A stretch of DNA of 64,000 nucleotides, taken from Opitutales bacterium. Its GTDB lineage: Bacteria > Verrucomicrobiota > Verrucomicrobiia > Opitutales > Opitutaceae. Of this stretch, positions 1-64,000 are shown piece by piece. The first letter of the stretch is position 1. The number at the start of each line of letters is the position of its first letter. The notes under the pieces were generated by a model. It searched no databases and was not told the origin of the DNA. It worked only from the letters and a program-made list of their open reading frames with translations. The position numbers were made by a program, and so were the translations under genes. Location of the stretch: assembly GCA_038231575.1 (NCBI GenBank), contig JBBRLB010000011.1, positions 1,488 to 65,487 of the forward strand, read 5' to 3'.

Positions 1-3000
1 GTAGATTGTAACTGATCGGCTGCTTCAACGCGAAGGTGAGCGGCACGGTCTCGCGCGCCGGGCTCGTGTAGTCGCCGCCCTTGGGGCGCAACGCCGACGC
101 CGTCTGCGCGATCGACGAATACTGGGGCCCGCGGTCGTTCAGGAGATTGTTGATGACGAGGTTGGCCTGGACCTCACGGCGATTCTTGAAGCGCCACGTG
201 TAGTTCAGTGTGCCGGTGACGATGTAATAGTCGTTCGGCGTGTAGACCGGCGTGTAGGCACTGACGGTGGGATCGTCGATGGCCGTCAGGGGATTCGCGG
301 GATTGACAATGGTATCGGAGCCACGCGAGCCGATGATTTGCTTGTCGCGCCAGCGCACGCCGAGGCCGCCGCGCACGCCTTTGAGCCGGCCAGACTGAAT
401 CGTGTAGTCGGCGAAGAGATTGAGCAGCGGCTGGTCTTGGCTGCGGCGCTTGCCCGAGACGACGTTCTGGCGGAAGGCGACGATGTTGTTGAAGGCATTG
501 GCGGCATTGGTCGCGTCCGGCGAACGCGTGTTGATCGGGATCGAGAGGTCAACACTCGCCACATTGTTCGCGTCGATCAACACGCCGGCGTCCTTCGCGA
601 TCTGCTGGAACAGCGGCATGTTCTTGTCGATGTAAGCCGACACATCGGGGTAGAGATTGGATTCGTAAACTTTCGGAAAACTGACGCTGCCGGTCAGGCG
701 AAACGCGCGCGACGGATTGTAGACCACCTCGACCTCGAAGCCGTTGCCCGAGCGGGTGCGGATGTCGCGATACTGCACCGGGAGATCACCGGCCCCGCGG
801 ATATTGCGGCCGACGGAGCTCTGATCGCCGACGACGTTGGCCTGATAGAGCGTGGTGAAGAAATTTGGGCCGTCCTGCGAGATCGCCCCATTGATTTCAC
901 TGGTCTGGTAGTAGGTGAAGTTGAGGTTGAGCCTGTTCTGGAACAGTTCCATCCGGAGCCCGTAGTCGGTGCCGCTGGAGACCGTCGGCTCCAGTTGGCG
1001 ACCGTCAATCCGCACGATGCCGCCGGGTGGATTGAAGGTTTCGGCGTAATTAATTGAGGGATTAAACCAGGTGGCGAAGTGCAGCACGGAGCCGACGGAG
1101 CGTGTCACCTGGGTGCCTTGGACGGGGAAGGGGTTGAAGTCGTCTTTGAAGCGATCGTTGGCGTAGAGCGGATCGCGATCGCCGTTGGGAGCGAGGCGCG
1201 GCCGGATGGCGGCTTCCTGGGGCGTGCCAATGGGCTTGCCGGCGGCGTCGCGCGTGCGGTAGGTGAGCGTCGCGTAGTCGGGGGGCGGGGAAGGACGCAT
1301 GATGCGGGTGAGGCCGTCCCAATTGAGCGGGTAGTCACCCTTGTCGATCTGCTGGACGGTGCGGAAAAGATACGAGTCCTTGCGCACGGCGCCAAGGATG
1401 ATGAGGCGGTTCTTGAAGAACTTCGCGTTCACGGAGCCGAGGAGATATTTGAAATTTGAGCGGTTGATCGACTCGGTGTCGCGCCGGGAAGTATCGACGG
1501 CCCAGATGGGCTGGATCGTCGTCGAGGTGTTGGTGTTGGGATCGAAATATTTGATTGGGCTGCCCGACGGGTCGGGGATCGGGCGGCTGAACTGGTTCCA
1601 GTAACGCCGGACGCGGACGTTTTGCGTGGCCGGGGTCGAGAGAAAGCCCCAAAGGCGGTGGTCGTTGCCCTGCGCAACGCTGAGGTAACGATAGTCGCTT
1701 TGATCTTCACCTTGGTTGATACCGCCAAGGGTGTTGAAGGCAAAGTTACCGAAGCGCGTGTCGAGCACGTAAGCGGCGGCGCCGCGGACGTTGTTATAGT
1801 CAAATTTCCGGTAGCCGCGCATGAGTTGGCCATCGCCGTAGGCTTGCTTGAAATTGGGATTCGGCGCCCCGCTGGGGAGCAGTTGGTTGATGTCGATGTA
1901 AGTGTCGTTGCTGCTGCGGTTCTGCTCGCCGTTGATGAAGGAGCGCGCGCGGTTGAAATCGCCGGCGACCTCGAAGTAAAAATCTCCGAGGCGCTGATTG
2001 AAGGTCACCTGAATGTCCTTGAAGCGTTGAGCCAAAATCGGTGCATCGGGCGAGATGGTGAACTCCTCGGAGGGCGGACGGAAAAAGGAGTTGGCGATCG
2101 CGGTGCCGAAGCGGTTGCCCGGAAGATCGACGGCGTGGAGAAACGTCGCGCCTGCGCTGGCGAAGGAGGGCAGGCTGCCCTGCACGAAGCCGGCAAGCGG
2201 CGTCGTGGTGCTGTTGCCGCCGGGGAGCGTGATGGGATCGTTCTGGTAATTCATGATTGCCGGCGAAGCGGCGCCAGGATCGAGCACAAAATAATTTGCG
2301 CCGCGGCGGCCAACGCCGAGGGCGTTGGCGTTGCCGGGCAGCGTCGTGGCGGCGGCGGGCGCATTGTAAACCGTGCGGCCATCCCAACCCGAGAGGCGGT
2401 CGTCGAGCGTGGTGAAGCCGGACTGGCGGGAGTTGACGCCATATTCACCCTCGACGCGAAGTTCGCCGTTGCGCCACGGGCGGTAGGTCGTCGTGAGCGT
2501 CGCGGCCTTGCGTTTGTCGAAGTCTTTTAACCGCCAGCCGCCGCTGTCGCCCCACACGGCGGACGCCCGCGCGGCGAACTTGTCGTTGAGTGGCTGGTTA
2601 ACATCGATCGTCGTGCGATAATTGCGCCACGAGCCGACGCTCAACTGCACGCTCTCAGCCGCCCGGTTGGTCTGTGCCCGCTTCGTCGTCGCGGAGCTGA
2701 CGCCGCTGAGCGAGCCGTTGCCGAATAGAATGGAGTTGGGACCGCGGCCGAAGTCGTAGCGCTCGAGGTTGTAGCTGTCGCCGTTGTTGAACTGCGGGAA
2801 GAAATTTCGCTGCGGCCGGCCCGCCCCAGTTCCTCGAATGGTGTAATTGATCGGCGCGGCGAAGAAGTTCTGCATGCCGTTGTCGACATTGAGGGTGCTG
2901 CTCGTGGCCCACTCGGCGGCGCTCTGGAGATCGGTCAGACCAAGGGCGTCAATAAACTCGCGCGTGATGACCGAATAGGCGACGGGAGTATCGCGGAGAT

Positions 3001-3220
3001 CGCCAGCGAGCCGACCGCCGGCGAGCGAGCTGGCGGCGGCGAAGCCCGTGTCCTTGTCTGCGTTCACCTCGAACGGGGTGAGGACGACGGCTTTGCTTGG
3101 CGCGGGCTGATCGTCGGGGCTCGCGACAGCGGGAGCACGGGCGACTTGGCCGCGGACGGTGGAGGTCAGGAGGAGTCCGGCGAGTAGCGCGGACACGCCG
3201 GTGGGGCAGCGGAGAGGCAT
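1..3220 (-). CDS. TonB-dependent outer-membrane receptor (partial; C-terminal end runs off the window)
   Basis: Absent from the ORF track because no stop lies in the window. The reverse frame opens at ATG 3220-3218 and reads MPLRCPTGVSALLAGLLLTSTVRGQ (signal peptide). It continues with TPFEVNADKDTGF, DLRDTPVAYSVITREFIDALGL and YNLERYDFGRGPNSILFGNGSLSGV, plug-domain motifs shared with the receptor at 27989-30748. The + ORFs 338-1057 and 1622-2530 look like antisense shadows. Confidence 0.85.
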   Translation of the reverse strand, partial: MPLRCPTGVSALLAGLLLTSTVRGQVARAPAVASPDDQPAPSKAVVLTPFEVNADKDTGFAAASSLAGGRLAGDLRDTPVAYSVITREFIDALGLTDLQSAAEWATSSTLNVDNGMQNFFAAPINYTIRGTGAGRPQRNFFPQFNNGDSYNLERYDFGRGPNSILFGNGSLSGVSSATTKRAQTNRAAESVQLSVGSWRNYRTTIDVNQPLNDKFAARASAVWGDSGGWRLKDFDKRKAATLTTTYRPWRNGELRVEGEYGVNSRQSGFTTLDDRLSGWDGRTVYNAPAAATTLPGNANALGVGRRGANYFVLDPGAASPAIMNYQNDPITLPGGNSTTTPLAGFVQGSLPSFASAGATFLHAVDLPGNRFGTAIANSFFRPPSEEFTISPDAPILAQRFKDIQVTFNQRLGDFYFEVAGDFNRARSFINGEQNRSSNDTYIDINQLLPSGAPNPNFKQAYGDGQLMRGYRKFDYNNVRGAAAYVLDTRFGNFAFNTLGGINQGEDQSDYRYLSVAQGNDHRLWGFLSTPATQNVRVRRYWNQFSRPIPDPSGSPIKYFDPNTNTSTTIQPIWAVDTSRRDTESINRSNFKYLLGSVNAKFFKNRLIILGAVRKDSYLFRTVQQIDKGDYPLNWDGLTRIMRPSPPPDYATLTYRTRDAAGKPIGTPQEAAIRPRLAPNGDRDPLYANDRFKDDFNPFPVQGTQVTRSVGSVLHFATWFNPSINYAETFNPPGGIVRIDGRQLEPTVSSGTDYGLRMELFQNRLNLNFTYYQTSEINGAISQDGPNFFTTLYQANVVGDQSSVGRNIRGAGDLPVQYRDIRTRSGNGFEVEVVYNPSRAFRLTGSVSFPKVYESNLYPDVSAYIDKNMPLFQQIAKDAGVLIDANNVASVDLSIPINTRSPDATNAANAFNNIVAFRQNVVSGKRRSQDQPLLNLFADYTIQSGRLKGVRGGLGVRWRDKQIIGSRGSDTIVNPANPLTAIDDPTVSAYTPVYTPNDYYIVTGTLNYTWRFKNRREVQANLVINNLLNDRGPQYSSIAQTASALRPKGGDYTSPARETVPLTFALKQPISYNL

Positions 3221-3412
3221 CGATGGGGTTGGGTTGTCTCCGCGCGTGGCGTGAGCGGGTGGGCCCGCGGGCAGTTCCGGAGGATTGGCGGAAAGGAGTC
3301 GCCGGTCGCGGAAGAAGCAAGCGCAGATTTCCGCGGTGGATCGACGGTCGCGCGATCGTAAATTCAGGATGGACACGCGGTCGGGGTCCGCTTTTTCTCC
3401 GCCTGCGTTCCC

Positions 3413-3490
3413 ATGATTATTTCCACCGCCAACTCGATTGCGATTCGCAGCATTATTAGCTGCGCGCCCGGGCGCGGAGAAATGGCGTGA
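3413..3490 (+). CDS. Ile-rich leader peptide (25 aa, MIISTANSIAIRSIISCAPGRGEMA), putative attenuator ORF for cimA
   Basis: ATG at 3413, TGA at 3488-3490. Six Ile in the first 15 codons, all ATT, while the surrounding genes use ATC. It lies between a divergent promoter region and a terminator that abuts cimA. Confidence 0.6.
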   Translation: MIISTANSIAIRSIISCAPGRGEMA

Positions 3491-3518
3491 GTTCCTGACT
3501 AAACGCGATTCTCTCTGA

Positions 3519-3552
3519 CCCCGGGCCTCACCGCCCGGGGTTTTGTTTTTTC
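3519..3552 (+). terminator. Intrinsic terminator/attenuator hairpin immediately upstream of cimA
   Basis: CCCCGGGC (3519-3526), loop CTCACC, GCCCGGGG (3533-3540), then TTTTGTTTTTT. The T-run ends 6 nt before the cimA ATG at 3558. Confidence 0.75.
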
Positions 3553-3557
3553 CGACC

Positions 3558-5123
3558 ATGAAAAACTCCAACGTCAAAATCTACGACACCACGCTCCGCG
3601 ACGGCACGCAGGGCGAGGGCATCAGCTTTTCTGTCACCGACAAGCTCCTGATCGCGGAGAAGCTCGACCAGTTTGGCGTGGACTACATCGAGGGCGGCTT
3701 TCCCGGCTCCAACCCGCGCGACATCACCTTTTTCGCCGAGGCAAAGAAGCTGAAACTGAAGCACGCGAAACTCGCGGCCTTCGGCGCCACGCGCCGCGCC
3801 GGCGTGAAGCCCGCGGACGACGCGCAACTCCGCACCCTCCTCGACAGCGGCATGCCCGTGCTGACCATCGTCGGGAAAACGTGGACGCTCCACGTCACCG
3901 AAATCCTCAAGACCACGCTCGAGGAAAACCTCGCCATGATCGAGGACTCCACGCGCCACCTCGTCGCGCACGGCCGCGAAGTGATCTACGACGCCGAGCA
4001 TTACTTCGACGGCTACAAGTCTGATCCGGATTACGCGCTGAAGACCCTCGCGGCCGCGTTGCGCGGCGGGGCCAACAATCTTTCCCTCTGCGACACGAAT
4101 GGCGGCACGCTCGTCGACGAGTTCAAAGACATCGTCGCGCGCGCCGTGCAGGAATTCGGCGGCGACCACGTGGGCGTGCATTGCCACAACGACAGCGGCG
4201 TCGGCGTGGCGCTTTCCCTCGCGGGCATCACGGCCGGCGCGACGCTGGTGCAGGGCACGACGAACGGTTATGGAGAGCGTGTCGGCAACGCAAACCTCAC
4301 GACGATTCTCCCGAATCTGTTCTTGAAGATGGGCCGCACCGCGCGTTGTGCGTCAAATCTCGCGCAGCTCCGCGACCTCTCGATTTTCTTCGACGAGCTG
4401 GCAAACCTCCGGCCCGATCCGAAGGCGCCGTTCGTGGGGCAGTCGGCCTTCGCGCACAAGGGCGGGCTGCACGCCAACGCCGCGCAGAAGGTCGCGCGCA
4501 GTTACGAACACATCGACCCGGCGCTCGTCGGCAATCGCACGCGCGTGCTCGTTTCCGATATGGCCGGCCGCAGCAGCCTCGCGCTCAAGGCGAAGGAGAT
4601 GGGCGTCGCGCTCGACGAAAAACACCCCGCGATGAAGGATCTGATCGAGGAATTGAAGGAGCGCGAATTTCGCGGCTACGAATACGAGGCGGCGGATGCT
4701 TCGTTCAAGCTGCTCGTCGCAAAACATCTCGCGCAGCGGCAAACGTTTTTCGAGGTCGAGAGCTATCGCGTGATCATCGAGCGCCACGGTGGAGATCTTT
4801 TGTCCGAGGCGACGGTGAAGCTCAAAGTGAATGGCGAATCCGTCCACACCGTCGCTGAGGACACCGGCCCGATTGGCGCGCTCGACAAAGCGCTGCGCCT
4901 CGCGCTGGAAAAGACTTATCCGCAACTCCGCACGATGACGCTGCGCGACTACAAAGTCCGCATTCTCGAGGGCAATCAGAGTGCAAGTTCGCGCACACGG
5001 GTGCTGATTGAAAGCGGCGACGGCGACCGCATCTGGGGCACCGTCGGCGTGAGCGAAAACATCATCGATGCGAGTTGGGAAGCCCTCCGAGAATCGGCGG
5101 AGTTCAAACTCTCGCTCGGGTAA
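3558..5123 (+). CDS. cimA: Citramalate synthase (LeuA/CimA family, about 520 aa form)
   Basis: MKNSNVKIYDTTLRDGTQGEGISFSVTDKLLIAEKLDQFGVDYIEGGFPGSNPRD. HxH motif (VHCHND). C-terminal LeuA-type regulatory domain. The track start at 3543 is a TTG inside the terminator T-run, so ATG 3558 is preferred. Confidence 0.85.
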   Translation: MKNSNVKIYDTTLRDGTQGEGISFSVTDKLLIAEKLDQFGVDYIEGGFPGSNPRDITFFAEAKKLKLKHAKLAAFGATRRAGVKPADDAQLRTLLDSGMPVLTIVGKTWTLHVTEILKTTLEENLAMIEDSTRHLVAHGREVIYDAEHYFDGYKSDPDYALKTLAAALRGGANNLSLCDTNGGTLVDEFKDIVARAVQEFGGDHVGVHCHNDSGVGVALSLAGITAGATLVQGTTNGYGERVGNANLTTILPNLFLKMGRTARCASNLAQLRDLSIFFDELANLRPDPKAPFVGQSAFAHKGGLHANAAQKVARSYEHIDPALVGNRTRVLVSDMAGRSSLALKAKEMGVALDEKHPAMKDLIEELKEREFRGYEYEAADASFKLLVAKHLAQRQTFFEVESYRVIIERHGGDLLSEATVKLKVNGESVHTVAEDTGPIGALDKALRLALEKTYPQLRTMTLRDYKVRILEGNQSASSRTRVLIESGDGDRIWGTVGVSENIIDASWEALRESAEFKLSLG

Positions 5124-5134
5124 TAAATTCCCCG

Positions 5135-5848
5135 ATGTCTGAAACGATCCTCGTCGAAGGCGTCACCAACGCGGAATTTTTCGAACGCCACGCGGCGCCG
5201 GGACGCATCGGACTGTATGGCGGGCCGGAACTCATCAACCGGCTCATTGGCCGGGCGCAACGCCACCTCGACGATGAACACACCTGGAGCCGGTGGTCGC
5301 ATGCCTTTCTCTTTCAAGGCCGCCGGTCTGATGGCCACCACTGGATCATCGAGTCGGATCTCGATATTCATCGGAAGCATATCCGACTCGGGGTGCAGGA
5401 AAACCGCGTCACCAAATATCACGACGACAAGACGGCGACCACGCTCGCGGTGATCGATCTTGGGCTCACGCCGGCGCAGACGGAGCGGGTCTTGGCGGGC
5501 GCGCTGGAACTCGTCGCGCAACGCACGCGCTACTCATTGCGGGAAATCGCCGGCACGGCCTGGGCGATGCGACACCCCGAATGGCGTCCGCGCGAAAACC
5601 TGCTCGCGCGCGATCGCTCGTTCTTTTGCTCGGCGTTCGTGCGCCACGTCTTCGCCGAGGCGGGCGTCGATCTCGTGACCGGCATCGCGGAGAAAAACAC
5701 CTCCCCGGAACACATTGCCCGCACGTGCGTGCCGCACACGAAATGGCTGCTGACGCGCATTGACGTCCCGGTCAGTCGCGTGCGCGGGCTCGTGAAGCGC
5801 GTGAAGGCGCGGTTGAAGCGCAAGCCCTCGGCTGACGAGAGCCGCTGA
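5135..5848 (+). CDS. Hypothetical protein, possibly a permuted papain-fold (YiiX/LRAT-like NlpC/P60 superfamily) hydrolase
   Basis: ATG at 5135 (MSETILVEG). His-then-Cys order (WSHAFLF ... FFCSAFVRHVF) resembles permuted NlpC/P60 enzymes. The functional call is weak. Confidence 0.55.
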   Translation: MSETILVEGVTNAEFFERHAAPGRIGLYGGPELINRLIGRAQRHLDDEHTWSRWSHAFLFQGRRSDGHHWIIESDLDIHRKHIRLGVQENRVTKYHDDKTATTLAVIDLGLTPAQTERVLAGALELVAQRTRYSLREIAGTAWAMRHPEWRPRENLLARDRSFFCSAFVRHVFAEAGVDLVTGIAEKNTSPEHIARTCVPHTKWLLTRIDVPVSRVRGLVKRVKARLKRKPSADESR

Positions 5849-5865
5849 GTTCGGACCTTGCCGGC

Positions 5866-6750
5866 TCAGTGGGCTCGAGCGGCCATGCGATCCGCCAGGC
5901 TGTCGAGAAAGGACTGATTGGCCGGAAGCGAAGAGAACGCGCGGCGAGCTTGGCCGGTGTGCTCGGCGGCGAAGCGCCGTGAGGTTTCGAGGCCATGGAT
6001 CTTCACGAACGTCGTCTTGTCGGCCTGCGCATCTTTGCCGGCCGTTTTGCCGAGCGTCGCGGTGTCGGCGGTGGCGTCGAGGATGTCGTCGATGATTTGG
6101 AACGCCAACCCGAGGTGGCGGCCGGCGCGACGGAGCGTGACGAGGTTCTCTTCGGTCGCGCCGCCGATGAGACCGCCCATCACGAGCGCGGCTTCGATCA
6201 TCGCGGCGGTGTTGTTGAGGTGGATAAATTCCAATTCGTCGGGCGTGGCATCGGATTTTTTCTCGGCGAGCAAGTCCTCCATTTGGCCGCCGATGAGGCG
6301 GCGGCTTCCGGCGGCATCGGCGAGTTCGCGGACGAGTGCGGCGGCGAGCTTGGGTTGGGCGGAATAGTTTTCCGCGAGGAGGGCGAACGCGTGGGTGAGG
6401 AGAGCGTCGCCGGCGAGAAGTGCCGTCGCTTCGTCGAACTGCTTGTGGGCCGTCGGGCGGCCGCGGCGGAGGTCGTCGTTGTCCATGCACGGCAAATCGT
6501 CGTGAATGAGGGAGTAAGTATGGACGCACTCGACCGCGACGGCGGCGGGCAGGGCGGAATCGTCGTTCACTCCGCATAATTCCGCGGCCGCGAGCACGAG
6601 CACGGGACGCAGGCGTTTGCCGCCGGCTTCGAGCGAGTAGCGCATCGCGGTGTGGAGGCGCGCAGGCCGGGTGTCGGCCCGCGGCACGAATTGATCGAGG
6701 CCGCGCTCGACGCGGGCGACATGGCGCTTGAGTTCGCTGGGAAAATCCAT
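5866..6750 (-). CDS. ispA: Polyprenyl (farnesyl/geranylgeranyl) diphosphate synthase
   Basis: Both Asp-rich motifs are present: LIHDDLPCMDNDDLRRG and FQIIDDILD. Start taken at MDFPSELKRH (ATG 6750). Confidence 0.9.
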   Translation of the reverse strand: MDFPSELKRHVARVERGLDQFVPRADTRPARLHTAMRYSLEAGGKRLRPVLVLAAAELCGVNDDSALPAAVAVECVHTYSLIHDDLPCMDNDDLRRGRPTAHKQFDEATALLAGDALLTHAFALLAENYSAQPKLAAALVRELADAAGSRRLIGGQMEDLLAEKKSDATPDELEFIHLNNTAAMIEAALVMGGLIGGATEENLVTLRRAGRHLGLAFQIIDDILDATADTATLGKTAGKDAQADKTTFVKIHGLETSRRFAAEHTGQARRAFSSLPANQSFLDSLADRMAARAH

Positions 6751-6855
6751 CGCCCCACTGCGTGGGCGAAATCGGCGCCGGGCGCAATCTCCGGGCGCGC
6801 CACAAACAAACTCGCCAACGCGTGGCGGGCCACCCATAACCGCTCACGTTTCGCC

Positions 6856-7179
6856 ATGCCCACCTACGAGTATGAATGCCCAAAATGCGGCCACGCTTTC
6901 GAGTTGTTCCAGTCGATGAACGACGCGCCGTTGAAAAAATGCCCGACGTGCAAAAAAACGGGAGTAAAGCGGTTGATCGGTGGCGGGGCGGGGCTGATTT
7001 TCAAGGGCTCCGGCTTCTACATCACCGACTATCGGAACAAGGATTCCGCGGCGAAAGAGAAACGCAAAACGGGCGGCGATGCGAAACCGGCGGAGTCCAA
7101 GCCGGCCGAGGCGAAGCCCGCCGCCTCCACGACTCCCGCCAAACCGACCCCGAGCCCGGTCGCGGCCGCCAAGAAATAA
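6856..7179 (+). CDS. FmdB-family zinc-ribbon protein with a low-complexity Ala/Pro/Lys tail
   Basis: MPTYEYECPKCGHAFELFQSMNDAPLKKCPTCKK (CxxC...CxxC). ATG at 6856. Confidence 0.85.
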   Translation: MPTYEYECPKCGHAFELFQSMNDAPLKKCPTCKKTGVKRLIGGGAGLIFKGSGFYITDYRNKDSAAKEKRKTGGDAKPAESKPAEAKPAASTTPAKPTPSPVAAAKK

Positions 7180-7201
7180 TTTCTCCAACCCTACCCATCC
7201 C

Positions 7202-7954
7202 ATGAGCGCAAAAAAACATGATATGTCGGCCCACGAACCCAGTTGGGCGGAAGTCATCCTCGGTGCGGCGTTGAGCGTTGTGCTCGGCGTCGTGCTCGGC
7301 GTGGTGTTGCTCGCGATCAAGCCCAATGCGGCGGTGAAGGAGCTGCCAAAAGAGCCCGTTGCCGGCACGATTTACTACGTGCAGGGTTCCCACGACAGCG
7401 CCAAGGCCCGCGCCGCGGCGGCCAAGCGGAAACAGTTTGCGCAGGGGGCCTCCGTCACGGTGACGGAGGATGAAATCAATTCGTTCCTCCCGGCGCCCCC
7501 GCCGCTCTCGATCGCGAAGCCGAAGGCCGCGGAGAAACCCAAGTCCGCCGAAAAGAAGGCGCCGGAAAAAGCCGCGAAGGCGCCCGACAAGCCCGCCGTG
7601 CCGGGCGCGGTCGCATCGACGGGCGATCTCCTCACGCTGGGCGGTCCGAATTTTCGGGTGCACGACGGCAACGTGCAAATCGCGGTGCCCGCCGTCATCA
7701 GCGTGTTCGGCTTCGATCAGGCCGTCACCGTCGTGGCCGACGGTAAATTCGTGAAGAAAGGCAGCGGCTTTGTGTTCGCGGCGGATACGCTTTATCTCGG
7801 CTCCTGCCCGATGCAACGCGTGCCGTTTGCGTCAAGTTACGTCGCGCAAAAATTCATCGGTGGGCTCCCCGTGCCGGAAGACATCGCGGCCTCGTGGTCG
7901 AAACTCACGGACGTCGCCGTCGAGGGCAACGCACTCAAACTGACGATGCCGTGA
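7202..7954 (+). CDS. Hypothetical membrane-anchored protein (one N-terminal TM helix, Lys/Ala/Pro linker)
   Basis: MSAKKHDMSAHEPSWAEVILGAALSVVLGVVLGVVLLAI. No recognisable family. The codon pattern matches the neighbouring genes. Confidence 0.7.
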   Translation: MSAKKHDMSAHEPSWAEVILGAALSVVLGVVLGVVLLAIKPNAAVKELPKEPVAGTIYYVQGSHDSAKARAAAAKRKQFAQGASVTVTEDEINSFLPAPPPLSIAKPKAAEKPKSAEKKAPEKAAKAPDKPAVPGAVASTGDLLTLGGPNFRVHDGNVQIAVPAVISVFGFDQAVTVVADGKFVKKGSGFVFAADTLYLGSCPMQRVPFASSYVAQKFIGGLPVPEDIAASWSKLTDVAVEGNALKLTMP

Positions 7955-9084
7955 GCGGCGCGCGGGCGCTGTTCGTGCGGCTGGCGTTGCTGGGGGCGAC
8001 AGGTGCGCAGGCGGCGCCGGCTCCGGCTATTTTTCAAAGCGCGCCGGGTCACTTTGAGGTGGCGGCGCTCGACGCCACGGCCGCGGAAACGGTGGCCGCC
8101 CGGGCCGAGGAAGGCTGGCAGATGCTCGCGACGTCGCTGGGTTTGCCGGACAGGTTTTCGACGCCGGTGTTCGTGCGGCTCGTGCCGGCGACGGACTGGC
8201 GCGAGCTCGCGCCGTTTCGCGTGGTCGTCGAGACGGGTGGGGTGGTGTCGGTGCGCGTGCGCTGGAGCGAAGCGACGCCCGATTTTTTTCTGCGGCGCGC
8301 GCTGGTGCAGGCGTTGCTGATGCGGCTCGCGGTCACCCAGCATGGCGTGACGGAAAAACTCGCCGCCCCGCTCTGGCTCGAGCTCGGCTGCGTAGGGTTC
8401 TGGCAAACGCGCGCGGACGCGGCGCAGTTTGACGCCCTCAAACAGGAGAGTGCCCGCTTCGATCCGCCGGCGCTCGCGGAACTGCTCGGCTGGCAGCGCG
8501 GGCAGGGGGAGGCGCGCGGCTTGACAGTCGGGTCGGTCTGGCTGCTGGCGTGGCTCCAGACGGAATCGGGCCGCGCGGGAGAGTGGCCGGCGATGTTGCG
8601 GCGGCTGTTGGGCGACGAAGACGGCGCCGAGGCGCTCGCGGCGAATTTTCCGGGACGATTTGCGAACGAGTCCGACAGCGAACTCTGGTGGCGGACCGGC
8701 TGGCACCATCTGCGGCGCGCGCGGGCGTTGCCGGGGTTCGAGGCGGCCGAGTCGCGCGAGGAGATCGCGCGTCTCGCGCGCTTCGTTTTTCAGGTTCAGG
8801 GCCATGACGCGGTCACGCCGCTCCCCACCATCCTCGCCCACGCACGCGAACCGATCGTCGAGGCCGAAGTGCGGCATCGCGCGGCGGAGCTGAGCCGGTT
8901 GCTGCCCGCACTGCATCCTTTCTACCGCAACGCCGGGTTGTCGCTGGCCGAGGCACTCGGTGCGCGCAGCGGGTCCGCCAGGGCGGGCGGTGCGCTCGCG
9001 GCCGCGTTCGAACGCGATTGGAGCGAAGCCCGCGAACTCGAAGCCGCCACGCGCGCCGCGCTCGACGCGTGGGAGAAACGGTAG
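7951..9084 (+). CDS. Hypothetical secreted protein
   Basis: A GTG at 7951 overlaps the upstream stop (GTGA). VSGARALFVRLALLGATGAQA looks like a signal peptide. No family recognised. Confidence 0.65.
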   Translation: MSGARALFVRLALLGATGAQAAPAPAIFQSAPGHFEVAALDATAAETVAARAEEGWQMLATSLGLPDRFSTPVFVRLVPATDWRELAPFRVVVETGGVVSVRVRWSEATPDFFLRRALVQALLMRLAVTQHGVTEKLAAPLWLELGCVGFWQTRADAAQFDALKQESARFDPPALAELLGWQRGQGEARGLTVGSVWLLAWLQTESGRAGEWPAMLRRLLGDEDGAEALAANFPGRFANESDSELWWRTGWHHLRRARALPGFEAAESREEIARLARFVFQVQGHDAVTPLPTILAHAREPIVEAEVRHRAAELSRLLPALHPFYRNAGLSLAEALGARSGSARAGGALAAAFERDWSEARELEAATRAALDAWEKR

Positions 9085-9191
9085 GGGGCCGTCGGGCGGG
9101 TGCAGGGAGTGGGACTGGGCCGGGCGCGACGGGCGAACCGGTGCCCGACGTTGGCTTGCTAACGGCTCGGGGCTCCCGCGAAACTTGGCGC

Positions 9192-10748
9192 GTGTCGAAA
9201 AAGCTCAAGGATATCGGCGTCGTCTCGCTGCTCACGAGCGTGTCGCGCGTGCTCGGGCTCGTGCGCGATCAGCTGGCGACGGCGATTCTGGGCGTGGAAA
9301 GTGGCATCAACGACGCATTTGTCACCGCCTTCAGCATGCCGAATCTTTTTCGCCGGCTGCTCGGGGAGGGTTCGTTGGCGGCGGCATTCGTGCCGACGCT
9401 GCAACACGAGCTGACCGAGCGTGGACGCGAGGGGGCATTCGCGCTGCTCAATCAAGTCACGAGCTGGCTCGCCGTCATAACGAGCGGGCTCGCGGCGCTG
9501 GCGATGTTTCTGGCCAGCCAGTCGCGCCTGCTCGAAGGGCACGATGACAAAGTGTATCTCGCGGCGGATCTGACGGCGCTGCTGTTTCCCTATCTCGTGT
9601 TTGTGTGCCTCGCGGCGGCCATGGGTGCCGCGCTCAACGTGCTCGGGCATTTCACCGAGGCGGCGATTTCTCCCGTCTGGTTGAACCTTTGCATGATCGG
9701 CTCGCTCGCGGGCGCGGGGTGGCTGTGGCGAACGGAAGACTCCGCGATCGCCGCCTGGTTGTGTGGCGGGGTGTTGTGTGGCGGGTTTTTCCAAATGATC
9801 GTGCCGGCCCTTGCCCTGATGCGCGAAGGCTGGCGGCCGCGCTTCGATTTGGGTCGCTCCGCGCGACTTAATGAAATCGTGCGACTCATGGTCCCGGGGC
9901 TCTTCGGCACGGCGATCTACCAAATTAATATTTTCGTTTCGCGCCTGTTCGCATTCTCGGTGCAAAAGGGTGAAGCCTCGGTGTTCTTTTATTCGAACCG
10001 CCTGATGGAACTGCCCATTGGCGTATTCGCGATCGCGGTGGCGACCGTCGTGTATCCGCTGCTGGCAAAACACGCCGCCGAAAAGAATCACGCGGCGATG
10101 GGCCACGACTACCGCCGCGGGGTGCGCCTGATTCTATTGCTCAATGTTCCCGCCGCGGCCGGCCTCGCGTTGCTGAGCGTGCCGATTGTGCGGCTGTTGT
10201 ATGAGCGCGGCCATTTCACGGCGCGGGACACCGCATTGATGGCGCCGCTCGTGGCATGGTTCGCGATCGGCATGCCGTTTTTTGCCGTGACCAGCCTGAT
10301 GACGCGCGCGTTCTATGCCGTCAAAGACACGGTGACGCCCGTGAAGCTCGCGGCCCTCAGCTTTGTGGTGAATGCCGCGCTCGGCTGGGCGCTCAAGGAT
10401 TCGCTGGGTGCGCGTGGCCTCGTGATCGCGAGCACGGTTGCGGTCGTGGTGCAGACAGTTTCGTTGCAACACGTGCTCGGCTCCACGTTGCCGGGGATGG
10501 GGTTTAGCGACGTGTGGACCACGCTCGGAAAGATTTTACTGGCGACCGGCGTGATGGCGGCGGTGGTCGAATCGAGTTGGCTCGCGATCCGAGAGATGCA
10601 CGGCGCCCACGTGATCGCGGTGTTCGGTTTAATCCCGCTGGGCGTGGCAATCTATGCCGCGGCGCTTTGGTTGCTGAAAATTGAAGGTCGCGACGAGTTG
10701 GCTGCCTTGTGGACGCGATTCCGCGGCCGGGGCGCGCGCAACGCATGA
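9192..10748 (+). CDS. murJ: Lipid II flippase MurJ (MviN)
   Basis: VSKKLKDIGVVSLLTSVSRVLGLVRDQLATAILG...AFVTAFSMPNLFRRLLGEGSLAAAFVP. Multi-pass membrane protein. GTG start at 9192. Confidence 0.9.
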   Translation: MSKKLKDIGVVSLLTSVSRVLGLVRDQLATAILGVESGINDAFVTAFSMPNLFRRLLGEGSLAAAFVPTLQHELTERGREGAFALLNQVTSWLAVITSGLAALAMFLASQSRLLEGHDDKVYLAADLTALLFPYLVFVCLAAAMGAALNVLGHFTEAAISPVWLNLCMIGSLAGAGWLWRTEDSAIAAWLCGGVLCGGFFQMIVPALALMREGWRPRFDLGRSARLNEIVRLMVPGLFGTAIYQINIFVSRLFAFSVQKGEASVFFYSNRLMELPIGVFAIAVATVVYPLLAKHAAEKNHAAMGHDYRRGVRLILLLNVPAAAGLALLSVPIVRLLYERGHFTARDTALMAPLVAWFAIGMPFFAVTSLMTRAFYAVKDTVTPVKLAALSFVVNAALGWALKDSLGARGLVIASTVAVVVQTVSLQHVLGSTLPGMGFSDVWTTLGKILLATGVMAAVVESSWLAIREMHGAHVIAVFGLIPLGVAIYAAALWLLKIEGRDELAALWTRFRGRGARNA

Positions 10749-11704
10749 AACTGAAGCCCGATTGGTTTCTGATCGGCATGATCGGGGCGACGGCGCTGGC
10801 CTGGGCGTGGCCGGAGCCGGGCGCGGCAGGCGGGTGGCTGCACCCGGCGATTCTGACGAAGGCGGGCGTCGCCCTGATTTTTTTTCTGCACGGGGTGCTG
10901 CTGTCGTTTGGCGCGATGCGCTCGGGTGCGCTCAACTGGCGGCTGCACGCCGTGGTGCAGGGCTGCACGTTTCTTTTTTTTCCGCTGCTGGGCATCGCGC
11001 TCTACGCGTTGCTCGGCACGAGTATTTCTCCCGAGCTAAAACTCGGCCTCGTTTTCCTTTGTGCGCTGCCGTCCACGGTGTCGTCGTCCGTGGCGATGAC
11101 CGCGACTGCGCGCGGCAACGTCGCCGGCGCCGTCTTCAACGCCACGCTCTCGAGCCTCCTTGGCGTTTTCCTCACGCCGCTGTGGGTCGCGTTTGTTCTG
11201 AAGACCAGCGGGCAAACGCAGCCGCTCGGCCCCGTGATTCTCGACCTGCTGCGGTGGCTCGTGCTGCCGCTCGCGGTTGGCCAGGTGCTCCACCCGTGGC
11301 TCGGCGCGTTCGCCCTGCGCCACAAACCCACGATCAACCTCGTCGACCGCGGGACGATTCTGCTGCTCGTCTACACGTCGTTCTGCGACTCGTTTCAGCA
11401 ACACGTCTGGTCGAACCACGGTTCGGGCCAGATCTGGCTTATCCTGGCCATCTCGATCGCGCTCTTTGCGCTTGCGATGGCGGTGATGTCGGCGGTGTCG
11501 GGCGCGCTGCGGTTTTCCCGCGCAGATAAAATCGCTGCGATGTTCTGCGGTTCAAAGAAGACGCTGGCTTCCGGTGTCCCGATGGCGAAGTTGATCTTCG
11601 GCGCGCATCCCGGCCTCGGCCTGATTCTGCTGCCGATCATGATCTACCATCCGCTGCAGCTTGTGATCTGCGGTGTGCTAGCGGAGCGGTGGGGGCGCAA
11701 GTAA
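10745..11704 (+). CDS. Bile acid:sodium symporter (BASS/YfeH-like) family transporter
   Basis: MKLKPDWFLIGMIGATALAWAWP...AGVALIFFLHGVLLS. The ATGA overlaps the murJ stop. Confidence 0.8.
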   Translation: MKLKPDWFLIGMIGATALAWAWPEPGAAGGWLHPAILTKAGVALIFFLHGVLLSFGAMRSGALNWRLHAVVQGCTFLFFPLLGIALYALLGTSISPELKLGLVFLCALPSTVSSSVAMTATARGNVAGAVFNATLSSLLGVFLTPLWVAFVLKTSGQTQPLGPVILDLLRWLVLPLAVGQVLHPWLGAFALRHKPTINLVDRGTILLLVYTSFCDSFQQHVWSNHGSGQIWLILAISIALFALAMAVMSAVSGALRFSRADKIAAMFCGSKKTLASGVPMAKLIFGAHPGLGLILLPIMIYHPLQLVICGVLAERWGRK

Positions 11705-11722
11705 CCGATATTTTTCCACGAC

Positions 11723-12019
11723 ATGAAACCTGAAGATCCGAACGCGTTCACTGTCCGCCACGATCAAGCGAAGCATCGGTTTGAAGTGGTGTCGGAAGAT
11801 TTCGTGTCTGTGCTCGACTACGAGAGTAGAGCAGGACGCGTGGTCTTTACCCACACCTTTGTGCCACCGGAGTTGCGAGGGCGTGGGCTGGCCGAAAAAT
11901 TGGTGCGCGCTGGCCTCGACTGGGCGCGAACGGAGCGGGTGCGCGTGGTGCCGGTGTGTTCGTATGTGGCCGCGTTTATCGAGCGGCACCCGGAGTTTCG
12001 CGACTTGGTCGCGGAGTAG
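11723..12019 (+). CDS. Small GNAT-family N-acetyltransferase (YjdJ-like)
   Basis: 98 aa. FTHTFVPPELRGRGLAEKLVRAGLDWAR is a typical acetyl-CoA binding segment. Confidence 0.8.
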   Translation: MKPEDPNAFTVRHDQAKHRFEVVSEDFVSVLDYESRAGRVVFTHTFVPPELRGRGLAEKLVRAGLDWARTERVRVVPVCSYVAAFIERHPEFRDLVAE

Positions 12020-12067
12020 CCGGCCCGAGGTTGCGAATCGGAGAGAATCATTTTCCTTTCACGCGTC

Positions 12068-13138
12068 ATGGCCCATCTCTTCGACTCGTTTACCGTCAAG
12101 TCCGTCACGCTCCGTAATCGCATCGGGATTTCCCCGATGTGCATGTATTCGTCGGAGGACGGCGTGGCGAACGACTGGCACCTCGTCCACCTTGGCGCCC
12201 GTGCAGCGGGGGGAGCGGGCCTCGTCATCGCGGAGGCGACAGCGGTCGCACCGGAAGGCCGCATTTCGCCGGGCGATGCGGGAATCTGGGCCGACCAGCA
12301 CGTCGAGCCGCTGGCGCGCATCAACCGCTTTGTGAAATCGCAGGGCGCCGTGGCCGGCCTCCAGATCGCCCACGCCGGACGCAAGGCGAGCGCCGCGCGG
12401 CCGTGGGACGGCAGCGCCCACCTCGAAAATAGCGCCGGAGGCTGGGAAACGGTCGCACCGAGCGCCCTCGCTTACGGCGGCGGCCTGCCCAAGGTGCCGC
12501 ATGCGATGACCCACGTGGAAATCATGCGCGTGCAGCGGGATTTTGTCGCGGCGGCAAAACGCGCGCTGGCCGCGGGCTACGAGTGGCTCGAATTGCACGC
12601 GGCGCACGGCTATCTGTTTCACGAATTTCTCTCGCCGATCTCCAACCTCCGCGCCGATGACTACGGCGGGAGTTTCGAGAATCGTATTCGCTTTCTGTGT
12701 GATACCGCGAAGGCCGTGCGCGCGGTGTGGCCGGACGCGTTGCCGCTGGCGGTCCGCTTGTCCTGCACGGATTGGATGGACGGTGGCTGGACGCTCGATG
12801 AGAGCGTCGAACTCGCGCGCCGGCTCAAGGCTGCCGGGCTGGACCTGATCGATTGTAGTTCGAGTGGCAACGTGCACGCCGCGCGGCCTCCTTCGGGTCC
12901 CGGGTTTCACGTGCCGTTGTCCGACCGCATCCGCCGCGAGGCGGGCATCGCGACCGCCGTCGTCGGTCTCATCACCGACCCGCAACACGCCGACCAGATC
13001 GTGCGCGACGGGCAGGCGGATCTCGTGCTGCTGGCCCGCGAATCGATCCGCGATCCGAACTGGCCGCTGCGGGCGGCGCGGACGTTGAAGGTCGAGCCCC
13101 TGCCGAGTCCGCCCGCTCAATATACTCGCGGTTGGTAG
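12068..13138 (+). CDS. namA: NADPH dehydrogenase / Old Yellow Enzyme family flavin oxidoreductase (YqjM/NamA type)
   Basis: LRNRIGISPMCMYSS...WHLVHLGARAAGGAGLVIAEATAV...LQIAHAGRKAS. Confidence 0.88.
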   Translation: MAHLFDSFTVKSVTLRNRIGISPMCMYSSEDGVANDWHLVHLGARAAGGAGLVIAEATAVAPEGRISPGDAGIWADQHVEPLARINRFVKSQGAVAGLQIAHAGRKASAARPWDGSAHLENSAGGWETVAPSALAYGGGLPKVPHAMTHVEIMRVQRDFVAAAKRALAAGYEWLELHAAHGYLFHEFLSPISNLRADDYGGSFENRIRFLCDTAKAVRAVWPDALPLAVRLSCTDWMDGGWTLDESVELARRLKAAGLDLIDCSSSGNVHAARPPSGPGFHVPLSDRIRREAGIATAVVGLITDPQHADQIVRDGQADLVLLARESIRDPNWPLRAARTLKVEPLPSPPAQYTRGW

Positions 13139-13165
13139 TCCGGCTCGATTTTGATTTTCGCTGTC

Positions 13166-13819
13166 ATGCCGAACGTCATTTCCTCCCAGCAACTCCTCGC
13201 CGCGCTGAACTGGCGTTACGCGGTGAAGAAATTTGACCCGGCGAAAAAGATTCCGGCGGAGACGTGGAGCGCGCTGGAGCAATCGCTCGTGCTGACGCCG
13301 TCGTCGATGGGCGTGCAGCCGTGGAAGTTTTTTGTTGTGACCGATCCGGCGATGAAGACGCGGCTGCTGCCCGCCGCGAAGAACCAGCCGCAGACTGCCG
13401 CGTGCTCGCACTTCGTGGTGTTTGCCGTGCATCTCGATTTGAGCGACTCGCATGTCAGCCGGCACCTCGATCGCATGGCCGAGGTGCGCGGGATTCCGCG
13501 GGAGTCGCTCGATAAATTCCTGCAGATGGCCAAGGGCAACCTCGACGCCGCCCGGGCCGAGGGCACGCTCGATACCTGGCAAAAACACCAGGTGTATATC
13601 GCGCTCGGCACGTTTATGGCCGCCGCCGCGTTACTCGGGATCGATACGTGTCCCATGGAAGGAATTGATCCACCGGTGATGGATGAAGTTCTCGGGATCA
13701 AGGGCACGGCCTTCAGCACGGTGGTCGCCTGCGCGGCCGGCTATCGCGCAGCCGACGACAAATACGCCGCGATGCCGAAGGTGCGGTTCAAGGCGGATGA
13801 TGTCGTGGTGCGGATCTGA
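13166..13819 (+). CDS. Nitroreductase-family NAD(P)H oxidoreductase
   Basis: MPNVISSQQLLAALNWRYAVKKFDP...PSSMGVQPWKFFVV...CPMEGID. ATG at 13166. Confidence 0.85.
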   Translation: MPNVISSQQLLAALNWRYAVKKFDPAKKIPAETWSALEQSLVLTPSSMGVQPWKFFVVTDPAMKTRLLPAAKNQPQTAACSHFVVFAVHLDLSDSHVSRHLDRMAEVRGIPRESLDKFLQMAKGNLDAARAEGTLDTWQKHQVYIALGTFMAAAALLGIDTCPMEGIDPPVMDEVLGIKGTAFSTVVACAAGYRAADDKYAAMPKVRFKADDVVVRI

Positions 13820-13829
13820 GGATAAATGT

Positions 13830-13896
13830 AGGACGTCTGTCCTGCGGACGCCGTGTATGGGTTGGCAGACGACGGCGTCTGCAAGACAGACACCCT
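13830..13896. repeat. About 67-nt imperfect palindrome (REP-like / bidirectional terminator) between convergent genes
   Basis: 5' arm AGGACGTCTGTCCTGCGGACGCCGT. The reverse complement of the 3' arm is AGGGTGTCTGTCTTGCAGACGCCGT. It starts with the same TGTAGG-type head as the palindromes at 51736 and 59278. Confidence 0.6.
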
Positions 13897-13902
13897 CCGC
13901 GA

Positions 13903-14481
13903 TTACGGAGTGGTCGTGAAAACTGCCGCGCGCTCGGTGGCGCTGAGTTGGCGCCATTTTCCCGCGGCGAGATCACCGAGCGGAAAATCGCCGATGCGCG
14001 CGCGAACGAGTCGCAGCGTGGGATGACCGACCACGGCCGTCATGCGCCGGACTTGCCGGTTTTTCCCTTCTATGAGCTCCAACGCGATCCAGCAATCGGG
14101 GACATTTTTCCGAAAGCGAATCGGCGGAACGCGCGGCGCGATCTTCGGGGCGGGGTCGAGCCGCCGTGCGCGGCAGGGGAGGGAAGGATGATCGTCGATT
14201 TTGAGTCCACCGCGACTGAGGCGGGCGAGGGCGTCGTCGGTCGGGATGCGTTCGACTTGAACCCAGTATTCCCGGCGGTGCGCGTTTGCGGGATCGAGGA
14301 GGCGCGAATTGAGGCCGGGCTCGTCGCTGAGCAGCAGCAGACCCTCGGAATCGGCGTCGAGCCGGCCGAGCGCATAGACGTCGCGCGGCAGGGCGAAGTC
14401 CGCCAGGGTGTGCCAGCGCGAACCCGGCTCGGGCGTGAACTGCGAGAGGACGCCGTAGGGTTTGTGAAACGCGAGGAGCAC
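13903..14481 (-). CDS. rluE: rRNA pseudouridine synthase, RsuA/RluE family
   Basis: HKPYGVLSQF...ALGRLDADSEGLLLLSDE...GKNRQVRRM. GTG start. Confidence 0.85.
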   Translation of the reverse strand: MLLAFHKPYGVLSQFTPEPGSRWHTLADFALPRDVYALGRLDADSEGLLLLSDEPGLNSRLLDPANAHRREYWVQVERIPTDDALARLSRGGLKIDDHPSLPCRARRLDPAPKIAPRVPPIRFRKNVPDCWIALELIEGKNRQVRRMTAVVGHPTLRLVRARIGDFPLGDLAAGKWRQLSATERAAVFTTTP

Positions 14482-14591
14482 GGTTCCAGTTAATCGCGGA
14501 AACGCGGCGGAGCGGAAGCACGGAAAGGGCGGGCGGCGTGCATTCGGGCTTGGCGTGGGCGGAAGCGACTGGGAGAACTATCGGACAATTC

Positions 14592-15662
14592 ATGAGCGAC
14601 TCCTCCCGAAATTACGCGTGCGTCATGGCTGGCGGCAGCGGTGAGCGCTTCTGGCCGATGAGCCGCGCGCATGCGCCGAAGCAACTCATCAAGCTCTTTG
14701 GCGACAAAACGCTCCTCGAGGCGACTGTGCACCGGCTCGATGGGGTGGTGCCGCGGGAAAACATCTTCGTCCTGACGAATGAGGTGCAGCTCGCGGGGGC
14801 CCGCGCTGCGCTGCCGATGCTCGCCCCGGAACAAATCGTCGCTGAGCCGGCGAAACGCGACACGGCGCCCGCGGCGGCGCTCGCGACCGCCCTCGTGCGC
14901 GCGCGCGATCCGCGCGGCGTGATGGCGCTGCTGTCCTCGGATGCGATGATTAACAACGCCAAGCGCTGCGGTGAACAGATCGGCGCGGCGCTGGCGCGGG
15001 CGGCCGAGACGGAGGCATTGCTGACGCTGGGCATCCCGCCGACCTATCCGGCCACGGGTTTTGGTTATCTGGAATTGGGCAAGACAGTGGCCACGGGCGC
15101 GGAAAAAAGTGTGATCCGCACGGTGAAGCGCTTTGTGGAAAAGCCCGACACCAAGACGGCGGAGAGCTACGTCAAAAGTGGAAAATATTTTTGGAACGCC
15201 GGCATGTTTGCCTGGAGTGTCAGCGCGTTCCTCGCCGAGGCGGATCGCAGCGCGCCGACCATGGCGACGTTCATCCGCAAATTTCCCGCGAAGAAAGCCG
15301 CGGATTACATCGCCAAAAAATTTCCCACGCTGGAACCAAAGATCTCCCTCGATTTCGCGATTATGGAGAAAGCCAAGGCGGTCGAGACCGTTGTGGCGGA
15401 ATTTGACTGGGACGATGTCGGGCTCTGGACGGCGCTGCCGAAACACGTGGCGACGGATGGCGACGGCAACACGATGAAAGGGCCGGTGCTCCTTTCCGGA
15501 TCGGCGGGCAACATCGTGATCAGCACCGGCCGCATGATCGCGTTATGCGGCGTGAAGGACTTGGTTGTCGTCGAGACGGCGGACGCGGTGCTCGTGTGTC
15601 ATCGCGACGCGGTGCACGATATCAAGAAGCTGACGGGAAAACTGCCCAAGGAATTGCTTTAG
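14592..15662 (+). CDS. manC: Mannose-1-phosphate guanylyltransferase
   Basis: YACVMAGGSGERFWPMSRAHAPKQL...GFGYLE...WNAGMFAW...DFAIMEKA. Confidence 0.88.
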   Translation: MSDSSRNYACVMAGGSGERFWPMSRAHAPKQLIKLFGDKTLLEATVHRLDGVVPRENIFVLTNEVQLAGARAALPMLAPEQIVAEPAKRDTAPAAALATALVRARDPRGVMALLSSDAMINNAKRCGEQIGAALARAAETEALLTLGIPPTYPATGFGYLELGKTVATGAEKSVIRTVKRFVEKPDTKTAESYVKSGKYFWNAGMFAWSVSAFLAEADRSAPTMATFIRKFPAKKAADYIAKKFPTLEPKISLDFAIMEKAKAVETVVAEFDWDDVGLWTALPKHVATDGDGNTMKGPVLLSGSAGNIVISTGRMIALCGVKDLVVVETADAVLVCHRDAVHDIKKLTGKLPKELL

Positions 15663-18600
15663 GCCGCTTCGAGTTCCGACTCTTTCGGCAGACCGAAGCG
15701 ACCGAAGCGCAGCGCGAGCGTCGGGAGGACGAGGAGATTGAGCGCGGTTGACGTCGCGAGGCCGCCGAGGATCACGAGTGCCATCGGACCCTCGATTTCG
15801 CAGCCGGCTTCGTTGCTTTTGAGCGCCAGCGGTAGCAGGCCAAAGGCCGTGACGGTCGCAGTCATCAAGATGGGGACGAGCCGCTCAGACGCGGCGCGGG
15901 TGGCGGTGGCAAGATTCCACGGCAGACCGTCCTGGCTGACGAGGTGTTCGCAGTGCGAAAGGAGCATGATGGCATTGCGCGTGGTGACGCCGAAGAGGGT
16001 GACGAAACCGACCAGCGAGCCCATGTTGAGCACGCCTCCGCCGGGATCGCCGAAGACGGATTTTAGCCAGAGTGCCAGCACGCCGCCAGCGAGCGCAAAC
16101 GGGAGGTTGACGAGAATCACGACGAGGTTGCGCCAGTGTCCGAGGACGACGGCAAGCAGCAGAAGAATCCCGACGGCGGCGATGGCCGAGTGGAGGAGTA
16201 ATTGGCGGGTCGCCGCTTTCTGTGCTTCCGCTGCGCCCGCGAACTGGAGATAAACTCCCTTTTGCAGCGGAACTTTTTCCGCGAGAATCCGGCGCGCGTC
16301 CGCGACAAAGGACTGCACATCGCGGGTGGGATTGCAGGTGATGGTTTGCCGCCGACGCGCGCCATCGTGCAGGATCGAGAACCGGCCCTCGGTCTGATAA
16401 ACATCGGCGATCGCGCGGAGTGGCACGCGCTGGCCCGCGGGTGAGGTGAGGAGGAGTGAACCCAGATCCTCGGGATTTTTGCGGTTCGCAGCGTCGAGGG
16501 TGACGGCGATGTCGTTCACCTCATTATCGCGATAGATCTGCGCGACGACTGTGCCTTGATAGGCGGTGTCGATGGCGTCGAGCACGTCAACCGAGCGAAA
16601 CCCATAGGCCGTGAGTTGGGCCGGCCGCAGCCGAATTGCCAGGCGCGGTGCGCCGGGCGGTGACTTCACCACCACCTCGGCGGCACCGGGCACGGATTCG
16701 AGGGCCTTGGCTACGTCAGCGGCCTTGACGTCGAGGTCATCGAGGTTTTCGCCGTAAAGGTTGACGACGACGGGCGCCGTTTCACCGCTGATGCTTTCGC
16801 CGATGCGGTCGCCAAGGAAGGTGAGGATTTCAAATTGAATGCCGGGTGTGTTCTCGAGCGCTGTGCGAATCTCGCCGGACACGGCTTCCTCCTCGTCACC
16901 GGAGAGCGGTTTGAGTTCGATATGAAACTCGCTTTGGTGGGGGCCCCATGTGTCCTCGCCGAGTTCGGCCCGACCGATCTGTTGCTCGACGGTCAAGATA
17001 TGGGGGTTCGCCAGCAGGGCCTTGGAGACTTGTTCGCCGATGCGCCGCATCTCGGGGAGAGAGGTTCCCGGCGCCGCCGAAACGCCGAGCACGAAGTGCC
17101 CCTCGCGAAATTCCGGCAGCAACGCGCCGCCGAGTGACGACAATCGCGAGAGGGCGAGCACGACGAACAGCAAGACCGTGGCCATGGTCAACCACGGGTG
17201 CCGCGCGACTCCGCCGAGGATTCGTTCGTAGACGTGACGCAAGACCGACTGGAGGCGGGGGGCGGCGGTATCCTGAAGGTGCTTCGAGAAGAAAACGAGC
17301 GTGAGTGCGGGCGTGACGGTCAATGCCGTGGCGAGCGAGGCGAGAATCGCCAGAATGTAAGTCTTGGCGAGCGGCGCGAAGAAACTGCCTTGCAGGCCGG
17401 TGAGCGTCAGCACGGGAAGAAACACGAGCGCGACCACGAAAGTCGCGTAGACCACGGCGCTGCGCACCTCGAGCGAGGCGGAAAGAATCACGGCGAGCGT
17501 GGAGCGAGGACGCACGAGCGTGGAATTTTCCCGCAGGCGGCGCACAATGTTTTCCACGTCAATGATGGCGTCGTCCACCACTTCGCCGATTGCGATGGCG
17601 AGGCCGCCGAGCGTGATGGTGTTGAGCGACACTCCGAACCGGTCCATCACGATGATGGCGGAGAGCAGCGAGAGGGGGATCGCCGCGAGTGAAATCAACG
17701 CGGTGCGGACGTGCCCGAGGAAGAGGAACAGCACGATCGCCACGAGCGCGGCACCGAGGAGCAGGGAACTGCGGATGTGCGAGAGCGACGCTTCGATGAA
17801 CGACGCGGGGCGGTGCAGCTTAGGGTAGGACGTAATGCCTTCGCGCTCAATCAGTGGCTTGAGATCCTCGAGGGCGGCCTCGAGGAGCTTGGTGACGTCC
17901 ATCGTGTTCGCGCCGTATTGGGTCTTGAGCGTGAGGAGGACGCCGGGCCGGCCCATGATTAGCGAGTCGCCGAACTTGGGCGCCGCACCGTAAGACACCG
18001 TGGCGACATCCTTCAACCGCACGGGCGCGCTGGACGCGCTCAGAACGACCGCGATGTTACCAATGTCTTCCGGGGTTACCAGCTGACCTTCCGTCTGGAG
18101 CACCACGCGCTGGTTGGCGGTCTCGATATAACCGCCGCCGCGAACCCCCGTCGCGGTGCGGGCGGCGTTGAGCACGTCGGTGATCGTCAGGTTGCGGGCG
18201 AGAAGTTGATCGGAGTGAACCTGAATCTGCAACGCGCGCACGTCGCCACCAAACACGGTGCAGCCGGCGACGCCGGGCACGGCGAGGAGGCGAGGCTTCA
18301 CGGTCCAGTCGGCAAACGTGCGCAATTCCATCGGCGACATTTTTTCGCTCAGCAGACCGATCTTGAGCACATCCATCGTCGAGGAATAGAGGGGCGACAT
18401 CTTTGGCGAGTGCACCCCCGCAGGCAGCGAGCCGGCGATCTCGCCGAGTTTTTCCCCGAGCGTTTGGCGCGCGAGGTGAATGTCACTGCCCTCCTTGAAG
18501 ACGACGGTGATGACCGAGAGGCCTTGAATGGTTTCCGAGCGCAGCGATTCCTGCGCGCCGAGGCCGTTGATCGCGTTTTCGACGGGGCGGGTGACGAGTG

Positions 18601-18787
18601 TCTCCACTTGCTCGGGCGAGAGGCCGGGCGCTTCCGTCTGCACCGTCACCTGCGGCGGCACGAAGTCGGGAAACACGTCGAGCTTCGCGTGCGCGGCCAC
18701 CCAAATGCCGTAGGCGACGACGAGGCAGGCGAGAGTCAGCACCACGCCGCGAAACCGCAGCGAAAACTGGACGATGGCTTGCAGCAT
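15659..18787 (-). CDS. czcA: CusA/CzcA-family heavy-metal RND efflux pump, inner-membrane subunit
   Basis: 1042 aa. MLQAIVQFSLRFRGVVL...LDVFPDFVPPQVTVQTEAPGLSPEQVETLVTRPVE. Confidence 0.92.
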   Translation of the reverse strand: MLQAIVQFSLRFRGVVLTLACLVVAYGIWVAAHAKLDVFPDFVPPQVTVQTEAPGLSPEQVETLVTRPVENAINGLGAQESLRSETIQGLSVITVVFKEGSDIHLARQTLGEKLGEIAGSLPAGVHSPKMSPLYSSTMDVLKIGLLSEKMSPMELRTFADWTVKPRLLAVPGVAGCTVFGGDVRALQIQVHSDQLLARNLTITDVLNAARTATGVRGGGYIETANQRVVLQTEGQLVTPEDIGNIAVVLSASSAPVRLKDVATVSYGAAPKFGDSLIMGRPGVLLTLKTQYGANTMDVTKLLEAALEDLKPLIEREGITSYPKLHRPASFIEASLSHIRSSLLLGAALVAIVLFLFLGHVRTALISLAAIPLSLLSAIIVMDRFGVSLNTITLGGLAIAIGEVVDDAIIDVENIVRRLRENSTLVRPRSTLAVILSASLEVRSAVVYATFVVALVFLPVLTLTGLQGSFFAPLAKTYILAILASLATALTVTPALTLVFFSKHLQDTAAPRLQSVLRHVYERILGGVARHPWLTMATVLLFVVLALSRLSSLGGALLPEFREGHFVLGVSAAPGTSLPEMRRIGEQVSKALLANPHILTVEQQIGRAELGEDTWGPHQSEFHIELKPLSGDEEEAVSGEIRTALENTPGIQFEILTFLGDRIGESISGETAPVVVNLYGENLDDLDVKAADVAKALESVPGAAEVVVKSPPGAPRLAIRLRPAQLTAYGFRSVDVLDAIDTAYQGTVVAQIYRDNEVNDIAVTLDAANRKNPEDLGSLLLTSPAGQRVPLRAIADVYQTEGRFSILHDGARRRQTITCNPTRDVQSFVADARRILAEKVPLQKGVYLQFAGAAEAQKAATRQLLLHSAIAAVGILLLLAVVLGHWRNLVVILVNLPFALAGGVLALWLKSVFGDPGGGVLNMGSLVGFVTLFGVTTRNAIMLLSHCEHLVSQDGLPWNLATATRAASERLVPILMTATVTAFGLLPLALKSNEAGCEIEGPMALVILGGLATSTALNLLVLPTLALRFGRFGLPKESELEAA

Positions 18788-18790
18788 GGC

Positions 18791-19771
18791 TCAGGGTTCC
18801 GCGCCGGCCCCGCCGGATTGCAACTCGGCCGAAAGCAACTGGCCCGCGCCCGTGAGGGCGACCTGATCGTTTTCTTCGAGTCCGCTGACAATCGTGACGC
18901 TCTCGCCGGACGTGCGGCCGAGCGTGACGATCTTGCGCTCGAACGTGTCCTCTTCCCCGAGCACGTAAACCCACGCGCTGCCCTGATGGTAAACGATGGC
19001 CGTGCGCGGCACGACGAGAACTTTCTCGGCTTCGCCGGGGCCGGGCAGCGTCACCCGCAGCGCGGCACCGACCGGCGGCGCATGCTTCGCGACGAACGCG
19101 AGGAAGCTCACGCCTTGCAACTGCGCGTCGGCCATCGGGGCCGTCCCGAGAATTTCGGCCTCGACGTCCTCGGTGCCGCCGAGCGCGCCAATCGAGGCTT
19201 TCTTCAAGCCGGTCGCCGGCACGTCGCCGGGCAGCACGTCGATGCGCACGAGCGCCGCACCCGACTCGAGTTCGGTGATGATGGTCTTGAGTTCACTGCT
19301 ATCCGCGAGCGCGCGGCCCCAGCCGGAAATGAGGCGCGCGCGGGCCGAGGCGACGGCCACCCGATCGCGCGCGGCGGCGGCTTGCGCGATCTCGAGGGTT
19401 TGACTCGAGGCATTGGCGCCGGCCTCGAAAAGTTTCTGGACGCGCGCGGCGTCTTTCTCCGACGCCGCGAGGGCGGCGCGCGCGGTTTCCGCCTCGGCGA
19501 TAAGGGCAATCAGCGGCGACGGATCCAAAACGCGGCCGAAGGCCTTTACTTCGGGCGCGAGCGTTGAGCTCGTGGGTTTCGCCAGGGTGACGCCCGTGGC
19601 AGTGCGCTTCGCGGCGTTGAGGTGAAGGGCATTTTCCTTGGGCTTTTCCGCGGGCGCGGGAGCGGCACTCGCCGTGGTGGGCGCGATCGCCGCGGTGCGA
19701 TGCAGGGCGACCCAGGTTGCGCCCGCACCGACTGCGAGGCCGCCAACGATTCCGAGAATAACTTTTTTCAT
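18791..19771 (-). CDS. czcB: Efflux RND periplasmic adaptor (membrane fusion protein)
   Basis: Signal anchor, coiled-coil hairpin and beta-barrel segments. It sits 3 nt upstream of czcA, and its start overlaps the czcC stop. Confidence 0.8.
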   Translation of the reverse strand: MKKVILGIVGGLAVGAGATWVALHRTAAIAPTTASAAPAPAEKPKENALHLNAAKRTATGVTLAKPTSSTLAPEVKAFGRVLDPSPLIALIAEAETARAALAASEKDAARVQKLFEAGANASSQTLEIAQAAAARDRVAVASARARLISGWGRALADSSELKTIITELESGAALVRIDVLPGDVPATGLKKASIGALGGTEDVEAEILGTAPMADAQLQGVSFLAFVAKHAPPVGAALRVTLPGPGEAEKVLVVPRTAIVYHQGSAWVYVLGEEDTFERKIVTLGRTSGESVTIVSGLEENDQVALTGAGQLLSAELQSGGAGAEP

Positions 19772-21219
19772 GGCGTGCGGGGGAGTGGCGGATGCGCTGC
19801 GTCGGCAAGGGCGGCGAGGTGCGGGAAGGGAATTTGCAGGGCATCCTCGAGCTGTCCGGCGGCGAGCGCGGCGGCCGACTCGGCGTCGGTGATCGCGATC
19901 TCGGCGGCGGCGGCCTCGAGTGCCGCGGTCTGCTGTTCGACTTGATCAGCGGCGCCGAGCGCGAGGCGTTGCTGCACGCGCGCAGTTTGCGTGGCGCTCT
20001 CGTCGCGCAACGTGCGCATCTGCGCGATCTGCGAGGTGGCGGCGGCATGCGCGACGACCGCGGCATCGATCGCGGCGATGGCCTGCGCCTGCGTGAGATT
20101 GAACTGGGCGACCGCCTCGGCGCGGCGCGCCGCCGCCTCACCGATCGGGCCCTCATTGCGGTGGAAAATCGGGAGCTCAAATGTCAGCGCAAGGCTCCAT
20201 TTGTTCGCGCCCTGATCCCATTGGTAGCCGGGGCCGAGGTGAAAATCTGGCTGCTGCTTCGCGTATTCGAGTTCGAGTGCGGCATGGGCGGATTGAACTT
20301 TCGCGAGTGCACCGACCACATCGGCGCGCGTGTGCAACGACTCGCGGCGCGCCGCCGCGAGCATCTCCGGAGAGAGCGCCGGTGCGGTGGGCGCCAAAAA
20401 TTGCTGGTCGTCGAGCGCTGCGAGCGGCACGCCGAGCGCGGCGGCGAGGCGCGCGCGGGCTGCGGCGAATTGGGCAGAGGTATCGGAGAGCGTCGCCCGC
20501 AAGCGCAGCGATGCCATCCGCACCAGTGAAACTTCGGACGCGGAGGCGCGGCCGGCGTCGAAGCGCTGGCTGACCAGCGTCGAAAGCTGGTCCTGCACCG
20601 CGGATTGTTGGTGCACGCCGTGATCGCGCACGGACAACGTGTGCAGTTCGATCAGCGCGCGGCGGAGATCGCTGCGCACCTGCCAGGCCGCTGAGAGCAC
20701 GGCGAGCCGCGCGGCCTCCGTGTCGGCGCGCGCGATGTCCTGCTGATGCGCGCGCTTGTTGCCCTGCAGGAGAAAATCAAAATTGATCGCGGGAAACCAC
20801 GGCGAGAGGCCGGGTTCGCGGGTCGAGTTGTAGCCGGGGACGAGCGAGATCGTGGGATTCGGACGCGCGGCGGCGGTCTGGCGCCTGGCGCGGGCCGTGG
20901 CCCACTGCGCGCGCGCGACGTCGAGCGACGGGTTATAGTAGAATGCCACCCACGACAACGTCTCGAAGTCCCACGCTGCCTGCCCTGAGCCGGTCGAAGC
21001 GGACGGCTCGTGTCCGAGATTCTCGGCGAGGAACCGGCGCAGCGCAGCGTCTTGCAGCGAACGCCCGCTGAAATTCGCCGCCGCGGTTTCCGGCGAAATA
21101 TTGGGTGCGGCCGGCGGATTCGTCGCGCAGGCGGTCAACGCCAGCGCGAGGAGCGACGAAAACGCGAAGCGGCGATTCACGCGGGCGAAAGGGCTTCGTT
21201 TACTTCGTCCCGACCACAA
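19768..21219 (-). CDS. czcC: TolC/NodT-family outer-membrane efflux lipoprotein
   Basis: Lipobox LALALTAC, followed by the two-repeat OMF architecture. An alternative GTG start at 21180 (VNRRFAFSS) would remove the 20-nt overlap with the upstream gene. Confidence 0.8.
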   Translation of the reverse strand: MWSGRSKRSPFARVNRRFAFSSLLALALTACATNPPAAPNISPETAAANFSGRSLQDAALRRFLAENLGHEPSASTGSGQAAWDFETLSWVAFYYNPSLDVARAQWATARARRQTAAARPNPTISLVPGYNSTREPGLSPWFPAINFDFLLQGNKRAHQQDIARADTEAARLAVLSAAWQVRSDLRRALIELHTLSVRDHGVHQQSAVQDQLSTLVSQRFDAGRASASEVSLVRMASLRLRATLSDTSAQFAAARARLAAALGVPLAALDDQQFLAPTAPALSPEMLAAARRESLHTRADVVGALAKVQSAHAALELEYAKQQPDFHLGPGYQWDQGANKWSLALTFELPIFHRNEGPIGEAAARRAEAVAQFNLTQAQAIAAIDAAVVAHAAATSQIAQMRTLRDESATQTARVQQRLALGAADQVEQQTAALEAAAAEIAITDAESAAALAAGQLEDALQIPFPHLAALADAAHPPLPRTP

Positions 21220-22219
21220 TTACTTCGAATGTGTCGGCGAGGATGGGTGCGCGGGGCGGCCGGCCCCCTTTGACCGGAGCGGGCTTCGGGCCGAACTTCG
21301 GAGCGCAGAGATAGATACGGCCGGTGGACGGATCGATGGTGATGGTCTTCGCTCCCAGCATCGTCGGGACGGCGGGCAGCGCGGTGTATTTGTCGGCGCT
21401 GTCCTGTTTGATCACGGACATCGTGCCGTCGGGATTCGAGGTGAAGATGAAGCCGGCCTTCGCGTCATAGACGAGGCCATCGGGATCTTCGCCGGCGGCG
21501 ACGGTTGCGATGACCTTGCCGGTGTCGCTGTCCAGCACGACGACCTTGTTGTTGGCGCAGGCGCTGAAAACGCGATGATGGGCCGCATCGACCGCGAGAC
21601 CGGTGCCGCCTTCGCCGGGCGCGGCGGACCAGAGCGCCTTGGGCTTGAACGTGTGTGTGTCGAAGACGCCCACGCTGCTCTTGTCCTCGACATTGACGAA
21701 GCCTTGGCCGCGGCCGTCGAAGCCGATGCCCTCGAGTTTGCCGCCGACGTCGATCGTCGCGACCACGTCGCCCGAGACCGGATCGATGACGGTGACTTTG
21801 CCGTCGCCGTGGTTACCGGCGTAAATCTTTTTGCTCTCAGGATCGTATTCGATCGAGTCGGGGTTCGAGCCGGTGGACTTGATCGTCTTGAGCTGCGCGA
21901 GCGTTTTCAGATCGAACATGATCATCGCGTCGTCGATACCGCTGCTGGTGAAACCGTGGCCCGTCCCGGGTGCGATGGCCACGCCGTGCGCACGGGCGAC
22001 CGGCCCGATCTCGCCGACTTTTTTGCCGGTCACGAGGTCGAGCACTTCAAATTTTTTCTCGTGCGAAACGTAGAGCCGACGGGCATCGGGATCGACCCGG
22101 AGATAGTCGTAGGTCGAGATATCGCCACCAATCGGGAGGTGGGCGACGACTTTATACTGGGCGTGCGCGGTGAGGGCGGACGCAGCGAGGAGCAGAACGG
22201 AACGAATGAGGTGACGCAT
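21200..22219 (-). CDS. YVTN/YncE-like beta-propeller repeat protein, secreted
   Basis: Signal peptide MRHLIRSVLLLAASALTAHA. Repeated units of about 40 residues (RLYVS, KIYAGNHGDGKVTVID, RVFSACANNKVVVLD, FIFTSNPDGTMSVI). It is the first gene of the czc operon. Confidence 0.8.
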   Translation of the reverse strand: MRHLIRSVLLLAASALTAHAQYKVVAHLPIGGDISTYDYLRVDPDARRLYVSHEKKFEVLDLVTGKKVGEIGPVARAHGVAIAPGTGHGFTSSGIDDAMIMFDLKTLAQLKTIKSTGSNPDSIEYDPESKKIYAGNHGDGKVTVIDPVSGDVVATIDVGGKLEGIGFDGRGQGFVNVEDKSSVGVFDTHTFKPKALWSAAPGEGGTGLAVDAAHHRVFSACANNKVVVLDSDTGKVIATVAAGEDPDGLVYDAKAGFIFTSNPDGTMSVIKQDSADKYTALPAVPTMLGAKTITIDPSTGRIYLCAPKFGPKPAPVKGGRPPRAPILADTFEVIVVGTK

Positions 22220-22336
22220 GGGAGGGAAGGGGGGCGCATGCGAACATGCCGGCGCCCCTCCATGCGAGTGTGAAGCCGGGCTGTAATCAAACTGTAATCA
22301 GGTGCGCCGGCCGGTGAAGCGCGCGGAGCGCCGGGC

Positions 22337-22366
22337 AAAAAAGAGGCCGGTCGAATGACCGGCCTC
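22337..22366 (-). terminator. Intrinsic terminator of typA
   Basis: Perfect 10-bp stem GAGGCCGGTC/GACCGGCCTC with a 4-nt loop, followed on the minus strand by TTTTTTG. It lies 26 nt after the typA stop. Confidence 0.85.
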
Positions 22367-22391
22367 GCAAAAGAGAAAACGCGAACGAGGC

Positions 22392-24221
<1,830 letters not shown>

Positions 24222-24330
24222 TGGCGGACGCGTGCGGGTGTTGGAAAAAGAGGCCCAACTTGCTTCGCGGGGGTCCCGAATGCAAGGCCGAAGGCGCGAG
24301 GTGCACAACTGTCACGGCGGCCTTGGCATT

Positions 24331-24372
24331 GCGAAAAATAAAATGGCCCCAAAACCTTGCGGTTCTGGGGCC
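24331..24372 (-). terminator. Terminator-like hairpin (minus orientation) about 110 nt upstream of the typA start
   Basis: 12-bp stem GGCCCCAAAACC/GGTTCTGGGGCC with one mismatch and loop TTGC, followed on the minus strand by ATTTTATTTTTCGC. Confidence 0.6.
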
Positions 24373-24508
24373 AAATTATGGGGGTGGGCGTGCGTCACTC
24401 GCTCTTTCCCGGCGGCACACGCTTGGACGCGCTCGCTTTCGCGGGCGGTGTGCTTCCCGACGCCACTCTCCGCGGCATGCGGAGGTTTCGGTCTCATGGC
24501 GGGACCGT

Positions 24509-24537
24509 CCTGACCGTTGCCGGTCGGGATTTTTTTG
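24509..24537 (+). terminator. Terminator-like hairpin (plus orientation) inside a gene-free gap
   Basis: CCTGACCG, loop TTGC, CGGTCGGG (one G-U pair), followed by ATTTTTTTG. Confidence 0.55.
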
Positions 24538-25379
24538 AGTGAGGCCTCTGCGCCCGGTTCGGACACTCCCTGCCGGGAGCGGCGCGCCGGACGTGGTGGG
24601 GACACGTCTGCAATACCAATCTTCGCGTCCTCACCCTTGCCACGGGGACGGCACCAGCTTTTGGCCGGCCGTTGGCCCCGCGTTACGGGTCTGACCTCTT
24701 ACCTCTCAGGTTGCTTTCGCTCTTGCAGCGAGGTGACGTGTTTTTGCACGCCGCCTCATTGAGGAGGTTTGACGAACTTTGCCAGGTTCGCTCGCTCCCC
24801 GCCGCCGCGCTGCCTTTACGCGCCCGATCCGAGTGACCGGATTGGGCCTTTTGGCGGGGTAGGCCCGCCAGACAACGCGACTGCGTTCTGGTCTGCGCAG
24901 TAGCAACCGAAACCCTCTGGGTAACTGCGTTGGCGCACGGGTCGAAACGCCCCGTGGGCCTGACTCGGCTCGCATGCGGTTTCTAATCGCCGCTTGCCGC
25001 TCAGTTCACTTCTTCGTGGACTTGCCTGACCGAACACGACTTCGGCCAGAGGAACTGGTGAGATATGCCTGCCATACCGCTAACGCGGTGTGGAGGGGGA
25101 GCCGGCACCAGCTGCCGTCACCCTTTCCCCGGTCGCCCGGGATTATCCCAGTCGTGCTCTCGGCGATTTTTTTCAGACCGCCGCGCTGCGACTGTTCTAT
25201 CAAGGAACGTTTTGGACGGTGCGCACAGAATTTGAAAAATGAAGCCTAGGTTCTTCACATTCGGTGCACCGTCGAAATCGGTGAATAAGTTGGGAGCAAT
25301 CTGGCTCACCGGTTATTCACCGGGCTTGCCACGACGGGAAATGACCGGACGCTCTGCCGCTCGCCAGATTGGAAATAAC

Positions 25380-27926
25380 ATGACTCCGCGCGAACTGCCC
25401 ATCTACGAACTCGAGCCCGCCGTCGTCGCCGCTGTGCGCGGCGCAGGCCGGCTCATCGTGCAGGCGCCGACGGGCTCGGGCAAATCGACGCAGATTCCGC
25501 AAATGCTTTGGCGGCACGGTCTGCTCGGTGAGAAAGGCGAAGTGGTCGTGCTCCAACCGCGCCGGCTCGCCGCGCGCATGCTCGCGAAGCGCGTCGCTGA
25601 AGAAGCCGGCACGAGTCTGGGCGAGGGCGTCGGCTACCAAATCCGCCTCGAGTCGCGCGTGAGCGAGCGCACGCGGATTCGGTTCGTGACCGAGGGAATC
25701 TTGCTCCGCCAAATGTCCTTCGACGCGGCGCTCCGCGGCATCAGCGCGATCATTTTCGATGAGTTTCACGAGCGGCATCTCTACGGCGACATCTCATTGG
25801 CCCGCGCTCTGCAGATTCAGCAAACGATCCGGCCCGACCTGAAGATCATCGTAATGTCGGCAACCCTCGATGCCGGCCTCCTGAAGAACTATCTGGCGCC
25901 GTGCGAAGTGCTCGTCTCGAAAGGCCGCAGCTTTCCGGTGCGACTCGAGTATTTGGAGAAGCGTGTGGATTTCGAGGCGGAGCCGGTATGGGACGTCGCG
26001 GCGCGGGAATGTGAGCGCGTCGCGGCGGCGACGGGCGGAGATTTTTTGGTGTTCATGCCCGGCTCCTACGAAATCAACCGGACCGTGCAGGCCATCCAGA
26101 CGGCGCGCGGGCTGCGCGACTTCGTGACGTTTCCGCTCCACGGCGAACTTCCCCCCGAGCAACAAGACCGCGCTGTCGCGCGCTACGACTCGCGCAAAAT
26201 CATTGTCTCGACTAACGTCGCCGAAACCTCGCTCACGATCGACGGTGTGACCGCCGTGATCGATTGCGGCCTTGCTCGCATCGCCCGTTTCGATCCGCAC
26301 CGCGGGATCAACACGCTGCTCGTCGAGAAAATCTCCGCGGCGAGTGCCGACCAGCGTGCGGGTCGTGCCGGTCGAACGGCGCCAGGTGTGTGTGTGCGAC
26401 TCTGGACCGAGCGCGAGCACGAACAGCGCGCGCCGCAGGAACTGCCCGAGGTGAAGCGGCTCGATTTGTCCGAGGTCGTGCTGACGCTCAAGGCGAGCGG
26501 GATCGACGATGTCGCGAATTTTCCGTGGCTCGAAAAGCCCGACGCCGTCGGTCTCGTCCGCGCGGAAAACCTTCTCGTCGATCTCGGCGCACTCGGGGGC
26601 GAACAGAAATTGATCACCGAAGTCGGCCGCAAAATGCTGCGCTTCCCGGTGCATCCGCGCTACGCCCGCATGTTTCTCGCGGCTGCCGATCGCGGCTGCG
26701 TGCGGCCGGTGGCACTCATGGCGGCGCTCACGCAGGGACGAAACTTCCTGCTGCGCGGGGTGCCGAAGGAGGTCGAGCGCACGCGGGAAGACACGCTCGG
26801 TGAAGAGCACGAGAGCGACTTTTTCTTGCTCATGCGCGCGTGGCGCTATGCCGACAAAGCGAACTACTCCCTCGAGGCGTGCCGCCGGCTTGGCATCCAC
26901 GCCCAGGGTGCGCGGCAAGTCGGGCCGTTGTTCGAGCAGTTCTTGGAAATTGCCGCGAAGGAAGGGCTCGATGTGACGGAGAAACGCACCGACGGCGCCG
27001 AAGTCCGCAAATGCGTGCTCGCCGGTTTCTCCGACCAACTGGCGCGCCGCCTCGACGCCGGGACGCTCCGCTGCGAGGTGGTCCACCATCGGCGCGGCGT
27101 GCTCGCGCGCGAGAGTGGCATCCAGCAGGCGAAGCTCCTCGTCGCCGGTGAAATCAGCGAAATCGGCCGCGGCGACGGCGAGGTCAACACGCTCCTCTCC
27201 ATCGCCACGGCGATCGAGGAGTCGTGGCTGAAGGAATTTTTCCCCGACGATTATCGCGAGACCCGTGGCGTGACCTACGACGAACAGCAGAAGCGCGTCG
27301 TCACGCGTCGCGAGCGTCGTTTCCGCGACCTTGTGCTCGACGCGAAGGTCAGCAGCGACGAAGCGCCGCTCGATGCCGCCGCCGCGTTGCTCACGAAAGA
27401 GGTGATCGCCGGCCGCCTGAAACTCGAGGGCTGGGACGAAGCCGTCGAGCAATGGATCACCCGCGTGAACCGGATGGCGGAGTGGTTTCCGGAACTCGAA
27501 GTAAACCCGATCGCCGAGGCCGATCGCGCGACGCTCATCGAGCAGATCTGCTATGGCGAACTCGGTTACCGCGACATCAAGGACAAGCCGGTCATGCCGA
27601 TCTTGCGCGACTGGCTGACCGCCGAGCAGCTCGCGGTAATCGATGACTATCTCCCGGAGCGTCTCGTGATGGGTAACGGGCGAAAGTCGCGTCTCACGTA
27701 TAACAAGGAAGGCCCGCCTGTGCTGAGTGCGCGCATCCAGGAACTCTACGGCATCGAGGGAAAATTCACGATCGGTCACGGCCGGGTGCTCGTGAAATTC
27801 GAAATCCTCGCGCCCAATCAGCGTCCGATCCAAGTGACGGACGACCTGACGAATTTCTGGCGCGAGCAATATCCGAAAGTAAAAGCGGAGTTGTCCCGCC
27901 GCTACCCGCGACACGAGTGGCGCTAG
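25380..27926 (+). CDS. hrpB: ATP-dependent RNA helicase HrpB (DEAH box)
   Basis: QAPTGSGKSTQIPQ...IIFDEFHERH...SATLD...TNVAETSLTIDG...QRAGRAGR, plus the HrpB C-terminal domain. ATG at 25380. Confidence 0.92.
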   Translation: MTPRELPIYELEPAVVAAVRGAGRLIVQAPTGSGKSTQIPQMLWRHGLLGEKGEVVVLQPRRLAARMLAKRVAEEAGTSLGEGVGYQIRLESRVSERTRIRFVTEGILLRQMSFDAALRGISAIIFDEFHERHLYGDISLARALQIQQTIRPDLKIIVMSATLDAGLLKNYLAPCEVLVSKGRSFPVRLEYLEKRVDFEAEPVWDVAARECERVAAATGGDFLVFMPGSYEINRTVQAIQTARGLRDFVTFPLHGELPPEQQDRAVARYDSRKIIVSTNVAETSLTIDGVTAVIDCGLARIARFDPHRGINTLLVEKISAASADQRAGRAGRTAPGVCVRLWTEREHEQRAPQELPEVKRLDLSEVVLTLKASGIDDVANFPWLEKPDAVGLVRAENLLVDLGALGGEQKLITEVGRKMLRFPVHPRYARMFLAAADRGCVRPVALMAALTQGRNFLLRGVPKEVERTREDTLGEEHESDFFLLMRAWRYADKANYSLEACRRLGIHAQGARQVGPLFEQFLEIAAKEGLDVTEKRTDGAEVRKCVLAGFSDQLARRLDAGTLRCEVVHHRRGVLARESGIQQAKLLVAGEISEIGRGDGEVNTLLSIATAIEESWLKEFFPDDYRETRGVTYDEQQKRVVTRRERRFRDLVLDAKVSSDEAPLDAAAALLTKEVIAGRLKLEGWDEAVEQWITRVNRMAEWFPELEVNPIAEADRATLIEQICYGELGYRDIKDKPVMPILRDWLTAEQLAVIDDYLPERLVMGNGRKSRLTYNKEGPPVLSARIQELYGIEGKFTIGHGRVLVKFEILAPNQRPIQVTDDLTNFWREQYPKVKAELSRRYPRHEWR

Positions 27927-27988
27927 TGAAAGTCGTCAGCGACCGAGCCACCGCGATGACGTGGGTGGTCCCGGTCCGCTTCCACGCC

Positions 27989-30748
27989 TCAGAGGCGCGT
28001 CGTCACACTGAGACTCCACGTGGTGGGTTCCGCGTAACGATAGATGTAGTTGGGGCGTCCGGCCGCGCTGTTGAACGAGGTGGCGCCGGTAATGCGGTAG
28101 GGGCTGTCGCCGTTGACGACGTCGTAGATGTTTTGCAGGCCCAGGCGAAAGTTCGTCTGATATTTCTTCAGGAAGCGCCGGTCGTAGAGAACGTAGGCGC
28201 TGATCGGAAACATCGCGCCGGCTTTGTAGCTCACACCGTTGAAAATGGCGGCATTATAGTTGGGCCCATACACGCCATTGAGGCCCAGCCGCAGACTTCG
28301 CATCCACGGCAGCTGGTAATCGAGCACGAAACTGCCGGTATAGGGCGCACTGCGGCGGCCCGAGACGGCGTCGGTAAGCGTGTTGGACCCCAGCACCGTG
28401 CGGGCGTTGGCCAGAATCGTGGCGCTCTCCGCCAGCGCGGGGTTTCCGCCGGGCGCGGTGGCGGCGGCCGTGCGGGCTTCCGCGGCTGTGAGATACACCC
28501 GGAACTGCGAAAAGTCGGCCTGCGCCCGAACGCGCGAGGCGGAAAACGAGACGCGCGTCTGCAACCCGTGCCAACGCTGGCCCTGAAGCGTGAGCTCAAG
28601 GCCCCGCGCCTGCTCATTTGAATTCACGGTGCGGCGCTCGTTGTTGAGGCCGTTGATGACGGTCACATACTTCGGGTCGCTCGGCAGGACGTCGTTCGGG
28701 TTGATGAGGTCCTCGAGTTGCGTGAGCGAGAGCGAGTCGGGCGACCACGCATAGGCCGCGTTGACGCGCTTGATGTCGTAGACTCCCAGGGTGTAGGTGA
28801 GCGTCCGCTGGAAGAGATCACCCTTCAGGCCGACTTCCCTGGTCTTGCCGCGAACGGGTCCGATGTCGGGACCGTAAAAAACCTGGCGCGACTGCCAGTT
28901 GAACGACTCCGAGTTTACGCCGTAGACGTTGACGGTCGCGGCGTCGCTGCGCCAGACGGACACGCTCACGCCGGCCATCGCGCTCGTGGCAGAGAGATCG
29001 AAATTGGGATCATAGGTGTAGACGCTCGGATTTTCCCACGGCATGCCCGGGTGATGAAAATAGCCGCGGGCATCCGTGGCATATGCGGCGTTGGTCGGAA
29101 TCTTCCGCTTCAGCCTGTTCCAACTGGTGCCCACAAGGGAGTGGACGCGGCCGCCGAAATACTCGCCGGAGAGCGAGGCGGTTTGGGTTTGGGCGTAGCG
29201 GATGTCGACGAACGGACCGGTGACGGTCGTGCTCTCGTAAATCACGGGCTTGAAGTCCGGGGTGGATCGGATGTTCGGGAGGAGGAACTGGTCCCAGAAT
29301 CCGGTCGTGCCAAACGCGGGATCGTCGAGGTAGGCGCGCAGGCGGACGCCGTTGTTGGCGATGAGGCCGGCGCCGAGTTCGTTGGCGAGACCGGTGCGGC
29401 GAGAGAACTTGGTGTCGCGCTGCTTGAGGGCCGTGACGACGAGGAGCTGCTTGCTCCAGCGGCCGAAGTCGAACGGATAAACCGCCGCGAGGCGGCCCGC
29501 GATCACGATGTTGCCGAAGACCTTGAAAGCCGCGCCACCAATGGCCTCCTCGATGTAGGGGCGGCCAGTGCTATCGACGCTCAGCACCGGCGGTGTCTGG
29601 CTCGTGCCGAACGAATTGTCGTTTCGATCCTCGTGTTGGAATTGCTGATTGAAGGCGGCCTCGATCGCCAGTTTGCCGATGCGCTGCTCGATCGTGACAC
29701 TCGCGACGTTGAAGATGCGGTTGTTGTAATCGACGGTGCCGAGCATGTTCGTGTATTTGTCAAAGCCGGTGAAAGTCTTGAAGGTGCCATTGGGCAGGCG
29801 CACGGGCTGCGACTGGCCGGCGAGCAACGACACCTGGTTGCCGGAGGGCCCGTTCCGATCGATGGCGGCGGGAAACGTGCTCGTGCGATAGAAGATCTCC
29901 TGGTCGGAGGTGTAATACCACTGGTTGTTCGAGCTGAAGCCGCGGCCCGTGGCGGCGACGTCGTTGACCGCGAGGGCGCTGTCGGCGCGCACGCGGTGCG
30001 TCTCGCCGCGCTCGAGTTCGACGCGAATCGTGGTGGTCTTGAACGGCTCGTAGGTGAAGGCGAGGTCGGCGGCGCGAAACACATCGTTGGTGCCGCGGAC
30101 GTAGGTCTTGTTGCGCCGGTTGACGAGATTCAGCCGCACAAAGAAATTGTCGGTCACCTTGCGGTTGACATCGAGTTGGACGCGATAGGCCTGGTAGGAT
30201 CCGTAGCTGGCGAAGAGTTCCTCCATGTTGCGCGAGCGGGCGCGCTTGGTGTAAATCGTGGCCTGTCCGCCGGGCTGGGAGTCGCCAAACATGAGGGAAT
30301 TCGATCCCTTGTTGAAATCGAAACGCTCGACGTTGTAGGTGTCAGAGGGGACATACCACGTGAAGAAGTTGCGGGAGCTGCCGCTGCCGCTGAGGCCGCG
30401 ATAGGTGATGCGGTCGTCGTTGCGCGACTCGAGCCGCGGCGTGACATTGACGCCCGCCACGTATTGCGCGGCGTCCTCCATGCTGAAGGCGCCGAGGTCG
30501 CGCATGAATTCAGCGGTGATGACGTCGACCGTGACGGGGAGCTTCGCGAGTTCCTGGTTGGTGCGACTCCCGATGAGGGTCGTCGTCGCCTGCCAGGATT
30601 TGTCGTCCGTCTCCGCGACGGTGAACGGTGACAGGGCAACGACCTCGTCGGCCGGAGGTGGGGGCGGGGTCGTTTGCCCGGCGCCAGCGGCGCGAGCGAC
30701 AAGCGTAGCGATCAGGACGGGCACGGAAAAAACGCGAAATGGTTTCAT
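27989..30748 (-). CDS. TonB-dependent outer-membrane receptor
   Basis: Signal peptide MKPFRVFSVPVLIATLVARAAG. Plug motifs ALSPFTVAETDD and LPVTVDVITAEFMRDLGA...YNVERFDFNKGSNSLMFGDSQPGG. Paralogous to the partial receptor at 1-3220. Confidence 0.88.
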   Translation of the reverse strand: MKPFRVFSVPVLIATLVARAAGAGQTTPPPPPADEVVALSPFTVAETDDKSWQATTTLIGSRTNQELAKLPVTVDVITAEFMRDLGAFSMEDAAQYVAGVNVTPRLESRNDDRITYRGLSGSGSSRNFFTWYVPSDTYNVERFDFNKGSNSLMFGDSQPGGQATIYTKRARSRNMEELFASYGSYQAYRVQLDVNRKVTDNFFVRLNLVNRRNKTYVRGTNDVFRAADLAFTYEPFKTTTIRVELERGETHRVRADSALAVNDVAATGRGFSSNNQWYYTSDQEIFYRTSTFPAAIDRNGPSGNQVSLLAGQSQPVRLPNGTFKTFTGFDKYTNMLGTVDYNNRIFNVASVTIEQRIGKLAIEAAFNQQFQHEDRNDNSFGTSQTPPVLSVDSTGRPYIEEAIGGAAFKVFGNIVIAGRLAAVYPFDFGRWSKQLLVVTALKQRDTKFSRRTGLANELGAGLIANNGVRLRAYLDDPAFGTTGFWDQFLLPNIRSTPDFKPVIYESTTVTGPFVDIRYAQTQTASLSGEYFGGRVHSLVGTSWNRLKRKIPTNAAYATDARGYFHHPGMPWENPSVYTYDPNFDLSATSAMAGVSVSVWRSDAATVNVYGVNSESFNWQSRQVFYGPDIGPVRGKTREVGLKGDLFQRTLTYTLGVYDIKRVNAAYAWSPDSLSLTQLEDLINPNDVLPSDPKYVTVINGLNNERRTVNSNEQARGLELTLQGQRWHGLQTRVSFSASRVRAQADFSQFRVYLTAAEARTAAATAPGGNPALAESATILANARTVLGSNTLTDAVSGRRSAPYTGSFVLDYQLPWMRSLRLGLNGVYGPNYNAAIFNGVSYKAGAMFPISAYVLYDRRFLKKYQTNFRLGLQNIYDVVNGDSPYRITGATSFNSAAGRPNYIYRYAEPTTWSLSVTTRL

Positions 30749-30854
30749 GGGGCAGGGGTTCGACGCGGACGGGAAGTGAGTGGACATGCTCGCTTCACTC
30801 CGAGGCAAGGTGAAACGCTGCCCGGTCAGCGTGCGGCCGCGTGCCGCGCCCACG

Positions 30855-33800
30855 TTAATGGAAATCGTGCGACGCCTGCGCGGGCAGATCGGATTCCCGC
30901 AGCGGTTCGATCGTCTCGGCGCGCACGTGGGTGACGTTCGACACGTTTTGCAGACGTCCGGTGATTTTCAACGCGGGCTCCTGGGTGATGACGAGGCGCA
31001 GGCGTTCGAAGAGCTGCGGCACCACGACGGCGTTGGCGATGCCGGTTTCGTCCTCGAGGCTGAGGAAGACAAAACCCGCCGCCGTGCCGGGGCGTTGCCG
31101 GCAAATAACGGCGCCCGCGATGGTGACCGTCTGGCCGTTGGCCACGTGCCGCAAGTCTTTCGCCGGACACACCTCGAGCCGATCGCGGATCAAGGCCATC
31201 GGGTGCTCGCCGACAGTGAGGCCGAGGCCGGAAAAATCCGCCTGCACTTCCTCCCCGCGCGACATCGCGGCGAGCGGGGAGTCTTCGCGATACGCGTCGG
31301 CGAACTGCTTGAAGAGTGCCTCGTCATCCGACCACGCGGCTTCGACCTGCCAGAGCGCCGTGCGGCGGTGATGCGAAAACACATCCAGCGCACCGACGGC
31401 GGCGAGCGCGCGCCGCTCGGTGGCGGTGAAGTCCGAGCGCCGCAAAAAATCGTCGAGCGAGGTGAAGGGCTGTTCGTCGCGGGCGGCGAGCATCGCCCGA
31501 GCGGCCGCTTCGCGCAGGCCCTTCACGAAGCGCAAACCGAGGCGAATGCTTTTTCCCCCTGCGACCGTGCACTCCCAGCGGGAAGCGGCCACGCAGACCG
31601 GGTGGGCCTGCAACGCGTGGCGCCGGCCATCCTGCAACAGCGTCGCGGGCGAATAGAATCCCATCGGCTGATGATTGAGCAGGCTCGCGTAAAATTCCGC
31701 CGGCCGGTGAATCTTCAGCCACGTGCTCGCATACGCCAGCATCGCGAACCCAATCGCGTGCGATTCGGGAAAGCCGTAGGCGGCGAACGTGCGCGCGGAA
31801 TCACAGACGCGGTTGACGACGGCTTCATTGTGACCCTCGCGGCGGAGCGCGAGCATGAGCTGGGCGAGGGCGTGGTGCAGTTTCTCCGGTTGCTTGGTGA
31901 AGCCCATCGCGCGGCGCAATTCCTCGGCTTGCGCCCCGCTGAATTTCGCGAGCGTCATGGAAAGCTCCAGCATCTGCTCCTGAAACAAAATCACGCCCCG
32001 CGTGCGCGCGAGGATCGGTTTCACGAGCGCTTCGACGGAAGGATCGATGTAGTCGTCTTTTTCCACTCCGTCCCGCCGGCGGATGAGCGGATGGACGAGG
32101 TGGCCGGTGATCGGACCGGGCCGGATGATCGCGACTTGGATGGCGAGGTCGTAGAGGTTGACGGGCTTGAAGCGCGGGAGCGTCGCCATCTGGGCGCGGC
32201 TCTCAATTTGGAAAACACCCACGGTGTCGGCGGCGCGGATTTTCTCGTAGGTTTCAGGATCGTCGGGCGGGATGTCGTTGAAATTGTGCGGGCCGCCGCG
32301 GTGGGCGCAGAGTTCGAACGAATCCTGCAGGACGGCCATCATGCCGAGACCGAGAAAATCGATCTTCACGATGCCGAGATTTTCGCAGTCGTCCTTGTCC
32401 CACTGGCAGACGCTGCGCCCGGGCATGGTGGCGGGCTCGAGCGGCACGACTTTGTCGAGTTGATCGCGCGAGATGACCATGCCGCCGGAGTGCTGACCGA
32501 GATGGCGGGGCAGGCCCTGGAGGTGATGGTGCAACCGCACCATCGCTTCGGCGCGCGGATGCGGCGCGGCGATGCCCGCCATCCGGAGTTGCTCCTGCAG
32601 ATCGAGCGTCTGGGGAAAATCGCCATTGGCGTAGAGACTCGAAAAACGATCGAGCGCGTCGTCGCCGAAGCCGAGGACCTTGCCGATTTCACGCGTGGTG
32701 CTGCGACCGCGATAGGTGATGACGTTGGCGGTCATCGCAGCGCCGCGCATTCCGTAGCGACGGTAGACTTCTTGGATGACACTCTCGCGTCGATCACCAC
32801 TCGGCAGGTCGAGATCGATGTCGGGCCAGGACGGGTTGCCGTCGGCGCCGACGCGGCCGTCGCTGAGAAAACGCTCGAAGAGGAGGCGGTGCTTGAGCGG
32901 GTTGACGGCGGTGATGCCGAGGACGTAGCAAACCGCACTGTTGGCGGCACTGCCGCGGCCCTGCACGAGAATTTTTTGCTGACGGGCCCAAGCACAGATA
33001 TCCCAAACGATCAGAAAATAGCCGGAGAATTTCAGGCGGGCGATGAGTTCGAGTTCCTTGTTGAGTTGCAGCTGGAGATTTTCGGGCAGCGCTCCGAATC
33101 GTTCATGCGCGGCGGCGAAGGTGCGCGCGCGGAGATAGGTGTCCATCGTTTCGCCCGGCGGCGTGAGGAAGCCGGGAAATTGGTAGCCGAGATTTTCGAG
33201 CGTGAACGCGAGGGTGGCGTCGAGGTGGAGGGAGTTCGCGACGGCCTCGGGCAGGTCGGCGAAGCGCTCCGCCATCTCGCGGGCGGATTTCAGGCGGCGC
33301 TCGGCGTTGATTTCGAGGCGGCGGCCGGCGGCGTCGAGCGTCGTATGCCCGCGCAGGCAGGTGAACACATCGGCGACCATGCGATCGGCGGCGGTAGCGT
33401 AGGCGACGCCACCGGTGGCGAGCACAGGCAGGCGATGCGCGGCGGCCAGGTCGCGCAGGAAGGTCATCTCGCGCTCCTCGCCACGGATCCGGTGGCGCTG
33501 CAGTTCGACGAAGAGTCGATCGCGACCGAAGATCGTGAGAAGTTTCGCGAGGGAAAAATTCGCGGCGGCGGCGCCTCCGGTGCGCCAGGCGCGGCGCACG
33601 GAGCCGTCTTCGTCGCCGGTGAGGGCGATGAGTCCGCCGGAATATTTTTCGAGTTCGGTCCACGTGGCGAAGCAGGGGCGCTTGCGATCGGAGGGAGCAG
33701 GCAAGTGGCAACGGCTTCCCGCCGCCAAGTCAGGGGATTCACCGGCGGGAAACCGTGGCCCCTTCAAACCCGGGGCGCGCGGAGTCAGCTTCGCCTCGGT

Positions 33801-34091
33801 GATGAGCTGGCAGAGATTTTGGTAACCGGTGCGCGTGGCGACGAGGAGTGGAACGACATGGCCGTCCTCCATCGTGATTTCGGCGCCGACGCGGGCGCGG
33901 AGATTTTGCTCGCGGGCGGCGCCATAGAAACGCGGCGCACCGTAAAGCCCATCGCGGTCGAGCACCGCGACCGCGGGCAGTTCCAGTCGCGCGGCCTCGC
34001 GCGCGAGATCCTCGGGCGACGAGGCGCCGCGCAGGAAACTGAAGGCGCTGCGCGCGTGGAGTTCGACGTAGCCGCTCATGGTGCTAGTCAT
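30855..34091 (-). CDS. dnaE2: Error-prone DNA polymerase DnaE2 (ImuC)
   Basis: PHP-domain start YVELHARSAFSFLRGASSPEDL. About 1075 aa. The ATG at 34091 overlaps the imuB stop (ATGACTAG). ATG 34079 is an alternative start. Confidence 0.9.
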   Translation of the reverse strand: MTSTMSGYVELHARSAFSFLRGASSPEDLAREAARLELPAVAVLDRDGLYGAPRFYGAAREQNLRARVGAEITMEDGHVVPLLVATRTGYQNLCQLITEAKLTPRAPGLKGPRFPAGESPDLAAGSRCHLPAPSDRKRPCFATWTELEKYSGGLIALTGDEDGSVRRAWRTGGAAAANFSLAKLLTIFGRDRLFVELQRHRIRGEEREMTFLRDLAAAHRLPVLATGGVAYATAADRMVADVFTCLRGHTTLDAAGRRLEINAERRLKSAREMAERFADLPEAVANSLHLDATLAFTLENLGYQFPGFLTPPGETMDTYLRARTFAAAHERFGALPENLQLQLNKELELIARLKFSGYFLIVWDICAWARQQKILVQGRGSAANSAVCYVLGITAVNPLKHRLLFERFLSDGRVGADGNPSWPDIDLDLPSGDRRESVIQEVYRRYGMRGAAMTANVITYRGRSTTREIGKVLGFGDDALDRFSSLYANGDFPQTLDLQEQLRMAGIAAPHPRAEAMVRLHHHLQGLPRHLGQHSGGMVISRDQLDKVVPLEPATMPGRSVCQWDKDDCENLGIVKIDFLGLGMMAVLQDSFELCAHRGGPHNFNDIPPDDPETYEKIRAADTVGVFQIESRAQMATLPRFKPVNLYDLAIQVAIIRPGPITGHLVHPLIRRRDGVEKDDYIDPSVEALVKPILARTRGVILFQEQMLELSMTLAKFSGAQAEELRRAMGFTKQPEKLHHALAQLMLALRREGHNEAVVNRVCDSARTFAAYGFPESHAIGFAMLAYASTWLKIHRPAEFYASLLNHQPMGFYSPATLLQDGRRHALQAHPVCVAASRWECTVAGGKSIRLGLRFVKGLREAAARAMLAARDEQPFTSLDDFLRRSDFTATERRALAAVGALDVFSHHRRTALWQVEAAWSDDEALFKQFADAYREDSPLAAMSRGEEVQADFSGLGLTVGEHPMALIRDRLEVCPAKDLRHVANGQTVTIAGAVICRQRPGTAAGFVFLSLEDETGIANAVVVPQLFERLRLVITQEPALKITGRLQNVSNVTHVRAETIEPLRESDLPAQASHDFH

Positions 34092-35709
34092 ATTCGCCCT
34101 CGATGAACCAGGCGCCGTCGACGCGCAGGAGCCGGTAGAGTCCGCCGCCGGCCAGCGCGATGTCCCACTCAAGTCGCGACCACGCGCGATCGTTTTGCCA
34201 CCACTCGCCGCTGCTGGGCCAAACGAGGCTGCGAAAGGCAATTTCACCCCGGAGGCGCTCGGTCCAGAGGAACGTCGGGCGACCTTCCATGAACTCGAGT
34301 CGGGCCGGGAGCGGCGGGCGAAAACGGCGCAGCGGCGTGCTGAGGACGGGATGCAGGGGCGGCGACGCGAGCGGAGGAATCACGGCGGCGGGCGGGGTGA
34401 GTCTCACGGCATCGGGCCGATGCGTGTCTTCAAGTTGCGGCGTGCCCAGACGATCGGCGCCGACGAGGGCGGAGACGCGCGCGAGGGTCTCGGCGAAGCC
34501 GTGCGGATCGCGCAGGCCGGTTTCGAACAGTCCTTGCTGGCGGACGAGCGGGCGCGTGGGCGTGAGGCGAAGATCGACGGCGATGATCGAGGCGGCGGTT
34601 TGCAGCGATGCGAGATGCGTGTGCAGCGCGCGAAAAAGGATTTCCGGATCGGCGGTGGGCTCGGGCAGGCGGAAATCCCGGGCGTGCCGGGTTTCGTCCT
34701 CGAGGCGGAGCGTGAGCTCGATCTCGGCGGCGACGTGTTGCGAGGTGATCAACTCGAGCGAGAGGCGATCGAGGAAGCGGCGGAGGAGGAAGAGGAGGGG
34801 ATCGAGGGTTTCGATCGGGTCTTCGAATTCCATCGTGGCGGAAAAGGTTTGCGGCGGGATGACGGGGCGCAGCGGGCGCGGGTCGCCCCCGGCAGCGCGT
34901 TGCCAGACGGCGAGGCCCTCGGCGCCGAAGCGGCGCACGATGTCGTCGCGGGGCAAGGCCGTGAGATCGCCGAGCGTGCGCAGACCCCAGTTGGCAAAAA
35001 CCCCGGCGAGTTCAAGCGACGGATCGGCAAAGGCGAGGGGAAGTGGGGCGAGGAAGTTTTTTTCGTCGGGACTCGCGATGAAGCGGAGGGAAGATTCTTC
35101 GCCGGCCATCGTGCTCGTAATTTGAATCGTTCGCTCGGTGGGAGCGGAAGCGGGTGATTTTCCGGCAGGAGCACGAGAAAGATTAAGAGCACCAGAAGGA
35201 TTGAACGGAGTCGCCCTCGCGGCGTAGAGCGCGAGGAGCGGCGTGCGCGCCAGGCCGGCGGTGGCGGGGAGCGCGAGCCGCGCCAGTTCGGCGATGGCCG
35301 CGTGAGCCGCGGGGGTGAATTTTTCGCGAACGGAACCGCGGAGATCGATCGTGGAGATGCCGGGGGCGGTGGCCTCGATCGCGGGCGAGAGGGTGAAGGC
35401 GACGGCGAGGAGGGCGGCGCGGGCTTCGATTTCGGCGGCGAGGTTGGGCGCGCGAATGAGGAGCGTGGGGCAGCGCGCGACGGCTTGTGGGGCCGTCATG
35501 CCACGTTCGACGCCAGCGGCACGCGCGGTGGGGGTGGTCGCGAGGACGAGGGATTTCTTCCCCGTATTGGCGAAGAGCGCCGCCTTTCGACCCTGCTCTC
35601 TTCGGCTCGGCTCAGGGCCGGCAGGGCCGGCAGAATTATCGCGACTCGCGCGCTCCGTGCGCAGCACGGCGTAAAGAGCGAAGTCGGCGATGTGAAGAAC
35701 GGCGAACAC
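34084..35709 (-). CDS. imuB: ImuB (Y-family polymerase-like mutasome subunit)
   Basis: MFAVLHIADFAL...GVERGMTAPQAVARCP. Its position between imuA and dnaE2 fits. GTG start. Confidence 0.85.
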   Translation of the reverse strand: MFAVLHIADFALYAVLRTERASRDNSAGPAGPEPSRREQGRKAALFANTGKKSLVLATTPTARAAGVERGMTAPQAVARCPTLLIRAPNLAAEIEARAALLAVAFTLSPAIEATAPGISTIDLRGSVREKFTPAAHAAIAELARLALPATAGLARTPLLALYAARATPFNPSGALNLSRAPAGKSPASAPTERTIQITSTMAGEESSLRFIASPDEKNFLAPLPLAFADPSLELAGVFANWGLRTLGDLTALPRDDIVRRFGAEGLAVWQRAAGGDPRPLRPVIPPQTFSATMEFEDPIETLDPLLFLLRRFLDRLSLELITSQHVAAEIELTLRLEDETRHARDFRLPEPTADPEILFRALHTHLASLQTAASIIAVDLRLTPTRPLVRQQGLFETGLRDPHGFAETLARVSALVGADRLGTPQLEDTHRPDAVRLTPPAAVIPPLASPPLHPVLSTPLRRFRPPLPARLEFMEGRPTFLWTERLRGEIAFRSLVWPSSGEWWQNDRAWSRLEWDIALAGGGLYRLLRVDGAWFIEGEYD

Positions 35710-35757
35710 AGGAGAGGGACGAGTGGCCCGGGACGTGAGACGAGTCCGGACGGGCGC

Positions 35758-36402
35758 TCATGCCGTGGCGGCGGTGTGAAGGCGCTGGCGTTGCAGAGTG
35801 GGCGAGAGGATTGTGGCGAGCGCGGGACGTTCGAGGGAGAGCGCGGTGAGCGCGTGCGAGGCGTTGAGGAGGAAGCGGAGTTGGGCGCTGGGCACCGTGG
35901 CGTGCGGGGTAATGACGACGAGGGCGAGGTCGCTGGGTTCGGCGGCGCGTTGGAGGCGATACCAAAAGCTGGCGGGCGTGCGGCGCAGTTCGCGGTCGCT
36001 GGCGTGGCGTAGATCGAGGACGACGAGGCCGAGATTGGCGTCGCGGGTGAGAAGATCGGTGGCGGCGAGAGCTATCGCGGGCGTGCAGCGGACCCACACC
36101 AGGTGCGCGAGCAGATCGACAGGAAACGAGCCGGGATCGAAGGAGTCGGTGGCGTCGACGAGGGCGACGCGCGTGCGAGTGGCGCGGGTCGCGGCAAGCA
36201 GTTGCTCGAGGAGGAGATGACTGCCGCAGCTCGGCGCGGCGCAGACGATCTCGGTTACGGCGCCGAGCGGGAGTCCGCCGGCCGGATCATCGAGCGCGGC
36301 GAGGCCAGTGCGCAGCGCGCGCGCGACGACGCGCGGCGCGGTGGGAAATTTTTCGGCGAGTTTGCGCCGGAGCTCCGCCAGTTTCTCGGCCGCCGCAGGC
36401 AT
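35758..36402 (-). CDS. imuA: ImuA (RecA/SulA-like mutasome subunit)
   Basis: 214 aa. TGLAALDDPAGGLPLGAVTEIVCAAPSCGSHLLLEQLL. Located upstream of imuB-dnaE2. Confidence 0.8.
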   Translation of the reverse strand: MPAAAEKLAELRRKLAEKFPTAPRVVARALRTGLAALDDPAGGLPLGAVTEIVCAAPSCGSHLLLEQLLAATRATRTRVALVDATDSFDPGSFPVDLLAHLVWVRCTPAIALAATDLLTRDANLGLVVLDLRHASDRELRRTPASFWYRLQRAAEPSDLALVVITPHATVPSAQLRFLLNASHALTALSLERPALATILSPTLQRQRLHTAATA

Positions 36403-36767
36403 GAGACAGAAGGACGAAGGCCAGAGCGCAGAGCGTGAAGGCGAGGGAACGGGCGCCGGGCTTCACGGGGACTGAATCAACCCACCAAATCTTGATCGGC
36501 GTCGAAGTTTTCGCGGAGGGGCGTCCAGAGACGGAAGAGCGAATGCGTGCGGAAAACCTGGATCACGCCGGAGGTGTGCAGGGCGAGCAGGGTGAAACGG
36601 AGCGGACGGCGGGGGGCGGGTTTAGTGAAGAGTTGGAGTTTCATGGTGGGAAAGAGGGCGGAGTTTTTTTGACCGCGGATGACGCGGAGGATCGCGGACC
36701 AAGCCGGATGGCGGGAGAGTGATATCGGTGTGATCCGCGTAATCGCGGTGAAGCGATCGGGATGGAA

Positions 36768-37391
36768 TCAGCAGGCGCCGGTGCGCAGGAGGCCGACCAT
36801 CACGCCTTGGATGGTAAGCTCGGTGGTGGGGAGCAGATCGGGGTAGCGCGGGTTTTCGGCGCGGAGAAACGCCTGGCCGCGCTGGAGGAGAAAACGCTTG
36901 AGGGTGGACTCGCCATCGATGAGCGCGGCGACGATGTCGCGCGGGCGCGGCTCGCGGGGCGTGAGAAAGACGACGTCGTTCTCGACAATGTTGGCGCCGA
37001 TCATGGAGTCGCCGCGGACGCGGAGGGCGAAGACTTTGGTGTTGGCGCGCACGCCGAGCGCGGCGGCGTCGACGGAGATATGGCTGTCGGCTTCCTGCAC
37101 GGCGTCGGTCGGCAGGCCGGCGGGGATCACGCCGAAAAGCGGGATGCTCATGAGGGCGCTGCCCGGATGGTGATTGGGATGGAGGAGGCCGCGGGCCTTG
37201 CCGGGGAGGCGCTGGAGCGCGCCCTTTTGGGTGAGGGCGTCGACATGGCGTTGGACGGCGAACGGGCTCGCGAAGCCGAAGTGTGCCTGGATTTCGCGGA
37301 GCGAGGGCGACACGCCCGATTCGAGTTGATGGGCGTGGATGAAATCGAGAACCTGCTGCTGACGGGGCGTAAGAGAAGGGTTATCGGCCAT
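36768..37391 (-). CDS. lexA: LexA repressor
   Basis: MADNPSLTPRQQQVLDFI...SLREIQAHFGF. Cleavage and peptidase motifs are present (GDSM ... LKR). ATG at 37391; the track start at 37400 is a TTG inside the operator. Confidence 0.92.
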   Translation of the reverse strand: MADNPSLTPRQQQVLDFIHAHQLESGVSPSLREIQAHFGFASPFAVQRHVDALTQKGALQRLPGKARGLLHPNHHPGSALMSIPLFGVIPAGLPTDAVQEADSHISVDAAALGVRANTKVFALRVRGDSMIGANIVENDVVFLTPREPRPRDIVAALIDGESTLKRFLLQRGQAFLRAENPRYPDLLPTTELTIQGVMVGLLRTGAC

Positions 37392-37393
37392 AG

Positions 37394-37407
37394 TGTTCAA
37401 GTGAACA
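37394..37407. promoter_or_regulatory. Candidate LexA operator TGTTCAAGTGAACA
   Basis: Perfect TGTTC-N4-GAACA palindrome 3 nt upstream of the lexA ATG. It matches the LexA motif I recall being reported for Verrucomicrobia. Confidence 0.7.
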
Positions 37408-37524
37408 CGTCAGCGCCGAAATGCAATGTTTTGTTTTTGGCGCAGCACGATTTTTTAGATTCGAGCGTCGATTTGACATCAAATCTAAACCGACCAGTAT
37501 CCGACCAGTTAATCTCTTGAAATC

Positions 37525-37773
37525 ATGAACACGATCACTGTCGGCGCCTACGAGGCCAAGACCAAGCTCGCCCGTCTGCTCGCGCGGGTGTCGCGCGGCG
37601 GTGAAGTTATTATCACCAAGCACGAGAAACCTGTTGCACGTCTGATGCCGATCTCGCCCGACACGCGGCTGTCTGTCCAAGAATCTCTCAATGGGCTGGC
37701 CGCCATCCGCAGTCGCGCAGGACGAGGTTCCGAATCCCTCAAGCAGCTCATCGTCGCCGGCCGTCGCGCATGA
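37525..37773 (+). CDS. Phd/YefM-family type II antitoxin (VapB role)
   Basis: MNTITVGAYEAKTKLARLLARVSRGGEVIITKHEKPVARLMP. Its stop overlaps the downstream PIN gene start. Confidence 0.85.
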   Translation: MNTITVGAYEAKTKLARLLARVSRGGEVIITKHEKPVARLMPISPDTRLSVQESLNGLAAIRSRAGRGSESLKQLIVAGRRA

Positions 37774-38186
37774 CGCCGGTCGTGATTGATAGTTCGGTGA
37801 CGCTGGGTCTGGCGTTGCCGGATGAAAGTGGCGACGTGGTGACTGCGGCCGAGACGGCGATGCGCAAAGGCACGCCGTTCTATGCGCCGGCACATTGGAG
37901 CATCGAAGTCGCCAATGGCGTGTTGATGGCGGAGCGCCGCAAACGGATCACCCATGCCGATGCCCGCGCTGTGCTGAATCTGATTCGCCATCTGCCGGTC
38001 GAGATCGATGGTGAACTGACGCTTCATGCTTTCGACACCATTTCGGCTCTGGCGCGGCAATATAGTCTGACGACCTACGACGCGGCTTACCTTGAACTCG
38101 CGATGCGCCGGCGCGCGGCGCTGGCCACGCTGGATGCAGCCTTGCGAAAAGCGGCTTCGACAGCGGGCGTGCCACTTCTCGCCTGA
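37770..38186 (+). CDS. vapC: PIN-domain toxin VapC
   Basis: MTPVVIDSSV...TTYDAAYLELA. Acidic PIN residues sit at the expected spacing. Confidence 0.85.
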   Translation: MTPVVIDSSVTLGLALPDESGDVVTAAETAMRKGTPFYAPAHWSIEVANGVLMAERRKRITHADARAVLNLIRHLPVEIDGELTLHAFDTISALARQYSLTTYDAAYLELAMRRRAALATLDAALRKAASTAGVPLLA

Positions 38187-38222
38187 GCGTTCCATCTGCT
38201 CTCACGTTCATTTCTTTTCTCC

Positions 38223-39323
38223 GTGTCACGCGCCCTGGCCGATTTCAGTTTGTCCGAACTCCAGCAGCAATTCGCTGCGTGGGGCGCGAAGCCGTCGCAC
38301 GCGGCGCGGGTGCTGCGGGCGTATTACGAGAACGGCGGCGAACTGCCTGAACTCGTCGCGACTCCGACGTCATCGCGCACTTCGTCGGCGCGGCCTGGTT
38401 TCGCGCTGCCCGATGATCTGCTCGCGCGGCTCCGCACGGAACTCGCGCCCGGCGCAGCGGAGGTGGCGGTGCGCCAAGTCGCGGCGGACGGCACGACGAA
38501 ACTGCTCTTGCGACTCGGCGACGGGCGCACGGTCGAGTCGGTGCTGATGCCGGATTTTCGCGCGGACCGCGCGGCGGGTTGCATTTCCTCCCAAGTCGGC
38601 TGCGCGATGGGTTGTGATTTTTGCGCGACGACGAAGACCGGTTTCGAGCGCAACCTCACCGCCGGCGAAATCGTGGCGCAGTTTCTCGCGCTTCGTCGCG
38701 AAGCGCGCACCACGGGCCGCCGGCTGCAAACGGTCGTGTTCATGGGCATGGGCGAACCGCTGCTCAACCTCGACCACGTGATCGAAGCCGTGCGCCGCAT
38801 CGCCGACAACCCGCTTGGCGCGCTCGGTTGGCGGCAGGTGACGGTGTCGACCGTCGGCATTGTGCCGGGCATCGATGCGCTCGCCGCCACCGGCCTGAAC
38901 GTGAATCTCGCCGTCTCGCTCCACGCGCCCGACGACGCCACGCGCGCGTCACTCCTGCCGATGGGAAAACGTTTCGCCATCGCGGAAATCCTCGCCGCCG
39001 CCGATCGGTTTCAGGCGAAACGCGGCCGGCCGGTGACGATTCAATACTGCCTGCTCAAGGGCGTGAACGATTCCGCCGAACACGCGCGCACGCTGGCGTC
39101 CGTCCTCGGCGCACGCCGCATGCACGTGAATTTGCTGCGCTACAATCCCACCGGCCTCAGTCTGCGCGGCATCAGCTACGAGCCAACGTCCGACGACACG
39201 GCTGAGACGTTTGTCGCCGAATTGCGCACGCGCGGAGTCGTCGCACATTTCCGCCGTTCGCGCGGGCCGGAGATCGACGCGGCCTGCGGGCAACTGCGGC
39301 GGCGGGTTTCCGAGCCAGCATAG
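38223..39323 (+). CDS. rlmN: Radical-SAM 23S rRNA/tRNA (adenine-C2) methyltransferase RlmN
   Basis: CISSQVGCAMGCDFCATTK radical-SAM cluster motif ... MGMGEPLLN ... IDAACGQL at the C-terminus. GTG start. Confidence 0.92.
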   Translation: MSRALADFSLSELQQQFAAWGAKPSHAARVLRAYYENGGELPELVATPTSSRTSSARPGFALPDDLLARLRTELAPGAAEVAVRQVAADGTTKLLLRLGDGRTVESVLMPDFRADRAAGCISSQVGCAMGCDFCATTKTGFERNLTAGEIVAQFLALRREARTTGRRLQTVVFMGMGEPLLNLDHVIEAVRRIADNPLGALGWRQVTVSTVGIVPGIDALAATGLNVNLAVSLHAPDDATRASLLPMGKRFAIAEILAAADRFQAKRGRPVTIQYCLLKGVNDSAEHARTLASVLGARRMHVNLLRYNPTGLSLRGISYEPTSDDTAETFVAELRTRGVVAHFRRSRGPEIDAACGQLRRRVSEPA

Positions 39324-39815
39324 AAGGCATTAAGAACTAAAACCTGACTCCGCCTGCTCGCTCGGTTTCGGGCGCCGTGGCGATCATCTCGTCGGACCAC
39401 GCGATCACTTCGGGCGCTTCGACGAAGCTTTCGTGATGCGTTGGATAAAATATTCCGCCTTAGTCCGGATAGTTCATCTTCCGAACTCTTCAGAGGTCAT
39501 GATTATGCCCAGAGCGAAAGGCTGGTGTGAAGATCGCCCCGAGCACGGATGAGGCGAGGAGAACCCCGGTGGTTTTCACGGGGGGACAGATTCATGATGG
39601 GCAGAAAGCTTACCGCCACGAGTAACTCTGCTCGCGTGGATGCGAGTTAAGAACCAAGGACGGCTAGCGTAACCCGAGCGAGGATCGACCCAGCGAGAAG
39701 CTCAGGAAAGCGAGGATTGCCTTGGAGGAAAATCCTCCCGCGTAGGGTTGAGACCCACTCATGCGGAGGAAGAATGTCGGGAACCAGCGACCGATCCGCT
39801 CAATCTATTCTCGTT

Positions 39816-40403
39816 ATGAAAGCCCCCGCTCTCCCCCTGAGTGCTTTGGCCGCTGCCATCGCGACACTCGGCTCCGGCTGCGCCAGCAGCACCCCGCCCC
39901 CGCCCCCTCCTCCTCCCGCTTACTCGCAATACCCCAACTCCTATCCAGCCGACGAGTCTCGCACTCCGAACCACACCGCGCGGGGCGCCGTCGCCGGGGC
40001 GGTGGCCGGTGCCGTGCTCGGCGGGATTATCGGCAACAACTCCGAGCACGGGAACACCGAAAAAGGTGCCGTGATCGGTGCCGTCGCCGGCGGCATTGCC
40101 GGCGGTGTGATCGGTCACCATGCAGATCAGCGGGAGTCCGCCGGCGTTTACTCGCCGGACACGGGCTATGTCGTGCAAACCGTGCCCCAGCAGCCTGGAT
40201 CGGAGCCGTATGAGCAGGTGCCGCCGCAACCGGCGCAGCAAGCCGTGTGGATCCGCGGCCACTACGATTACGTCGGCAACGGTTATCAGTGGACACCGGG
40301 CCGGTGGGAGATTCCACCGGGCGGCGCACGCGTGTATATCGGCCCATCATGGCAGCCAGCGGCGAGGGGCGGCTACATTTACGTGCGCGGACACTGGCAG
40401 TGA
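39816..40403 (+). CDS. Lipoprotein with a glycine-zipper segment and C-terminal YXWGXW-type repeats
   Basis: MKAPALPLSALAAAIATLGSGC lipobox. GAVAGAVAGAVLGGIIG / GAVIGAVAGGIAGGVIG glycine zippers. WIRGHYDYVGNGYQWTPGRWEIPP and YIYVRGHW repeats. ATG 39774 is an alternative start. Confidence 0.75.
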   Translation: MKAPALPLSALAAAIATLGSGCASSTPPPPPPPPAYSQYPNSYPADESRTPNHTARGAVAGAVAGAVLGGIIGNNSEHGNTEKGAVIGAVAGGIAGGVIGHHADQRESAGVYSPDTGYVVQTVPQQPGSEPYEQVPPQPAQQAVWIRGHYDYVGNGYQWTPGRWEIPPGGARVYIGPSWQPAARGGYIYVRGHWQ

Positions 40404-40550
40404 GCCTCGCGTGCAAAATGGTATCCTCGGTTCACAAAACTGGCGGTGCCCAGAGCCTCCTTTTGCTGTAAACCCGCCGAATGAGAGGGGGTGAATGTTT
40501 GCGTTCAGCTCCCCACCTACCGCTGGTCCCGCTCATCGCCGATCGTTGTC

Positions 40551-42710
40551 TCACTTCGCCAGCGGATCGGGCCGGAGCTGGAAGTGCATGACTTTGCTCG
40601 TGGTGCCTTTCCCGGTCTCCATGTGAAACGGCGCGCGCGTGCTCACGCACGCCCAGAGGCCGCGGCCTTTCCAGCCGGCCTTCGCGTCGTCGATGCGGCC
40701 GTCCATCCACTTGGTATAAAACCCGAGCGGGTAGGGCACGCGCAGGATCACCCACTGGCCGTCCTTCAACGCGAGCAGGCCCTCGGATTCGTTGCCGGTG
40801 TTGATCGGCGTGTTTTTACCGAGGCCCAGCGTGTCGAACTGATCGACCCACGTGTAGTAACTCGCCTCGGCGCTGCCGCCGGTCTTCACGCCCTGCAACT
40901 GCGGCAACGGTTCCGGATAAAATGTCCAGCCCTCGCGCGCGTGCTGGCCCGTCGCGGTCGGGCCGTTGAGCGGACCCTTCACTTTGCGCCGATCGAAACT
41001 CGCCATGTGCCCGCTCGCGAGCGCGACCCACGCCACGCCGTCGCGATCGATGTCCATCCCGCGGGGCGAGAAACCCTCGATGGGCTCACCCTTGTCATTG
41101 AGCGGGAGTTCGTAATATTCGGCGAGCGCCGTTGAGGGCGGATTCGCTCCGGGATTCAGTCGCACGATCGCGCCGGGATAACTGAGCACCGAGCCCCACA
41201 CGGAGCCGTCGGGTGCCGGCGACACCGAATAAAACGGCGCGTTGATGCGTTTGTCCTTCGCGGGATCGACGGGGTCGTTGGGCTCGACGTAGGCGTCGCG
41301 GCGGCCGTTGCCGTTCGTGTCGAGAATGAGCGCGGTCCAGCCTTGCGACGCGACCTCGTCGCCCGTCTCGAGAAATTTTTTCGTGTTCAACCAGCCCACG
41401 ACCTGGCCGCCGCCGCTCGTCCACGCGGTGTTGTTGGCGTCCTCCGCGAACATCACGTGATGCGTGCTGAAGCCGGTGCTGATGTGCGTGTATTTCTGCG
41501 TCTTCGGATCATACATGCCGAGGTGGCGGCTCGCGTTGGCGAGCGGGAAAAGTTTTGCCGACTCGAAAGCCGAGCCCTTGCGGAAAACTTCCGGATTGGC
41601 CGACGGCCGCACGGTCGCGGTGATCCAGACGCGGCCTTCGCCGTCGAACATCGGATTGTGCACGTTGGCCTTGCTGTTCCAGATAATCTCGTCGCCCCAA
41701 TACGGCGAGGCGCCCGGTTTTTCCTGCGCGGCCGCCGGTTTCGTCGCCGGATCGCGCACCGTCAACGGCACGCGGCTCGTCGTGTGATGCACCGGATCGA
41801 GCACGGGTAGGTAGTCGGCGCTGAGCTCGAGCGAGCCGTAGAGGAGACCGTTGGCGTTGACGGTGGGGTTGCGGCGGTCGGTCGAGACCACGTCGTGGAG
41901 ATAGGCCTTCGGATCGGCCCAGTCCCACTGCGTGATGACGACGTTGCGCTCGATCCCCTGCGGCCGGCGCGGTGCCGGCGGCACCTCGCCCGCGGCGATG
42001 CGATCGGTCCAGTCGGCAAACATTTTTATGGCGCGCTCGCGGCCGACGCTGGCGAGCGTGCGGACCATGTCGGCGCCCGCCTGGCCCGAGAGAATCCGGC
42101 GTTCCCAGGCCTTCTCGGTGGACTCCAAGCCGTGAAACAGATCGGGCAGCTCGCGCGTCGCCTGCGTGCCGAGCGCGTGACACGAGAAGCAGCCGCCGGA
42201 TTTGATGATGCGGAGAAACTGCGCCTGATTTTTGATCGTGGGTGAAATGCCGTTGCCGATGGTGCCGGGAAATTCTTCCGGCGCCGGCGGACGCAACAGC
42301 GAATACCAATAGCCCGCCGGATAATAATGCGCGGCGGCTTTCGGAGTCGGCGCGATGACGGCAGAGAGATTGAGCGTCTTGCCGGGCGCGGATTTTAGCT
42401 TCGCGGAATCAACGAGACCATAGCCGCGCACCCACACGTCGTAATTCGCCGCCGGGAGTTCCGGGAGCACATAACGCCCGCGATCATCGGTCACGACGAT
42501 CTTCGCGAACTTGGTCGGGAGGTCCGTCGTCTCCGCGATCACCCACACGCCCGCCTCGGGGCCGGCCGGGCTCGTGACGACGCCCTCCAGTGATCCAGTC
42601 CCTGGCGGCGGTGATTGACCGAAACTCAGAGTGACACCGACGAGGAATAGAAAGAGCGCGCCAGTGATCGGCGCACGCAATGAGAAGCCGGAGTCGAGGA
42701 GAAGTTTCAT
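40551..42710 (-). CDS. Secreted multidomain protein: carboxypeptidase-regulatory-like domain, single CXXCH heme-c motif, large beta-rich C-terminal region
   Basis: Signal peptide MKLLLDSGFSLRAPITGALFLFLVGVTLSFG. GSLEGVVTSPAGPEAGVWV...VTDDRGRYVLPELPAANYDVWV. The only heme motif is GGCFSCH. The track start at 42884 adds an implausible 58-aa extension. Confidence 0.7.
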   Translation of the reverse strand: MKLLLDSGFSLRAPITGALFLFLVGVTLSFGQSPPPGTGSLEGVVTSPAGPEAGVWVIAETTDLPTKFAKIVVTDDRGRYVLPELPAANYDVWVRGYGLVDSAKLKSAPGKTLNLSAVIAPTPKAAAHYYPAGYWYSLLRPPAPEEFPGTIGNGISPTIKNQAQFLRIIKSGGCFSCHALGTQATRELPDLFHGLESTEKAWERRILSGQAGADMVRTLASVGRERAIKMFADWTDRIAAGEVPPAPRRPQGIERNVVITQWDWADPKAYLHDVVSTDRRNPTVNANGLLYGSLELSADYLPVLDPVHHTTSRVPLTVRDPATKPAAAQEKPGASPYWGDEIIWNSKANVHNPMFDGEGRVWITATVRPSANPEVFRKGSAFESAKLFPLANASRHLGMYDPKTQKYTHISTGFSTHHVMFAEDANNTAWTSGGGQVVGWLNTKKFLETGDEVASQGWTALILDTNGNGRRDAYVEPNDPVDPAKDKRINAPFYSVSPAPDGSVWGSVLSYPGAIVRLNPGANPPSTALAEYYELPLNDKGEPIEGFSPRGMDIDRDGVAWVALASGHMASFDRRKVKGPLNGPTATGQHAREGWTFYPEPLPQLQGVKTGGSAEASYYTWVDQFDTLGLGKNTPINTGNESEGLLALKDGQWVILRVPYPLGFYTKWMDGRIDDAKAGWKGRGLWACVSTRAPFHMETGKGTTSKVMHFQLRPDPLAK

Positions 42711-42837
42711 AGTCCGTGTCCTTTCACGAAGCGAGGGAGTGGGGCAGCAACCGCCGGATGATCGAACGCCCGGCGGTGGCGTGAACGGCAACACACTGAC
42801 CTCCCCGAGGCAACGTCGATGTGGGTTGTCTCGTTGC

Positions 42838-43133
42838 TCACATTGTGAGGTGCTCGGCCCAATAGCCCGGCCTCCGTTTGCCATGCATCACTGCGACGAC
42901 GTGCAGCCGTTCGGGTTCAATCGTGTAGAGCAACTTGAACGGAAATCCCGCACGACGCATTTGCGCACCGGTCCGCGCAGGCGCGGCCACACTTTGGGAT
43001 GCGCCGTTATGCGCGCGACGGTGAGCATCGCCGCTTGATAGAATCTCAAGCCCAAGCCGGGGGACCCAGCCTGATAATAATCGATCGCCGCCTGAAACTC
43101 CGCGTCAGCCTCGGGGTGGAAGAGCGCGTTCAC
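42838..43133 (-). pseudogene. RelE/ParE-family toxin with a -1 frameshift
   Basis: The N-terminal frame reads MNALFHPEADAEFQAAIDYYQAGSPGLGLRF...VRKCVVRDF. The family-typical C-terminus (P)FKLLYTIEPERLHVVAVMHGKRRPGYW is only readable after a one-base shift at GG 42941-42942, where GGG is expected. Confidence 0.75.
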
Positions 43134-43243
43134 AGGCCCAGCCGTCGCTGCGCCTTGGCAAAGACTTCCTCCGCCGGCACACCTTTGACTGCACCGCTCG
43201 TCAATTCCTCGGCCCGTCGCTCAGCCGTGTCAGCCCAAGCGGC
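43130..43243 (-). pseudogene. 5'-truncated addiction-module antitoxin (only the C-terminal 37 codons remain)
   Basis: AAWADTAERRAEELTSGAVKGVPAEEVFAKAQRRLGL matches the C-terminal half of the small 'putative addiction module component' antitoxins. There is no start codon. Its upstream part is replaced by the rlmN fragment. Its stop overlaps the toxin GTG. Confidence 0.65.
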
Positions 43244-43319
43244 TTTCCGCCGTTCGCGTGGTCCGGATATCGACGCGGCGTGCGGGCAACTCAGGAGGCG
43301 TAATGAAATATTAGCATGA
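43244..43319 (+). pseudogene. Orphan second copy of the rlmN 3' end (last 24 codons plus stop)
   Basis: Encodes FRRSRGPDIDAACGQLRRRNEILA*, compared with FRRSRGPEIDAACGQLRRRVSEPA* at 39248-39323. There is no upstream rlmN body. Confidence 0.85.
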
Positions 43320-43381
43320 GCTGCGCGTCTGCTGGCTGAGTGACGCGTGACAAGTTACGAGTTTCTGCCTACAGAATCTGA

Positions 43382-43972
43382 ATGCTCTTTGCCGAAATTA
43401 TTGAAAACCACGGCATCGATTTAGTTAATGCTGTCGCTGTTCCATTTGTTGTTTCTCTAGTCGTTGGGATACCTCTTGCGATCTATGCCGGATTAGTGGG
43501 ATCGCGACTTGTTGGGTTCTACGAGACTCGCACTGCAGCTGTTCAGGAATTGATGTTTTTGCCGCGAGCGCTTTCAGAGGCTGGAAATATTCGTAAGGCG
43601 AATTTGAGACTCGCTGAAATGTGGGCAGCCACACGAGTAGCTTTTAATGGTCAGAACCAAGCCGAGGCTTCGGCAGTTCTCGATCGCTTGAATAGAGAGG
43701 CGATCGGATTTTACAGGCACGCCTTCCTGACGCAGATGAGCTTAGCTGAGATAAATGCGGTTATGGGTGACGCTCAGGCTATGAGTGAGGAGCGCTGGTT
43801 TTCGATGAGTTGTGGCATTATCGAGCAAAACACGATTGGCTTAAACCAGCTTCGCGAAATTGAATCTTTAGAGCCTAACTACTCGGTGATTTTTGAAGTG
43901 CCAACTTTGGGACGCTGGTTGCGTCGCAGCGATTGCGGCGACTGCTGCTCGAATTGTAAACGAGTGCTTTAA
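43382..43972 (+). CDS. Orphan hypothetical membrane protein (196 aa), AT-richer than its surroundings
   Basis: One predicted TM helix (AVAVPFVVSLVVGIPLAIYAGLVG), a helical body, and a Cys-rich tail CGDCCSNC. Its codons (TTA, ATA, AGA, AAT, TTT) are otherwise rare in this window. Confidence 0.65.
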   Translation: MLFAEIIENHGIDLVNAVAVPFVVSLVVGIPLAIYAGLVGSRLVGFYETRTAAVQELMFLPRALSEAGNIRKANLRLAEMWAATRVAFNGQNQAEASAVLDRLNREAIGFYRHAFLTQMSLAEINAVMGDAQAMSEERWFSMSCGIIEQNTIGLNQLREIESLEPNYSVIFEVPTLGRWLRRSDCGDCCSNCKRVL

Positions 43973-43974
43973 TC

Positions 43975-44079
43975 TTACGCCTTCTTATTCCGTCCGCCCT
44001 TTGCCTCGATGTTCAGGTAAGTCTCATTGAGCATCTGGCTTTCGTAAAGTTCGAGGAGGCGGACGCCTTCGCGCGGCTT
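43975..44079 (-). pseudogene. Orphan second copy of the speA 3' end (last 34 codons plus stop)
   Basis: Encodes KPREGVRLLELYESQMLNETYLNIEAKGGRNKKA*, compared with KPREGVRLLELYESQMLNKTYLNIEAKGGRKKKA* at 44781-44885. Confidence 0.85.
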
Positions 44080-44384
44080 CAGGCGGACAGGGGTTCGACT
44101 TCGGCTTCGATGCGGCGACCGAGCGCGGTGCGGGCTTGCTCCAGATCGTAAGCTTGCTGGAGATTCAGCCAGAAGCGCTCACCGGTGCCGAAGAAACGGC
44201 CGAGGCGCAGCGCGGTGTCGGCGGTGATGGCTCGGCGCCCTTTGGTGATCTCGGTGAGGCGCGAGGCGGGAATGCCCGTGCGCTGGCTCACTTGATAGCA
44301 GCTGAGGTCGTGCGGTGTGATCCACTCCTCGAGCAGAATCTCCCCGGGCGTGATATTGGAAACGACGGGCAGTTTGGTTTTCAT
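44079..44384 (-). CDS. higA: HigA-family antitoxin (XRE helix-turn-helix)
   Basis: ITPGEILLEEWITPHDLSCYQVSQRTGIPASRLTEITKGRRAITADTALRLGRFFG. Confidence 0.88.
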   Translation of the reverse strand: MKTKLPVVSNITPGEILLEEWITPHDLSCYQVSQRTGIPASRLTEITKGRRAITADTALRLGRFFGTGERFWLNLQQAYDLEQARTALGRRIEAEVEPLSA

Positions 44385-44412
44385 GGCAGATGAATTCTCG
44401 GGCGAGCAGGGT

Positions 44413-44694
44413 TCAGTGGTAATCTACAATTTCAACGTTGTGGGCATCTTCGCCGGCCCAACGGAAGCAGAGGCGCCACTGGTCGTTTATGCGAATGCTG
44501 TGTTGGCCGCGGCGTGAGCCCTTGAGAGCTTCCAGTCGATTGCCGGGTGGCAGGCGCATGATGTCGAGTCGATCGGCGGCATCAAGTTGGAGGAGCTTGC
44601 GTCGGGCGGCGCGTTGGATGTCAGGCGGCAAGTGACGTGAAGCCGTGCCGCCAAAGAGCTTTTCGGTCTCAGCGTCAGCGAAGCTTTTGATCAC
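44413..44694 (-). CDS. higB: HigB-type (RelE-fold) plasmid-maintenance killer toxin
   Basis: MIKSFADAETEKLF...LEALKGSRRGQHSIRINDQWRLCFRW. Toxin-first gene order is typical of HigBA. GTG start. Confidence 0.88.
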   Translation of the reverse strand: MIKSFADAETEKLFGGTASRHLPPDIQRAARRKLLQLDAADRLDIMRLPPGNRLEALKGSRRGQHSIRINDQWRLCFRWAGEDAHNVEIVDYH

Positions 44695-44780
44695 GAAGGC
44701 CAGGGTAGGCCACGTGACGATGTTCGCAAGCAGAATAGTTACGCGAAGCGTAACTATGGATTCGAACTACAGATCCACGC

Positions 44781-46724
44781 CTACGCCTTCTTCTTCCGCC
44801 CGCCCTTCGCCTCGATGTTCAGGTAGGTCTTGTTGAGCATCTGGCTCTCGTAGAGTTCGAGGAGGCGGACGCCTTCGCGGGGTTTGACCATGTCCTTCTT
44901 CGTCGCGGCATCGATCTGCACTTTCATTTTCCGGCACAGATCCTCTTGCTGGTATTGCACGCCTTCGATCACGTCGGCGATGCGGCTGCCGCTCAGCGCT
45001 TCTTCAATATAGAAGCCGTTCGGCTCGTCGTCTTCGAGGAACACGTGGACTTCGTTCACGCGGCCGAAGAGGTTGTGGAGGTCCCCCATGATGTCCTGGT
45101 AGGCGCCGGTGAGAAAGATGCCGAGGTAGTAGGGTTTGCCGTTGAGCGGGTGGAGCGTGATGTAGTCGCGCACGTCCTGCAGATCGATGAAGCGATCGAT
45201 CTTGCCGTCGGAGTCGCACGTGATGTCGACGAGGATGGCGTTGACGGTGGGCTTTTCCTTGAGCCGGTGGAGCGGCGCGATCGGGAAGAGTTGATCGAGA
45301 CCCCAGTGATCGAGCAGCGACTGGAAGACGGAGAAATTGCAGACGTATTGGTCGGCGAGGAGCTTGTCGAGGTCGTGGAGTTCCTCGGGCTGGTAGCCGG
45401 ATTTTTTTCCTTCCTTCGCGATCTGCTCGCAGATTTGCCAGAAGAGCGATTCGGCGGCGGCGCGGTTTTCGAGATCGAGATAGCCGAGGTTGAAGAGGGA
45501 GAACGCCTCCTCCTTTTTCTGCAGCGCATCGTGGAACCGCTCAAGCAGGCCGAGCTTGGTTTTGTTCTTCAACATCACCTCGAGATCGGTGACGACTTTG
45601 TGCTTTTCGTCGGGCTCGTGCTGCTTGCCGAGTGACTCGCGCTTGTTGATCCGCTCGAACACCTCGACGACGAGCATCGAGTGCTGCGCGACGACGGCGC
45701 GGCCGGACTCGCTGACGATGTCGGGGACGGCGACGCCGGACGAGGTGCAGATTTCGCGGATGTTGAAGACGACATCGCGCGCGTATTCCTCCATCGAGTA
45801 GTTCATCGAGCTTTCGAAGTTCGTGCGCGAGCCGTCGTAGTCGATGCCGAGGCCGCCGCCGACATCGAGGTAGCCCATCGGGAAACCCATCTTCGCGAGC
45901 TGGCAGTAGAAGCGCGTGGCTTCGACGACCGCGTTTTTGATCGTGAGGATGTTCGGCACCTGCGAACCGATGTGGAAATGCACGAGGCGCAGGCACGATT
46001 GCAGTTTCGCGGCGCGGAGTTTTTCGCAGGCGAAAAGAATTTCCGCGGTGTTGAGACCGAACTTGGCGTTGTCGCCGGTCGAGGTCGCCCAACGGCCTTC
46101 CCCGCGCGTCTGGAGTTTCGCGCGAAAACCGATCATCGGTTTCACGCCGGTCTCAGCGGCGAGGCGGATGATGTCGTCGAGTTCGGAGAGTTGTTCGACG
46201 ACGAGGATGATCTTCTTGCCGAGCTTGCGGCCGAGGAGGGCGAGCCGGATGTAATCCTGATCCTTGTAGCCGTTGCAGATGATGAGGCGTTGGGCGCCTT
46301 CGTGCATCGCGAGCGCAATCATCAGCTCGGGCTTGGAGCCGGCCTCGAGGCCGAAGTTGAACTCCTTGCCGGCCGCGACGATCTCGTCGACGACCTCGCG
46401 GAGCTGGTTGACCTTGATCGGGAAGACGCCGCGGTAGTCGCCCTTGTAGCCTTCCTCTTTCATCGCCTTCAGGAAAACTTGGTTGAGCTGGACGACGCGG
46501 TGGCGGAGCAAATCCTGAAAGCGGATGACCATCGGCGCCTTGAGGCTCATGCCGAGGGCCTCGTTGACGACATCGAGCACGCGGATGCCGCGGCCATCGG
46601 TCAGCGGCTGGACGTTGACGAAGCCATCGTCATCGACCGAGAGATGCCCGGAGCCCCAGCGTTTGAAGCCGTAGTGCTCTTCGGACTTGGCGGCCGACCA
46701 GGCGGCGGAGGATTTGGTTTTCAG
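44781..46724 (-). CDS. speA: Biosynthetic arginine decarboxylase SpeA (start uncertain; CTG proposed)
   Basis: FPIKVNQ...GLEAGSKPEL...NGYKD...HFHIGSQ...DVGGGLGIDY. The conserved N-terminal segment EEHYGFKRWGSGHLSVDDDGFVNVQP lies upstream of the first ATG/GTG/TTG (GTG 46580). The only near-cognate start in the open frame is CTG 46724. Confidence 0.85.
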   Translation of the reverse strand: MKTKSSAAWSAAKSEEHYGFKRWGSGHLSVDDDGFVNVQPLTDGRGIRVLDVVNEALGMSLKAPMVIRFQDLLRHRVVQLNQVFLKAMKEEGYKGDYRGVFPIKVNQLREVVDEIVAAGKEFNFGLEAGSKPELMIALAMHEGAQRLIICNGYKDQDYIRLALLGRKLGKKIILVVEQLSELDDIIRLAAETGVKPMIGFRAKLQTRGEGRWATSTGDNAKFGLNTAEILFACEKLRAAKLQSCLRLVHFHIGSQVPNILTIKNAVVEATRFYCQLAKMGFPMGYLDVGGGLGIDYDGSRTNFESSMNYSMEEYARDVVFNIREICTSSGVAVPDIVSESGRAVVAQHSMLVVEVFERINKRESLGKQHEPDEKHKVVTDLEVMLKNKTKLGLLERFHDALQKKEEAFSLFNLGYLDLENRAAAESLFWQICEQIAKEGKKSGYQPEELHDLDKLLADQYVCNFSVFQSLLDHWGLDQLFPIAPLHRLKEKPTVNAILVDITCDSDGKIDRFIDLQDVRDYITLHPLNGKPYYLGIFLTGAYQDIMGDLHNLFGRVNEVHVFLEDDEPNGFYIEEALSGSRIADVIEGVQYQQEDLCRKMKVQIDAATKKDMVKPREGVRLLELYESQMLNKTYLNIEAKGGRKKKA

Positions 46725-46903
46725 GGAGTGGGGAGTTAAGGGCTGAGCGTTGAGAGGCCGAACTCAGAGAAGGAGCGGTGCCGCAGTGTCTTGGCTCTCA
46801 ACGCTCATCTCTCAACCCTCAACTTTCCGGTGTTCTGTCTTGCTTTTGCAGGCGGCGAATCAGTTAGATGCGCGTTTTCTTTTTCCAAATCACCCAACAC
46901 GCA

Positions 46904-47275
46904 ATGCCGAAAATGTCCTCCTTAATCGATGCCGCCTCGTTTCTCGCTCAAGCTGCCGCTCCGGCGCAGCCCGGTGGCGCTGCTTCGATGATCACGGGCA
47001 TGCTGCCGGCGATTCTGTTGATGGCGGGTTTTTATTTCCTGTTCATCGCCCCGCAGCGCAAGAAACAGAAGGAGCACGAGAAGATGCTGGCCGCGCTCCA
47101 GTCCGGGGACGAAATCGTCACGACCGGCGGCATCTTCGCCACGATCACCAATGTGAAGGATGACCGTTTCGTCGTGCGCATCGCGGACAACACGAAGGTC
47201 GAGCTCGGCAAGGGCTTCGTGCAGACCGTGGTGAAGTCGCAGGCGAGTCCCGCGAAGGACGACAAGAAGAAGTGA
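46904..47275 (+). CDS. yajC: Preprotein translocase subunit YajC
   Basis: LLMAGFYFLFIAPQRKKQKEHEKMLAALQSGDEIVTTGGIFATI. Confidence 0.9.
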   Translation: MPKMSSLIDAASFLAQAAAPAQPGGAASMITGMLPAILLMAGFYFLFIAPQRKKQKEHEKMLAALQSGDEIVTTGGIFATITNVKDDRFVVRIADNTKVELGKGFVQTVVKSQASPAKDDKKK

Positions 47276-47356
47276 GGCCGTTGTGCGGCGATCCATCGCG
47301 GCGGGAAGCGCCGCGCAATCGCCGTCTGAATTTTTAATAATAAACCCAAAAGACCC

Positions 47357-49912
47357 ATGCTCAAACGCAACCTCTGGAAGATCCTACTCTCGCTCGCGCT
47401 CCTCGCGTGGGCGGTGTCGGAGCTGATCCCGCTGCAAGACGTTCCCTTCGTCGACTACGCCCGCTCCCATGCGACGGCGAAACCGGCGGAGTTCGGCAAG
47501 CTCCTCGACGAAGCCATCGCGACCAAGAAGTCCGGCAAGTCCGCCAGCGAATTCGTCGCCCTCCGCACCATTGGCAAGGAGCGGAAGCTCGACCTCTCGC
47601 AATATTTCCCCGACATCCGCCTCGAGGACACCCTGCGCAACGTCGAGAAGCGCAACAGCATCCTCCTGACCGAGCTCCTCCGCCGCTCCAAGGGTCGCGT
47701 GCAACGCGGCCTCGATCTCGCGGGTGGCGTGGCGTTCACGCTCGAAGTCGATGAGCGCGCCGCCGGCGCCGACGATGTCAATGTCCGGAAGGAAAAAATC
47801 ACCAAGGCCATCGAGATCATCAGCGCCCGCATCAATTCGTTTGGCGTCGCCGAGCCGGTCATTCGGCCCGTCGGCACGAATCGCATCGAGGTGCAGCTCC
47901 CGAATCTCAACACCCGCGACAACCCCGATGTCGTCGACAACGTCAAGAAGCCCGCGCGCCTCGATTTCCGCACGGTGCACCCGACGCTCACCCCCGGGAT
48001 CGGCGTCGACACGCCGGTCGGCTACGAGGTGATGACGCTCGAGAACGAGGGCCGCACCGGCCAGACGTTCAGCGAGGATGTGTTCGTCAAGCAGCGTCCC
48101 GAGATGGGCGGCAACCTCATCACGAACTCGTTCGCGCGCCCTGATCTTTACGGGAAGCCCGAGGTTGTTCTCCAGTTCAGCGACGAGGGCAAAAAACGTT
48201 TCGCCGAAATCACGCGCTCGCTTGCCGACATGGGCCAGTCGTCCGGCCGCCTCGGCCGCCTCGCCATCGTGCTCGACGGCAAACTCTATTCCGCCCCGAC
48301 CGTCCGCGAGGAAATTTCCGGCGGCTCCGCCCAAATCTCCGGCGGCGCCATGACCGACCGTGAGGCGATCAATCTCTCGAACGTCCTCAACAACCCGCTC
48401 GATCTGCCGCTGCTCGTGAAAGAGCAATACGAGGTCGGGCCCTCGCTCGCGCAGGACGCCGTCGATTCCGGCGTGCGCGCGACCGTCATCGCGACCGTCG
48501 CGGTGGCCGCGTTCATGATCACGTTCTACGCGACGGGCGGCCTCATCGCCGTCTTCGCGCTCGCGATCAACATCGTCCTCATTCTCGGCATCATGGCGTT
48601 CTACCAGGCGACGATCACGTTGCCCGGCCTCGCCGGTATCGTGCTCACCATGGGCATGGCGGTGGATGCGAACATCCTGATCTTCGAGCGCATGCGCGAA
48701 GAACTCGCCGCGGGCAAGAGCCTCGCCGCCGCCAGCGACAGCGGCTTCCTCAAGGCGCTGTGGACCATCCTCGATGCCCACGCCGTGCAGCTCATCATCT
48801 GCGGCATCATGATTTGGAAGGGCACCGGTCCCATCAAGGGCTTCGGCGTCACGTTGCTCATCGGCGTGCTCTCCACGTTGTTCTCCGTCCTGATCACCGG
48901 CCACATGGTGATGGAAATGCTCACCGAGTCGCTCACTCTGAAAAAAATCACGATGCGCCGCATGATTGGCGAAATCCACACGGACTTCGTCAAGCTCGGC
49001 AAACCCGCCTTCATCGGCTCGTGGATCGTGGTGCTGATCGGTTTCGGTTACGTGCTCTTCCAGGGCAATAAAATCTACGGCATCGACTTCGCGGGTGGCG
49101 ACGTGATCGCCCTCCAGTTCAAGACCAAGCTTGATGTCGGCCAGATCCGCGACGCCGCGAAGGCCGCGGGCGTCAGCGATGTCAACCCGACCTACACCAG
49201 CGCCATCGGCGGCGGGGGCCGCGAGACGCTCAACGTCGAGTCGCCCGAGGGCAAGTCACCCGTCGTGCTGGCCGCGCTGCAGAAAGCCTTCCCGAACGCG
49301 GGCCTCGAGAAGGTCGGCGAGAACCACATCGGCGCCTCCATCGGCAAGGAGATCGAGTGGAACGCGCTCGTCGCCATCGGCATTTCGATGCTCACGATTC
49401 TCGTCTACATCGCCTTCCGCTTCGAGTTCGGCTTCGGCGTCGGCGCGATGTTTTCCACGCTGCACGATCTCCTGATGACCATCGGCATCTTCGTGCTGAC
49501 GGGCCACCAGTTCAACGCGCCCATGGTCGCGGCCCTCCTCTGTATCGCGGGCTACTCGATCAACGAGACCGTCGTCGTCTTCGACCGCATCCGCGAGGAG
49601 TTGAAAAACAACCCGACCGGCTCGCTCCGCGACGTCGTCAACTCCGCCATCCGGAAAGTTTTCGCCCGCACGATTATGACGGCGTCGACGACCTTCCTCG
49701 CCGCGCTCTCGCTCTACATCTTCGGCGGCGGCGTGCTCCGCGACATTTCGTTTACGTTCCTGGTCGGCATCGTCACCTCGACCTTCTCCGCGATCTTCAT
49801 CGCGGCGCAGGTGTTCTACTGGTGGCACAAGGGCGACCGGAAGCACGTCGAGGCGCATGCGGATGTCGCCCCGAAATACGAATGGCAAGGCGCGTCCAAG
49901 GCGTCCGAATAA
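47357..49912 (+). CDS. secDF: Fused protein translocase subunit SecDF
   Basis: 851 aa. SecD periplasmic domain, then two six-helix bundles (RGLDLAGG ... AGIVLTMGMAVDANILIFER ... YSINETVVVFDRIRE). Confidence 0.92.
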   Translation: MLKRNLWKILLSLALLAWAVSELIPLQDVPFVDYARSHATAKPAEFGKLLDEAIATKKSGKSASEFVALRTIGKERKLDLSQYFPDIRLEDTLRNVEKRNSILLTELLRRSKGRVQRGLDLAGGVAFTLEVDERAAGADDVNVRKEKITKAIEIISARINSFGVAEPVIRPVGTNRIEVQLPNLNTRDNPDVVDNVKKPARLDFRTVHPTLTPGIGVDTPVGYEVMTLENEGRTGQTFSEDVFVKQRPEMGGNLITNSFARPDLYGKPEVVLQFSDEGKKRFAEITRSLADMGQSSGRLGRLAIVLDGKLYSAPTVREEISGGSAQISGGAMTDREAINLSNVLNNPLDLPLLVKEQYEVGPSLAQDAVDSGVRATVIATVAVAAFMITFYATGGLIAVFALAINIVLILGIMAFYQATITLPGLAGIVLTMGMAVDANILIFERMREELAAGKSLAAASDSGFLKALWTILDAHAVQLIICGIMIWKGTGPIKGFGVTLLIGVLSTLFSVLITGHMVMEMLTESLTLKKITMRRMIGEIHTDFVKLGKPAFIGSWIVVLIGFGYVLFQGNKIYGIDFAGGDVIALQFKTKLDVGQIRDAAKAAGVSDVNPTYTSAIGGGGRETLNVESPEGKSPVVLAALQKAFPNAGLEKVGENHIGASIGKEIEWNALVAIGISMLTILVYIAFRFEFGFGVGAMFSTLHDLLMTIGIFVLTGHQFNAPMVAALLCIAGYSINETVVVFDRIREELKNNPTGSLRDVVNSAIRKVFARTIMTASTTFLAALSLYIFGGGVLRDISFTFLVGIVTSTFSAIFIAAQVFYWWHKGDRKHVEAHADVAPKYEWQGASKASE

Positions 49913-50014
49913 TCGGCCGGGAGGGCCGGCTCTCCGCGCCGGCCTGAGTTTACACGCGAATCGCCGCGCGAACCCAGGCTGGTTCGGAGAACCGGCCCCA
50001 CCGCTCCCAAGCCC

Positions 50015-51736
50015 ATGCGCTGGACCCACACGCCCCGCCCGGCCGCCGAGGTCGAAGCGTTGAGCAAACACGCGGGCCTGAGCCGCGTGCTGGCGGAGTT
50101 GCTCCTGCGCGCGGGATTGAGCGACGCGCAAGCCGCGGCAGAATTCCTGCAACCCGCGCTCGCCGCGCTGCGCGATCCGTTTTTGCTGCGAAATCTCGAG
50201 GCGGGTGCCACGCGCCTCCGAGCCGCCATCGCGGGCCGCGAGGAGATCGTGATTCTCGGTGACTACGATGTGGACGGCGTGAGCAGCACCGCGCTGCTCG
50301 TGATGATTTTACGGCGCTTCGGGTTGAACCCGCGCTTCGTCGTCCCGCGCCGCTCCGCGGACGGCTACGGCCTCTCGCGCAGTGCGATCGATCGCGCGCT
50401 CGAGGGCGGGAAGCCGCAACTTTTCATCGCGCTCGACTGCGGCACGAACTCGCACGCCGAGGCCGCCTACCTCCGCGGGCAGGGCATCGACGTGATCGTC
50501 GTCGATCACCATCGCTCGCGGGAGCAGCCGCTGACCGACGGCATTTTGATCAACCCGCACGTCGAGGCCGACGTGACGAACGGCGACGCGGCGTGGCGCC
50601 ACCTCTGCACGGTCGGCCTCGTGTTCAAGCTGTGCCACGGCCTGCTCAAGCAAATGCGCGCGGAAAACCATCCCGTCGCGTTTCGGATCAAGCTGAAGGA
50701 TCACCTCGATCTCGTGGCACTCGGCACGGTCGCGGATCTCGTGCCGCTGCTCGGGGAGAACCGGATTCTCGCGCGGCACGGGTTGCGGATCCTCGAGGCC
50801 ACGCTGCGGCCGGGTTTGCGCGCGTTGATGGACGTCGCCGGCGTGAAGCCGACGCAGGGCATCACGCCGACGGACATTTCCTTCCGGCTTGGGCCGCGGA
50901 TCAATGCGAGTGGCCGGCTGGCCGACGCCGCGCTTTCGGTCGAGCTGTTGATCAGCGACGACGCGAAATTTTGCGCGGACACCGCCCAGCAGCTCGATAC
51001 GTTCAACCGCGAGCGGCAGGACATCGAGCGCGGCATCACCGAGCAGGCCGAGAAAATGATCGAGACGCAGTTTTCCGCGCTGCCGGGCATCGTGCTCTTT
51101 CACGAGGAGTGGCATCCCGGCGTGGTCGGGATCGTCGCGGGCCGGGTGACGCGGAAATACAACCGCCCGTGCGTCGTGCTCGGCAACGAAGGCGACATGG
51201 CGAAGGGTTCCGGCCGCAGCGTGGACGGGTTGAATCTGGTCGAGGTGCTCGGGACGTGCTGTGAAAATCTTTCAAGCTGGGGTGGCCATCCGATGGCGGT
51301 GGGCATCGCGTTGCCGAAAATCCACGTCGCTGATTTTCGCGCGCGCTTCGCCGAGGCGGTGCGGGCGCATGCCGGCAGCGATGTCGCCGAAGCGCGGCTC
51401 GACATTGCGGCGTGGCTTACGCCGGAGCAGCTCAACGAGCGGCTCATGGACGAACTCGATACGCTGCATCCCTTCGGACAAGGCAATCCCGAGCCGGTCT
51501 TCGGCCTGCGCGGCATCGTGCTGGCCGGGCGCCTCGAGGTGTTCAAGGAGCTGCATTTTCGTTTTGGGATCGAGGATGGCCGCGGCCGGCGCCTGCACGG
51601 CGTCGCGTGGAAACTCGCGCACCGCCAGCCGCCGATGGGCCAGCCGATCGATCTCGCGGTCGAGTTGAAGTGGAATCACTTCAACGGCCGGAAACTTTTG
51701 CAGCTCGGATTGATCGACTGGCGCAAGTCGGGGTAG
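50015..51736 (+). CDS. recJ: Single-stranded-DNA-specific exonuclease RecJ
   Basis: DHH motifs ILGDYDVDGVSS, ALDCG and VVDHH, plus DHHA1 GGHPMAVG. Confidence 0.92.
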   Translation: MRWTHTPRPAAEVEALSKHAGLSRVLAELLLRAGLSDAQAAAEFLQPALAALRDPFLLRNLEAGATRLRAAIAGREEIVILGDYDVDGVSSTALLVMILRRFGLNPRFVVPRRSADGYGLSRSAIDRALEGGKPQLFIALDCGTNSHAEAAYLRGQGIDVIVVDHHRSREQPLTDGILINPHVEADVTNGDAAWRHLCTVGLVFKLCHGLLKQMRAENHPVAFRIKLKDHLDLVALGTVADLVPLLGENRILARHGLRILEATLRPGLRALMDVAGVKPTQGITPTDISFRLGPRINASGRLADAALSVELLISDDAKFCADTAQQLDTFNRERQDIERGITEQAEKMIETQFSALPGIVLFHEEWHPGVVGIVAGRVTRKYNRPCVVLGNEGDMAKGSGRSVDGLNLVEVLGTCCENLSSWGGHPMAVGIALPKIHVADFRARFAEAVRAHAGSDVAEARLDIAAWLTPEQLNERLMDELDTLHPFGQGNPEPVFGLRGIVLAGRLEVFKELHFRFGIEDGRGRRLHGVAWKLAHRQPPMGQPIDLAVELKWNHFNGRKLLQLGLIDWRKSG

Positions 51737-51801
51737 GGCGGGCTTCCACCCGCTCTTCGGTTGCACACCCCACGCCGGAAAAGGCGGGCAGAAGCCCGAC
51801 C
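51736..51801. repeat. About 66-nt imperfect palindrome between convergent recJ and the sensor kinase
   Basis: GGGCGGGCTTC (51736-51746) pairs with GAAGCCCGACC (51791-51801). There is also an inner CCCGC/GCGGG pairing. Confidence 0.5.
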
Positions 51802-51805
51802 GGCT

Positions 51806-54622
51806 TCACTGCCCGAGCACTGCACCGAGTTGGCGGAGCATGGTCTCCAGCGTGAAAGGCTTCGGCAGCAGGACGACTTCGCCGAGCCCGCGCAGGCGAT
51901 GCAGCACGTCCTGTTCGCTGAAGCCGCTCATGACCAGCACGCGCGCCGCGGGTCGGAGCGCGCGGATTTCGCGCAGCACTTCCGCGCCGTCGAGCCCCGG
52001 CATCGTGAGATCGAGCATAATGGCGGTGAAACGATCGGGCTCCGCGCGAAAGGTCTTCAGGGCCGCGATGCCATCGGCGGCGAGCACCGTGGTGTAACCG
52101 TGGTGGCGAAGCAGCGCGTCGGCAGTCGCCAGCACCGTCGGCTCGTCGTCGACCACCAACAGGGTGCCGCCGCTGGCCGGCGCGGGCGTAACGGTGATAG
52201 TCTGGCCCGGATACCCGGCGCGCGGCGCGGCGGCCGGCAGGAACAGCCGGAACGTCGAGCCCCGGCCGACGGTGCTTTGCACGGTGAGCGCACCGTGGTG
52301 GGTGCGGACGATCCCGAGTGTCGCCGCGAGCCCGAGTCCGCGGCCGGTGAACTTCGTCGTGAAAAACGGATCGAAGACACGCGCGAGCGTGGCCGGGCTC
52401 ATGCCCTCGCCGGTGTCGGATACTTCCAGGCAAATGCAGTCGCCGGACGGCACGTCGAACGCGTGCACCGCATCGGCCGGCTCCGCGGTGGGACGCCCGA
52501 GACGGGTCGTCACGCGGATCTCGCCGGGCGCTTCGCCGAGCGCCTCCGACGCGTTGATCACGAGGTTCATCACAACCTGGCGGAGTTGCGAGGCGTCGCC
52601 TTCCACGGCGGGCAGATTGGGCGCGAGCGAGACGTGCAACGCGGCTTTCTTGCCGATCGAAACTTCGAGCAGGCGCGCGGTGTCGTGCACGAGCTGGCCG
52701 AGATCGAGGCGCTCGACGACGAGGTTGCCGTGGCCGGCGTAGGCGAGCATCTGGCGGCAGAGATCGGCGGCGCGGCGCGCGGCCGTCTCGATGGGCGCGA
52801 GATGCTGGTCGGCGGGATTGGTTTGGCGCGCGAAGCTGGCGTTGGCGAGGATGACGGTGAGGAGGTTGTTGAAATCGTGCGCGATGCCGCCGGCGAGCAC
52901 GCCGAGGCTCTCGAGCTTTTGCGTCTCGAGCATCTTCAACTGGATTTTCTGTTGTTCTTCCTCCGCGGTTTTGGCCGCGGTGATGTCCTGCAGCGAGCCA
53001 TAGATTTTCACGACCTGGCCATCGCGGCGCTCCACGCGCCCCGTGGTGTGCACGCGAATGGCCCGGCGTTTGGCCGTGACCAGCGAGAGTTCGAGATCGT
53101 AGTTCGTGCCGAGTTGGATCGCGTGAGCCATGGCGGCGGCGATGAGCGTGCGGCTTTCCGGCGCATAGAACACGATCGCGGAGTCCAGGGTCGGGCGAAA
53201 CTCGCCCGGCGTCGTTTCGTGGATGCGGTGGGTTTCGTCCGACCAGTAAAGATCGTGCGTGGCCAAATCGTATTCCCAACCGCCGATGTGGGCGACGGCC
53301 TGCGTTTGCTCCAGCAAATGTGCGGAGCGGGCGAGGAGTTCGCGGCTTTCGAGCAGGGCCTGCTCGGTGCGTTTGCGTTCGGTGATGTCAGTGTGCGTGC
53401 CGGCGATGCGCTGCGCCGAGCCGTCGGGGGCGCGCGCGACCACCTTGCCGCGATCGAGAATCCAGCGCCACTCGCCGGACTTGGACTGCATGCGGTATTC
53501 GATGGTGTAGGAGCCGCCGTCGCCGGCGTGGACGCGCGAACGCCAACCGTCGTGCGACGAGCGATCGGCGGGATGCACGAGCTGCGTGCCGCCCTCGAGC
53601 GTCGGCGGAATTTCGGCGAGCGTGTAACCGAGCATCGCGGCCCAGCGTTCACTGCGGGCAAACCGGCCCGACCGCACATCCCAGTCCCAAAATCCATCGC
53701 CGCTCCCCTCAAGCACGAGAATGAGCCGCTCCTCGCTGTCGCGCAGGGCGCGCGCCTGCTCGCGCACCTTGCTGAGCAGGCGGCGCTGCCGCACGATGAC
53801 GAGGAGCACGCCGGCGAGCACGAGAGTCAGCGGGATGAGGTAAGCCTGGACGTCCTTGAACCGCACGCCCCGCGTGTCGAGCGGACCGATCCATTGTTCG
53901 TAGATTTTGTCCCACGTGCCGTCGGCGTGAATGTTGGCGAGGCCGTCGTTGAGCTGCGCCAGCAGCTCCGGCTCCCCGGGATGCACGCCGAGTCGCAGGC
54001 GATAATGCATGTCCTCGACCTCGAGGTCGGCCTCGGTCACCTGCGAGAGGTGTTCCTGATCGGCGAAATGGCGGCCGAAGAGTCGCACCGCCAGCACGGC
54101 GTCGCACTCGCCGCGATCGACCGCGGTCAGCGCGTCGACGAGCCGCGGGTAGAAACGCAATTTTGTGAAGCCCTGCCGCAGGAGGTATTGATGGCCGGCG
54201 CTGAGCTGCGTTGTGCCCATTGTTCGCGCTTTGAGCTCGGCGAGATTCGTGGCCGGCGGCGCGCCTTTGCGGACGAACACCGCCGATTTCAGATCCAGAT
54301 GGGTCACGCTGTAAGCGATGAAACTCTCGCGCTCCGGCGTGGCGACGACCGCGGCGAGGATGTCGAGCTGGTGCGCACGGAAATCATCGAGCAGCTCCGG
54401 CCACGGTTTGCAGACGAACTCGATTTCCAAGTGCTGGTCGCGCGCCACGGCGCGCGCCACCTCCACTGCGTAGCCCTCGGGCTGGCCGGTGGCACCGAGG
54501 TGCGACAGGCGGTCCGCGACGGGTTCGACGCCCACGCGCAGCGGCGCCCCTAGCCCGAGAGCGGTCAGCAGAAAGAACCCCAGCACGCCGCAAGGCAGGG
54601 TTCGGCCACTTGGTGGACACAT
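51806..54622 (-). CDS. Hybrid sensor histidine kinase/response regulator with an N-terminal periplasmic solute-binding domain and PAS domains
   Basis: SBP_bac_3-like N-terminus, TM helix, tandem PAS domains, H-box GGIAHDFNNLL, HATPase (DTGEGM ... GRGLGL), and a C-terminal receiver (LLVVDDE ... DLTMPGLDG). Confidence 0.88.
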   Translation of the reverse strand: MCPPSGRTLPCGVLGFFLLTALGLGAPLRVGVEPVADRLSHLGATGQPEGYAVEVARAVARDQHLEIEFVCKPWPELLDDFRAHQLDILAAVVATPERESFIAYSVTHLDLKSAVFVRKGAPPATNLAELKARTMGTTQLSAGHQYLLRQGFTKLRFYPRLVDALTAVDRGECDAVLAVRLFGRHFADQEHLSQVTEADLEVEDMHYRLRLGVHPGEPELLAQLNDGLANIHADGTWDKIYEQWIGPLDTRGVRFKDVQAYLIPLTLVLAGVLLVIVRQRRLLSKVREQARALRDSEERLILVLEGSGDGFWDWDVRSGRFARSERWAAMLGYTLAEIPPTLEGGTQLVHPADRSSHDGWRSRVHAGDGGSYTIEYRMQSKSGEWRWILDRGKVVARAPDGSAQRIAGTHTDITERKRTEQALLESRELLARSAHLLEQTQAVAHIGGWEYDLATHDLYWSDETHRIHETTPGEFRPTLDSAIVFYAPESRTLIAAAMAHAIQLGTNYDLELSLVTAKRRAIRVHTTGRVERRDGQVVKIYGSLQDITAAKTAEEEQQKIQLKMLETQKLESLGVLAGGIAHDFNNLLTVILANASFARQTNPADQHLAPIETAARRAADLCRQMLAYAGHGNLVVERLDLGQLVHDTARLLEVSIGKKAALHVSLAPNLPAVEGDASQLRQVVMNLVINASEALGEAPGEIRVTTRLGRPTAEPADAVHAFDVPSGDCICLEVSDTGEGMSPATLARVFDPFFTTKFTGRGLGLAATLGIVRTHHGALTVQSTVGRGSTFRLFLPAAAPRAGYPGQTITVTPAPASGGTLLVVDDEPTVLATADALLRHHGYTTVLAADGIAALKTFRAEPDRFTAIMLDLTMPGLDGAEVLREIRALRPAARVLVMSGFSEQDVLHRLRGLGEVVLLPKPFTLETMLRQLGAVLGQ

Positions 54623-54696
54623 GCCGGCAGGCGAGCGACTTCGCCGCCGGTGCGCGACAAAAAAAACCGGTTTAGTCGCGCCCGCCAGACGGACGC

Positions 54697-55608
54697 TCAG
54701 TTGCGGGGCAACTTGCGGAATTCTTCGCTGCGGCGGAGGCCGTTGCGGACATCGGCCTCGGTCCAGCCCTTGTGCTGCATGAGGTCGGTGTAGCTCTTGA
54801 GTCCATCCGGATCGGGATCGCGGCGCAGGATTTCGCGGTAGGCGCGAGTGACGGCGAGGGAGACCTGCTTGTCCGCGCCCTCGCGGCTGCGCCGGAGATC
54901 CTCGCGCATTTCGTTTTCGGTCATGCCCCGGCTGAGGCTGCGCTTGTAGGCGGCGATGCCAGAGGCGTCGGGCTCGCGTCCGAGGACGTCGTGATACACC
55001 CGTCGAATGACCGCATCCAGATCGCGATTCTTAAACTCGTCGCTCCGGCGCAGTTGATCGCGGAGCTGATCTTCATTCCAACCCCCCTCGATCAGCCGGC
55101 TCAGGTAAAGCCGCAGACCCGGGCCATCGGCGTCGCGGCTGAGGATGTCACGATAGGCCGCGCGCACCACGCGCTCGGCGTCGCGGCGATCCCAGCGGGC
55201 AAAGACCACGGCGCCGTGCCCGACGGTCTGCACTTGGACCGCGGAAACGTTGCGACTCCACGTCTCGCGGGGATCATGGCCGAGGGCGAAGGCGCCGAGG
55301 TCGGGCACGTCGCCGTTGATCCAGATGTTGGCGCCGCGAAATTCGGAATTCTGAAACGCGAGCACGCGCACCGGCCCCTCGAGTTGCACGGAGCGCACGC
55401 GATCGTTGAAGGGCTGGCCGCGCGAATCGCGGAGCGACGCGAGATTGTTCACTTCCCTGCCGGCATCGACGACGAAGACTTCGCCGCGAAATCCGGGCTC
55501 GGTGTAGAAATAAGCGCGGCCGGGCTCGGAATGGGACAGGGGTGGTTGCGCGGACAACACCGTCGCGACGGCGGCGAGCAGCAGCAGCGGAAGGTAACGG
55601 GGAAGCAT
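54697..55608 (-). CDS. Secreted protein: beta/gamma-crystallin-like domain plus three DUF4214-type repeats
   Basis: Signal peptide. Greek-key signatures YTEPGFRG and FQNSEFRG. Three repeats of the Y(R/H)D(I/V)L.R..D..G...Y type. Confidence 0.75.
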   Translation of the reverse strand: MLPRYLPLLLLAAVATVLSAQPPLSHSEPGRAYFYTEPGFRGEVFVVDAGREVNNLASLRDSRGQPFNDRVRSVQLEGPVRVLAFQNSEFRGANIWINGDVPDLGAFALGHDPRETWSRNVSAVQVQTVGHGAVVFARWDRRDAERVVRAAYRDILSRDADGPGLRLYLSRLIEGGWNEDQLRDQLRRSDEFKNRDLDAVIRRVYHDVLGREPDASGIAAYKRSLSRGMTENEMREDLRRSREGADKQVSLAVTRAYREILRRDPDPDGLKSYTDLMQHKGWTEADVRNGLRRSEEFRKLPRN

Positions 55609-55643
55609 GGTGGGAAATGCGACCGCGGCAGGGCGAAAAAGTT

Positions 55644-56468
55644 TCAGCGGGCGAAGAAGGGATTGTGCTGCTTCTCCTGCGCGAGGGTCGTGAGCGGGCC
55701 GTGGCCGCAGGCCAGCACGGTGTCGCGCGGCAGCGTGAAAATCTTCTTCTGGTTGTTCTGGAACTGTTCGGCGAAATGCGTGGCGCTGCCGCCCATCGAG
55801 CTGGAAAAAACGGCGTCGCCGACGACTGCGAGCGGCCAGCTCAAACCGTTCATGAAATACGTCGTGCCACCCGGCGAATGTCCCGAGGTGAGCAGCGTCT
55901 TGATCGAGATCGGGCCGAGATGGAAGTGGGCGTTTTCCTTGAACGTTTTCGCCCCGGCAATCGGCGCCGGCTCGATCTCATGCGCCCAGACCTCGGCTTT
56001 CGTCTCCGCGACGAACCGCGCGAGATCAGCGACGTGATCTTCGTGGGTGTGGGTGAGGAAGATATATTGGAGCTTCAGCTTCTCGGCGCGGAGGAGATCC
56101 TGCATCGGCTCGCTGGTCGCGCCGGTATCGAAGGCGGCGGCGATCTTGTTGCGCGCATCCCAGATGAGATAGCTGTTCACCGTCATGTCCTCGTAGCGCG
56201 TGTTGAACGCCGCGAAGCCCGCCGGAAAAATTGCCTGCTGGGGATACCAGCGCTTGTGCGCCAGGGCCTCGAGCGCGTCGGCCGAGAGCCGCAGGTGCCG
56301 CGCAACGCGGCGGATTGCCGCATCGATCGGCTGGCCGGATTTGATCGCCGCGAGATCCTCGGCGGACACCTCGGCGCGCTGCGCGAGATCGGCGTCGGCG
56401 ATTTTCAGACCGCGTTGGGCCTTGTTGATGACGTCGTCAAAATTGTCTTCCAGCGGGATGCGGGCCAT
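55644..56468 (-). CDS. MBL-fold metallo-hydrolase with a short N-terminal helical extension
   Basis: THTHEDH metal motif ... GHSPGG ... GHG. ATG at 56468; the track start at 56921 is a shadow extension. Confidence 0.82.
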   Translation of the reverse strand: MARIPLEDNFDDVINKAQRGLKIADADLAQRAEVSAEDLAAIKSGQPIDAAIRRVARHLRLSADALEALAHKRWYPQQAIFPAGFAAFNTRYEDMTVNSYLIWDARNKIAAAFDTGATSEPMQDLLRAEKLKLQYIFLTHTHEDHVADLARFVAETKAEVWAHEIEPAPIAGAKTFKENAHFHLGPISIKTLLTSGHSPGGTTYFMNGLSWPLAVVGDAVFSSSMGGSATHFAEQFQNNQKKIFTLPRDTVLACGHGPLTTLAQEKQHNPFFAR

Positions 56469-56553
56469 GGGGAGCAGCTTTAGCGGGGTGGACGGTGGCG
56501 CCGAGATAAAACTGGAGTTCGGCGCCGCGCCGCGGCTAGCGTGCGCGGCTGTC

Positions 56554-56943
56554 ATGCTCGCCCACGGCATCCTCAACCCCCACCTCCTGTCGCTCCTCGC
56601 GCGCGCGCGCCACACCAACACGATCGTGATCGCCGACCGGGGGTTTCCGTCGTGGCCCGGCCTCGAAACGATCGATCTTTCGCTGGTGGACGGGGTGCCA
56701 ACGGTGCTGCAGGTGCTAAAGGCGGTGCGGAAAAATTTCCTCGTGACCGAGGCGTTCATGGCGGCGGAGTTCGCCGGGGCGAACGCGCCTGCGACCCGCC
56801 AAGCGTTCGCCGCCGGACTGCGTGGCGTGCCGCTCACGCGCGAGCCGCACGTGGATTTCAAGCGACGCGTGCCCGGGGCCCTCGGGCTCATCCGCACCGG
56901 CGACACGGTGCAATACGCCAACCTGATCCTCGTGTCGGGTTGA
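56554..56943 (+). CDS. RbsD/FucU-family sugar mutarotase/pyranase
   Basis: [28 protein letters not shown] ... YANLILVSG. Confidence 0.8.
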
Positions 56944-57016
56944 TCGCGCGGGCGCGGACGCTGACAAGATTTGCGATTGCCAGTGGCGTTGGCGCGGCGC
57001 TTCTTCTCCCTTTCTC

Positions 57017-57808
57017 ATGAGCACCTCCTCCGATTATCTCTCAGCGTTGTTCAACCTCAGCGGCAAGGTCGCGGTCGTCATCGGTGGGACCGGCGAACTT
57101 TGCGGCGCGATGGCCGAGGGCCTGGCCGGCGCGGGCGCCGAGGTGGTGCTCGTCGGCCGTAACGAGGAAAAAGCGAAGCCGCGCCTGGAACGCATCGCGG
57201 CCGCCGGCGGCAAGGGCTATTTCGTCTCCGCCGAAGCGAGCGAGAAGGCGGCGATCGAGCAATTGCTCGCCACGGTGCTCCAGCGTTCCGGCCGCGTGGA
57301 CATCCTCGTCAACGGCGCCGGCGTGAATTCCGCGACCCCGTATCTCGACATCCAGGAAGACGAGTTCGATCGCATCATGCGCATCAACGTGAAGGGCGTG
57401 TTCCTTGGCTGCCAGATTTTCGGCAAATACCTCGTCGAGCGCGGCGAGGGCGGCTCGATCATCAACCTTGGCTCCATGACCGGGCTGGTGCCGTTGTCGC
57501 GCGTGTTCACCTATTCAGCGAGCAAGGCCGCGGTGCACAATCTCTCGAAGAACCTCGCCCGCGAGTGGGCGACCAGGAAGGTGCGCGTCAATATCCTCGT
57601 GCCCGGCTTTTTCCCGGCGGAGCAAAACCGCAAGGTGCTCACCCCGGAGCGCGTGGCGTCGATTCTCGGCCACACGCCGGCGAAGCGTTTCGGGGAAGCG
57701 CGGGAATTGGTGGGCGCGACGCTGCTCCTCGCGAGTGACGGGGCGGGCAGCTTTATTACCGGCGCGGAAATCGTCGTGGACGGCGGCTACCACGCGATGA
57801 CGATCTAA
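57017..57808 (+). CDS. SDR-family oxidoreductase
   Basis: [18 protein letters not shown] ... NGAG ... [16 protein letters not shown] (YxxxK). Confidence 0.88.
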
Positions 57809-57886
57809 TATTGCCTGTAGAGTTGGCGGATAATCGCCAATGGGCGCTTGCTATAGAGCGGAGGTGATTGTAGCTAGGTCCTCCCT

Positions 57887-58267
57887 ATGATTACTCAAAA
57901 GATTAAAGAACTCGCAGCGGCCAAAGCAAAACTCGCAGGCCTCGAAAAAACCATCGCGGCGGAGTTGAACCAGGAACTGGCGGCGTTGCCTGCGCAGTTT
58001 GGGTTCACGGACGTGAAATCCTTTATCCAGGCGGTGAAAGCCGCCGCCGGTAGCAAGCGCGGCCCGAAAGCGAAAGCGGCCAAGCCCGCCAAGGGCGGCA
58101 AGAAGCGCCGCACGCGCGCCGTCATCACCGACGCCATGCGCGCGCAGGTGAAGAAGCTGGTCGAGGCCGGGAAGACCGGGGGCGAGATCGCGAAGGCCGT
58201 CGGCGTTTCCCTGCCGAGTGTGCACAACATCAAGAAGGCCCTCGGCCTCGTGAAGAAGAAGAAGTAA
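57887..58267 (+). CDS. Small basic protein: N-terminal coiled coil, Lys/Arg-rich linker, C-terminal helix-turn-helix
   Basis: ITQKIKELAAAKAKLAGLEKTIAAELNQEL ... SKRGPKAKAAKPAKGGKKRRTRA ... GGEIAKAVGVSLPSVHNIKK. Followed by a strong terminator. Confidence 0.7.
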   Translation: MITQKIKELAAAKAKLAGLEKTIAAELNQELAALPAQFGFTDVKSFIQAVKAAAGSKRGPKAKAAKPAKGGKKRRTRAVITDAMRAQVKKLVEAGKTGGEIAKAVGVSLPSVHNIKKALGLVKKKK

Positions 58268-58294
58268 GCGGAGATTTTTACCCGCGCACTTTCG

Positions 58295-58320
58295 GCCCCG
58301 TTTCGACGGGGCTTTTTTGT
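58295..58320 (+). terminator. Intrinsic terminator
   Basis: GCCCCG, loop TTTCGA, CGGGGC, then TTTTTTG. Confidence 0.85.
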
Positions 58321-58358
58321 TTGCGGGTGCCGCCGGCGATGGCGAAGAGTCGCGGTCC

Positions 58359-59273
58359 ATGTCCGCCGCATTCATCCAGGCCAACACCAACGGCCGCCTC
58401 CATCCCGCGACCGAGCCGTCGATTTCCCCGCTCAACCGCGGCTTCCTTTATGGCGACGCCATCTACGAAGTGTGGCGCACCTACCAGGGCGTGATTTTCA
58501 CGTGGGAGGAGCACTGGGCGCGGTTGTTCCGCTCGGCGAAGTCGCTCTATATGGATCTGCCGTTCACCCCCGCGCAGATGTTGCCGGAGATCCGGAAGAC
58601 GGTCGCGGCGTATCGCGAGAAAACGAGCGACGCGGGCGAACTTTATATTCGCATCCAGATCACGCGCGGCGCCGGCGCGATCGGGCTTGATCCTGCGCTC
58701 GCGGATCGGCCGGACTTTGTGTTGCTCGTGCAGGCATGCCCGACCATGGCCGACGAAAAAATCCGTGCGGGGATGAAGCTCTCGCTCGCGACCGGCCTCC
58801 GGCGCAATCCGATCGACGCGCTCAATCCGGCGTGGAAGACCGGCAACTATCTCAACAACGTGCTCTGCCTCCGGGAGGCGCGCGCGCGCGGCGCCGACGA
58901 GGTCGTGATGTTGAATCTCGCCGGTGAAGTGACCGAGTCGGCCGTGTCGAACATCGCCTTCATCAGCGGTGGCATCCTGATCACCCCGCCGCTCTCGGCG
59001 GGAATTCTCGGCGGCATCACGCGCGATCTCGTGCTCACGAAAATCGCTGCGACCGCGCAGGTGCCGGTGCGTGAGGCCGCGGTGAAGCCGGAGGAATTCG
59101 CGTCGATGGACGAGGGTTTCCTGCTGTCTTCCACCAAGGACATCGCGCCGATCGCCAGCATCGACGGCGTGAAGTTCAAAGTCGGCGCGGACACGATCGC
59201 GATGAAGCTGAAGGCGGCGTTTGCGGACTACATGACGTCCTACGCGGCTTCGCACCCGGAGCTGAAAGCATAG
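58359..59273 (+). CDS. Class IV aminotransferase (branched-chain amino acid / D-amino acid aminotransferase family)
   Basis: LNRGFLYGDAIYEVWRTY ... YIRIQITRG ... KTGNYLNNVLCLREARARGADEVVMLN ... GITR. Confidence 0.85.
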   Translation: MSAAFIQANTNGRLHPATEPSISPLNRGFLYGDAIYEVWRTYQGVIFTWEEHWARLFRSAKSLYMDLPFTPAQMLPEIRKTVAAYREKTSDAGELYIRIQITRGAGAIGLDPALADRPDFVLLVQACPTMADEKIRAGMKLSLATGLRRNPIDALNPAWKTGNYLNNVLCLREARARGADEVVMLNLAGEVTESAVSNIAFISGGILITPPLSAGILGGITRDLVLTKIAATAQVPVREAAVKPEEFASMDEGFLLSSTKDIAPIASIDGVKFKVGADTIAMKLKAAFADYMTSYAASHPELKA

Positions 59274-59277
59274 GTTT

Positions 59278-59342
59278 GTAGGCCCGGCCGTTGGCCGTGC
59301 ATCACGTTGATTTTTTCCAACCCGGCCCGCGGCCGGACCTAC
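59278..59342. repeat. About 65-nt imperfect palindrome between convergent genes
   Basis: GTAGGCCCGGCCGTTGG (59278-59295) against CCAACCCGGCCCGCGGCCGGACCTAC (59317-59342). A T6 run sits in the loop. Confidence 0.55.
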
Positions 59343-59343
59343 C

Positions 59344-60516
59344 TCAATACCGCTGCAGCGTCGGATCGATTTGATCGGTCCACGCGGCGATGCCGCCGCC
59401 GACATTGCTCACGGCGTTGAAGCCTTGGGCGCGGAGAAATTCTGTGACGCGCATGCTGCGGACGCCGGTGTGACACATGATCAAGAGATGCTCATGCCGC
59501 GGGAGATCGTGCATCTTCTCCGGGATTTGCCGCATCGGGATCAGCTCGGCGCCTGTGACGTGGCAGATTTCCGTTTCGTAGGGCTCGCGCACGTCGATGA
59601 GCAGCGCGGTGCGGGTTGCGGCGTCGAGCAGGCGTTTAGTTTCGGTGACGGAGATTTCGAGCGGATATTCAGTGGCGTCCATGGAAGGTGAGGGGAGCGG
59701 CTCGCACGCCGCGGCATAATTCTCCGCGCGCACGTCGGGAATCGTCGGTGACGCGCCGCAGAGCGGACAACGCGGATCCCGCGGCAGGGCGAGGGTCTGG
59801 AAACGCTGCGTGAGCGCGTCGTAAGTGAGTAACCGGCCGCGCAGCGGTTCGCCGGCGCCGGTGATTAATTTAATCACCTCGAGGGCTTGCAGGCTTCCGA
59901 TCACGCCGCACAGCGCTCCGAGCACGCCCGCCTCGCCGCAGCCCGGCACGCTTCCCGGCGCAGGTGGTTCCGGGAAAAGACAGCGATAGCAGGGACCGCC
60001 CTGGGCCGGATCGAAGACGGACACCTGACCTTCGAATTTAAACACGCTGCCGTAAACGAGCGGTTTCCTGGCGAAAAACGCCGCGTCGTTATTCAGGTAG
60101 CGCGACGCGAAGTTGTCCGTGCCGTCGACGATGAGGTCGTAGCCGCCAAACAGCGCGACCGCGTTGGCGGCGTTGACGCCATCGGCGTGCGGGACGACGC
60201 GGATGAACGGATTCGTCGCGCGCAGCCGCCGCGAGGCCGAGGCCACCTTGGGCTCGCCGACCGAGTCGTCGTCGTGGAGGAGCTGCCGCTGCAAATTGTG
60301 ATCGGCGACGCAATCGAAGTCGGCGATGCCGAGCGTGCCGACACCGGCGGCGGCGAGATAGAGCGCGGCGGGGCTGCCGAGTCCGCCGGCGCCGACGACG
60401 AGCACGCGGGCCGCCGCGAGCTTCGTCTGGCCCGCGACGCCCACCTCGCCGAGCAGGATGTGCCGGCTGTAGCGCGCCAGTTCGGCGGGCGAGAGTTTGG
60501 GCATCTGATCGGGCAT
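59344..60516 (-). CDS. moeB: MoeB/ThiF-family adenylyltransferase with a C-terminal rhodanese domain
   Basis: RYSRHILLGEVGVAGQTKL...VLVVGAGGLGSPAALYLAAAGVG. CYRC...CPLC zinc site. Rhodanese CHTGVRS. ATG at 60516. Confidence 0.88.
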   Translation of the reverse strand: MPDQMPKLSPAELARYSRHILLGEVGVAGQTKLAAARVLVVGAGGLGSPAALYLAAAGVGTLGIADFDCVADHNLQRQLLHDDDSVGEPKVASASRRLRATNPFIRVVPHADGVNAANAVALFGGYDLIVDGTDNFASRYLNNDAAFFARKPLVYGSVFKFEGQVSVFDPAQGGPCYRCLFPEPPAPGSVPGCGEAGVLGALCGVIGSLQALEVIKLITGAGEPLRGRLLTYDALTQRFQTLALPRDPRCPLCGASPTIPDVRAENYAAACEPLPSPSMDATEYPLEISVTETKRLLDAATRTALLIDVREPYETEICHVTGAELIPMRQIPEKMHDLPRHEHLLIMCHTGVRSMRVTEFLRAQGFNAVSNVGGGIAAWTDQIDPTLQRY

Positions 60517-60593
60517 CGTCGCGAAGGAGAGCCGGAACCCGGCGCGCCGCAAATGAAATTGCGCCCGCGCCACGCCGCCGCCGGAATCGCCGG

Positions 60594-61025
60594 ATGCGTT
60601 GCATCGGCATCGACCTTGGCACCCGCCGCATCGGCCTCGCGTTTGGCGACGAGCTTGGCGTGGCCACACCGCTGGCCGCACTCACCCAAGCCGACGCCGC
60701 GCAACGCTGGGCCGCGCTGCTGGCCATCGTGCGCGAGCGTCGCGCGACCGACCTGGTGATCGGTCATCCGCTCAACATGGACGACACCGTCGGTCCCAAG
60801 GCGAAAGAGGCCGAGGTGATCGCGGAAAAACTGCGCGTCGACCTTGGCCTGCCCGTGCACCTCATTGACGAACGGCTGACGAGCTATGAAGCCGAATCAA
60901 CGATCGCAAAATCGAAGCGGCGCGAAGTGCGGGCGAGCGGCATCATCGATTCGCGCGCGGCCACGTTGATTTTGCAGGACTACCTCGATCAGATCATGCC
61001 GGCGCCGGAAGCGGAAATGCCTTAA
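60594..61025 (+). CDS. ruvX: Holliday-junction resolvase-like / pre-16S rRNA nuclease RuvX (YqgF)
   Basis: MRCIGIDLGTRRIGLAFGD ... VIGHPLNMDDTVG ... IDERLTS. Confidence 0.9.
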   Translation: MRCIGIDLGTRRIGLAFGDELGVATPLAALTQADAAQRWAALLAIVRERRATDLVIGHPLNMDDTVGPKAKEAEVIAEKLRVDLGLPVHLIDERLTSYEAESTIAKSKRREVRASGIIDSRAATLILQDYLDQIMPAPEAEMP

Positions 61026-61678
61026 AGTTCGAAGGAGTGCGCGGCGGCGAATGTCGCCAGGTCGGCGTAAACCGGCGCGTCGCTCGCGCGCAATCGCGCC
61101 GCCGGATGGTGGCCGGCGGCGATGAGCGCGCACGCGACCCCCAGATGGCGGGCGACTTCGAGGTCGTGGAGCGTGTCGCCCACGAGGAGAATTTCGGCGG
61201 GCGGGAGGCCGAGCCGGCCGACGAGTTCACGCCCGAGCGCGAGTTTCGAGTGCGCGTGAATGTTATCGAGACCGGCAATGTGATCGAAGTGCGCCGTGAG
61301 TCCGAAGTGCGCGACGATCTCGTGGAGGGTTGCGTGGCGATAGGCGGAGAGGATCGACTGGCCGAGCCCGGCGGCGTGGACAGCCGCGAGCATCGCGGCG
61401 GTGTTGGCATGGAGCTTGGTTTCGAGGCGACGCGCATCGTAGCCCGAGATGAATTCCGCGCTAAGTTTTTCAAAACTATCGCGCGCCGGATCGAAGCCGA
61501 GCCGTTCATAGTAAGTGCGCACGGGAAAATCGAAGAGCGTGTGGTAGCGACCGCGATCGAGCAGGGGCAGGGCGCGACGGGCGAGCACGGCGTTCATCAC
61601 GTCGATGCTGAAATCCAGATCGTCGAGGAGCGTGCCGTTCCAATCCCAGATGATGTGGCGATAAGGAGCGCGGGACAT
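61022..61678 (-). CDS. HAD-superfamily hydrolase (phosphoglycolate phosphatase-like)
   Basis: IIWDWNGTLLDD (DxD-type motif I) ... LVGDTLHD. ATG at 61678. Confidence 0.82.
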   Translation of the reverse strand: MSRAPYRHIIWDWNGTLLDDLDFSIDVMNAVLARRALPLLDRGRYHTLFDFPVRTYYERLGFDPARDSFEKLSAEFISGYDARRLETKLHANTAAMLAAVHAAGLGQSILSAYRHATLHEIVAHFGLTAHFDHIAGLDNIHAHSKLALGRELVGRLGLPPAEILLVGDTLHDLEVARHLGVACALIAAGHHPAARLRASDAPVYADLATFAAAHSFEL

Positions 61679-61729
61679 ACCGAGAAAACACTTTGGACAG
61701 CGGCGTGCGGGCCACGCAATCTCCACCTG

Positions 61730-62491
61730 ATGTCCGTCGCCCCATCGCCTGCCGCCCGTCGCTGGAAATGTGTCTGCGCCTATGACGGCGCGGCGTTTTC
61801 GGGCTGGCAGTGCCAGGAGGACGGCAAAGGCATCCAGGACGTGATTCAGGCGCGGCTGGCGCAGATCCTCCAAGCCAAGGTGCGGATTGAGGCGAGCGGC
61901 CGCACCGATGCGGGCGTGCATGCGCGGGCGCAGGTGTTTCACTTCGACGCCGAGTGGCGGCATGGCACGGATAAGTTATGTGCGGCCCTGAGTTCCTGCC
62001 TGCCCGACGCGATCCAGATTATTTCGGTGCGGCCGGCGGCAGCAGATTTTCACGCACGCTTCAGCGCGAAGGGCAAACGCTACGTCTATCACCTTCACCT
62101 CGGCGACACAGACCCCTTCAAGCGGCCGTATTGCTGGATGCTCTTCCGGCCGATCGACCTCGTGGCGATGCGGGCGGCGGCGGCGTTGCTGGTAGGGAAG
62201 AAGGATTTTCGCGCCTTCAGCGCGTTCAACGGATTCGAGCGCGAAGATACCGTGCGCCACGTGCGCCGGCTCGACCTCGTGCGTCGTGGAAAAAATATCC
62301 GCGTGATCTGCGAGGGTGACGGCTTCCTCTACAAGATGGTGCGCAGCCTCGTGGGCGCGCTCGTGAAGGTCGGGGAGGGGCGCGCCTCGCTGGACGACGT
62401 CCGCGCGATCCTCGCGTCGCGGAAGCGCACCGAGGCCGTCTACACGGCGCCGCCGCAGGGCTTGTTTCTCGAAAGAGTTTTCTATCGATGA
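61730..62491 (+). CDS. truA: tRNA pseudouridine(38-40) synthase TruA
   Basis: YDGAAFSGWQCQ ... GRTDAGVHARAQV ... FLYKMVRSLVG. Confidence 0.9.
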   Translation: MSVAPSPAARRWKCVCAYDGAAFSGWQCQEDGKGIQDVIQARLAQILQAKVRIEASGRTDAGVHARAQVFHFDAEWRHGTDKLCAALSSCLPDAIQIISVRPAAADFHARFSAKGKRYVYHLHLGDTDPFKRPYCWMLFRPIDLVAMRAAAALLVGKKDFRAFSAFNGFEREDTVRHVRRLDLVRRGKNIRVICEGDGFLYKMVRSLVGALVKVGEGRASLDDVRAILASRKRTEAVYTAPPQGLFLERVFYR

Positions 62492-63252
62492 AAGCGGTGC
62501 TCGGGCAATGGGCGCGTGGGCTCAGCGATGCGGTGTTTCCGCCGGTGTGCGTGCATTGCCGCGGACTGATCGAGACGGTGGGCGCCGAGGCGACCGACGC
62601 CGCCCAGGAGGCGTTTCGGCACCTCTGCGTGAAGTGCGTCGCCCAGATCGATTTTGTGCAGGCGCCGCACTGCACGACCTGCGGGCATCCGTTTTATGGC
62701 GAGGTCGAGGGCGAGCGGATGTGTCCGCATTGCCAGGGGCTCGACCCGGCCTTTCGCGAGGGGCGGACCGCCGTGCTGTTCAAGGGCCCGGTGCGCGCGC
62801 TCGTGATCGAGCTCAAATACCATCACGGGCTGCACGTGCTCGAGGATGTGGAAAAGATTTTTCGCCGCGCGCCGCACGTGCTGGAATTCGCGCGCGGCGC
62901 CGTGCTCGTGCCGGTGCCGCTGCACCCGACCAAGGCGCGCCATCGCGGCTACAACCAGGCCGCCCTGATCGCTGCGGGGTTGGCCCGGGTGGTGGGCGGC
63001 GACACGCGCGTGGAGCCGTTGCTGCGTCGCAGCGCGAATACCGAAACGCAAACTGCTTTTGACCGACGCACCCGAATGGCGAATCTGAAAAATGCCTTTG
63101 CACTTGCCCGCGGCGCACACCTAAATCCCGACCAACATTACATCCTCGTTGATGACGTTTTCACGACCGGCTCCACGCTCAACAGTTGCGCCCGCACGCT
63201 CCGCCGGGCGGGGGCGCTGAAGCTCGACGTCCTTACCCTCGGCCACGGCTGA
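62488..63252 (+). CDS. comF: ComF-family phosphoribosyltransferase-like protein
   Basis: N-terminal Cys pairs (CVHCRG ... CTTCG ... CPHC). C-terminal PRTase motif ILVDDVFTTGST. Confidence 0.85.
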   Translation: MKAVLGQWARGLSDAVFPPVCVHCRGLIETVGAEATDAAQEAFRHLCVKCVAQIDFVQAPHCTTCGHPFYGEVEGERMCPHCQGLDPAFREGRTAVLFKGPVRALVIELKYHHGLHVLEDVEKIFRRAPHVLEFARGAVLVPVPLHPTKARHRGYNQAALIAAGLARVVGGDTRVEPLLRRSANTETQTAFDRRTRMANLKNAFALARGAHLNPDQHYILVDDVFTTGSTLNSCARTLRRAGALKLDVLTLGHG

Positions 63253-63264
63253 CCCCACTCCCGC

Positions 63265-64000
63265 ATGCATTTCGACAAACCCACCTATACCGTCCGAAAA
63301 ACCCGCAAAAAGGAGATCCCGAAGGGGGTTTATACCAAGGATCCGGTGACGGGGGACATCGTTTTCAACAAGGAGGTCGAGGACAACCAGATGGTCGCCC
63401 CGAAGAGCGGGCACCATTTCCCGATCGGCGCCCGGGCGCGCATCGCGAAGCTGTTTGACGAAGGCACCTGGGTCGAGACGGACGCGAAGGTGAAGTCGAG
63501 CGACCCGCTCAAGTTCGTCGATTCACAGGCCTATCCCGACCGGATCAAGCGCTACGAAAAAGACAGCGGGCTGCCGGAGGCGGTCATCAACGGGACCGGA
63601 AGAATTTACGACCTCGAAGTATCCGTGGCCGTAATGGATTTCAAATTCTGCGGTGGCGCAATGGGCGCGGCGGCTGGCGAAAAACTCACCCGCGCGATCG
63701 AGACCGCCGCCGCAAAAAAAATCCCCTGCATCATCTTCAGCGCCTCCGGTGGCGCGCGCATGCAGGAGGGCATTTACTCGCTCATGCAGATGGCGAAGAC
63801 CAGCGCCGCGCTCGGCCGCCTCGCGCAGGCCCGGTTGCCGTTCATTTCCGTGCTCACGCACCCGACGATGGGCGGGGTGACGGCCAGCTTCGCGACGCTC
63901 GGCGACGTGATCATCGCGGAGCCGGGCGCGCTCATCGGGTTCGCCGGTGCGCGCGTGATCAAGGACACCACGAAGCAGACGCTGCCCGCGGGTTTCCAGA
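63265..64000 (+). CDS. accD: Acetyl-CoA carboxylase carboxyltransferase beta subunit (partial; runs off the window)
   Basis: Not in the track because no stop lies in the window. MHFDKPTYTVRKTRKKEIPKGVYTKDP ... FCGGAMGAAAGEK ... FSASGGARMQEGIYSLMQMAKTSAAL ... PTMGGVTASFA. Confidence 0.9.
   Translation, partial: MHFDKPTYTVRKTRKKEIPKGVYTKDPVTGDIVFNKEVEDNQMVAPKSGHHFPIGARARIAKLFDEGTWVETDAKVKSSDPLKFVDSQAYPDRIKRYEKDSGLPEAVINGTGRIYDLEVSVAVMDFKFCGGAMGAAAGEKLTRAIETAAAKKIPCIIFSASGGARMQEGIYSLMQMAKTSAALGRLAQARLPFISVLTHPTMGGVTASFATLGDVIIAEPGALIGFAGARVIKDTTKQTLPAGFQ

Follow-up and report, generated by a model that had tools for sequence, protein, structure and literature searches.

The closest described systems are the attenuators of the enterobacterial ilvGMEDA, ilvBN, thr and trp genes. 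In each of these, the regulatory amino acid is overrepresented in a short leader ORF, four RNA regions pair either as 1:2 plus 3:4 or as 2:3, the first structural gene is preceded by an intrinsic terminator, and the stop codon is located where a terminating ribosome masks region 2. The same arrangement is predicted directly upstream of cimA in a member of the Opitutaceae (Verrucomicrobiota), within the window (the whole 64-kb stretch of DNA that was analyzed). The Opitutaceae leader has no sequence or covariance-model similarity to the enterobacterial attenuators. It differs from them in having cimA, from the threonine-independent isoleucine route, as its sole proposed target, in its Verrucomicrobiota host, in the lack of Shine-Dalgarno sequences for both the leader ORF and cimA, in a 5' UTR that is probably only ~10 nt long, and in a codon bias that is reversed towards AUU. 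In contrast to the multivalent ilvGMEDA leader, it is enriched in Ile only, and Val and Leu are depleted. Minor codons for the sensed amino acid (CUA) are used in the leu leader of E. coli, which the codon use of the Opitutaceae leader parallels.

Ile-run ORFs with a terminator have been described before in front of branched-chain amino acid genes. The ilvB leaders of actinobacteria contain short ORFs with Ile, Val and Leu runs by a terminator hairpin, in GC-rich genomes (Seliverstov et al., 2005; PMC1262725). That study covers ilvB and leuA, not cimA; the ORFs overlap the terminator, no clear antiterminator was found, and changing the regulatory codons of ilvB in S. coelicolor was without effect. 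In the Opitutaceae element, by contrast, the ORF, antiterminator and terminator are well separated.

T-boxes likewise couple this kind of target gene to tRNA-Ile charging via a choice between terminator and antiterminator, but they bind the tRNA directly and need no translation. None is detectable at the Opitutaceae cimA leader. Vitreschak et al. (2008) are reported to have described Ile T-boxes in front of cimA-like leuA paralogues of Desulfuromonadales; thus, control of cimA by isoleucine at the RNA level is not conceptually new. The attenuation mechanism itself is textbook and involves no new principle. What would be new for the mechanism is its occurrence at cimA and in the Verrucomicrobiota.

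The original prediction, made from the window alone, had proposed an Ile attenuator apparently undescribed for cimA and for this phylum. Neither the whole window nor any of 17 leader loci has a match in Rfam 15 at gathering score, and in the searchable full-text literature no leader peptide is described either before cimA or from the Verrucomicrobia. At E ≤ 10, a search of Rfam 15 with positions 2800–4000 returned no leader, T-box (RF00230) or riboswitch, and the matches were sub-threshold and driven by the terminator. The attenuator interpretation is supported by conservation of the element, recurrence of similar leaders elsewhere, a consensus antiterminator helix and folds computed with a masking ribosome. 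We consider it likely that the cimA leader is a functional, Ile-responsive, ribosome-mediated transcription attenuator. If so, leader-peptide attenuation would extend to a new phylum and to a new pathway entry point.

The cimA locus and its leader ORF

The host belongs to the Opitutaceae, and the closest match to its CimA (93% identical) is from 'Opitutus sp. Baikal-deep-G227'. The proposed regulated gene, cimA (3558–5123, plus strand), was identified as encoding (R)-citramalate synthase by its orthologues and by TIGR00977, against which it scores 692.7 bits (equivalog cutoff 450), in agreement with the earlier assignment. Scores against the isopropylmalate and homocitrate synthase models are all far under their cutoffs. 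CimA commits pyruvate and acetyl-CoA to a branch that leads only to isoleucine, and an Ile-only leader therefore fits this gene. E. coli is not known to have this threonine-independent route. The Ile-specific leader would provide independent, regulation-based evidence that this LeuA-family enzyme of Opitutaceae is a citramalate synthase and feeds the threonine-independent route to isoleucine and, if functional, would prove at the level of the regulon that such LeuA-family enzymes function in isoleucine synthesis.

The upstream neighbor of cimA is a minus-strand ORF (2–3220) with a TonB-dependent-receptor Plug domain that runs off the window edge. It is divergent from cimA; thus, positions 3221–3557 form a divergent promoter region, and the plus-strand terminator before cimA cannot be a gene-end terminator. 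Another minus-strand ORF (2949–3320) was considered as the neighbor and dropped in favor of this long ORF.

The leader ORF (3413–3490, plus strand) has 25 codons, from ATG at 3413 to TGA at 3488–3490, and encodes the peptide MIISTANSIAIRSIISCAPGRGEMA; it is homologous to ORFs in 12 other loci. The Ile-rich ORF is thus present where it had been proposed. Its six Ile codons (3416–3421, 3437–3439, 3443–3445 and 3452–3457) are, as first noticed, all ATT. In the 34 long ORFs of the window, used as background, Ile makes up 4.5% of codons and is encoded by 582 ATC, 150 ATT and 9 ATA codons. The original prediction overstated this bias in taking all nearby Ile codons to be ATC: the proportion is 79% in the window ORFs (with 20% ATT) and 18 of 23 in cimA itself, where the other five are ATT. 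At these frequencies, at least six Ile in 24 codons are expected with a probability of ~5e-4, and six ATT codons out of six with a probability of ~7e-5. Among the 165 ATG-initiated ORFs of 15–40 codons that the six reading frames of the window contain, the leader ORF is the most Ile-dense. AUU, the minor Ile codon in the genes of the window, shares its tRNA with AUC and is decoded by it through a G:U wobble. Its exclusive use in the leader would sharpen sensitivity and keep a hairpin loop (described below) unpaired.

A GC-rich genome, in which palindromic CCCGGG pairs easily, could bring an Ile-rich ORF and a hairpin together in an intergenic region by chance. Against this stand the two single-sequence probabilities, the presence of the element in 13 loci and its recurrence in other lineages; conservation effectively refutes chance co-occurrence, which we regard as barely credible.

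Hexamers upstream of the leader ORF are conserved in 13 aligned upstream regions with the pattern T(G/C)GACA, 16 nt, T(T/A)(T/C)nnT. In the window they are a -35-like TGGACA (3370–3375, plus strand), with A-rich sequence before it in most relatives, and, 16 nt past it, a -10-like TTTTTC (3392–3397, plus strand). T(G/C)GACA is nearly invariant across the 13 regions, and the first T of the -10-like hexamer (3392) is invariant in all 13; the group of L090 has TA(T/C)GGT at the -10-like position. A scan with the sigma-70 consensus found no promoter site. The conserved hexamers are the probable leader promoter, which would imply a 5' UTR of about 7–10 nt. There is no Shine-Dalgarno sequence before the leader ORF and none before cimA. 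An attenuator at this site would imply that Verrucomicrobiota can initiate translation efficiently where a Shine-Dalgarno sequence is missing and, if functional, would be direct evidence of transcription-translation coupling tight enough for attenuation in this phylum. At ~190 nt, the cimA leader would also be a small regulatory element that lends itself to testing.

Terminator and predicted alternative folds

An intrinsic terminator (3:4; 3517–3551, plus strand, -21 kcal/mol) separates the leader ORF from cimA. Its core hairpin, CCCCGGGC-CUCACC-GCCCGGGG at 3519–3540, begins 28 nt after the leader stop, where a perfect 8-bp hairpin had been noted. The stem extends to ten pairs (3517–3526 with 3533–3542) around the loop CUCACC and is followed by the tract UUUUGUUUUUU. 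The T-run (3541–3551, with 10 T within the 11-nt tract) ends 6 nt upstream of the cimA ATG at 3558, as originally described, and the 3' end of the hairpin (3542) is 16 nt from this ATG. The layout is therefore mini-ORF, 26 nt, the 10-bp stem with its U-tract, 6 nt, and cimA. The site is among the three strongest combinations of hairpin and T-run in the 64-kb window. Elsewhere in the window such sites follow gene ends, for example at 58294–58313 after ORF 57887–58267; thus, intrinsic termination is in use in this genome. That same hairpin, which lies before a gene for a class IV aminotransferase, was considered as a second attenuator and rejected as the gene-end terminator of ORF 57887–58267.

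The short distance between hairpin and gene bears on whether a leader ORF that senses Ile exerts its main effect on the translation of cimA or on the stability of its mRNA, and not through premature termination. The hairpin ends close to a cimA start codon that has no Shine-Dalgarno sequence, and the U-rich tract that immediately precedes the ATG could act as an enhancer that binds S1. However, a 10-bp GC stem with 10 T in 11 nt has the form of a canonical intrinsic terminator, and in L021, L045/L075 and L090–L105 the terminator is 26–77 nt from cimA, so that occlusion of the start site is not conserved. Control mainly at the level of translation or stability thus seems distinctly improbable.

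Before the terminator is made, the leader is predicted to adopt a 'protector' fold (1:2; 3412–3487, plus strand), in which 3412–3436 pairs with region 2 (3465–3487) at -31.6 kcal/mol. This is one long imperfect hairpin and is the MFE structure of the nascent leader as far as its stop codon; it is also part of the MFE structure of the full leader. At its tip is a small predicted hairpin, CGCAGC-AUUAUUA-GCUGCG (3446–3464, plus strand), with Ile codons 14–15 in the loop. This hairpin may serve as an RNA polymerase pause hairpin. By eye, equivalents with other stems are present in relatives as single events: GCGG/CCGC in L013, GGCA/UGCC in L020 and GCUCG/CGGAGC in L105.

The alternative is a predicted antiterminator (2:3; 3466–3526, plus strand) in which 3466–3472 pairs with 3520–3526 and 3475–3483 with 3508–3517, and which encloses the leader stop codon. 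The original prediction had placed GCCCGGGC, the basis of an alternative pairing, at 3466–3473 in leader codons 18–20; the position stands, whereas the codons are 18–21. The antiterminator is larger than was first proposed (3466–3483 with 3508–3526), and the 1:2 protector hairpin comes in addition. With the 3' arm of the terminator withheld, the antiterminator is the MFE structure, at -46.6 kcal/mol versus -36.1 kcal/mol with the 5' arm kept free. In the full leader, terminator plus 1:2 is optimal at -57.6 kcal/mol and the best antiterminator fold reaches -51.4 kcal/mol. The energetic ordering is the same in the trp paradigm, where 2:3 acts as a kinetic block.

The effect of a ribosome was modeled by blocking a 30-nt footprint and refolding the leader with a chosen codon in the A site. 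The antiterminator forms, with 6–7 of its seven outer pairs, when Ile 9, 11, 14 or 15 occupies the A site. When the stop codon does so, no antiterminator is possible and the 5' arm of the terminator is free. Folding of the two alternative structures had been proposed as a check on the original prediction, and the masked folds behave as the attenuation model requires. Region 2 starts only 8 nt past Ile15; thus, a ribosome stalled there may clip the first base pair of the antiterminator.

We infer that the leader is translated and responds to isoleucine. Transcription would start ~10 nt before the leader ATG. With no ribosome in the way, the leader ORF is predicted to fold as 1:2, leaving the 5' arm of the terminator free so that 3:4 forms, and the transcript would end at the U-tract just before cimA. 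When Ile is abundant, the ribosome would reach the UGA at 3488, inside the antiterminator, and block region 2, with termination as the outcome suggested by the masked folds. When Ile is scarce, the ribosome would stall on the AUU codons at 3437–3457, open 1:2 and free 3466–3483. This segment could then pair with 3508–3526 and sequester the 5' arm of the terminator, allowing read-through into cimA. Expression of cimA would in this way depend on charged tRNA-Ile.

Conservation among Opitutaceae

CimA scans of genome and metagenome collections gave 160 loci. A homologous leader is present directly upstream of cimA in 12 of them in addition to the window (L001, L002, L008, L013, L020, L021, L081, L082, L090, L091, L092 and L105), with CimA 74–93% identical to that of the window. 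The Ile-rich mini-ORF, whose absence from orthologous leaders was to count against the original prediction, is thus conserved in 12 further loci. The leader peptides of the relatives differ, for example MTTAPAIIRAISSIIGCAPGRGEMA, MSPLPSISIAIIIELQPGSGDSA, MLLRPDIMIPIIGTIIIPCRRSGRGEMA and MSAIRANLISISSSIIITGRGPGHGNGA. Common to all 13 leaders are a length of 22–29 codons, 5–7 Ile, a stop at the same relative position and a terminator. The stop codon itself varies between TGA, TAA and TAG at a fixed distance from region 2. Gaps in the alignment of the leader ORF are 3, 3, 6, 9 and 21 nt long, and those past the stop are of arbitrary length. Region 2 starts 7–11 nt past the last Ile run and ends 11–14 nt before the stop, which in turn is 24–30 nt before the terminator arm.

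In the 13 leaders pooled, 72 of 325 residues are Ile (22% versus a background of 4.6%, a 4.8-fold enrichment), and Val and Leu are at 0.08-fold and 0.26-fold of background, respectively. ATT accounts for 60 of these 72 Ile codons, versus 20% in the genes of the window. Ser is enriched 2.5-fold; by reading of the sequences, its AGC and UCG codons form stems flanking the AUU run. The peptide is unconserved except for its Ile content and the part overlapping RNA region 2. To judge from these alignments, selection acts on the Ile content of the leader and not on the peptide sequence. The locus combines an Ile-enriched leader ORF, an intrinsic terminator that does not belong to a gene end, and a conserved ORF of regulatory codons with a coding signature. 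The C-terminal motif (A)PG(R/H)G..A of the leader is also conserved.

Conservation of the ORF with its start, stop and terminator, and of this C-terminal motif, could mark an independent small-protein gene or an untranslated sRNA, in either case with its own terminator, so that cimA would be expressed by constitutive leak-through or from another start and no Ile would be sensed. Sub-threshold matches to sRNA families in Rfam point the same way, but these are driven by the terminator hairpin only. We find such a gene unlikely, given a peptide that varies in all but Ile content and the overlap with region 2, a U-tract so close to the cimA ATG (6 nt) that there is no space for a separate promoter, the restriction of the element to sites upstream of cimA, and non-homologous Ile-run ORFs at the same place in other phyla. 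The restriction to cimA was established with a covariance model of the element (R1), which has exactly 13 copies in 57 sources, all upstream of cimA, with one in the 64-kb window; the search of these sources returned no copies beyond the 13. About two thirds of the related Opitutaceae cimA loci are without the leader and share AAAAGCUCCCUUGCCAGC ~45 nt before the ATG. The leader is absent from many Opitutaceae cimA loci and is therefore dispensable, having been lost or replaced repeatedly.

The alternative folds of the attenuator are largely shared by the relatives. With the 3' arm withheld, folding of 12 Opitutaceae-type leaders gave an MFE structure with the antiterminator in 10 (the exceptions are L008 and L092), so that thermodynamic prediction returns a mutually exclusive antiterminator in all but two. 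At full length, the MFE structure contains the terminator and 1:2 in all 12 tested, and region 2 is paired upstream in most relatives. From an unaided alignment of the 13 sequences without the 3' arm, RNAalifold returns exactly the helix between the leader CCCGGG and the 5' arm. The pairing of leader GCCCGGG with a terminator arm, proposed from the window alone, is thus recovered from all 13 sequences as a helix with the 5' arm.

Covariation was tested both on a MAFFT alignment and on a model-fitted alignment of the 13 sequences and reached significance in neither. The observed score was reached by 41–122 of 500 shuffles; the terminator and 2:3 helices are largely sequence-invariant. Across the 13 sequences, 92% of cells in the terminator stem are paired, and the 2:3 register has 76% of cells paired versus at most 54% for slid registers. 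The 2:3 duplex of the window leader beats all 300 shuffles of that leader. In several relatives it is no better than 8–30% of shuffled leaders, because palindromic motifs of the CCCGGG type are common in GC-rich sequence. One compensated change is visible by eye, as a single event, in L021, where the leader has GCUCGGGG and the arm has CCUUGAGC.

Alternative terminator and antiterminator folds are also what a switch controlled by a ligand, a tRNA or an RNA-binding protein would show (a riboswitch, T-box or protein-dependent attenuator), with the ORF incidental, and the Ile T-boxes reported upstream of cimA-like genes in Desulfuromonadales offer a precedent. We judge this very improbable. No Rfam family was found at gathering score in the window or among the 17 leader loci, and the RNA is short (~140 nt) and without a conserved unpaired core. 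Control of this type would also leave unexplained the conservation of frame, the turnover of stop codons at a fixed site and the 4.8-fold enrichment of Ile.

Leaders upstream of cimA in other lineages

A survey anchored on terminators covered the 153 loci in which 200 nt or more of sequence precedes cimA. This anchoring replaced a null based on Ile-rich ORFs, because that null had picked up the C-terminal ends of real proteins (ACT domains of aspartate kinase). A terminator-like site is present within 260 nt upstream of cimA in 39 of the 153 loci, and 30 of these 39 carry a mini-ORF that contains an Ile run and stops 17–35 nt before the terminator stem.

At least four Ile-run leaders outside the Opitutaceae are non-homologous to the Opitutaceae leader and have unrelated terminators. 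Leaders of the form MTH(T/I)IEIIGIIIGQGGPGPMP were identified in L045 (Omnitrophota) and L075 (unclassified). Also present are MKPDQTGKIHIVIISAAGIRITLL... in L053 (Myxococcota), MNRIFQNIIGIIRVTGIIIISLLLLLL... in L138 and L139, and MFYGLLII(G/S)RRAG in 13 Nonomuraea loci. These leaders use a mixture of ATA, ATC and ATT; thus, it is Ile codons that recur and not an AUU RNA motif. That cimA is preceded by unrelated Ile leaders in several phyla suggests that the same solution has evolved repeatedly.

On balance, we favor the view that Ile-only leader-peptide attenuators of cimA constitute an undescribed class, probably polyphyletic, which would comprise the Opitutaceae family, with its nearly leaderless ORF without a Shine-Dalgarno sequence and its bias towards wobble-read AUU, and the unrelated Omnitrophota-like, Myxococcota and Nonomuraea versions. 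The Nonomuraea leader, MFYGLLII(G/S)RRAG, looks like the ilvB type of actinobacteria.

Promoter-like sequences upstream of cimA in Opitutaceae

A promoter-like motif (window 3370-3397, + strand) precedes the Ile leader, the Ile-rich ORF and terminator upstream of the (R)-citramalate synthase gene cimA, and is conserved in the aligned regions of the 12 cimA loci that carry a homologous leader. Across the alignment of these loci with the window, T(G/C)GACA is preceded by an A-tract in the majority of relatives and followed, after a 16-nt spacer, by T(T/A)(T/C)nnT. The -10-like hexamer of the window group is T-rich and not TATAAT-like, and that of the L090 group, a subgroup of the 12 loci, is TA(T/C)GGT. 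These hexamers may reflect promoter preferences of Opitutaceae. The leader region is adjoined by a divergent ORF (window 2-3220, - strand) of at least 1073 codons that encodes a TonB-dependent-receptor Plug domain and continues past the left edge of the window.

Leaderless Opitutaceae cimA orthologues (L003-L007, L009-L012 and L014-L017) have in common AAAAGCTCCCTTGCCAGC, located ~30-60 nt 5' of the cimA ATG and followed after ~17 nt by an AA(A/G)YNT-like hexamer only ~10-15 nt from the ATG. Together, these elements are probably a promoter, with a 5' UTR that is very short or absent. About two thirds of the Opitutaceae cimA family have evidently lost the Ile leader or had it replaced.

Leaders and gene neighbors of cimA in other lineages

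Ile-rich leader ORFs with strong terminators were also identified before cimA in an Omnitrophota MAG (L045:2804-2927), an unclassified MAG (L075:2801-2924), a Myxococcota MAG (L053:1659-1824) and two metagenome contigs (L138/L139, ~180 to 35 nt upstream). These leader ORFs are non-homologous, and the L138/L139 peptide also includes a run of six Leu.

Nonomuraea loci (L054, L061, L062, L065, L066, L069-L072, L074 and L078-L080) encode a conserved 13-codon mini-ORF, MFYGLLII(G/S)RRAG, ~60-130 nt 5' of cimA, in which LLII is specified by CTG CTC ATT ATC. A hairpin encloses its stop codon, and a terminator (AGACCTCTCAC-GTCC-GTGAGGGGTCT-TTTT) is found 21-22 nt 3' of this stop. No clear antiterminator was seen at these loci. 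The element looks like an actinobacterial-type leader before a cimA homologue.

In many other phyla (L030, L040, L041, L044, L049, L057, L151 and others), cimA lies directly 3' of the C-terminus of an aspartate kinase-like ACT-domain protein (...INIEMISTSEIKISC...), which suggests a conserved ask-cimA gene pair.

Other terminator-like hairpins in the window

A class IV aminotransferase, possibly IlvE-like (window ~58360-59273, + strand; PF01063, 178 bits), was considered as the target of a second attenuator at 58294-58313 (+ strand). This candidate was rejected, as the hairpin is the terminator of the Lys-rich 126-aa ORF at 57887-58267 (+ strand). A full-length MISL RNA (24387-25148, - strand) scores 514 bits with the Rfam model RF03079, whose gathering score is 274.6. 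Directly 3' of it are a hairpin and T-run at 24373-24344 (- strand); at -25.3 kcal/mol, this hairpin is the strongest terminator-like one in the window.

Follow-up and report, generated by a model that had tools for sequence, protein, structure and literature searches.

Two copies of the 3′-end of rlmN are found in a single stretch of DNA from an uncultured member of the Opitutae, and the question is how a conserved gene came to have its end repeated on the far side of several unrelated genes. The DNA analyzed here, the window, is 64 kb long and evidently comes from a metagenome contig. Within the window, rlmN and speA are convergent genes, and the second copy of the rlmN end, denoted here as the orphan copy, is located between them. 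The earlier note on this DNA, made from the letters alone, offered two readings of the repeat: an att-type scar or a homology-anchored integration. The locus is most likely a known kind of recombination scar and not a new mobile element. The features of the locus are listed in Table 1.

Table 1. Features of the rlmN/speA locus in the window
Feature	Position	Strand	Remarks
Intact rlmN	38223–39323	+	366 aa, radical SAM; ORF and Pfam PF04055
Non-coding remnant 3′ of rlmN	39324–39716		first ~70 nt and the rlmN tail match L082 5532–5600
Glycine-zipper lipoprotein	39717–40403	+	Pfam Gly-zipper
777-aa secreted protein, carboxypeptidase-regulatory-like domain	40551–42884	–	Pfam, sub-threshold
ParE-type toxin pseudogene	42838–43133	–	frameshift splits it into ORFs 42888–43133 and 42838–42990
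Antitoxin gene, 3′ half (Unstab_antitox/TIGR02574)	43133–43243	–	cut at J1 (43243/43244)
Orphan rlmN 3′-end	43244–43319	+	19 conserved codons, 5-codon tail NEILA, stop
AT-rich spacer with ORFan ORF196	43320–43974	+	ORF196 at 43382–43972; GC 0.48, GC3 0.48
Orphan speA 3′-end	43975–44081	–	34–35 codons and stop; repeat search and alignments
higA and higB	44079–44384 and 44413–44694	–	Pfam, NCBIfam TIGR02607 positions 3–80 of 81
Spacer between speA stop and higB	44695–44780	–	palindromic operator-like motif TTACGC..GCGTAA, conserved with L089
Intact speA (arginine decarboxylase)	44781–46724	–	Pfam; last ~105 nt (44781–44885) are the intact repeat copy

Results

The rlmN 3′-End Repeat

A repeat search of the 64 kb window identified a direct repeat of 57 nt (39248–39304 and 43244–43300) with an identity of 88%. 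From the base composition of the window, approximately 3 × 10–12 such repeats are expected by chance, and apart from the one formed by the ends of speA, the 64 kb contain no further long direct repeat. The intact copy is contained in the last 76 nt of rlmN (39248–39323), which are read as FRRSRGPEIDAACGQLRRRVSEPA before the stop codon. The orphan copy (43244–43319), on the same strand as rlmN, reads FRRSRGPDIDAACGQLRRRNEILA, again followed by a stop codon. The duplication of the rlmN tail in the same orientation, as described in the earlier note, was therefore reproduced. Eight of the 19 shared codons differ, and a recount gave the same result as before: seven of the changes are synonymous and the remaining one is E/D. 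The limits of the similarity had been placed exactly at the stop codons and at position 39248/43244. The last five codons of the two copies are equal in length, and thus the stop codons are indeed in register, but the nucleotide match ends after the RRR codons (39304/43300), 19 nt upstream of the stop codons, and the five final codons are dissimilar. The left edge of the orphan repeat falls within 43239–43244, and the longest identical stretch within the pair is 15 nt.

The orphan end retains the family-consensus residues PDID in addition to the in-register stop codon. The NEILA ending was absent from 59 of the 59 close RlmN sequences inspected, and the VSEPA tail of the intact gene resembles the tails of relatives. 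The RlmN encoded in the window is 86–92% identical in amino acid sequence to the RlmN of relatives. Exact-protein look-ups for RlmN, HigA, and HigB returned no record. By our own count, the synonymous sites of the orphan are more AT-rich than those of the intact copy, and the DNA following the orphan end is ~50% GC, relative to ~64% for the window; both agree with what had been claimed.

The possibility of an assembly artefact, which was raised with the repeat, was addressed with the Logan assembly of run SRR19962015. Contig L081 (1833 nt) of this independent assembly is 100% identical to positions 42208–44040, and thus the junction between the cargo and the orphan rlmN end (J1) is spanned. 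The contig ends at 44040, before the orphan speA end is complete, and therefore the second junction (J2) is without independent assembly support.

A Second Repeat at the 3′-End of speA

The 3′-end of speA is also duplicated. The two copies (43975–44081 and 44781–44885, ~105 nt; 104 nt in the repeat call) are 90% identical and flank higBA. Most of the information at this locus comes from this twin repeat and from the nesting of the two repeats, both of which had been overlooked in the first reading. The SpeA of the window is 96–97% identical in amino acid sequence to that of the relatives L082, L084, and L087; the N-terminal 48 codons of the gene are homologous but begin at CTG. The orphan speA end is 89.9% identical to the speA end of L084, and a peptide search with the C-terminus of the orphan found no protein of the form ...LNETY...RNKKA.

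The orphan rlmN and speA ends face each other across the AT-rich spacer of 655 nt. Together with this spacer, the two ends look like a fossil rlmN/speA junction nested within the present one. For ORF196 no homologue was found among 5.8 × 10^9 proteins, and no match was found in Pfam, NCBIfam, or PADLOC; the AF2 model has a pLDDT of 43.5 and is unusable. A search of the cargo and the spacer for older orphans found none, and no tRNA, Rfam RNAs, promoters, or terminators were found in the region.

Cargo and Junctions

The DNA next to the intact rlmN end has a counterpart in L082 (Table 1), and among 170 loci the 11-mer TAAAACCTGAC occurs only at the matching place in L082 and at one unrelated place. 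The lipoprotein gene has an orthologue between rlmN and speA in L087 (13233–13913, 86.3% nucleotide identity). For the gene of the 777-aa protein, no match was found at the locus in the five closest relatives compared (L001, L082, L084, L086, and L087); a nucleotide match of 64.6% is located on a Microvirga megaplasmid. After correction of the frameshift, the ParE-type pseudogene encodes 98 aa that match positions 3–88 of 89 in PF05016 (E = 4 × 10–7), and neither fragment matches alone. The adjoining antitoxin gene encodes 37 aa that match only positions 28–54 of 54 in PF09720 and positions 33–65 of 65 in TIGR02574, and its N-terminal half is absent. A 106-aa ORF at 42999–43319 is an artefact of the orphan rlmN end.

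At J2 (44079–44081), the TGA stop codon of higA comes from the out-of-frame speA-derived sequence G TGA AG. The microhomology at J2 is at most 2 nt in our own reading of the alignment, with L089 and L084 serving as proxies for the donor. In L089, the same higBA (92/95% amino acid identity) follows speA without an orphan, and HigA is 10 aa longer. The conserved domain of the window higA is complete, and the gene is 10 codons shorter than in L089, which is the sole locus-level comparator. Judged against this single homologue, higA apparently lost ~10 codons at J2. These 10 residues are not part of the conserved domain and could be lineage-specific to L089. From their sequences, J1, inside the antitoxin gene, and J2, at the present end of higA, are judged to be illegitimate joints.

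Searches with Pfam, NCBIfam, and PADLOC found no integrase or transposase in the cargo ORFs or in 12 kb flanks, in agreement with the earlier note, which saw no integrase between the rlmN copies. No intI-like gene was found in the flanks scanned, and no inverted repeats were found at the ends of the cargo. Likewise, no integrase or remnant was found in five cargo segments (two in the window, two in L082, and one in L075). Two of the five are only 0.7–0.9 kb in length and are filled by a toxin–antitoxin (TA) operon and its promoter.

The Same Site in Related Genomes

Each of the two repeats is the 3′-end of a conserved gene with more than 1 kb of upstream sequence that is 85–93% identical in relatives, and the DNA beyond is unrelated. 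A comparison of the DNA downstream of rlmN, proposed as a way to find the ancestral junction, established that the rlmN/speA site is hypervariable among close relatives. In L084 the site is empty, with 22 nt between the two stop codons. The site is occupied by a histidine kinase gene and the same lipoprotein gene in L087 and by other genes in L086. L082 has the same architecture as the window with different TA modules (brnTA at the rlmN side and vapBC at the speA side), and its orphans are a 134-nt speA end and a short rlmN tail. This displaced tail and the DNA that follows it align with the sequence that is attached to rlmN in the window. The speA breakpoint is 34–35 codons before the stop codon in the window versus 45 codons in L082.

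In L168 the orphan speA end adjoins an apparent native downstream gene, which looks native because the short contig L170 has the same gene after speA. The 5′-end of L170 is adapter sequence. Short database ORFs with speA C-termini were rejected as further examples, and the comparison of orphan speA ends from other genomes was restricted to L082, L168, and L169, because at least one of these ORFs (P0142/L170) is an Illumina adapter chimera. All three of the orphans compared start at one shared GATC, and the element-side flanks are unrelated. One common start in unrelated contexts is unexpected under purely random joints. An independent and distant case is provided by L075, in which a 42-nt orphan rlmN end is located 1.7 kb downstream of the gene, the cargo is a FIST-domain gene, and no recombinase was found. 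The L082 and L168 cases suggest that the orphans are the original ends.

Divergence of the Copies

Three orphan/intact pairs contain 22 synonymous and 6 nonsynonymous differences (79% synonymous). If the copies had arisen by duplication in situ and the orphan had then decayed neutrally, ~38% of the differences would be expected to be synonymous (P = 1.7 × 10–5), and an all-neutral model predicts 24%. The synonymous bias across the three pairs indicates that DNA of two lineages was joined. The earlier conclusion that the two rlmN ends evolved apart, each as part of a functional gene in its own lineage, is thus supported by this pair and two further ones.

Several comparisons bear on which of the two copies came in. 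Tree placement of the orphan rlmN segment gave no resolution, with identities to 72 relatives that are all 40–52 of 57 nt, because an almost invariant motif is encoded by these 57 nt. The segment is identical to the intact copy at 49 of 57 positions and to those of the closest relatives at 46–50 of 57. A sliding-window scan of identity to four relatives, covering rlmN, speA, and the flanks, revealed no import breakpoint; its power is low because the relatives are all about equidistant. The GC3 of the orphan rlmN end (72%) is in the lowest ~10% of genome windows, inside the genome range, and similar to that of L084; codon composition was therefore rejected as a marker of the foreign copy. The resemblance of the VSEPA tail to those of relatives is equally compatible with a native intact copy. 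The composition and identity profiles are compatible with either copy as the incomer. Judged from the L082 and L168 cases, the rlmN orphan is more likely to be the displaced original end than a foreign copy.

Discussion

Proposed Origin of the Locus

We propose, with a probability of about 0.6, that the rlmN repeat is the scar of a gene-end displacement that involved one homologous and one illegitimate crossover. The stop codons of rlmN and speA are just 22 nt apart in one relative, and thus any addition that spares both genes needs either to land in this gap or to bring a replacement gene end. DNA from related Opitutae lineages, mostly TA genes, would have entered from both the rlmN and the speA sides. 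In each event, a homologous crossover would have occurred inside rlmN or inside speA, and the second joint would have been formed illegitimately a few dozen nucleotides upstream of the resident stop codon. Equivalently, a recircularized fragment may have been integrated via a single crossover. Each of the two genes would now have a donor-type 3′-end followed by cargo, consisting of the lipoprotein, the 777-aa protein, and the ParE/antitoxin module on the rlmN side and of higBA on the speA side. The resident 3′-ends would have been displaced inward as untranslated orphans which, together with the AT-rich ORF196 spacer, would keep the former rlmN/speA junction. We infer that the orphans are the resident copies, and the order in which the events took place and their molecular route are to be read in the same way. 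Classic single-strand homology-facilitated illegitimate recombination (HFIR) usually yields deletions and not duplications, and therefore the proposal needs a variant that involves a circular intermediate or break repair. The homology-anchored option of the earlier note fits the anatomy of the locus.

The polarity of the events could also be reversed, such that the inner 836-bp piece (43244–44081: orphan rlmN end, ORF196, and orphan speA end) is foreign and the intact ends and the TA modules are native. A fragment of a relative's rlmN/speA junction would then have entered a native spacer rich in TA genes, and a small deletion would have accompanied the insertion. ORF196 is indeed compositionally alien (GC3 of 0.48), the intact rlmN tail resembles those of relatives and, with its downstream sequence, is common to the older layer of L082, and the lipoprotein is orthologous to that of L087 at the same locus. 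Similarly, higBA follows speA in L089 with a divergence like that of speA itself, and the intact speA end clusters with that of L082 (95%), with the orphan at ~88–90% from all. We nevertheless consider this arrangement unlikely. It calls for two homology-free illegitimate joints that yet land in the fragment's own orthologous locus, a coincidence for which there is no mechanism. The orphans of L082 and L168 are joined to native downstream DNA, and the nested pattern of L082 would require a second such accident. It is quite unlikely that the locus is derived from decayed site-specific integrative elements in the 3′-ends of rlmN and speA, with the repeats as attL and attR, an attP that carried replacement gene ends, and integrases that were later deleted. 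Imperfect direct repeats of a gene 3′-end around cargo are the classic signature of such elements, and an actinomycete integrative element in rlmN with 11-nt repeats is known (PMC9513070). Selection on attP-borne gene ends would likewise yield a synonymous bias, and the GATC boundary is common to three orphan speA ends. However, the “element”-side sequences beside this shared GATC are unrelated, the speA boundary of the window is unlike that of L082, and the rlmN copies share no identical run longer than 15 nt. The junctions cut the antitoxin gene and, relative to one homologue, higA, and the five cargo segments contain no integrase or remnant, with the two short ones fully occupied. The att-type scar suggested in the earlier note is not supported, on the same grounds: no integrase in the four cargo segments of the window and L082, the truncations, and a speA breakpoint that differs between genomes.

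A technical origin, in which the assembly merged the rlmN/speA loci of two strain variants into a single contig, is very improbable. The metagenomic source, the end of the Logan contig at 44040, and the presence of artefacts among public short contigs, such as the adapter chimera L170, would allow it. Another assembler, however, reproduced at 100% identity everything from J1 through the whole orphan rlmN end and ORF196 into the first part of the orphan speA end. The joins are found at the start of homology and not within shared k-mers, where graph mis-joins arise, and the identical runs are at most 26 nt. In addition, L082 and L075, from other projects, have the same architecture. Duplication in situ during cargo insertion, whether tandem or as a long target-site duplication, with later decay of the redundant copy, is disfavored and hardly credible. 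The direct orientation and the inserted DNA between the copies are as it predicts, but the excess of synonymous differences over its expectation is not, the orphan rlmN end has kept PDID and its in-register stop codon, and there are no terminal inverted repeats and no transposase. A transposon with a target-site duplication was rejected as well, with repeats of 57–104 nt that are 10–12% diverged and synonymous-biased, and with no inverted repeats or transposase.

Implications

Under gene-end displacement, the locus would be a natural example, from uncultured Opitutae, of a process that has been seen mainly in transformation experiments and at polymorphic-toxin loci, in which foreign DNA joins an essential-type gene and the old gene end stays behind as a datable fossil. 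Since two convergent genes were hit, the orphans would preserve the previous rlmN/speA junction, and the order of acquisition would therefore be readable from the sequence. The process would also explain how cargo could build up in a 22-nt gap without harm to either gene. For annotation, small “arginine decarboxylase” ORFs in the databases (e.g., L082 6120–6257) can be orphan artefacts, and att sites can be confused with orphan gene ends. A broader proposal, that displacement at convergent housekeeping genes is a regular integrase-independent route for the spread of TA modules and small cargo in Verrucomicrobia, perhaps with preferred break sites, is speculative and decidedly unlikely. If it is true, the shared GATC starts would suggest that foreign DNA with a replacement gene end is captured in a restriction- or break-stimulated process and not through sporadic accidents.

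Comparison with Known Systems

In contrast to integron cassette arrays, the bounding repeats in the window are gene ends and not attC. The locus resembles integrative islands that target the 3′-ends of tRNA or protein genes and are bounded by partial-gene repeats (attL/attR), such as the AICE reported in Streptomyces rlmN (PMC9513070). In these islands, the cargo lies between direct repeats of the gene end, the gene is made whole by the copy on the element side, and tandem accretion leaves internal partial copies. In the window, however, no recombinase was found in or beside the segments and no intact or conserved element ends were seen; its junctions cut the antitoxin gene and, relative to one homologue, higA, and its speA breakpoint differs from that of L082.

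HFIR and the single-crossover integration of recircularized fragments are known from Acinetobacter, S. pneumoniae, and P. stutzeri. As in HFIR, the window would combine one homologous anchor, with foreign DNA beside it, with one joint of little or no microhomology. The homology is long and one-sided, the microhomology read at J2 is at most 2 nt, and the synonymous bias indicates that the copies come from different genomes. During conjugation in E. coli, most one-sided events gave duplications of 109–950 bp of the homologous segment, and this duplication of the anchor segment is the architecture seen in the window (PMC3240628). The window case differs in being inferred from natural genomes of uncultured Opitutae rather than observed. 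The duplications in the window and its relatives are shorter (57–134 nt), the partners are ~10% diverged, and both sides of a convergent pair are affected, leaving nested orphans.

C-terminal displacement and orphan arrays are reported for Rhs, CdiA, and T6SS effector–immunity loci (Jackson 2009; Kirchberger 2017). Those genes encode polymorphic toxins, in which selection acts on the variable 3′-ends as the payload, whereas rlmN and speA are housekeeping genes. Apart from the five-codon tail of rlmN and one or two substitutions, the new ends of rlmN and speA encode the same conserved protein sequence, and their payload consists of accessory DNA unrelated to them, chiefly TA modules. For the T6SS and Rhs orphan arrays, an HFIR-like mechanism that involves no integrase has been proposed (Kirchberger 2017, PMC5361080). 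Under gene-end displacement, the window would share with these systems recombination in the conserved upstream part of the gene, the gain of a new 3′-end with linked cargo, the shift of the old end downstream, and the stacking of successive displacement events.

Paired Gene Ends between rlmN and speA

The 3'-end of rlmN was found to be doubled, as the earlier note had claimed, and a repeat search returned the two copies as a direct repeat for which the chance expectation in the window is ~3e-12. A codon comparison upheld the reported bias, with 8 of 19 codons unlike and 7 of the 8 changes synonymous. The RRR codons, and not the stop codons as had been stated, are the last to be similar; beyond them the two copies have unlike tails of five codons each, and the stop codons are therefore in register. 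In the orphan (a 3'-end without its gene body) the stop codon is intact and the family-consensus PDID is preserved; the orphan thus has decayed little since displacement. Gene calling on the Logan contig L081 yields a 106-aa ORF that ends in the orphan tail; this ORF is an artifact, with the first 80 codons read from the opposite strand of the ParE and antitoxin remnants.

Within the 64 kb there is just one further long direct repeat, missed by the earlier note: the 3'-end of speA (arginine decarboxylase), a minus-strand gene that converges on rlmN. The order of the locus is rlmN, cargo 1, orphan rlmN end, AT-rich spacer with ORF196, orphan speA end, higA-higB, and speA, and the facing orphans are like a miniature rlmN/speA junction nested within the real one. 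For ORF196, no homologue was found among 5.8e9 proteins and no family was hit; the protein apparently has a membrane helix at its N-terminus, its C-terminus is rich in Cys, and the AF2 model is too poor for use (pLDDT 43.5). At the speA start the window has CTG where a relative (L084) aligns a TTG start. The conserved N-terminal 48 residues are in frame and the first canonical start comes only at GTG 46580, so that speA would either start at CTG or be N-terminally shortened.

Features of the locus and of the compared loci (window coordinates unless a locus is named)
Feature	Position	Strand	Remarks
SOS-mutagenesis cassette	30858-37400		lexA, imuA-like, imuB (IMS), dnaE2
phd-vapC	37440-38221		between lexA and rlmN
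Intact rlmN	38223-39323	+	C-terminal end FRRSRGPEIDAACGQLRRRVSEPA, then stop
rlmN repeat	39248-39304, 43244-43300		57 nt, 88% identical
Cargo 1	39324-43243		between intact rlmN and orphan rlmN end
777-aa secreted protein	40551-42884		in cargo 1
106-aa ORF	42999-43319		
J1	43243/43244		cargo 1/orphan rlmN joint
Orphan rlmN end	43244-43319	+	reads FRRSRGPDIDAACGQLRRRNEILA, then stop
AT-rich spacer			655 nt, between the orphans
ORF196	43382-43972		GC 0.48, GC3 0.48 vs 64% GC genome
speA repeat	43976-44079, 44782-44885		104 nt, 90% identical
J2	44079-44081		orphan speA/higA joint
speA start	46722-46724	-	CTG
recJ	50015-51736		
Orphan speA ends	L082 6119-6257; L168 ~429-567; L169 ~1168-1302		open at GATC
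rlmN end pair	L075 5893-5937, 7631-7675		
~170-nt repeats	L009 1641-1815, 11299-11485, 14307-14491, 17280-17484		

Cargo and Junctions

Cargo 1 holds a 393-nt remnant, a glycine-zipper lipoprotein (domain profile match), the 777-aa protein, a frameshifted ParE toxin gene whose corrected sequence matches PF05016 positions 3-88/89, and the 3'-half of its antitoxin (PF09720 positions 28-54/54; TIGR02574 positions 33-65/65). The 777-aa protein contains a CxxCH motif (CFSCH). Its gene matches a Microvirga ossetica megaplasmid over 2 kb at 64.6% of nucleotides, in a stretch annotated as encoding a carboxypeptidase-like regulatory domain protein, and probably belongs to a pool of widely exchanged genes.

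J1 and J2 are illegitimate joints. The former breaks the antitoxin gene midway. At the latter, higA ends in EVEPLSA, with a TGA stop taken out of frame from G TGA AG (Val-Lys) in speA. The one locus-level homologue compared (L089) runs 10 residues longer, which suggests that higA is truncated, with its conserved domain complete (TIGR02607 positions 3-80/81).

The Locus in Relatives

Relatives were collected from an RlmN genome scan, a SpeA metagenome scan, and exact-protein look-ups. The site is empty in L084 (RlmN 86%), with 22 nt between the rlmN and speA stop codons. It holds a histidine kinase and the orthologous lipoprotein (86% nt) in L087 (RlmN 86%) and other genes 3' of rlmN in L086 (RlmN 89%); synteny is lost at the rlmN end in L001 (RlmN 90%). 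In the speA-anchored L089, where no rlmN adjoins speA, the same higBA (92/95% aa) directly follows speA and there is no orphan. The closest relative, L082 (RlmN 92%), has the same architecture with different modules: rlmN, brnT-brnA, a short orphan rlmN tail, an unannotated 150-aa ORF, an orphan speA end (134 nt, 93% to its intact partner), vapC-vapB, and speA. Its orphan rlmN tail region matches the rlmN-attached tail and downstream sequence of the window. The rlmN/speA gap is a hotspot for insertions, among which toxin-antitoxin modules abound.

In L075, a distant Verrucomicrobia MAG (RlmN 56% identical), a 42-nt orphan rlmN end that arose independently lies 1.7 kb downstream of the intact gene and carries two nonsynonymous hits in conserved residues. 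The cargo there, which has no toxin-antitoxin module or recombinase, consists of a FIST-domain gene plus an 86-aa ORF. L082, L168, and L169 each have an orphan speA end that opens 45 codons ahead of the stop, at the G of GATCGAC. The upstream flanks and genomic contexts of the three are unrelated; the shared Sau3AI/MboI-type sequence is possibly a recurrent break site. P0142, a candidate orphan speA ORF, was rejected as a product of a public ENA contig (L170 1-45) in which the Illumina TruSeq adapter GTGACTGGAGTTCAGACGTGTGCTCTTCCGATCT is fused to speA. Short database ORFs with speA C-termini should be checked before use.

Upstream of rlmN, phd-vapC takes the place of ~110 nt of a spacer element (GCGCTTGGCATCGGGCG..TTTCCCTGCGTGGCTGCGCGG), up to the rlmN start, that is conserved in L082, L084, and L001; the event combined an insertion with a deletion and left no duplication. 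In L001 the lexA-rlmN spacer carries a different insertion, of ~1 kb. L009 carries four copies of a possibly MITE-like dispersed repeat (78-89% identity), one of them ~280 nt downstream of rlmN.

Origin of the Scar

The three orphan/intact pairs (window rlmN, 7:1; window speA, 8:2; L082 speA, 7:3) have 22 synonymous and 6 nonsynonymous codon differences. Random substitution predicts 24% synonymous changes, and no simulation attained the observed fraction. In situ duplication, modeled as neutral decay of the orphan with the intact copy changing at synonymous sites only, predicts 38% (binomial P = 1.7e-5). The earlier proposal that the copies came from different lineages is thus borne out, and each pair therefore joins DNA of two lineages ~10% apart.

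The recombination scar is genuine and well preserved. An assembly error at J1 is unlikely: an independent Logan assembly (L081, SRR19962015) matches 42208-44040 at 100% and therefore spans this junction and the entire orphan rlmN end. Independent support is for J1 only, the match ending short of J2. The earlier note had offered an att-type or a homology-anchored integration, and the latter is the better half, given the one-sided anatomy. An integrative element is known in Streptomyces rlmN (PMC9513070), but an att-type origin is disfavored here by varying repeat boundaries, by junctions that cut the antitoxin gene and, from the L089 comparison, higA, and by the lack of a recombinase in any of five cargo segments. 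Domain profile searches of the cargo and of the 12 kb to each side of it found no integrase or transposase; the flanks encode HrpB, a TonB receptor, DnaE2, ImuB, an ImuA-like protein, LexA, Phd-VapC, YajC, SecDF, RecJ, and a hybrid kinase.

As to direction, no import breakpoint appears in the identity profiles, and the 57-nt rlmN segment gives no phylogenetic placement. The orphan speA end is ~88-90% identical to all relatives, and the orphan GC3 (72%) is inside the range of the genome. The 836-bp inner piece (both orphans and the ORF196 spacer) could itself be the incomer, which also fits the intact rlmN tail, VSEPA, that resembles the tails of relatives; this would need two homology-free joints falling by chance in the fragment's own locus. 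We infer, tentatively as to direction, that the orphans are the resident gene ends, because those of L082 stay joined to sequence shared with the window, the L168 orphan apparently keeps its native downstream gene, and homology accounts for the presence of the added DNA at this locus.

With ~22 nt between the converging stops, harmless cargo would have to land in the gap or bring a replacement gene end. Displacement of a resident end would combine a homologous crossover in rlmN or speA with an illegitimate joint just inside the 3'-end of the resident gene; equivalently, a recircularized fragment could integrate via a single crossover. The anatomy fits such one-sided events.

Comparison with Known Systems

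Homology-facilitated illegitimate recombination (HFIR) in Acinetobacter is reportedly suppressed by RecJ (PMC3240628); in the window, recJ lies 5 kb downstream of the hotspot, and the SOS-mutagenesis cassette is directly upstream.

The scar is most likely a gene-end displacement in a hotspot, and is of a kind already known. One-sided events of this sort are on record. HFIR joints typically have 3-10 bp of microhomology, with none in 3 of 4 E. coli clones (PMC3240628). Part of the homologous segment was duplicated in 56 of 60 one-sided E. coli products, by 109-950 bp in the 14 sequenced (PMC3240628), an anatomy like that of the window. The same one-sided logic has been proposed for the orphan arrays of T6SS and Rhs loci (PMC5361080).

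Follow-up and report, generated by a model that had tools for sequence, protein, structure and literature searches.

Gene content of the locus

The interval between rlmN and speA lies within a 64-kb window from an uncultured Opitutae bacterium, the whole stretch of DNA that was analysed, and all coordinates are those of this window, counted from its first letter. ORF calls and profile matches reproduce the gene order from rlmN to speA given by a preliminary sequence-only reading, and the features of the locus are as follows.

36768-37400, minus strand: lexA, the conserved gene bounding the variable zone on its far side; to its left lie, in order, a 55-aa ORF, an imuA-like gene and imuB
37525-37773, plus strand: Phd/YefM antitoxin (PF02604, 41.4 bits; TIGR01552, 40.5 bits)
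37770-38186, plus strand: PIN (VapC-type) toxin (PF01850, 33 bits)
38223-39323, plus strand: resident rlmN (TIGR00048, 317 bits; cutoff, 290 bits)
39324 onward, 393 nt: spacer with no recognisable gene, 57-60% GC
39717-40403, plus strand: Gly-zipper lipoprotein (PF13441 and PF13488, about 39 bits)
40551-42884, minus strand: "heme-c" secreted protein of 719-777 aa, bearing a single CxxCH motif and, at its N-terminus, a weak CarboxypepD_reg-like match
42838-43133, minus strand: frameshifted ParE toxin (PF05016, 30.9 bits after frameshift repair)
43133-43243, minus strand: remnant of a PF09720 antitoxin, last 36 codons (profile positions 29-54 of 54)
43244-43319, plus strand: rlmN-end fragment, 24 codons and a stop (repeat D4)
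43382-43972, plus strand: 196-aa ORF, 48% GC
43975-44079, minus strand: speA-end fragment, 34 codons and a stop (repeat D1)
44079-44384, minus strand: higA (TIGR02607, 92.7 bits)
44413-44694, minus strand: higB (PF05015, 65.7 bits)
44781-46724, minus strand: resident speA, biosynthetic arginine decarboxylase

The conserved N-terminus of speA extends to a CTG at 46724. The second copies of the rlmN and speA ends (repeats D4 and D1) face each other and enclose the 196-aa gene, as had been described earlier, forming a block of 836 bp (43244-44079) with a GC content of 0.48-0.51 against 0.60-0.70 in its surroundings. Repair and recombination genes adjoin the zone: recJ borders it at one end, lexA-imuA-imuB-dnaE2 at the opposite end.

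Second copies of the rlmN and speA ends

Repeat D1, at the speA end, pairs 43976-44079 with 44782-44885 (104 nt, 90% identity), and repeat D4, at the rlmN end, pairs 39248-39304 with 43244-43300 (57 nt, 88% identity), the resident D4 copy being the final 57 nt of rlmN ahead of a variable tail. At the protein level, the second copies match the window with E values of 6e-18 (speA end) and 1e-9 (rlmN end), well over all background matches. In the rlmN fragment, homology to the resident end begins at TTTCCGCC in the alignment and covers codons 1-19, with one amino-acid change among these 19 codons and a different tail. Its CGT, GCG and AGG states are common to L001 and L086, two of the related loci compared here, and absent from the resident copy. 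The speA fragment differs from the resident end by two amino-acid changes, retains the clade-specific C-terminus EAKGGR.KKA, and carries 10 of its 11 nucleotide differences at third codon positions. In comparisons with L162 and L164, identity is 95-96% for the resident speA end but only 89.5-90.5% for the fragment.

Across the 54 codons of both fragments, 19 nucleotide differences are distributed 3/0/16 over codon positions 1/2/3. Sixteen of the changed codons are synonymous and three are not (P = 1e-7 with 25% synonymous expected), an excess that still holds (P = 6e-4) when GC bias in the mutation targets is taken into account. Relative to the resident ends, GC-to-AT changes in the fragments outnumber AT-to-GC changes 14 to 2 (P = 0.002), and GC3 is 0.70 in the fragments versus 0.91 in the resident ends, with values of 0.86, 0.89 and 0.84 for speA, secDF and lexA of the same genome. 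Because the differences are almost solely synonymous and third codon positions in the fragments are richer in AT, the block stems from a gene pair that was functional in a sister lineage; duplication in place followed by decay does not account for it. The fragments accordingly diverged under purifying selection, as parts of working genes elsewhere. These counts support the earlier proposal that the block is a miniature rlmN/speA junction from an AT-richer relative. No second copy of an rlmN or speA end was found in the other loci examined (more than 160), making this a single case.

Toxin-antitoxin modules and resident genes

Three type II toxin-antitoxin (TA) modules, one of them decayed, lie within 7.2 kb, in agreement with the three modules in about 7 kb that had been proposed. 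The Phd/YefM-PIN pair is intact and occupies the slot between lexA and rlmN, which elsewhere holds an unrelated 205-aa gene (L162) or a 146-aa ORF (L001), and no nucleotide match to the pair was found in 160 loci. The parDE-type module (42838-43243) is decayed, the N-terminal half of its antitoxin having been removed at 43243/43244. The higBA module (44079-44694) is intact, with the higA stop codon (44079-44081) abutting the speA fragment; higA is full length, its ten close homologues all measuring 101 aa and ending in ...EVEPLSA. In L083, a higBA pair sits at the same site after speA (83% nucleotide and 92-95% amino-acid identity), and the homology continues from speA across the spacer up to where higA ends (79.9% over 942 nt). 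A solo higA (87% amino-acid identity) lies between speA and rlmN in L168, decayed TA remnants occur in L164 and L168, and the same zone in L083, L086, L162, L164 and L168 houses the same or other TA pairs. This accumulation is clade-specific; among small ORFs downstream of 55 more distant speA loci, a TA family match was obtained for 1 of 150.

The 196-aa ORF had been considered a true orphan, a view overturned by 24 remote homologues among 1.84e9 representatives (best 37% identity, E = 3.5e-30); the only close match among 5.8e9 proteins is the protein itself. It is membrane-anchored and all-alpha, carries an RSDCGDCCxNCxR motif at its C-terminus and belongs to a sparse family. Its AlphaFold model (pLDDT 86) has no fold match in the PDB, Pfam, NCBIfam, PADLOC, plasmid and phage searches returned no match to the protein, and the gene itself is confined to this organism.

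The slot between rlmN and the 777-aa gene is variable, containing an 825-aa hybrid histidine kinase in L162 and only a 528-nt spacer in L164, and the Gly-zipper lipoprotein has no homologue in any of 168 loci. The 777-aa "heme-c" gene itself, earlier regarded as recent cargo, is a resident of a small clade instead, since it occupies the same speA-lexA position in L162 (88.6% nucleotide identity) and L164 (84.9%), with 89-90% amino-acid identity. Its divergence from these two loci is similar to that of the flanks, and position and divergence together suggest vertical descent. The protein has more than 8000 homologues, and those about 80% identical sit in unrelated contexts.

The variable zone in relatives

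Relatives were compared as loci, not as whole genomes. rlmN and speA are convergent neighbours in L086, L162 and L168, where the interval between them measures 0.46 kb, 5.5 kb and 5.3 kb, respectively, and contains different genes each time; in L086 the arrangement is speA -> 0.46-kb TA module <- rlmN. All close relatives (L083, L086, L162, L164 and L168) show a variable zone, its content differing from one to the next. The sequence-only reading had placed a cargo hotspot between two conserved core genes; the variable zone and the conservation of its speA side stand, but rlmN is no stable flank. The speA-lexA stretch lacks rlmN in L164 and L083, rlmN is distant from speA in L001, and none of 80 species-level rlmN loci carries speA within 10 kb of rlmN. 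L001 is the closest of these 80 loci, with rlmN 87% identical at the nucleotide level and the upstream side of rlmN collinear over 12 kb, and synteny, which ends at 39305, breaks right at the rlmN stop.

The stable, widely conserved flanks are secDF-yajC-speA and lexA. secDF and yajC lie upstream of speA in all 72 loci with enough upstream sequence, and speA is 88-92% identical at the amino-acid level in 80 metagenome loci; compared with L162, it is 92-95% identical in nucleotides and the adjoining secDF 80-90%. lexA is found at 67-88% amino-acid identity (tblastn) in L001, L083, L098, L117, L142, L152, L153, L156, L157, L162 and L164, the L162 orthologue carrying the Pfam domains LexA_DNA_bind and Peptidase_S24.

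Mobility genes and assembly support

The reported absence of integrase, transposase and tRNA is confirmed, with no recombinase-family match among the ORFs of the interval and no tRNA or tmRNA in the whole 64 kb. PADLOC detected no known defence system, and the TA modules match none of its defence models. Searches of the interval yielded no Rfam family and no plasmid or phage homologue; attC-like repeats are absent, and the TA modules lie outside any integron, prophage or plasmid context. In an independent Logan assembly of run SRR19962015, a contig of 1833 nt (L081) matches 42208-44040 of the window at 100% identity; it thus covers the joint between antitoxin and rlmN fragment as well as the ORF, and reaches into the beginning of the speA fragment. 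Since L081 ends at 44040, the joint 44079/44080 is without independent assembly support.

Origin of the block

The borders of the block are illegitimate joints, not att sites: one falls inside the PF09720 antitoxin, at position 29 of a 54-position profile, and the other sits exactly at the stop of a full-length higA. We regard it as somewhat probable that two successive one-sided events (homology-facilitated illegitimate recombination, HFIR) anchored in speA built the block and its borders. The donor would be a sister lineage with convergent speA and rlmN and the 196-aa gene alone between them, a layout resembling that of L086. In the first event, donor DNA comprising speA, the 196-aa gene and the rlmN end would have paired with the resident speA, and its far end would have been joined illegitimately within the antitoxin gene of the resident parDE module, destroying the module and bringing in the final 76 nt of donor rlmN as a passenger. 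In the second, speA-higB-higA DNA of a closer relative would again have paired with speA, with an illegitimate joint just past the higA stop and 104 nt short of the then-resident speA end, leaving those 104 nt stranded as the second (speA) fragment.

What we infer in this scheme is how the donor was arranged, how many events there were and in which order, and that speA served as anchor. speA is the likely homology anchor because it is 85-96% identical in nucleotides across genera, above its neighbours. An arrangement of the donor type exists in L086, and the rlmN fragment carries diagnostic states of L086 and L001. Against the two-step reading, no donor lineage with the order speA - 196-aa gene - rlmN was found among the loci, and neither speA nor rlmN shows a break in identity that would point to a crossover. 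It also invokes two events where one might suffice.

A single event would indeed be enough if an 836-bp sister-lineage speA/rlmN junction had been captured between higA and the antitoxin, as first pictured, from a prior order speA - higB - higA - (spacer) - antitoxin - ParE - 777-aa gene. Both ends would be illegitimately joined, for example by break repair or aborted recombination, and the spacer would have been deleted together with the antitoxin's 5' half. Such an insertion accommodates the foreign character of the block at synonymous sites and in GC3 and the position of both borders at or within TA genes, and it would fit better than the two-step reading the 7-nt direct repeat GCGGCTT at both borders (43239-45 and 44073-79; chance about 2%). 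That repeat is weakly significant, however, its left copy being part antitoxin and part rlmN sequence. The landing of a homologous piece at the same locus in the same orientation goes unexplained unless homology-guided, guidance by homology would predict replacement and no duplication, and higA beside this parDE module is seen in no relative, leaving this explanation unlikely.

Less likely still is the reverse polarity, in which the block is the remnant of the genome's own original rlmN/speA junction and the flanks were imported later one-sidedly, speA-higBA anchored in speA and the rlmN-lipoprotein-777-aa-ParE-truncated antitoxin segment anchored in rlmN. Each duplicated end would then adjoin an incoming segment ending in an illegitimate joint, and L086 provides a minimal speA/rlmN junction within the group. 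This order of arrival conflicts with GC3, which is 0.70 in the fragments and, at 0.91 in the resident ends, matches the rest of the genome, with the 777-aa gene being in place in L162 and L164 at flank-like divergence, and with the 12-kb collinearity with L001 upstream of rlmN.

A chimeric contig, joining two co-occurring strains at repeated gene ends, is very improbable. The source is evidently a metagenome-assembled contig, L081 ends within the speA fragment, and the exact HigA, HigB, RlmN and YajC proteins are absent from the contig index; but the joints 43243/4 and 44079/80 lie between unrelated sequences with no shared k-mer to mislead an assembler, the longest identical run between the repeats is about 26 bases, and a different assembler reproduced 42208-44040 base for base.

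Direct repeats of gene 3' ends bracket accessory genes (39248...43300 and 43976...44885), as they would in two integrase-type islands with att sites in the rlmN and speA 3' ends, the repeats being attL/attR and the integrases since lost. This origin is hardly credible: there is no integrase or integrase remnant in the interval, the repeats are 88-90% identical with an orthologue-like synonymous pattern unlike att cores, the first island would end, on its inner side, within the antitoxin gene, L162 and L164 have the 777-aa gene at this position but lack any repeat, and no other locus of more than 160 has such repeats. Local duplication of both gene ends with neutral decay of the spare copies, suggested by their proximity to the originals (at most 4 kb for rlmN, 0.8 kb for speA) and direct orientation, has a negligible chance of being correct, as decay would strike all codon positions, whereas 16 of 19 changes are third-position, none second-position and 16 of 19 synonymous (P = 6e-4), and the rlmN fragment has L001/L086 states missing from the resident copy.

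Relation to known systems

Hotspots without mobile elements, with turnover by recombination in flanking core genes, are established (Oliveira et al. 2017, PMC5635113). The present zone resembles them as a short interval bounded by conserved genes with other accessory genes in each relative, in having no integrase, transposase or tRNA and a very conserved flank in speA, and in adjoining recJ and lexA-imuA-imuB-dnaE2. It differs in that only one flank (secDF-yajC-speA) is stable family-wide, rlmN being present in some relatives and missing in others, with lexA as the more general boundary on the far side, and its scar shows that exchange at this locus has not always been a clean double crossover.

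HFIR is experimentally established and has also been proposed to generate strings of displaced 3' gene ends (PMC3240628; PMC5361080 and its references; de Vries & Wackernagel 2002, Prudhomme et al. 2002 and Meier & Wackernagel 2003, as cited in PMC5361080). The two one-sided events favoured here share with it one homologous anchor, a foreign tail joined at a nearby non-homologous site, genes truncated at the joint and recipient sequence kept past it, which leaves two copies of the anchor gene's end. HFIR is known mainly from laboratory transformation and conjugation, whereas here it would have acted in a natural genome.

In the orphan 3'-end arrays of Rhs, CDI and T6SS loci (PMC5361080 and its references), likewise, an incoming module brings its own copy of part of a conserved gene, and the old 3' end is pushed downstream and left as a same-orientation fragment. 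Those arrays concern polymorphic toxin tips and immunity genes, with recurrent, selected displacement; the displaced ends here belong to housekeeping speA and rlmN, are functionless and were seen once. Genomic islands at gene 3' ends with att duplication also show direct repeats of 3' ends around accessory genes, but the present locus has no integrase, its repeats are 88-90% orthologue-like and not identical att cores, and its borders cut other genes. The three modules in 7.2 kb, one decayed, recall chromosomal type II TA clusters (higBA, vapBC/phd-PIN, parDE/relBE); here they have no integron, prophage or plasmid setting, no attC-like repeats and no PADLOC model match.

Homology in the flanks as the driver of exchange fits this anatomy as a still unproven proposal. 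The arrangement would represent a natural scar of imprecise recombination, of a known kind. Between secDF-yajC-speA and lexA in this small Opitutae clade, small genes, mainly RelE/ParE/HigB-type and PIN-type TA pairs and low-GC orphan genes, are gained, lost and broken without a dedicated mobility gene.

Organization of the rlmN-speA interval

The DNA comes from an uncultured Opitutae bacterium (Verrucomicrobiota), and the best matches of its RlmN and SpeA proteins belong to Opitutae/Opitutaceae MAGs. The region at 36.7-46.7 kb carries the following features, in order.

Features of the 36.7-46.7 kb region, in window coordinates
First gene of the order (-): lexA
Overlap of 4 nt at 37770-37773 (+): Phd/YefM antitoxin gene (PF02604, 41.4 bits) and PIN toxin gene (PF01850, 33 bits)
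38223-39323 (+): rlmN, after the PIN toxin gene (TIGR00048, 317 bits)
Between rlmN and the lipoprotein gene: spacer of 393 nt
After the spacer (+): Gly-zipper lipoprotein gene
40551-42884 (-): gene for a secreted protein of 719-777 aa with one CxxCH motif (777-aa gene)
Left of the block (-): ParE toxin gene with a frameshift, and the final 36 codons of a PF09720 antitoxin gene
From 43244 (+): rlmN 3' fragment, 76 nt
43382-43972 (+): 196-aa gene
Ending at 44079 (-): speA 3' fragment, 105 nt
Between the speA fragment and speA (-): higA (TIGR02607, 92.7 bits against a cutoff of 47.7) and higB (PF05015, 65.7 bits)
44781-46724 (-): speA, right end of the order

Gene calls, a repeat finder and GC content confirm this order and the duplicated gene ends described in the sequence-only reading. 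The block of two fragments and the 196-aa gene (43244-44079) has a GC content of 48-51%, compared with 60-70% in its surroundings. The higB-higA pair is a putative HigBA toxin-antitoxin (TA) module, in which a HigB/RelE-fold toxin gene precedes a HigA-family HTH antitoxin gene on the same strand after a 28-nt gap, and the antitoxin gene that overlaps the downstream PIN toxin gene is a candidate Phd/YefM-PIN (VapBC-like) module. The ParDE-like module is dead, with a frameshifted toxin and an antitoxin that lacks profile positions 1-28.

No tyrosine or serine recombinase was found among the ORFs of at least 40 aa listed for 36.7-46.7 kb, the plausible genes being scanned against Pfam, NCBIfam and PADLOC. 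The whole 64 kb contains no tRNA or tmRNA, no Rfam family occurs between 36 and 48 kb, and promoter and terminator scans of the interval gave nothing above chance. The earlier statement that no integrase, transposase or tRNA is present holds for these ORF and tRNA/tmRNA scans, and the PADLOC check that it had proposed matched none of nine interval proteins.

At the right end, the conserved SpeA N-terminus (KSSAAWSAAKSEEHYGFKRWG...) runs 48 codons upstream of the first ATG/GTG/TTG (46580-46724, -) and reaches a CTG at 46724, the position of a TTG start in the related locus L086. The speA start seems to be this CTG or another non-standard codon, with a predicted product of 647 aa. Just upstream of the probable start, the divergent speA-yajC intergenic region contains an inverted repeat (46727-46756 / 46795-46824; 30 nt, 80% complementary, 38 nt apart) that may be a regulatory structure.

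Origin of the duplicated gene ends

The speA-end repeat pairs 43976-44079 with 44782-44885 (104 nt, 90%) and the rlmN-end repeat pairs 39248-39304 with 43244-43300 (57 nt, 88%); as peptides, the second copies give E values of 6e-18 and 1e-9, far over background. In both repeats the differences are scattered over the full length. Across 54 codons, the fragments differ from the resident 3' ends at 19 nt, distributed 3/0/16 over codon positions 1/2/3, with 16 changed codons synonymous and three not. Fourteen differences have G/C in the resident end and A/T in the fragment, two have the opposite direction, and GC3 is 0.91 in the resident ends and 0.70 in the fragments. Such synonymous-biased, AT-shifted differences indicate that the fragments diverged while still protein-coding, in a lineage of lower GC3. 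A local duplication of the gene ends followed by neutral decay is accordingly unlikely: it would not produce this substitution pattern, for which P is ~6e-4 even when the excess of third-position G/C targets is allowed for.

The speA end of the resident gene is 95-96% identical to the closest relatives, L162 and L164, and the fragment 89.5-90.5%. The fragment retains the C-terminus EAKGGR.KKA, typical of a small clade; an example of the fragment-type speA 3'-end allele is AAGCCGCGCGAAGGCGTCCGCCTCCTCGAACTTTACGAAAGCC. The rlmN fragment carries three diagnostic states common to the relatives L001 and L086 and missing from the resident copy. The synonymous and AT bias, the lower identity to L162/L164 and the L086/L001 states indicate inserted DNA from another, related lineage, as homology-facilitated illegitimate recombination (HFIR) would require. 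Together with the GC3 values, the bias and the shared states support the earlier view of the block as a miniature rlmN-speA junction from an AT-richer relative.

Duplicated ends do not recur in 80 rlmN loci, 80 speA loci or loci L162, L164, L166 and L168. Donor searches found none: in the first 160 loci the 196-aa gene, the cargo segment 39306-43243 and vapBC have no nucleotide match, although two loci added afterwards, L162 and L164, match this segment in its 777-aa gene. Strain variants were also sought by exact-match look-ups of the HigB, HigA, RlmN and YajC proteins, none of which is on record.

Joints of the block and assembly support

At the left joint, rlmN homology begins at 43244 and the C-terminal half of the PF09720 antitoxin lies directly to the left, the first 28 profile positions being gone; the joint either killed a TA module or hit an already dead one. 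At the right joint, the last position of the speA fragment, 44079, is also the first base of the stop codon of higA on the opposite strand. Both joints are non-homologous and lie 0.1 kb and 1.5 kb from the speA end. Possible candidates for microhomology, which could be read only against the parent sequences, are TGA (44079-81) and TT (43244-45); HFIR typically involves 3-10 nt. The ten closest HigA homologues all have 101 aa and the same C-terminus, and the TIGR02607 match is complete, so higBA is intact and the joint falls exactly behind higA. A truncated higA was first inferred from the HigA of locus L083, which is 10 residues longer, and was ruled out by these ten closer homologues. In L083 (12235-12570), the higA stop TGA is replaced by AGA, which adds the 10 residues relative to the close homologues of 101 aa.

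A 7-nt direct repeat, GCGGCTT, is present at both block borders (43239-43245 and 44073-44079). In a simulation, a shared 7-mer or longer word equally near both positions occurred in ~2% of 200,000 random position pairs in the window. The repeat may represent a duplicated target, a trace of microhomology or a coincidence.

A chimeric assembly join is unlikely because the Logan contig L081 (run SRR19962015), from a different assembler, is identical to 42208-44040 and so verifies both the 196-aa gene and the joint between antitoxin and rlmN fragment, because both joints lie between unrelated sequences, and because the repeat copies have only short exact runs in common. The joint at 44079/44080 falls outside the L081 support.

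The 196-aa and 777-aa proteins

The 196-aa protein has no homologue at word-index sensitivity, and a full HMMER scan found 24 remote homologues of similar length (~190 aa). This sparse family (proteins P0122-P0144) has an N-terminal transmembrane helix (VGIPLAIYTG..R..F), with a C-terminal Cys-rich motif, RSDCGDCCxNCxR, in 6 of 15 aligned members. The AlphaFold model predicts an all-helical structure with confidence (pLDDT 86); a PDB fold search with it gave no neighbour, and the protein has no match in Pfam, NCBIfam, PADLOC, plasmids or phages. The gene of the closest homologue comes after an SMP-30-like gene, not rlmN, and nothing suggests a mobility function.

The 777-aa protein has >8000 homologues at E <= 1e-10. 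Those in Verrucomicrobiota, in Acidobacteriota and in Bacteroidota (Cyclobacteriaceae) alike are 71-81% identical to it, an unusually high level for different phyla, and homologues at ~80% identity sit elsewhere in the genome. Some sources name it 'streptogramin lyase'; the only Pfam match is a weak one to CarboxypepD_reg.

The speA-lexA zone across relatives

The RlmN search, with one genome per species and a 10-kb downstream flank, covered 80 loci, and speA and all of the cargo are absent near rlmN in every one. L001, the nearest of them at 87% nt, runs collinear with window 27417-39305 (~12 kb). Synteny breaks off almost at the stop codon of rlmN, a few bases away at most (window 39305 / L001 11059); past this point L001 has a 739-aa gene, amt, a glycosidase gene and pyruvate dehydrogenase genes, none of them in the window. 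The rlmN 3' end is thus a rearrangement breakpoint between close genomes.

The SpeA search of metagenomes gave 80 loci; searches with the 777-aa protein and HigA led to closer relatives. Wherever a speA locus extends far enough upstream, it has the order secDF-yajC-speA, as do L162 and L168; the content after speA varies. lexA then follows in the same orientation in 8 of the 80 metagenome loci; it lies only ~90 nt after speA in five of these eight (L142, L152, L153, L156, L157). In all, lexA is the far flank in 12 loci. As the flank opposite speA, rlmN occurs only in L086, L162 and L168, and not in L164, L083 or any of the 80 RlmN loci.

Gene order after speA in five related loci
L162: RelE/ParE-type toxin and antitoxin, 718-aa gene (90% aa), hybrid histidine kinase gene, rlmN (pointing back towards speA), 205-aa gene, lexA
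L164: L162-type TA with an internal deletion, unrelated 160-aa gene (49% GC), 720-aa gene, lexA; no rlmN
L086: L162-type (relE-type) TA, rlmN (pointing back); speA and rlmN 0.46 kb apart
L168: 102-aa, 260-aa and SNase genes, remnant of an L162-type TA, solo higA (87%), 504-aa gene, rlmN (pointing back)
L083: higB-higA (92-95% aa, 83% nt), antitoxin and ParE-like toxin, lexA

Six different contents are found in related genomes (the window, L086, L162, L164, L168 and L083). Homology between L083 and the window is unbroken from speA through the spacer into higBA. The rlmN-lexA slot varies too, with the vapBC-like pair in the window, the 205-aa gene in L162 and a 146-aa ORF in L001. In 55 more distant speA loci, a single one of the 150 small ORFs lying up to 1.1 kb downstream of speA hits a TA family, a scarcity which indicates that the TA build-up is clade-specific.

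Several relatives have rlmN and speA as neighbours bracketing varying content, so neither of the outcomes that the sequence-only reading had named as refuting it, an invariant interval or the absence of such neighbours from all relatives, is observed. The proposal of a variable hotspot between conserved genes stands as far as the differing content and the conserved speA flank are concerned; rlmN, which had been taken as the other conserved flank, appears to be unstable at its position beside speA, and the far flank is lexA. The 777-aa gene, earlier listed as acquired "heme-c" cargo, occupies the same place in the window, L162 and L164 and is a resident common to this group. This comparison, which covered loci of up to 22 kb, supports the hotspot reading once flanks and cargo list are revised; a foreign origin of the block is supported too.

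Further decay is visible in these loci. In L164 (1293-2214), a deletion fuses the RelE/ParE-type toxin to its antitoxin, and the contig has 62% GC against 49% for the 160-aa gene; a dead TA beside a low-GC orphan is thereby seen for a second time in the same slot. In L168 (8126-9057 and 5687-6306), rlmN, uncalled as a gene, matches as two overlapping pieces in different frames and may be frameshifted, and higA without higB directly follows the RelE/ParE-type TA remnant.

On the far side of the zone lies an SOS mutagenesis cassette of lexA, a conserved 55-aa ORF (36477-36644; 77% aa to L162), an imuA-like RecA-fold gene (35758-36402) and imuB (34084-35709), followed in L162 by dnaE2; the L162 counterpart is 16912-22157. 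At the opposite end, L162 has recJ past secDF, so repair genes bracket the variable zone.

Proposed recombination mechanism and alternatives

HFIR, as outlined in PMC3240628 (model and primary references in PMC5361080), involves a donor that pairs via one homologous stretch and a foreign tail that is joined illegitimately shortly downstream. A one-sided recombination logic has been proposed for displaced 3'-end strings in Rhs and T6SS loci (PMC5361080), and hotspots that contain no mobile elements but have flanks with extra recombination are a well-described phenomenon (PMC5635113). If both flanks crossed over cleanly, cargo would be replaced without leaving a duplicate; a duplicated anchor end with a non-homologous joint therefore points to one-sided recombination. 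speA is a plausible anchor, judging from its identity of 92-95% to L162 (secDF 80-90%) and 85-92% across genera.

We lean towards a history of two one-sided events. The first would have brought in the speA end, 196-aa gene and rlmN end of a sister lineage, joined inside the antitoxin gene; the second would have brought speA-higBA from a closer relative, joined 104 nt before the speA end. Sliding identity against L162, L164, L086 and L001, relatives too distant to reveal a tract, showed no identity step marking a crossover in speA or rlmN. Because neither such a step nor a donor nor a second instance was found, the mechanism is inferred; the incomplete, flank-homology-driven recombination put forward in the sequence-only reading is the best available explanation, but not proven.

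Capture of the 836-bp piece in one step, between higA and the antitoxin, would need fewer events and fits the GCGGCTT 7-mer at the borders; it does not explain why the piece landed in this locus and in this orientation, and we consider it doubtful. It is more improbable still that the polarity is reversed and the block is the genome's own old rlmN/speA junction, which conflicts with the GC3 and sign tests on the fragments and with the 777-aa gene being in place in L162 and L164. This reversed polarity was favoured at first and was downgraded after those two results. Islands in gene 3' ends that have lost their integrase are unlikely, as no tyrosine or serine recombinase gene lies at an island end and the repeats, at 88% and 90%, are not identical or near-identical att cores.

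A long shot is that the final 104 nt of speA, together with the spacer, higB and higA, make up a self-sufficient 806-bp cassette, free of any integrase, that loops out between the speA-end repeats and re-enters related genomes by a single speA crossover. If this were true, the speA end would be a portable homology arm of a near-invariant housekeeping gene, TA modules would spread between lineages by riding on those core-gene ends that are most conserved, each insertion being stabilised by addiction, and duplicated ends would mark a general route and no accident.

Significance

Evidence for the movement of accessory genes between chromosomes without mobile elements is mostly statistical or derived from transformation in the laboratory. 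The natural genome of this uncultured verrucomicrobial lineage retains physical traces, namely two stranded gene ends with a substitution pattern that points to a working gene of another lineage, a TA module cut and perhaps killed by the joint, and an intact TA module delivered alongside. The locus is no new kind of system; it shows known processes clearly, and in nature, for a phylum that has received little study. It offers a concrete, checkable example of TA pairs and orphan genes piling up beside a very conserved gene, and it illustrates that an annotated 'core' neighbour such as rlmN can itself belong to the moving content.
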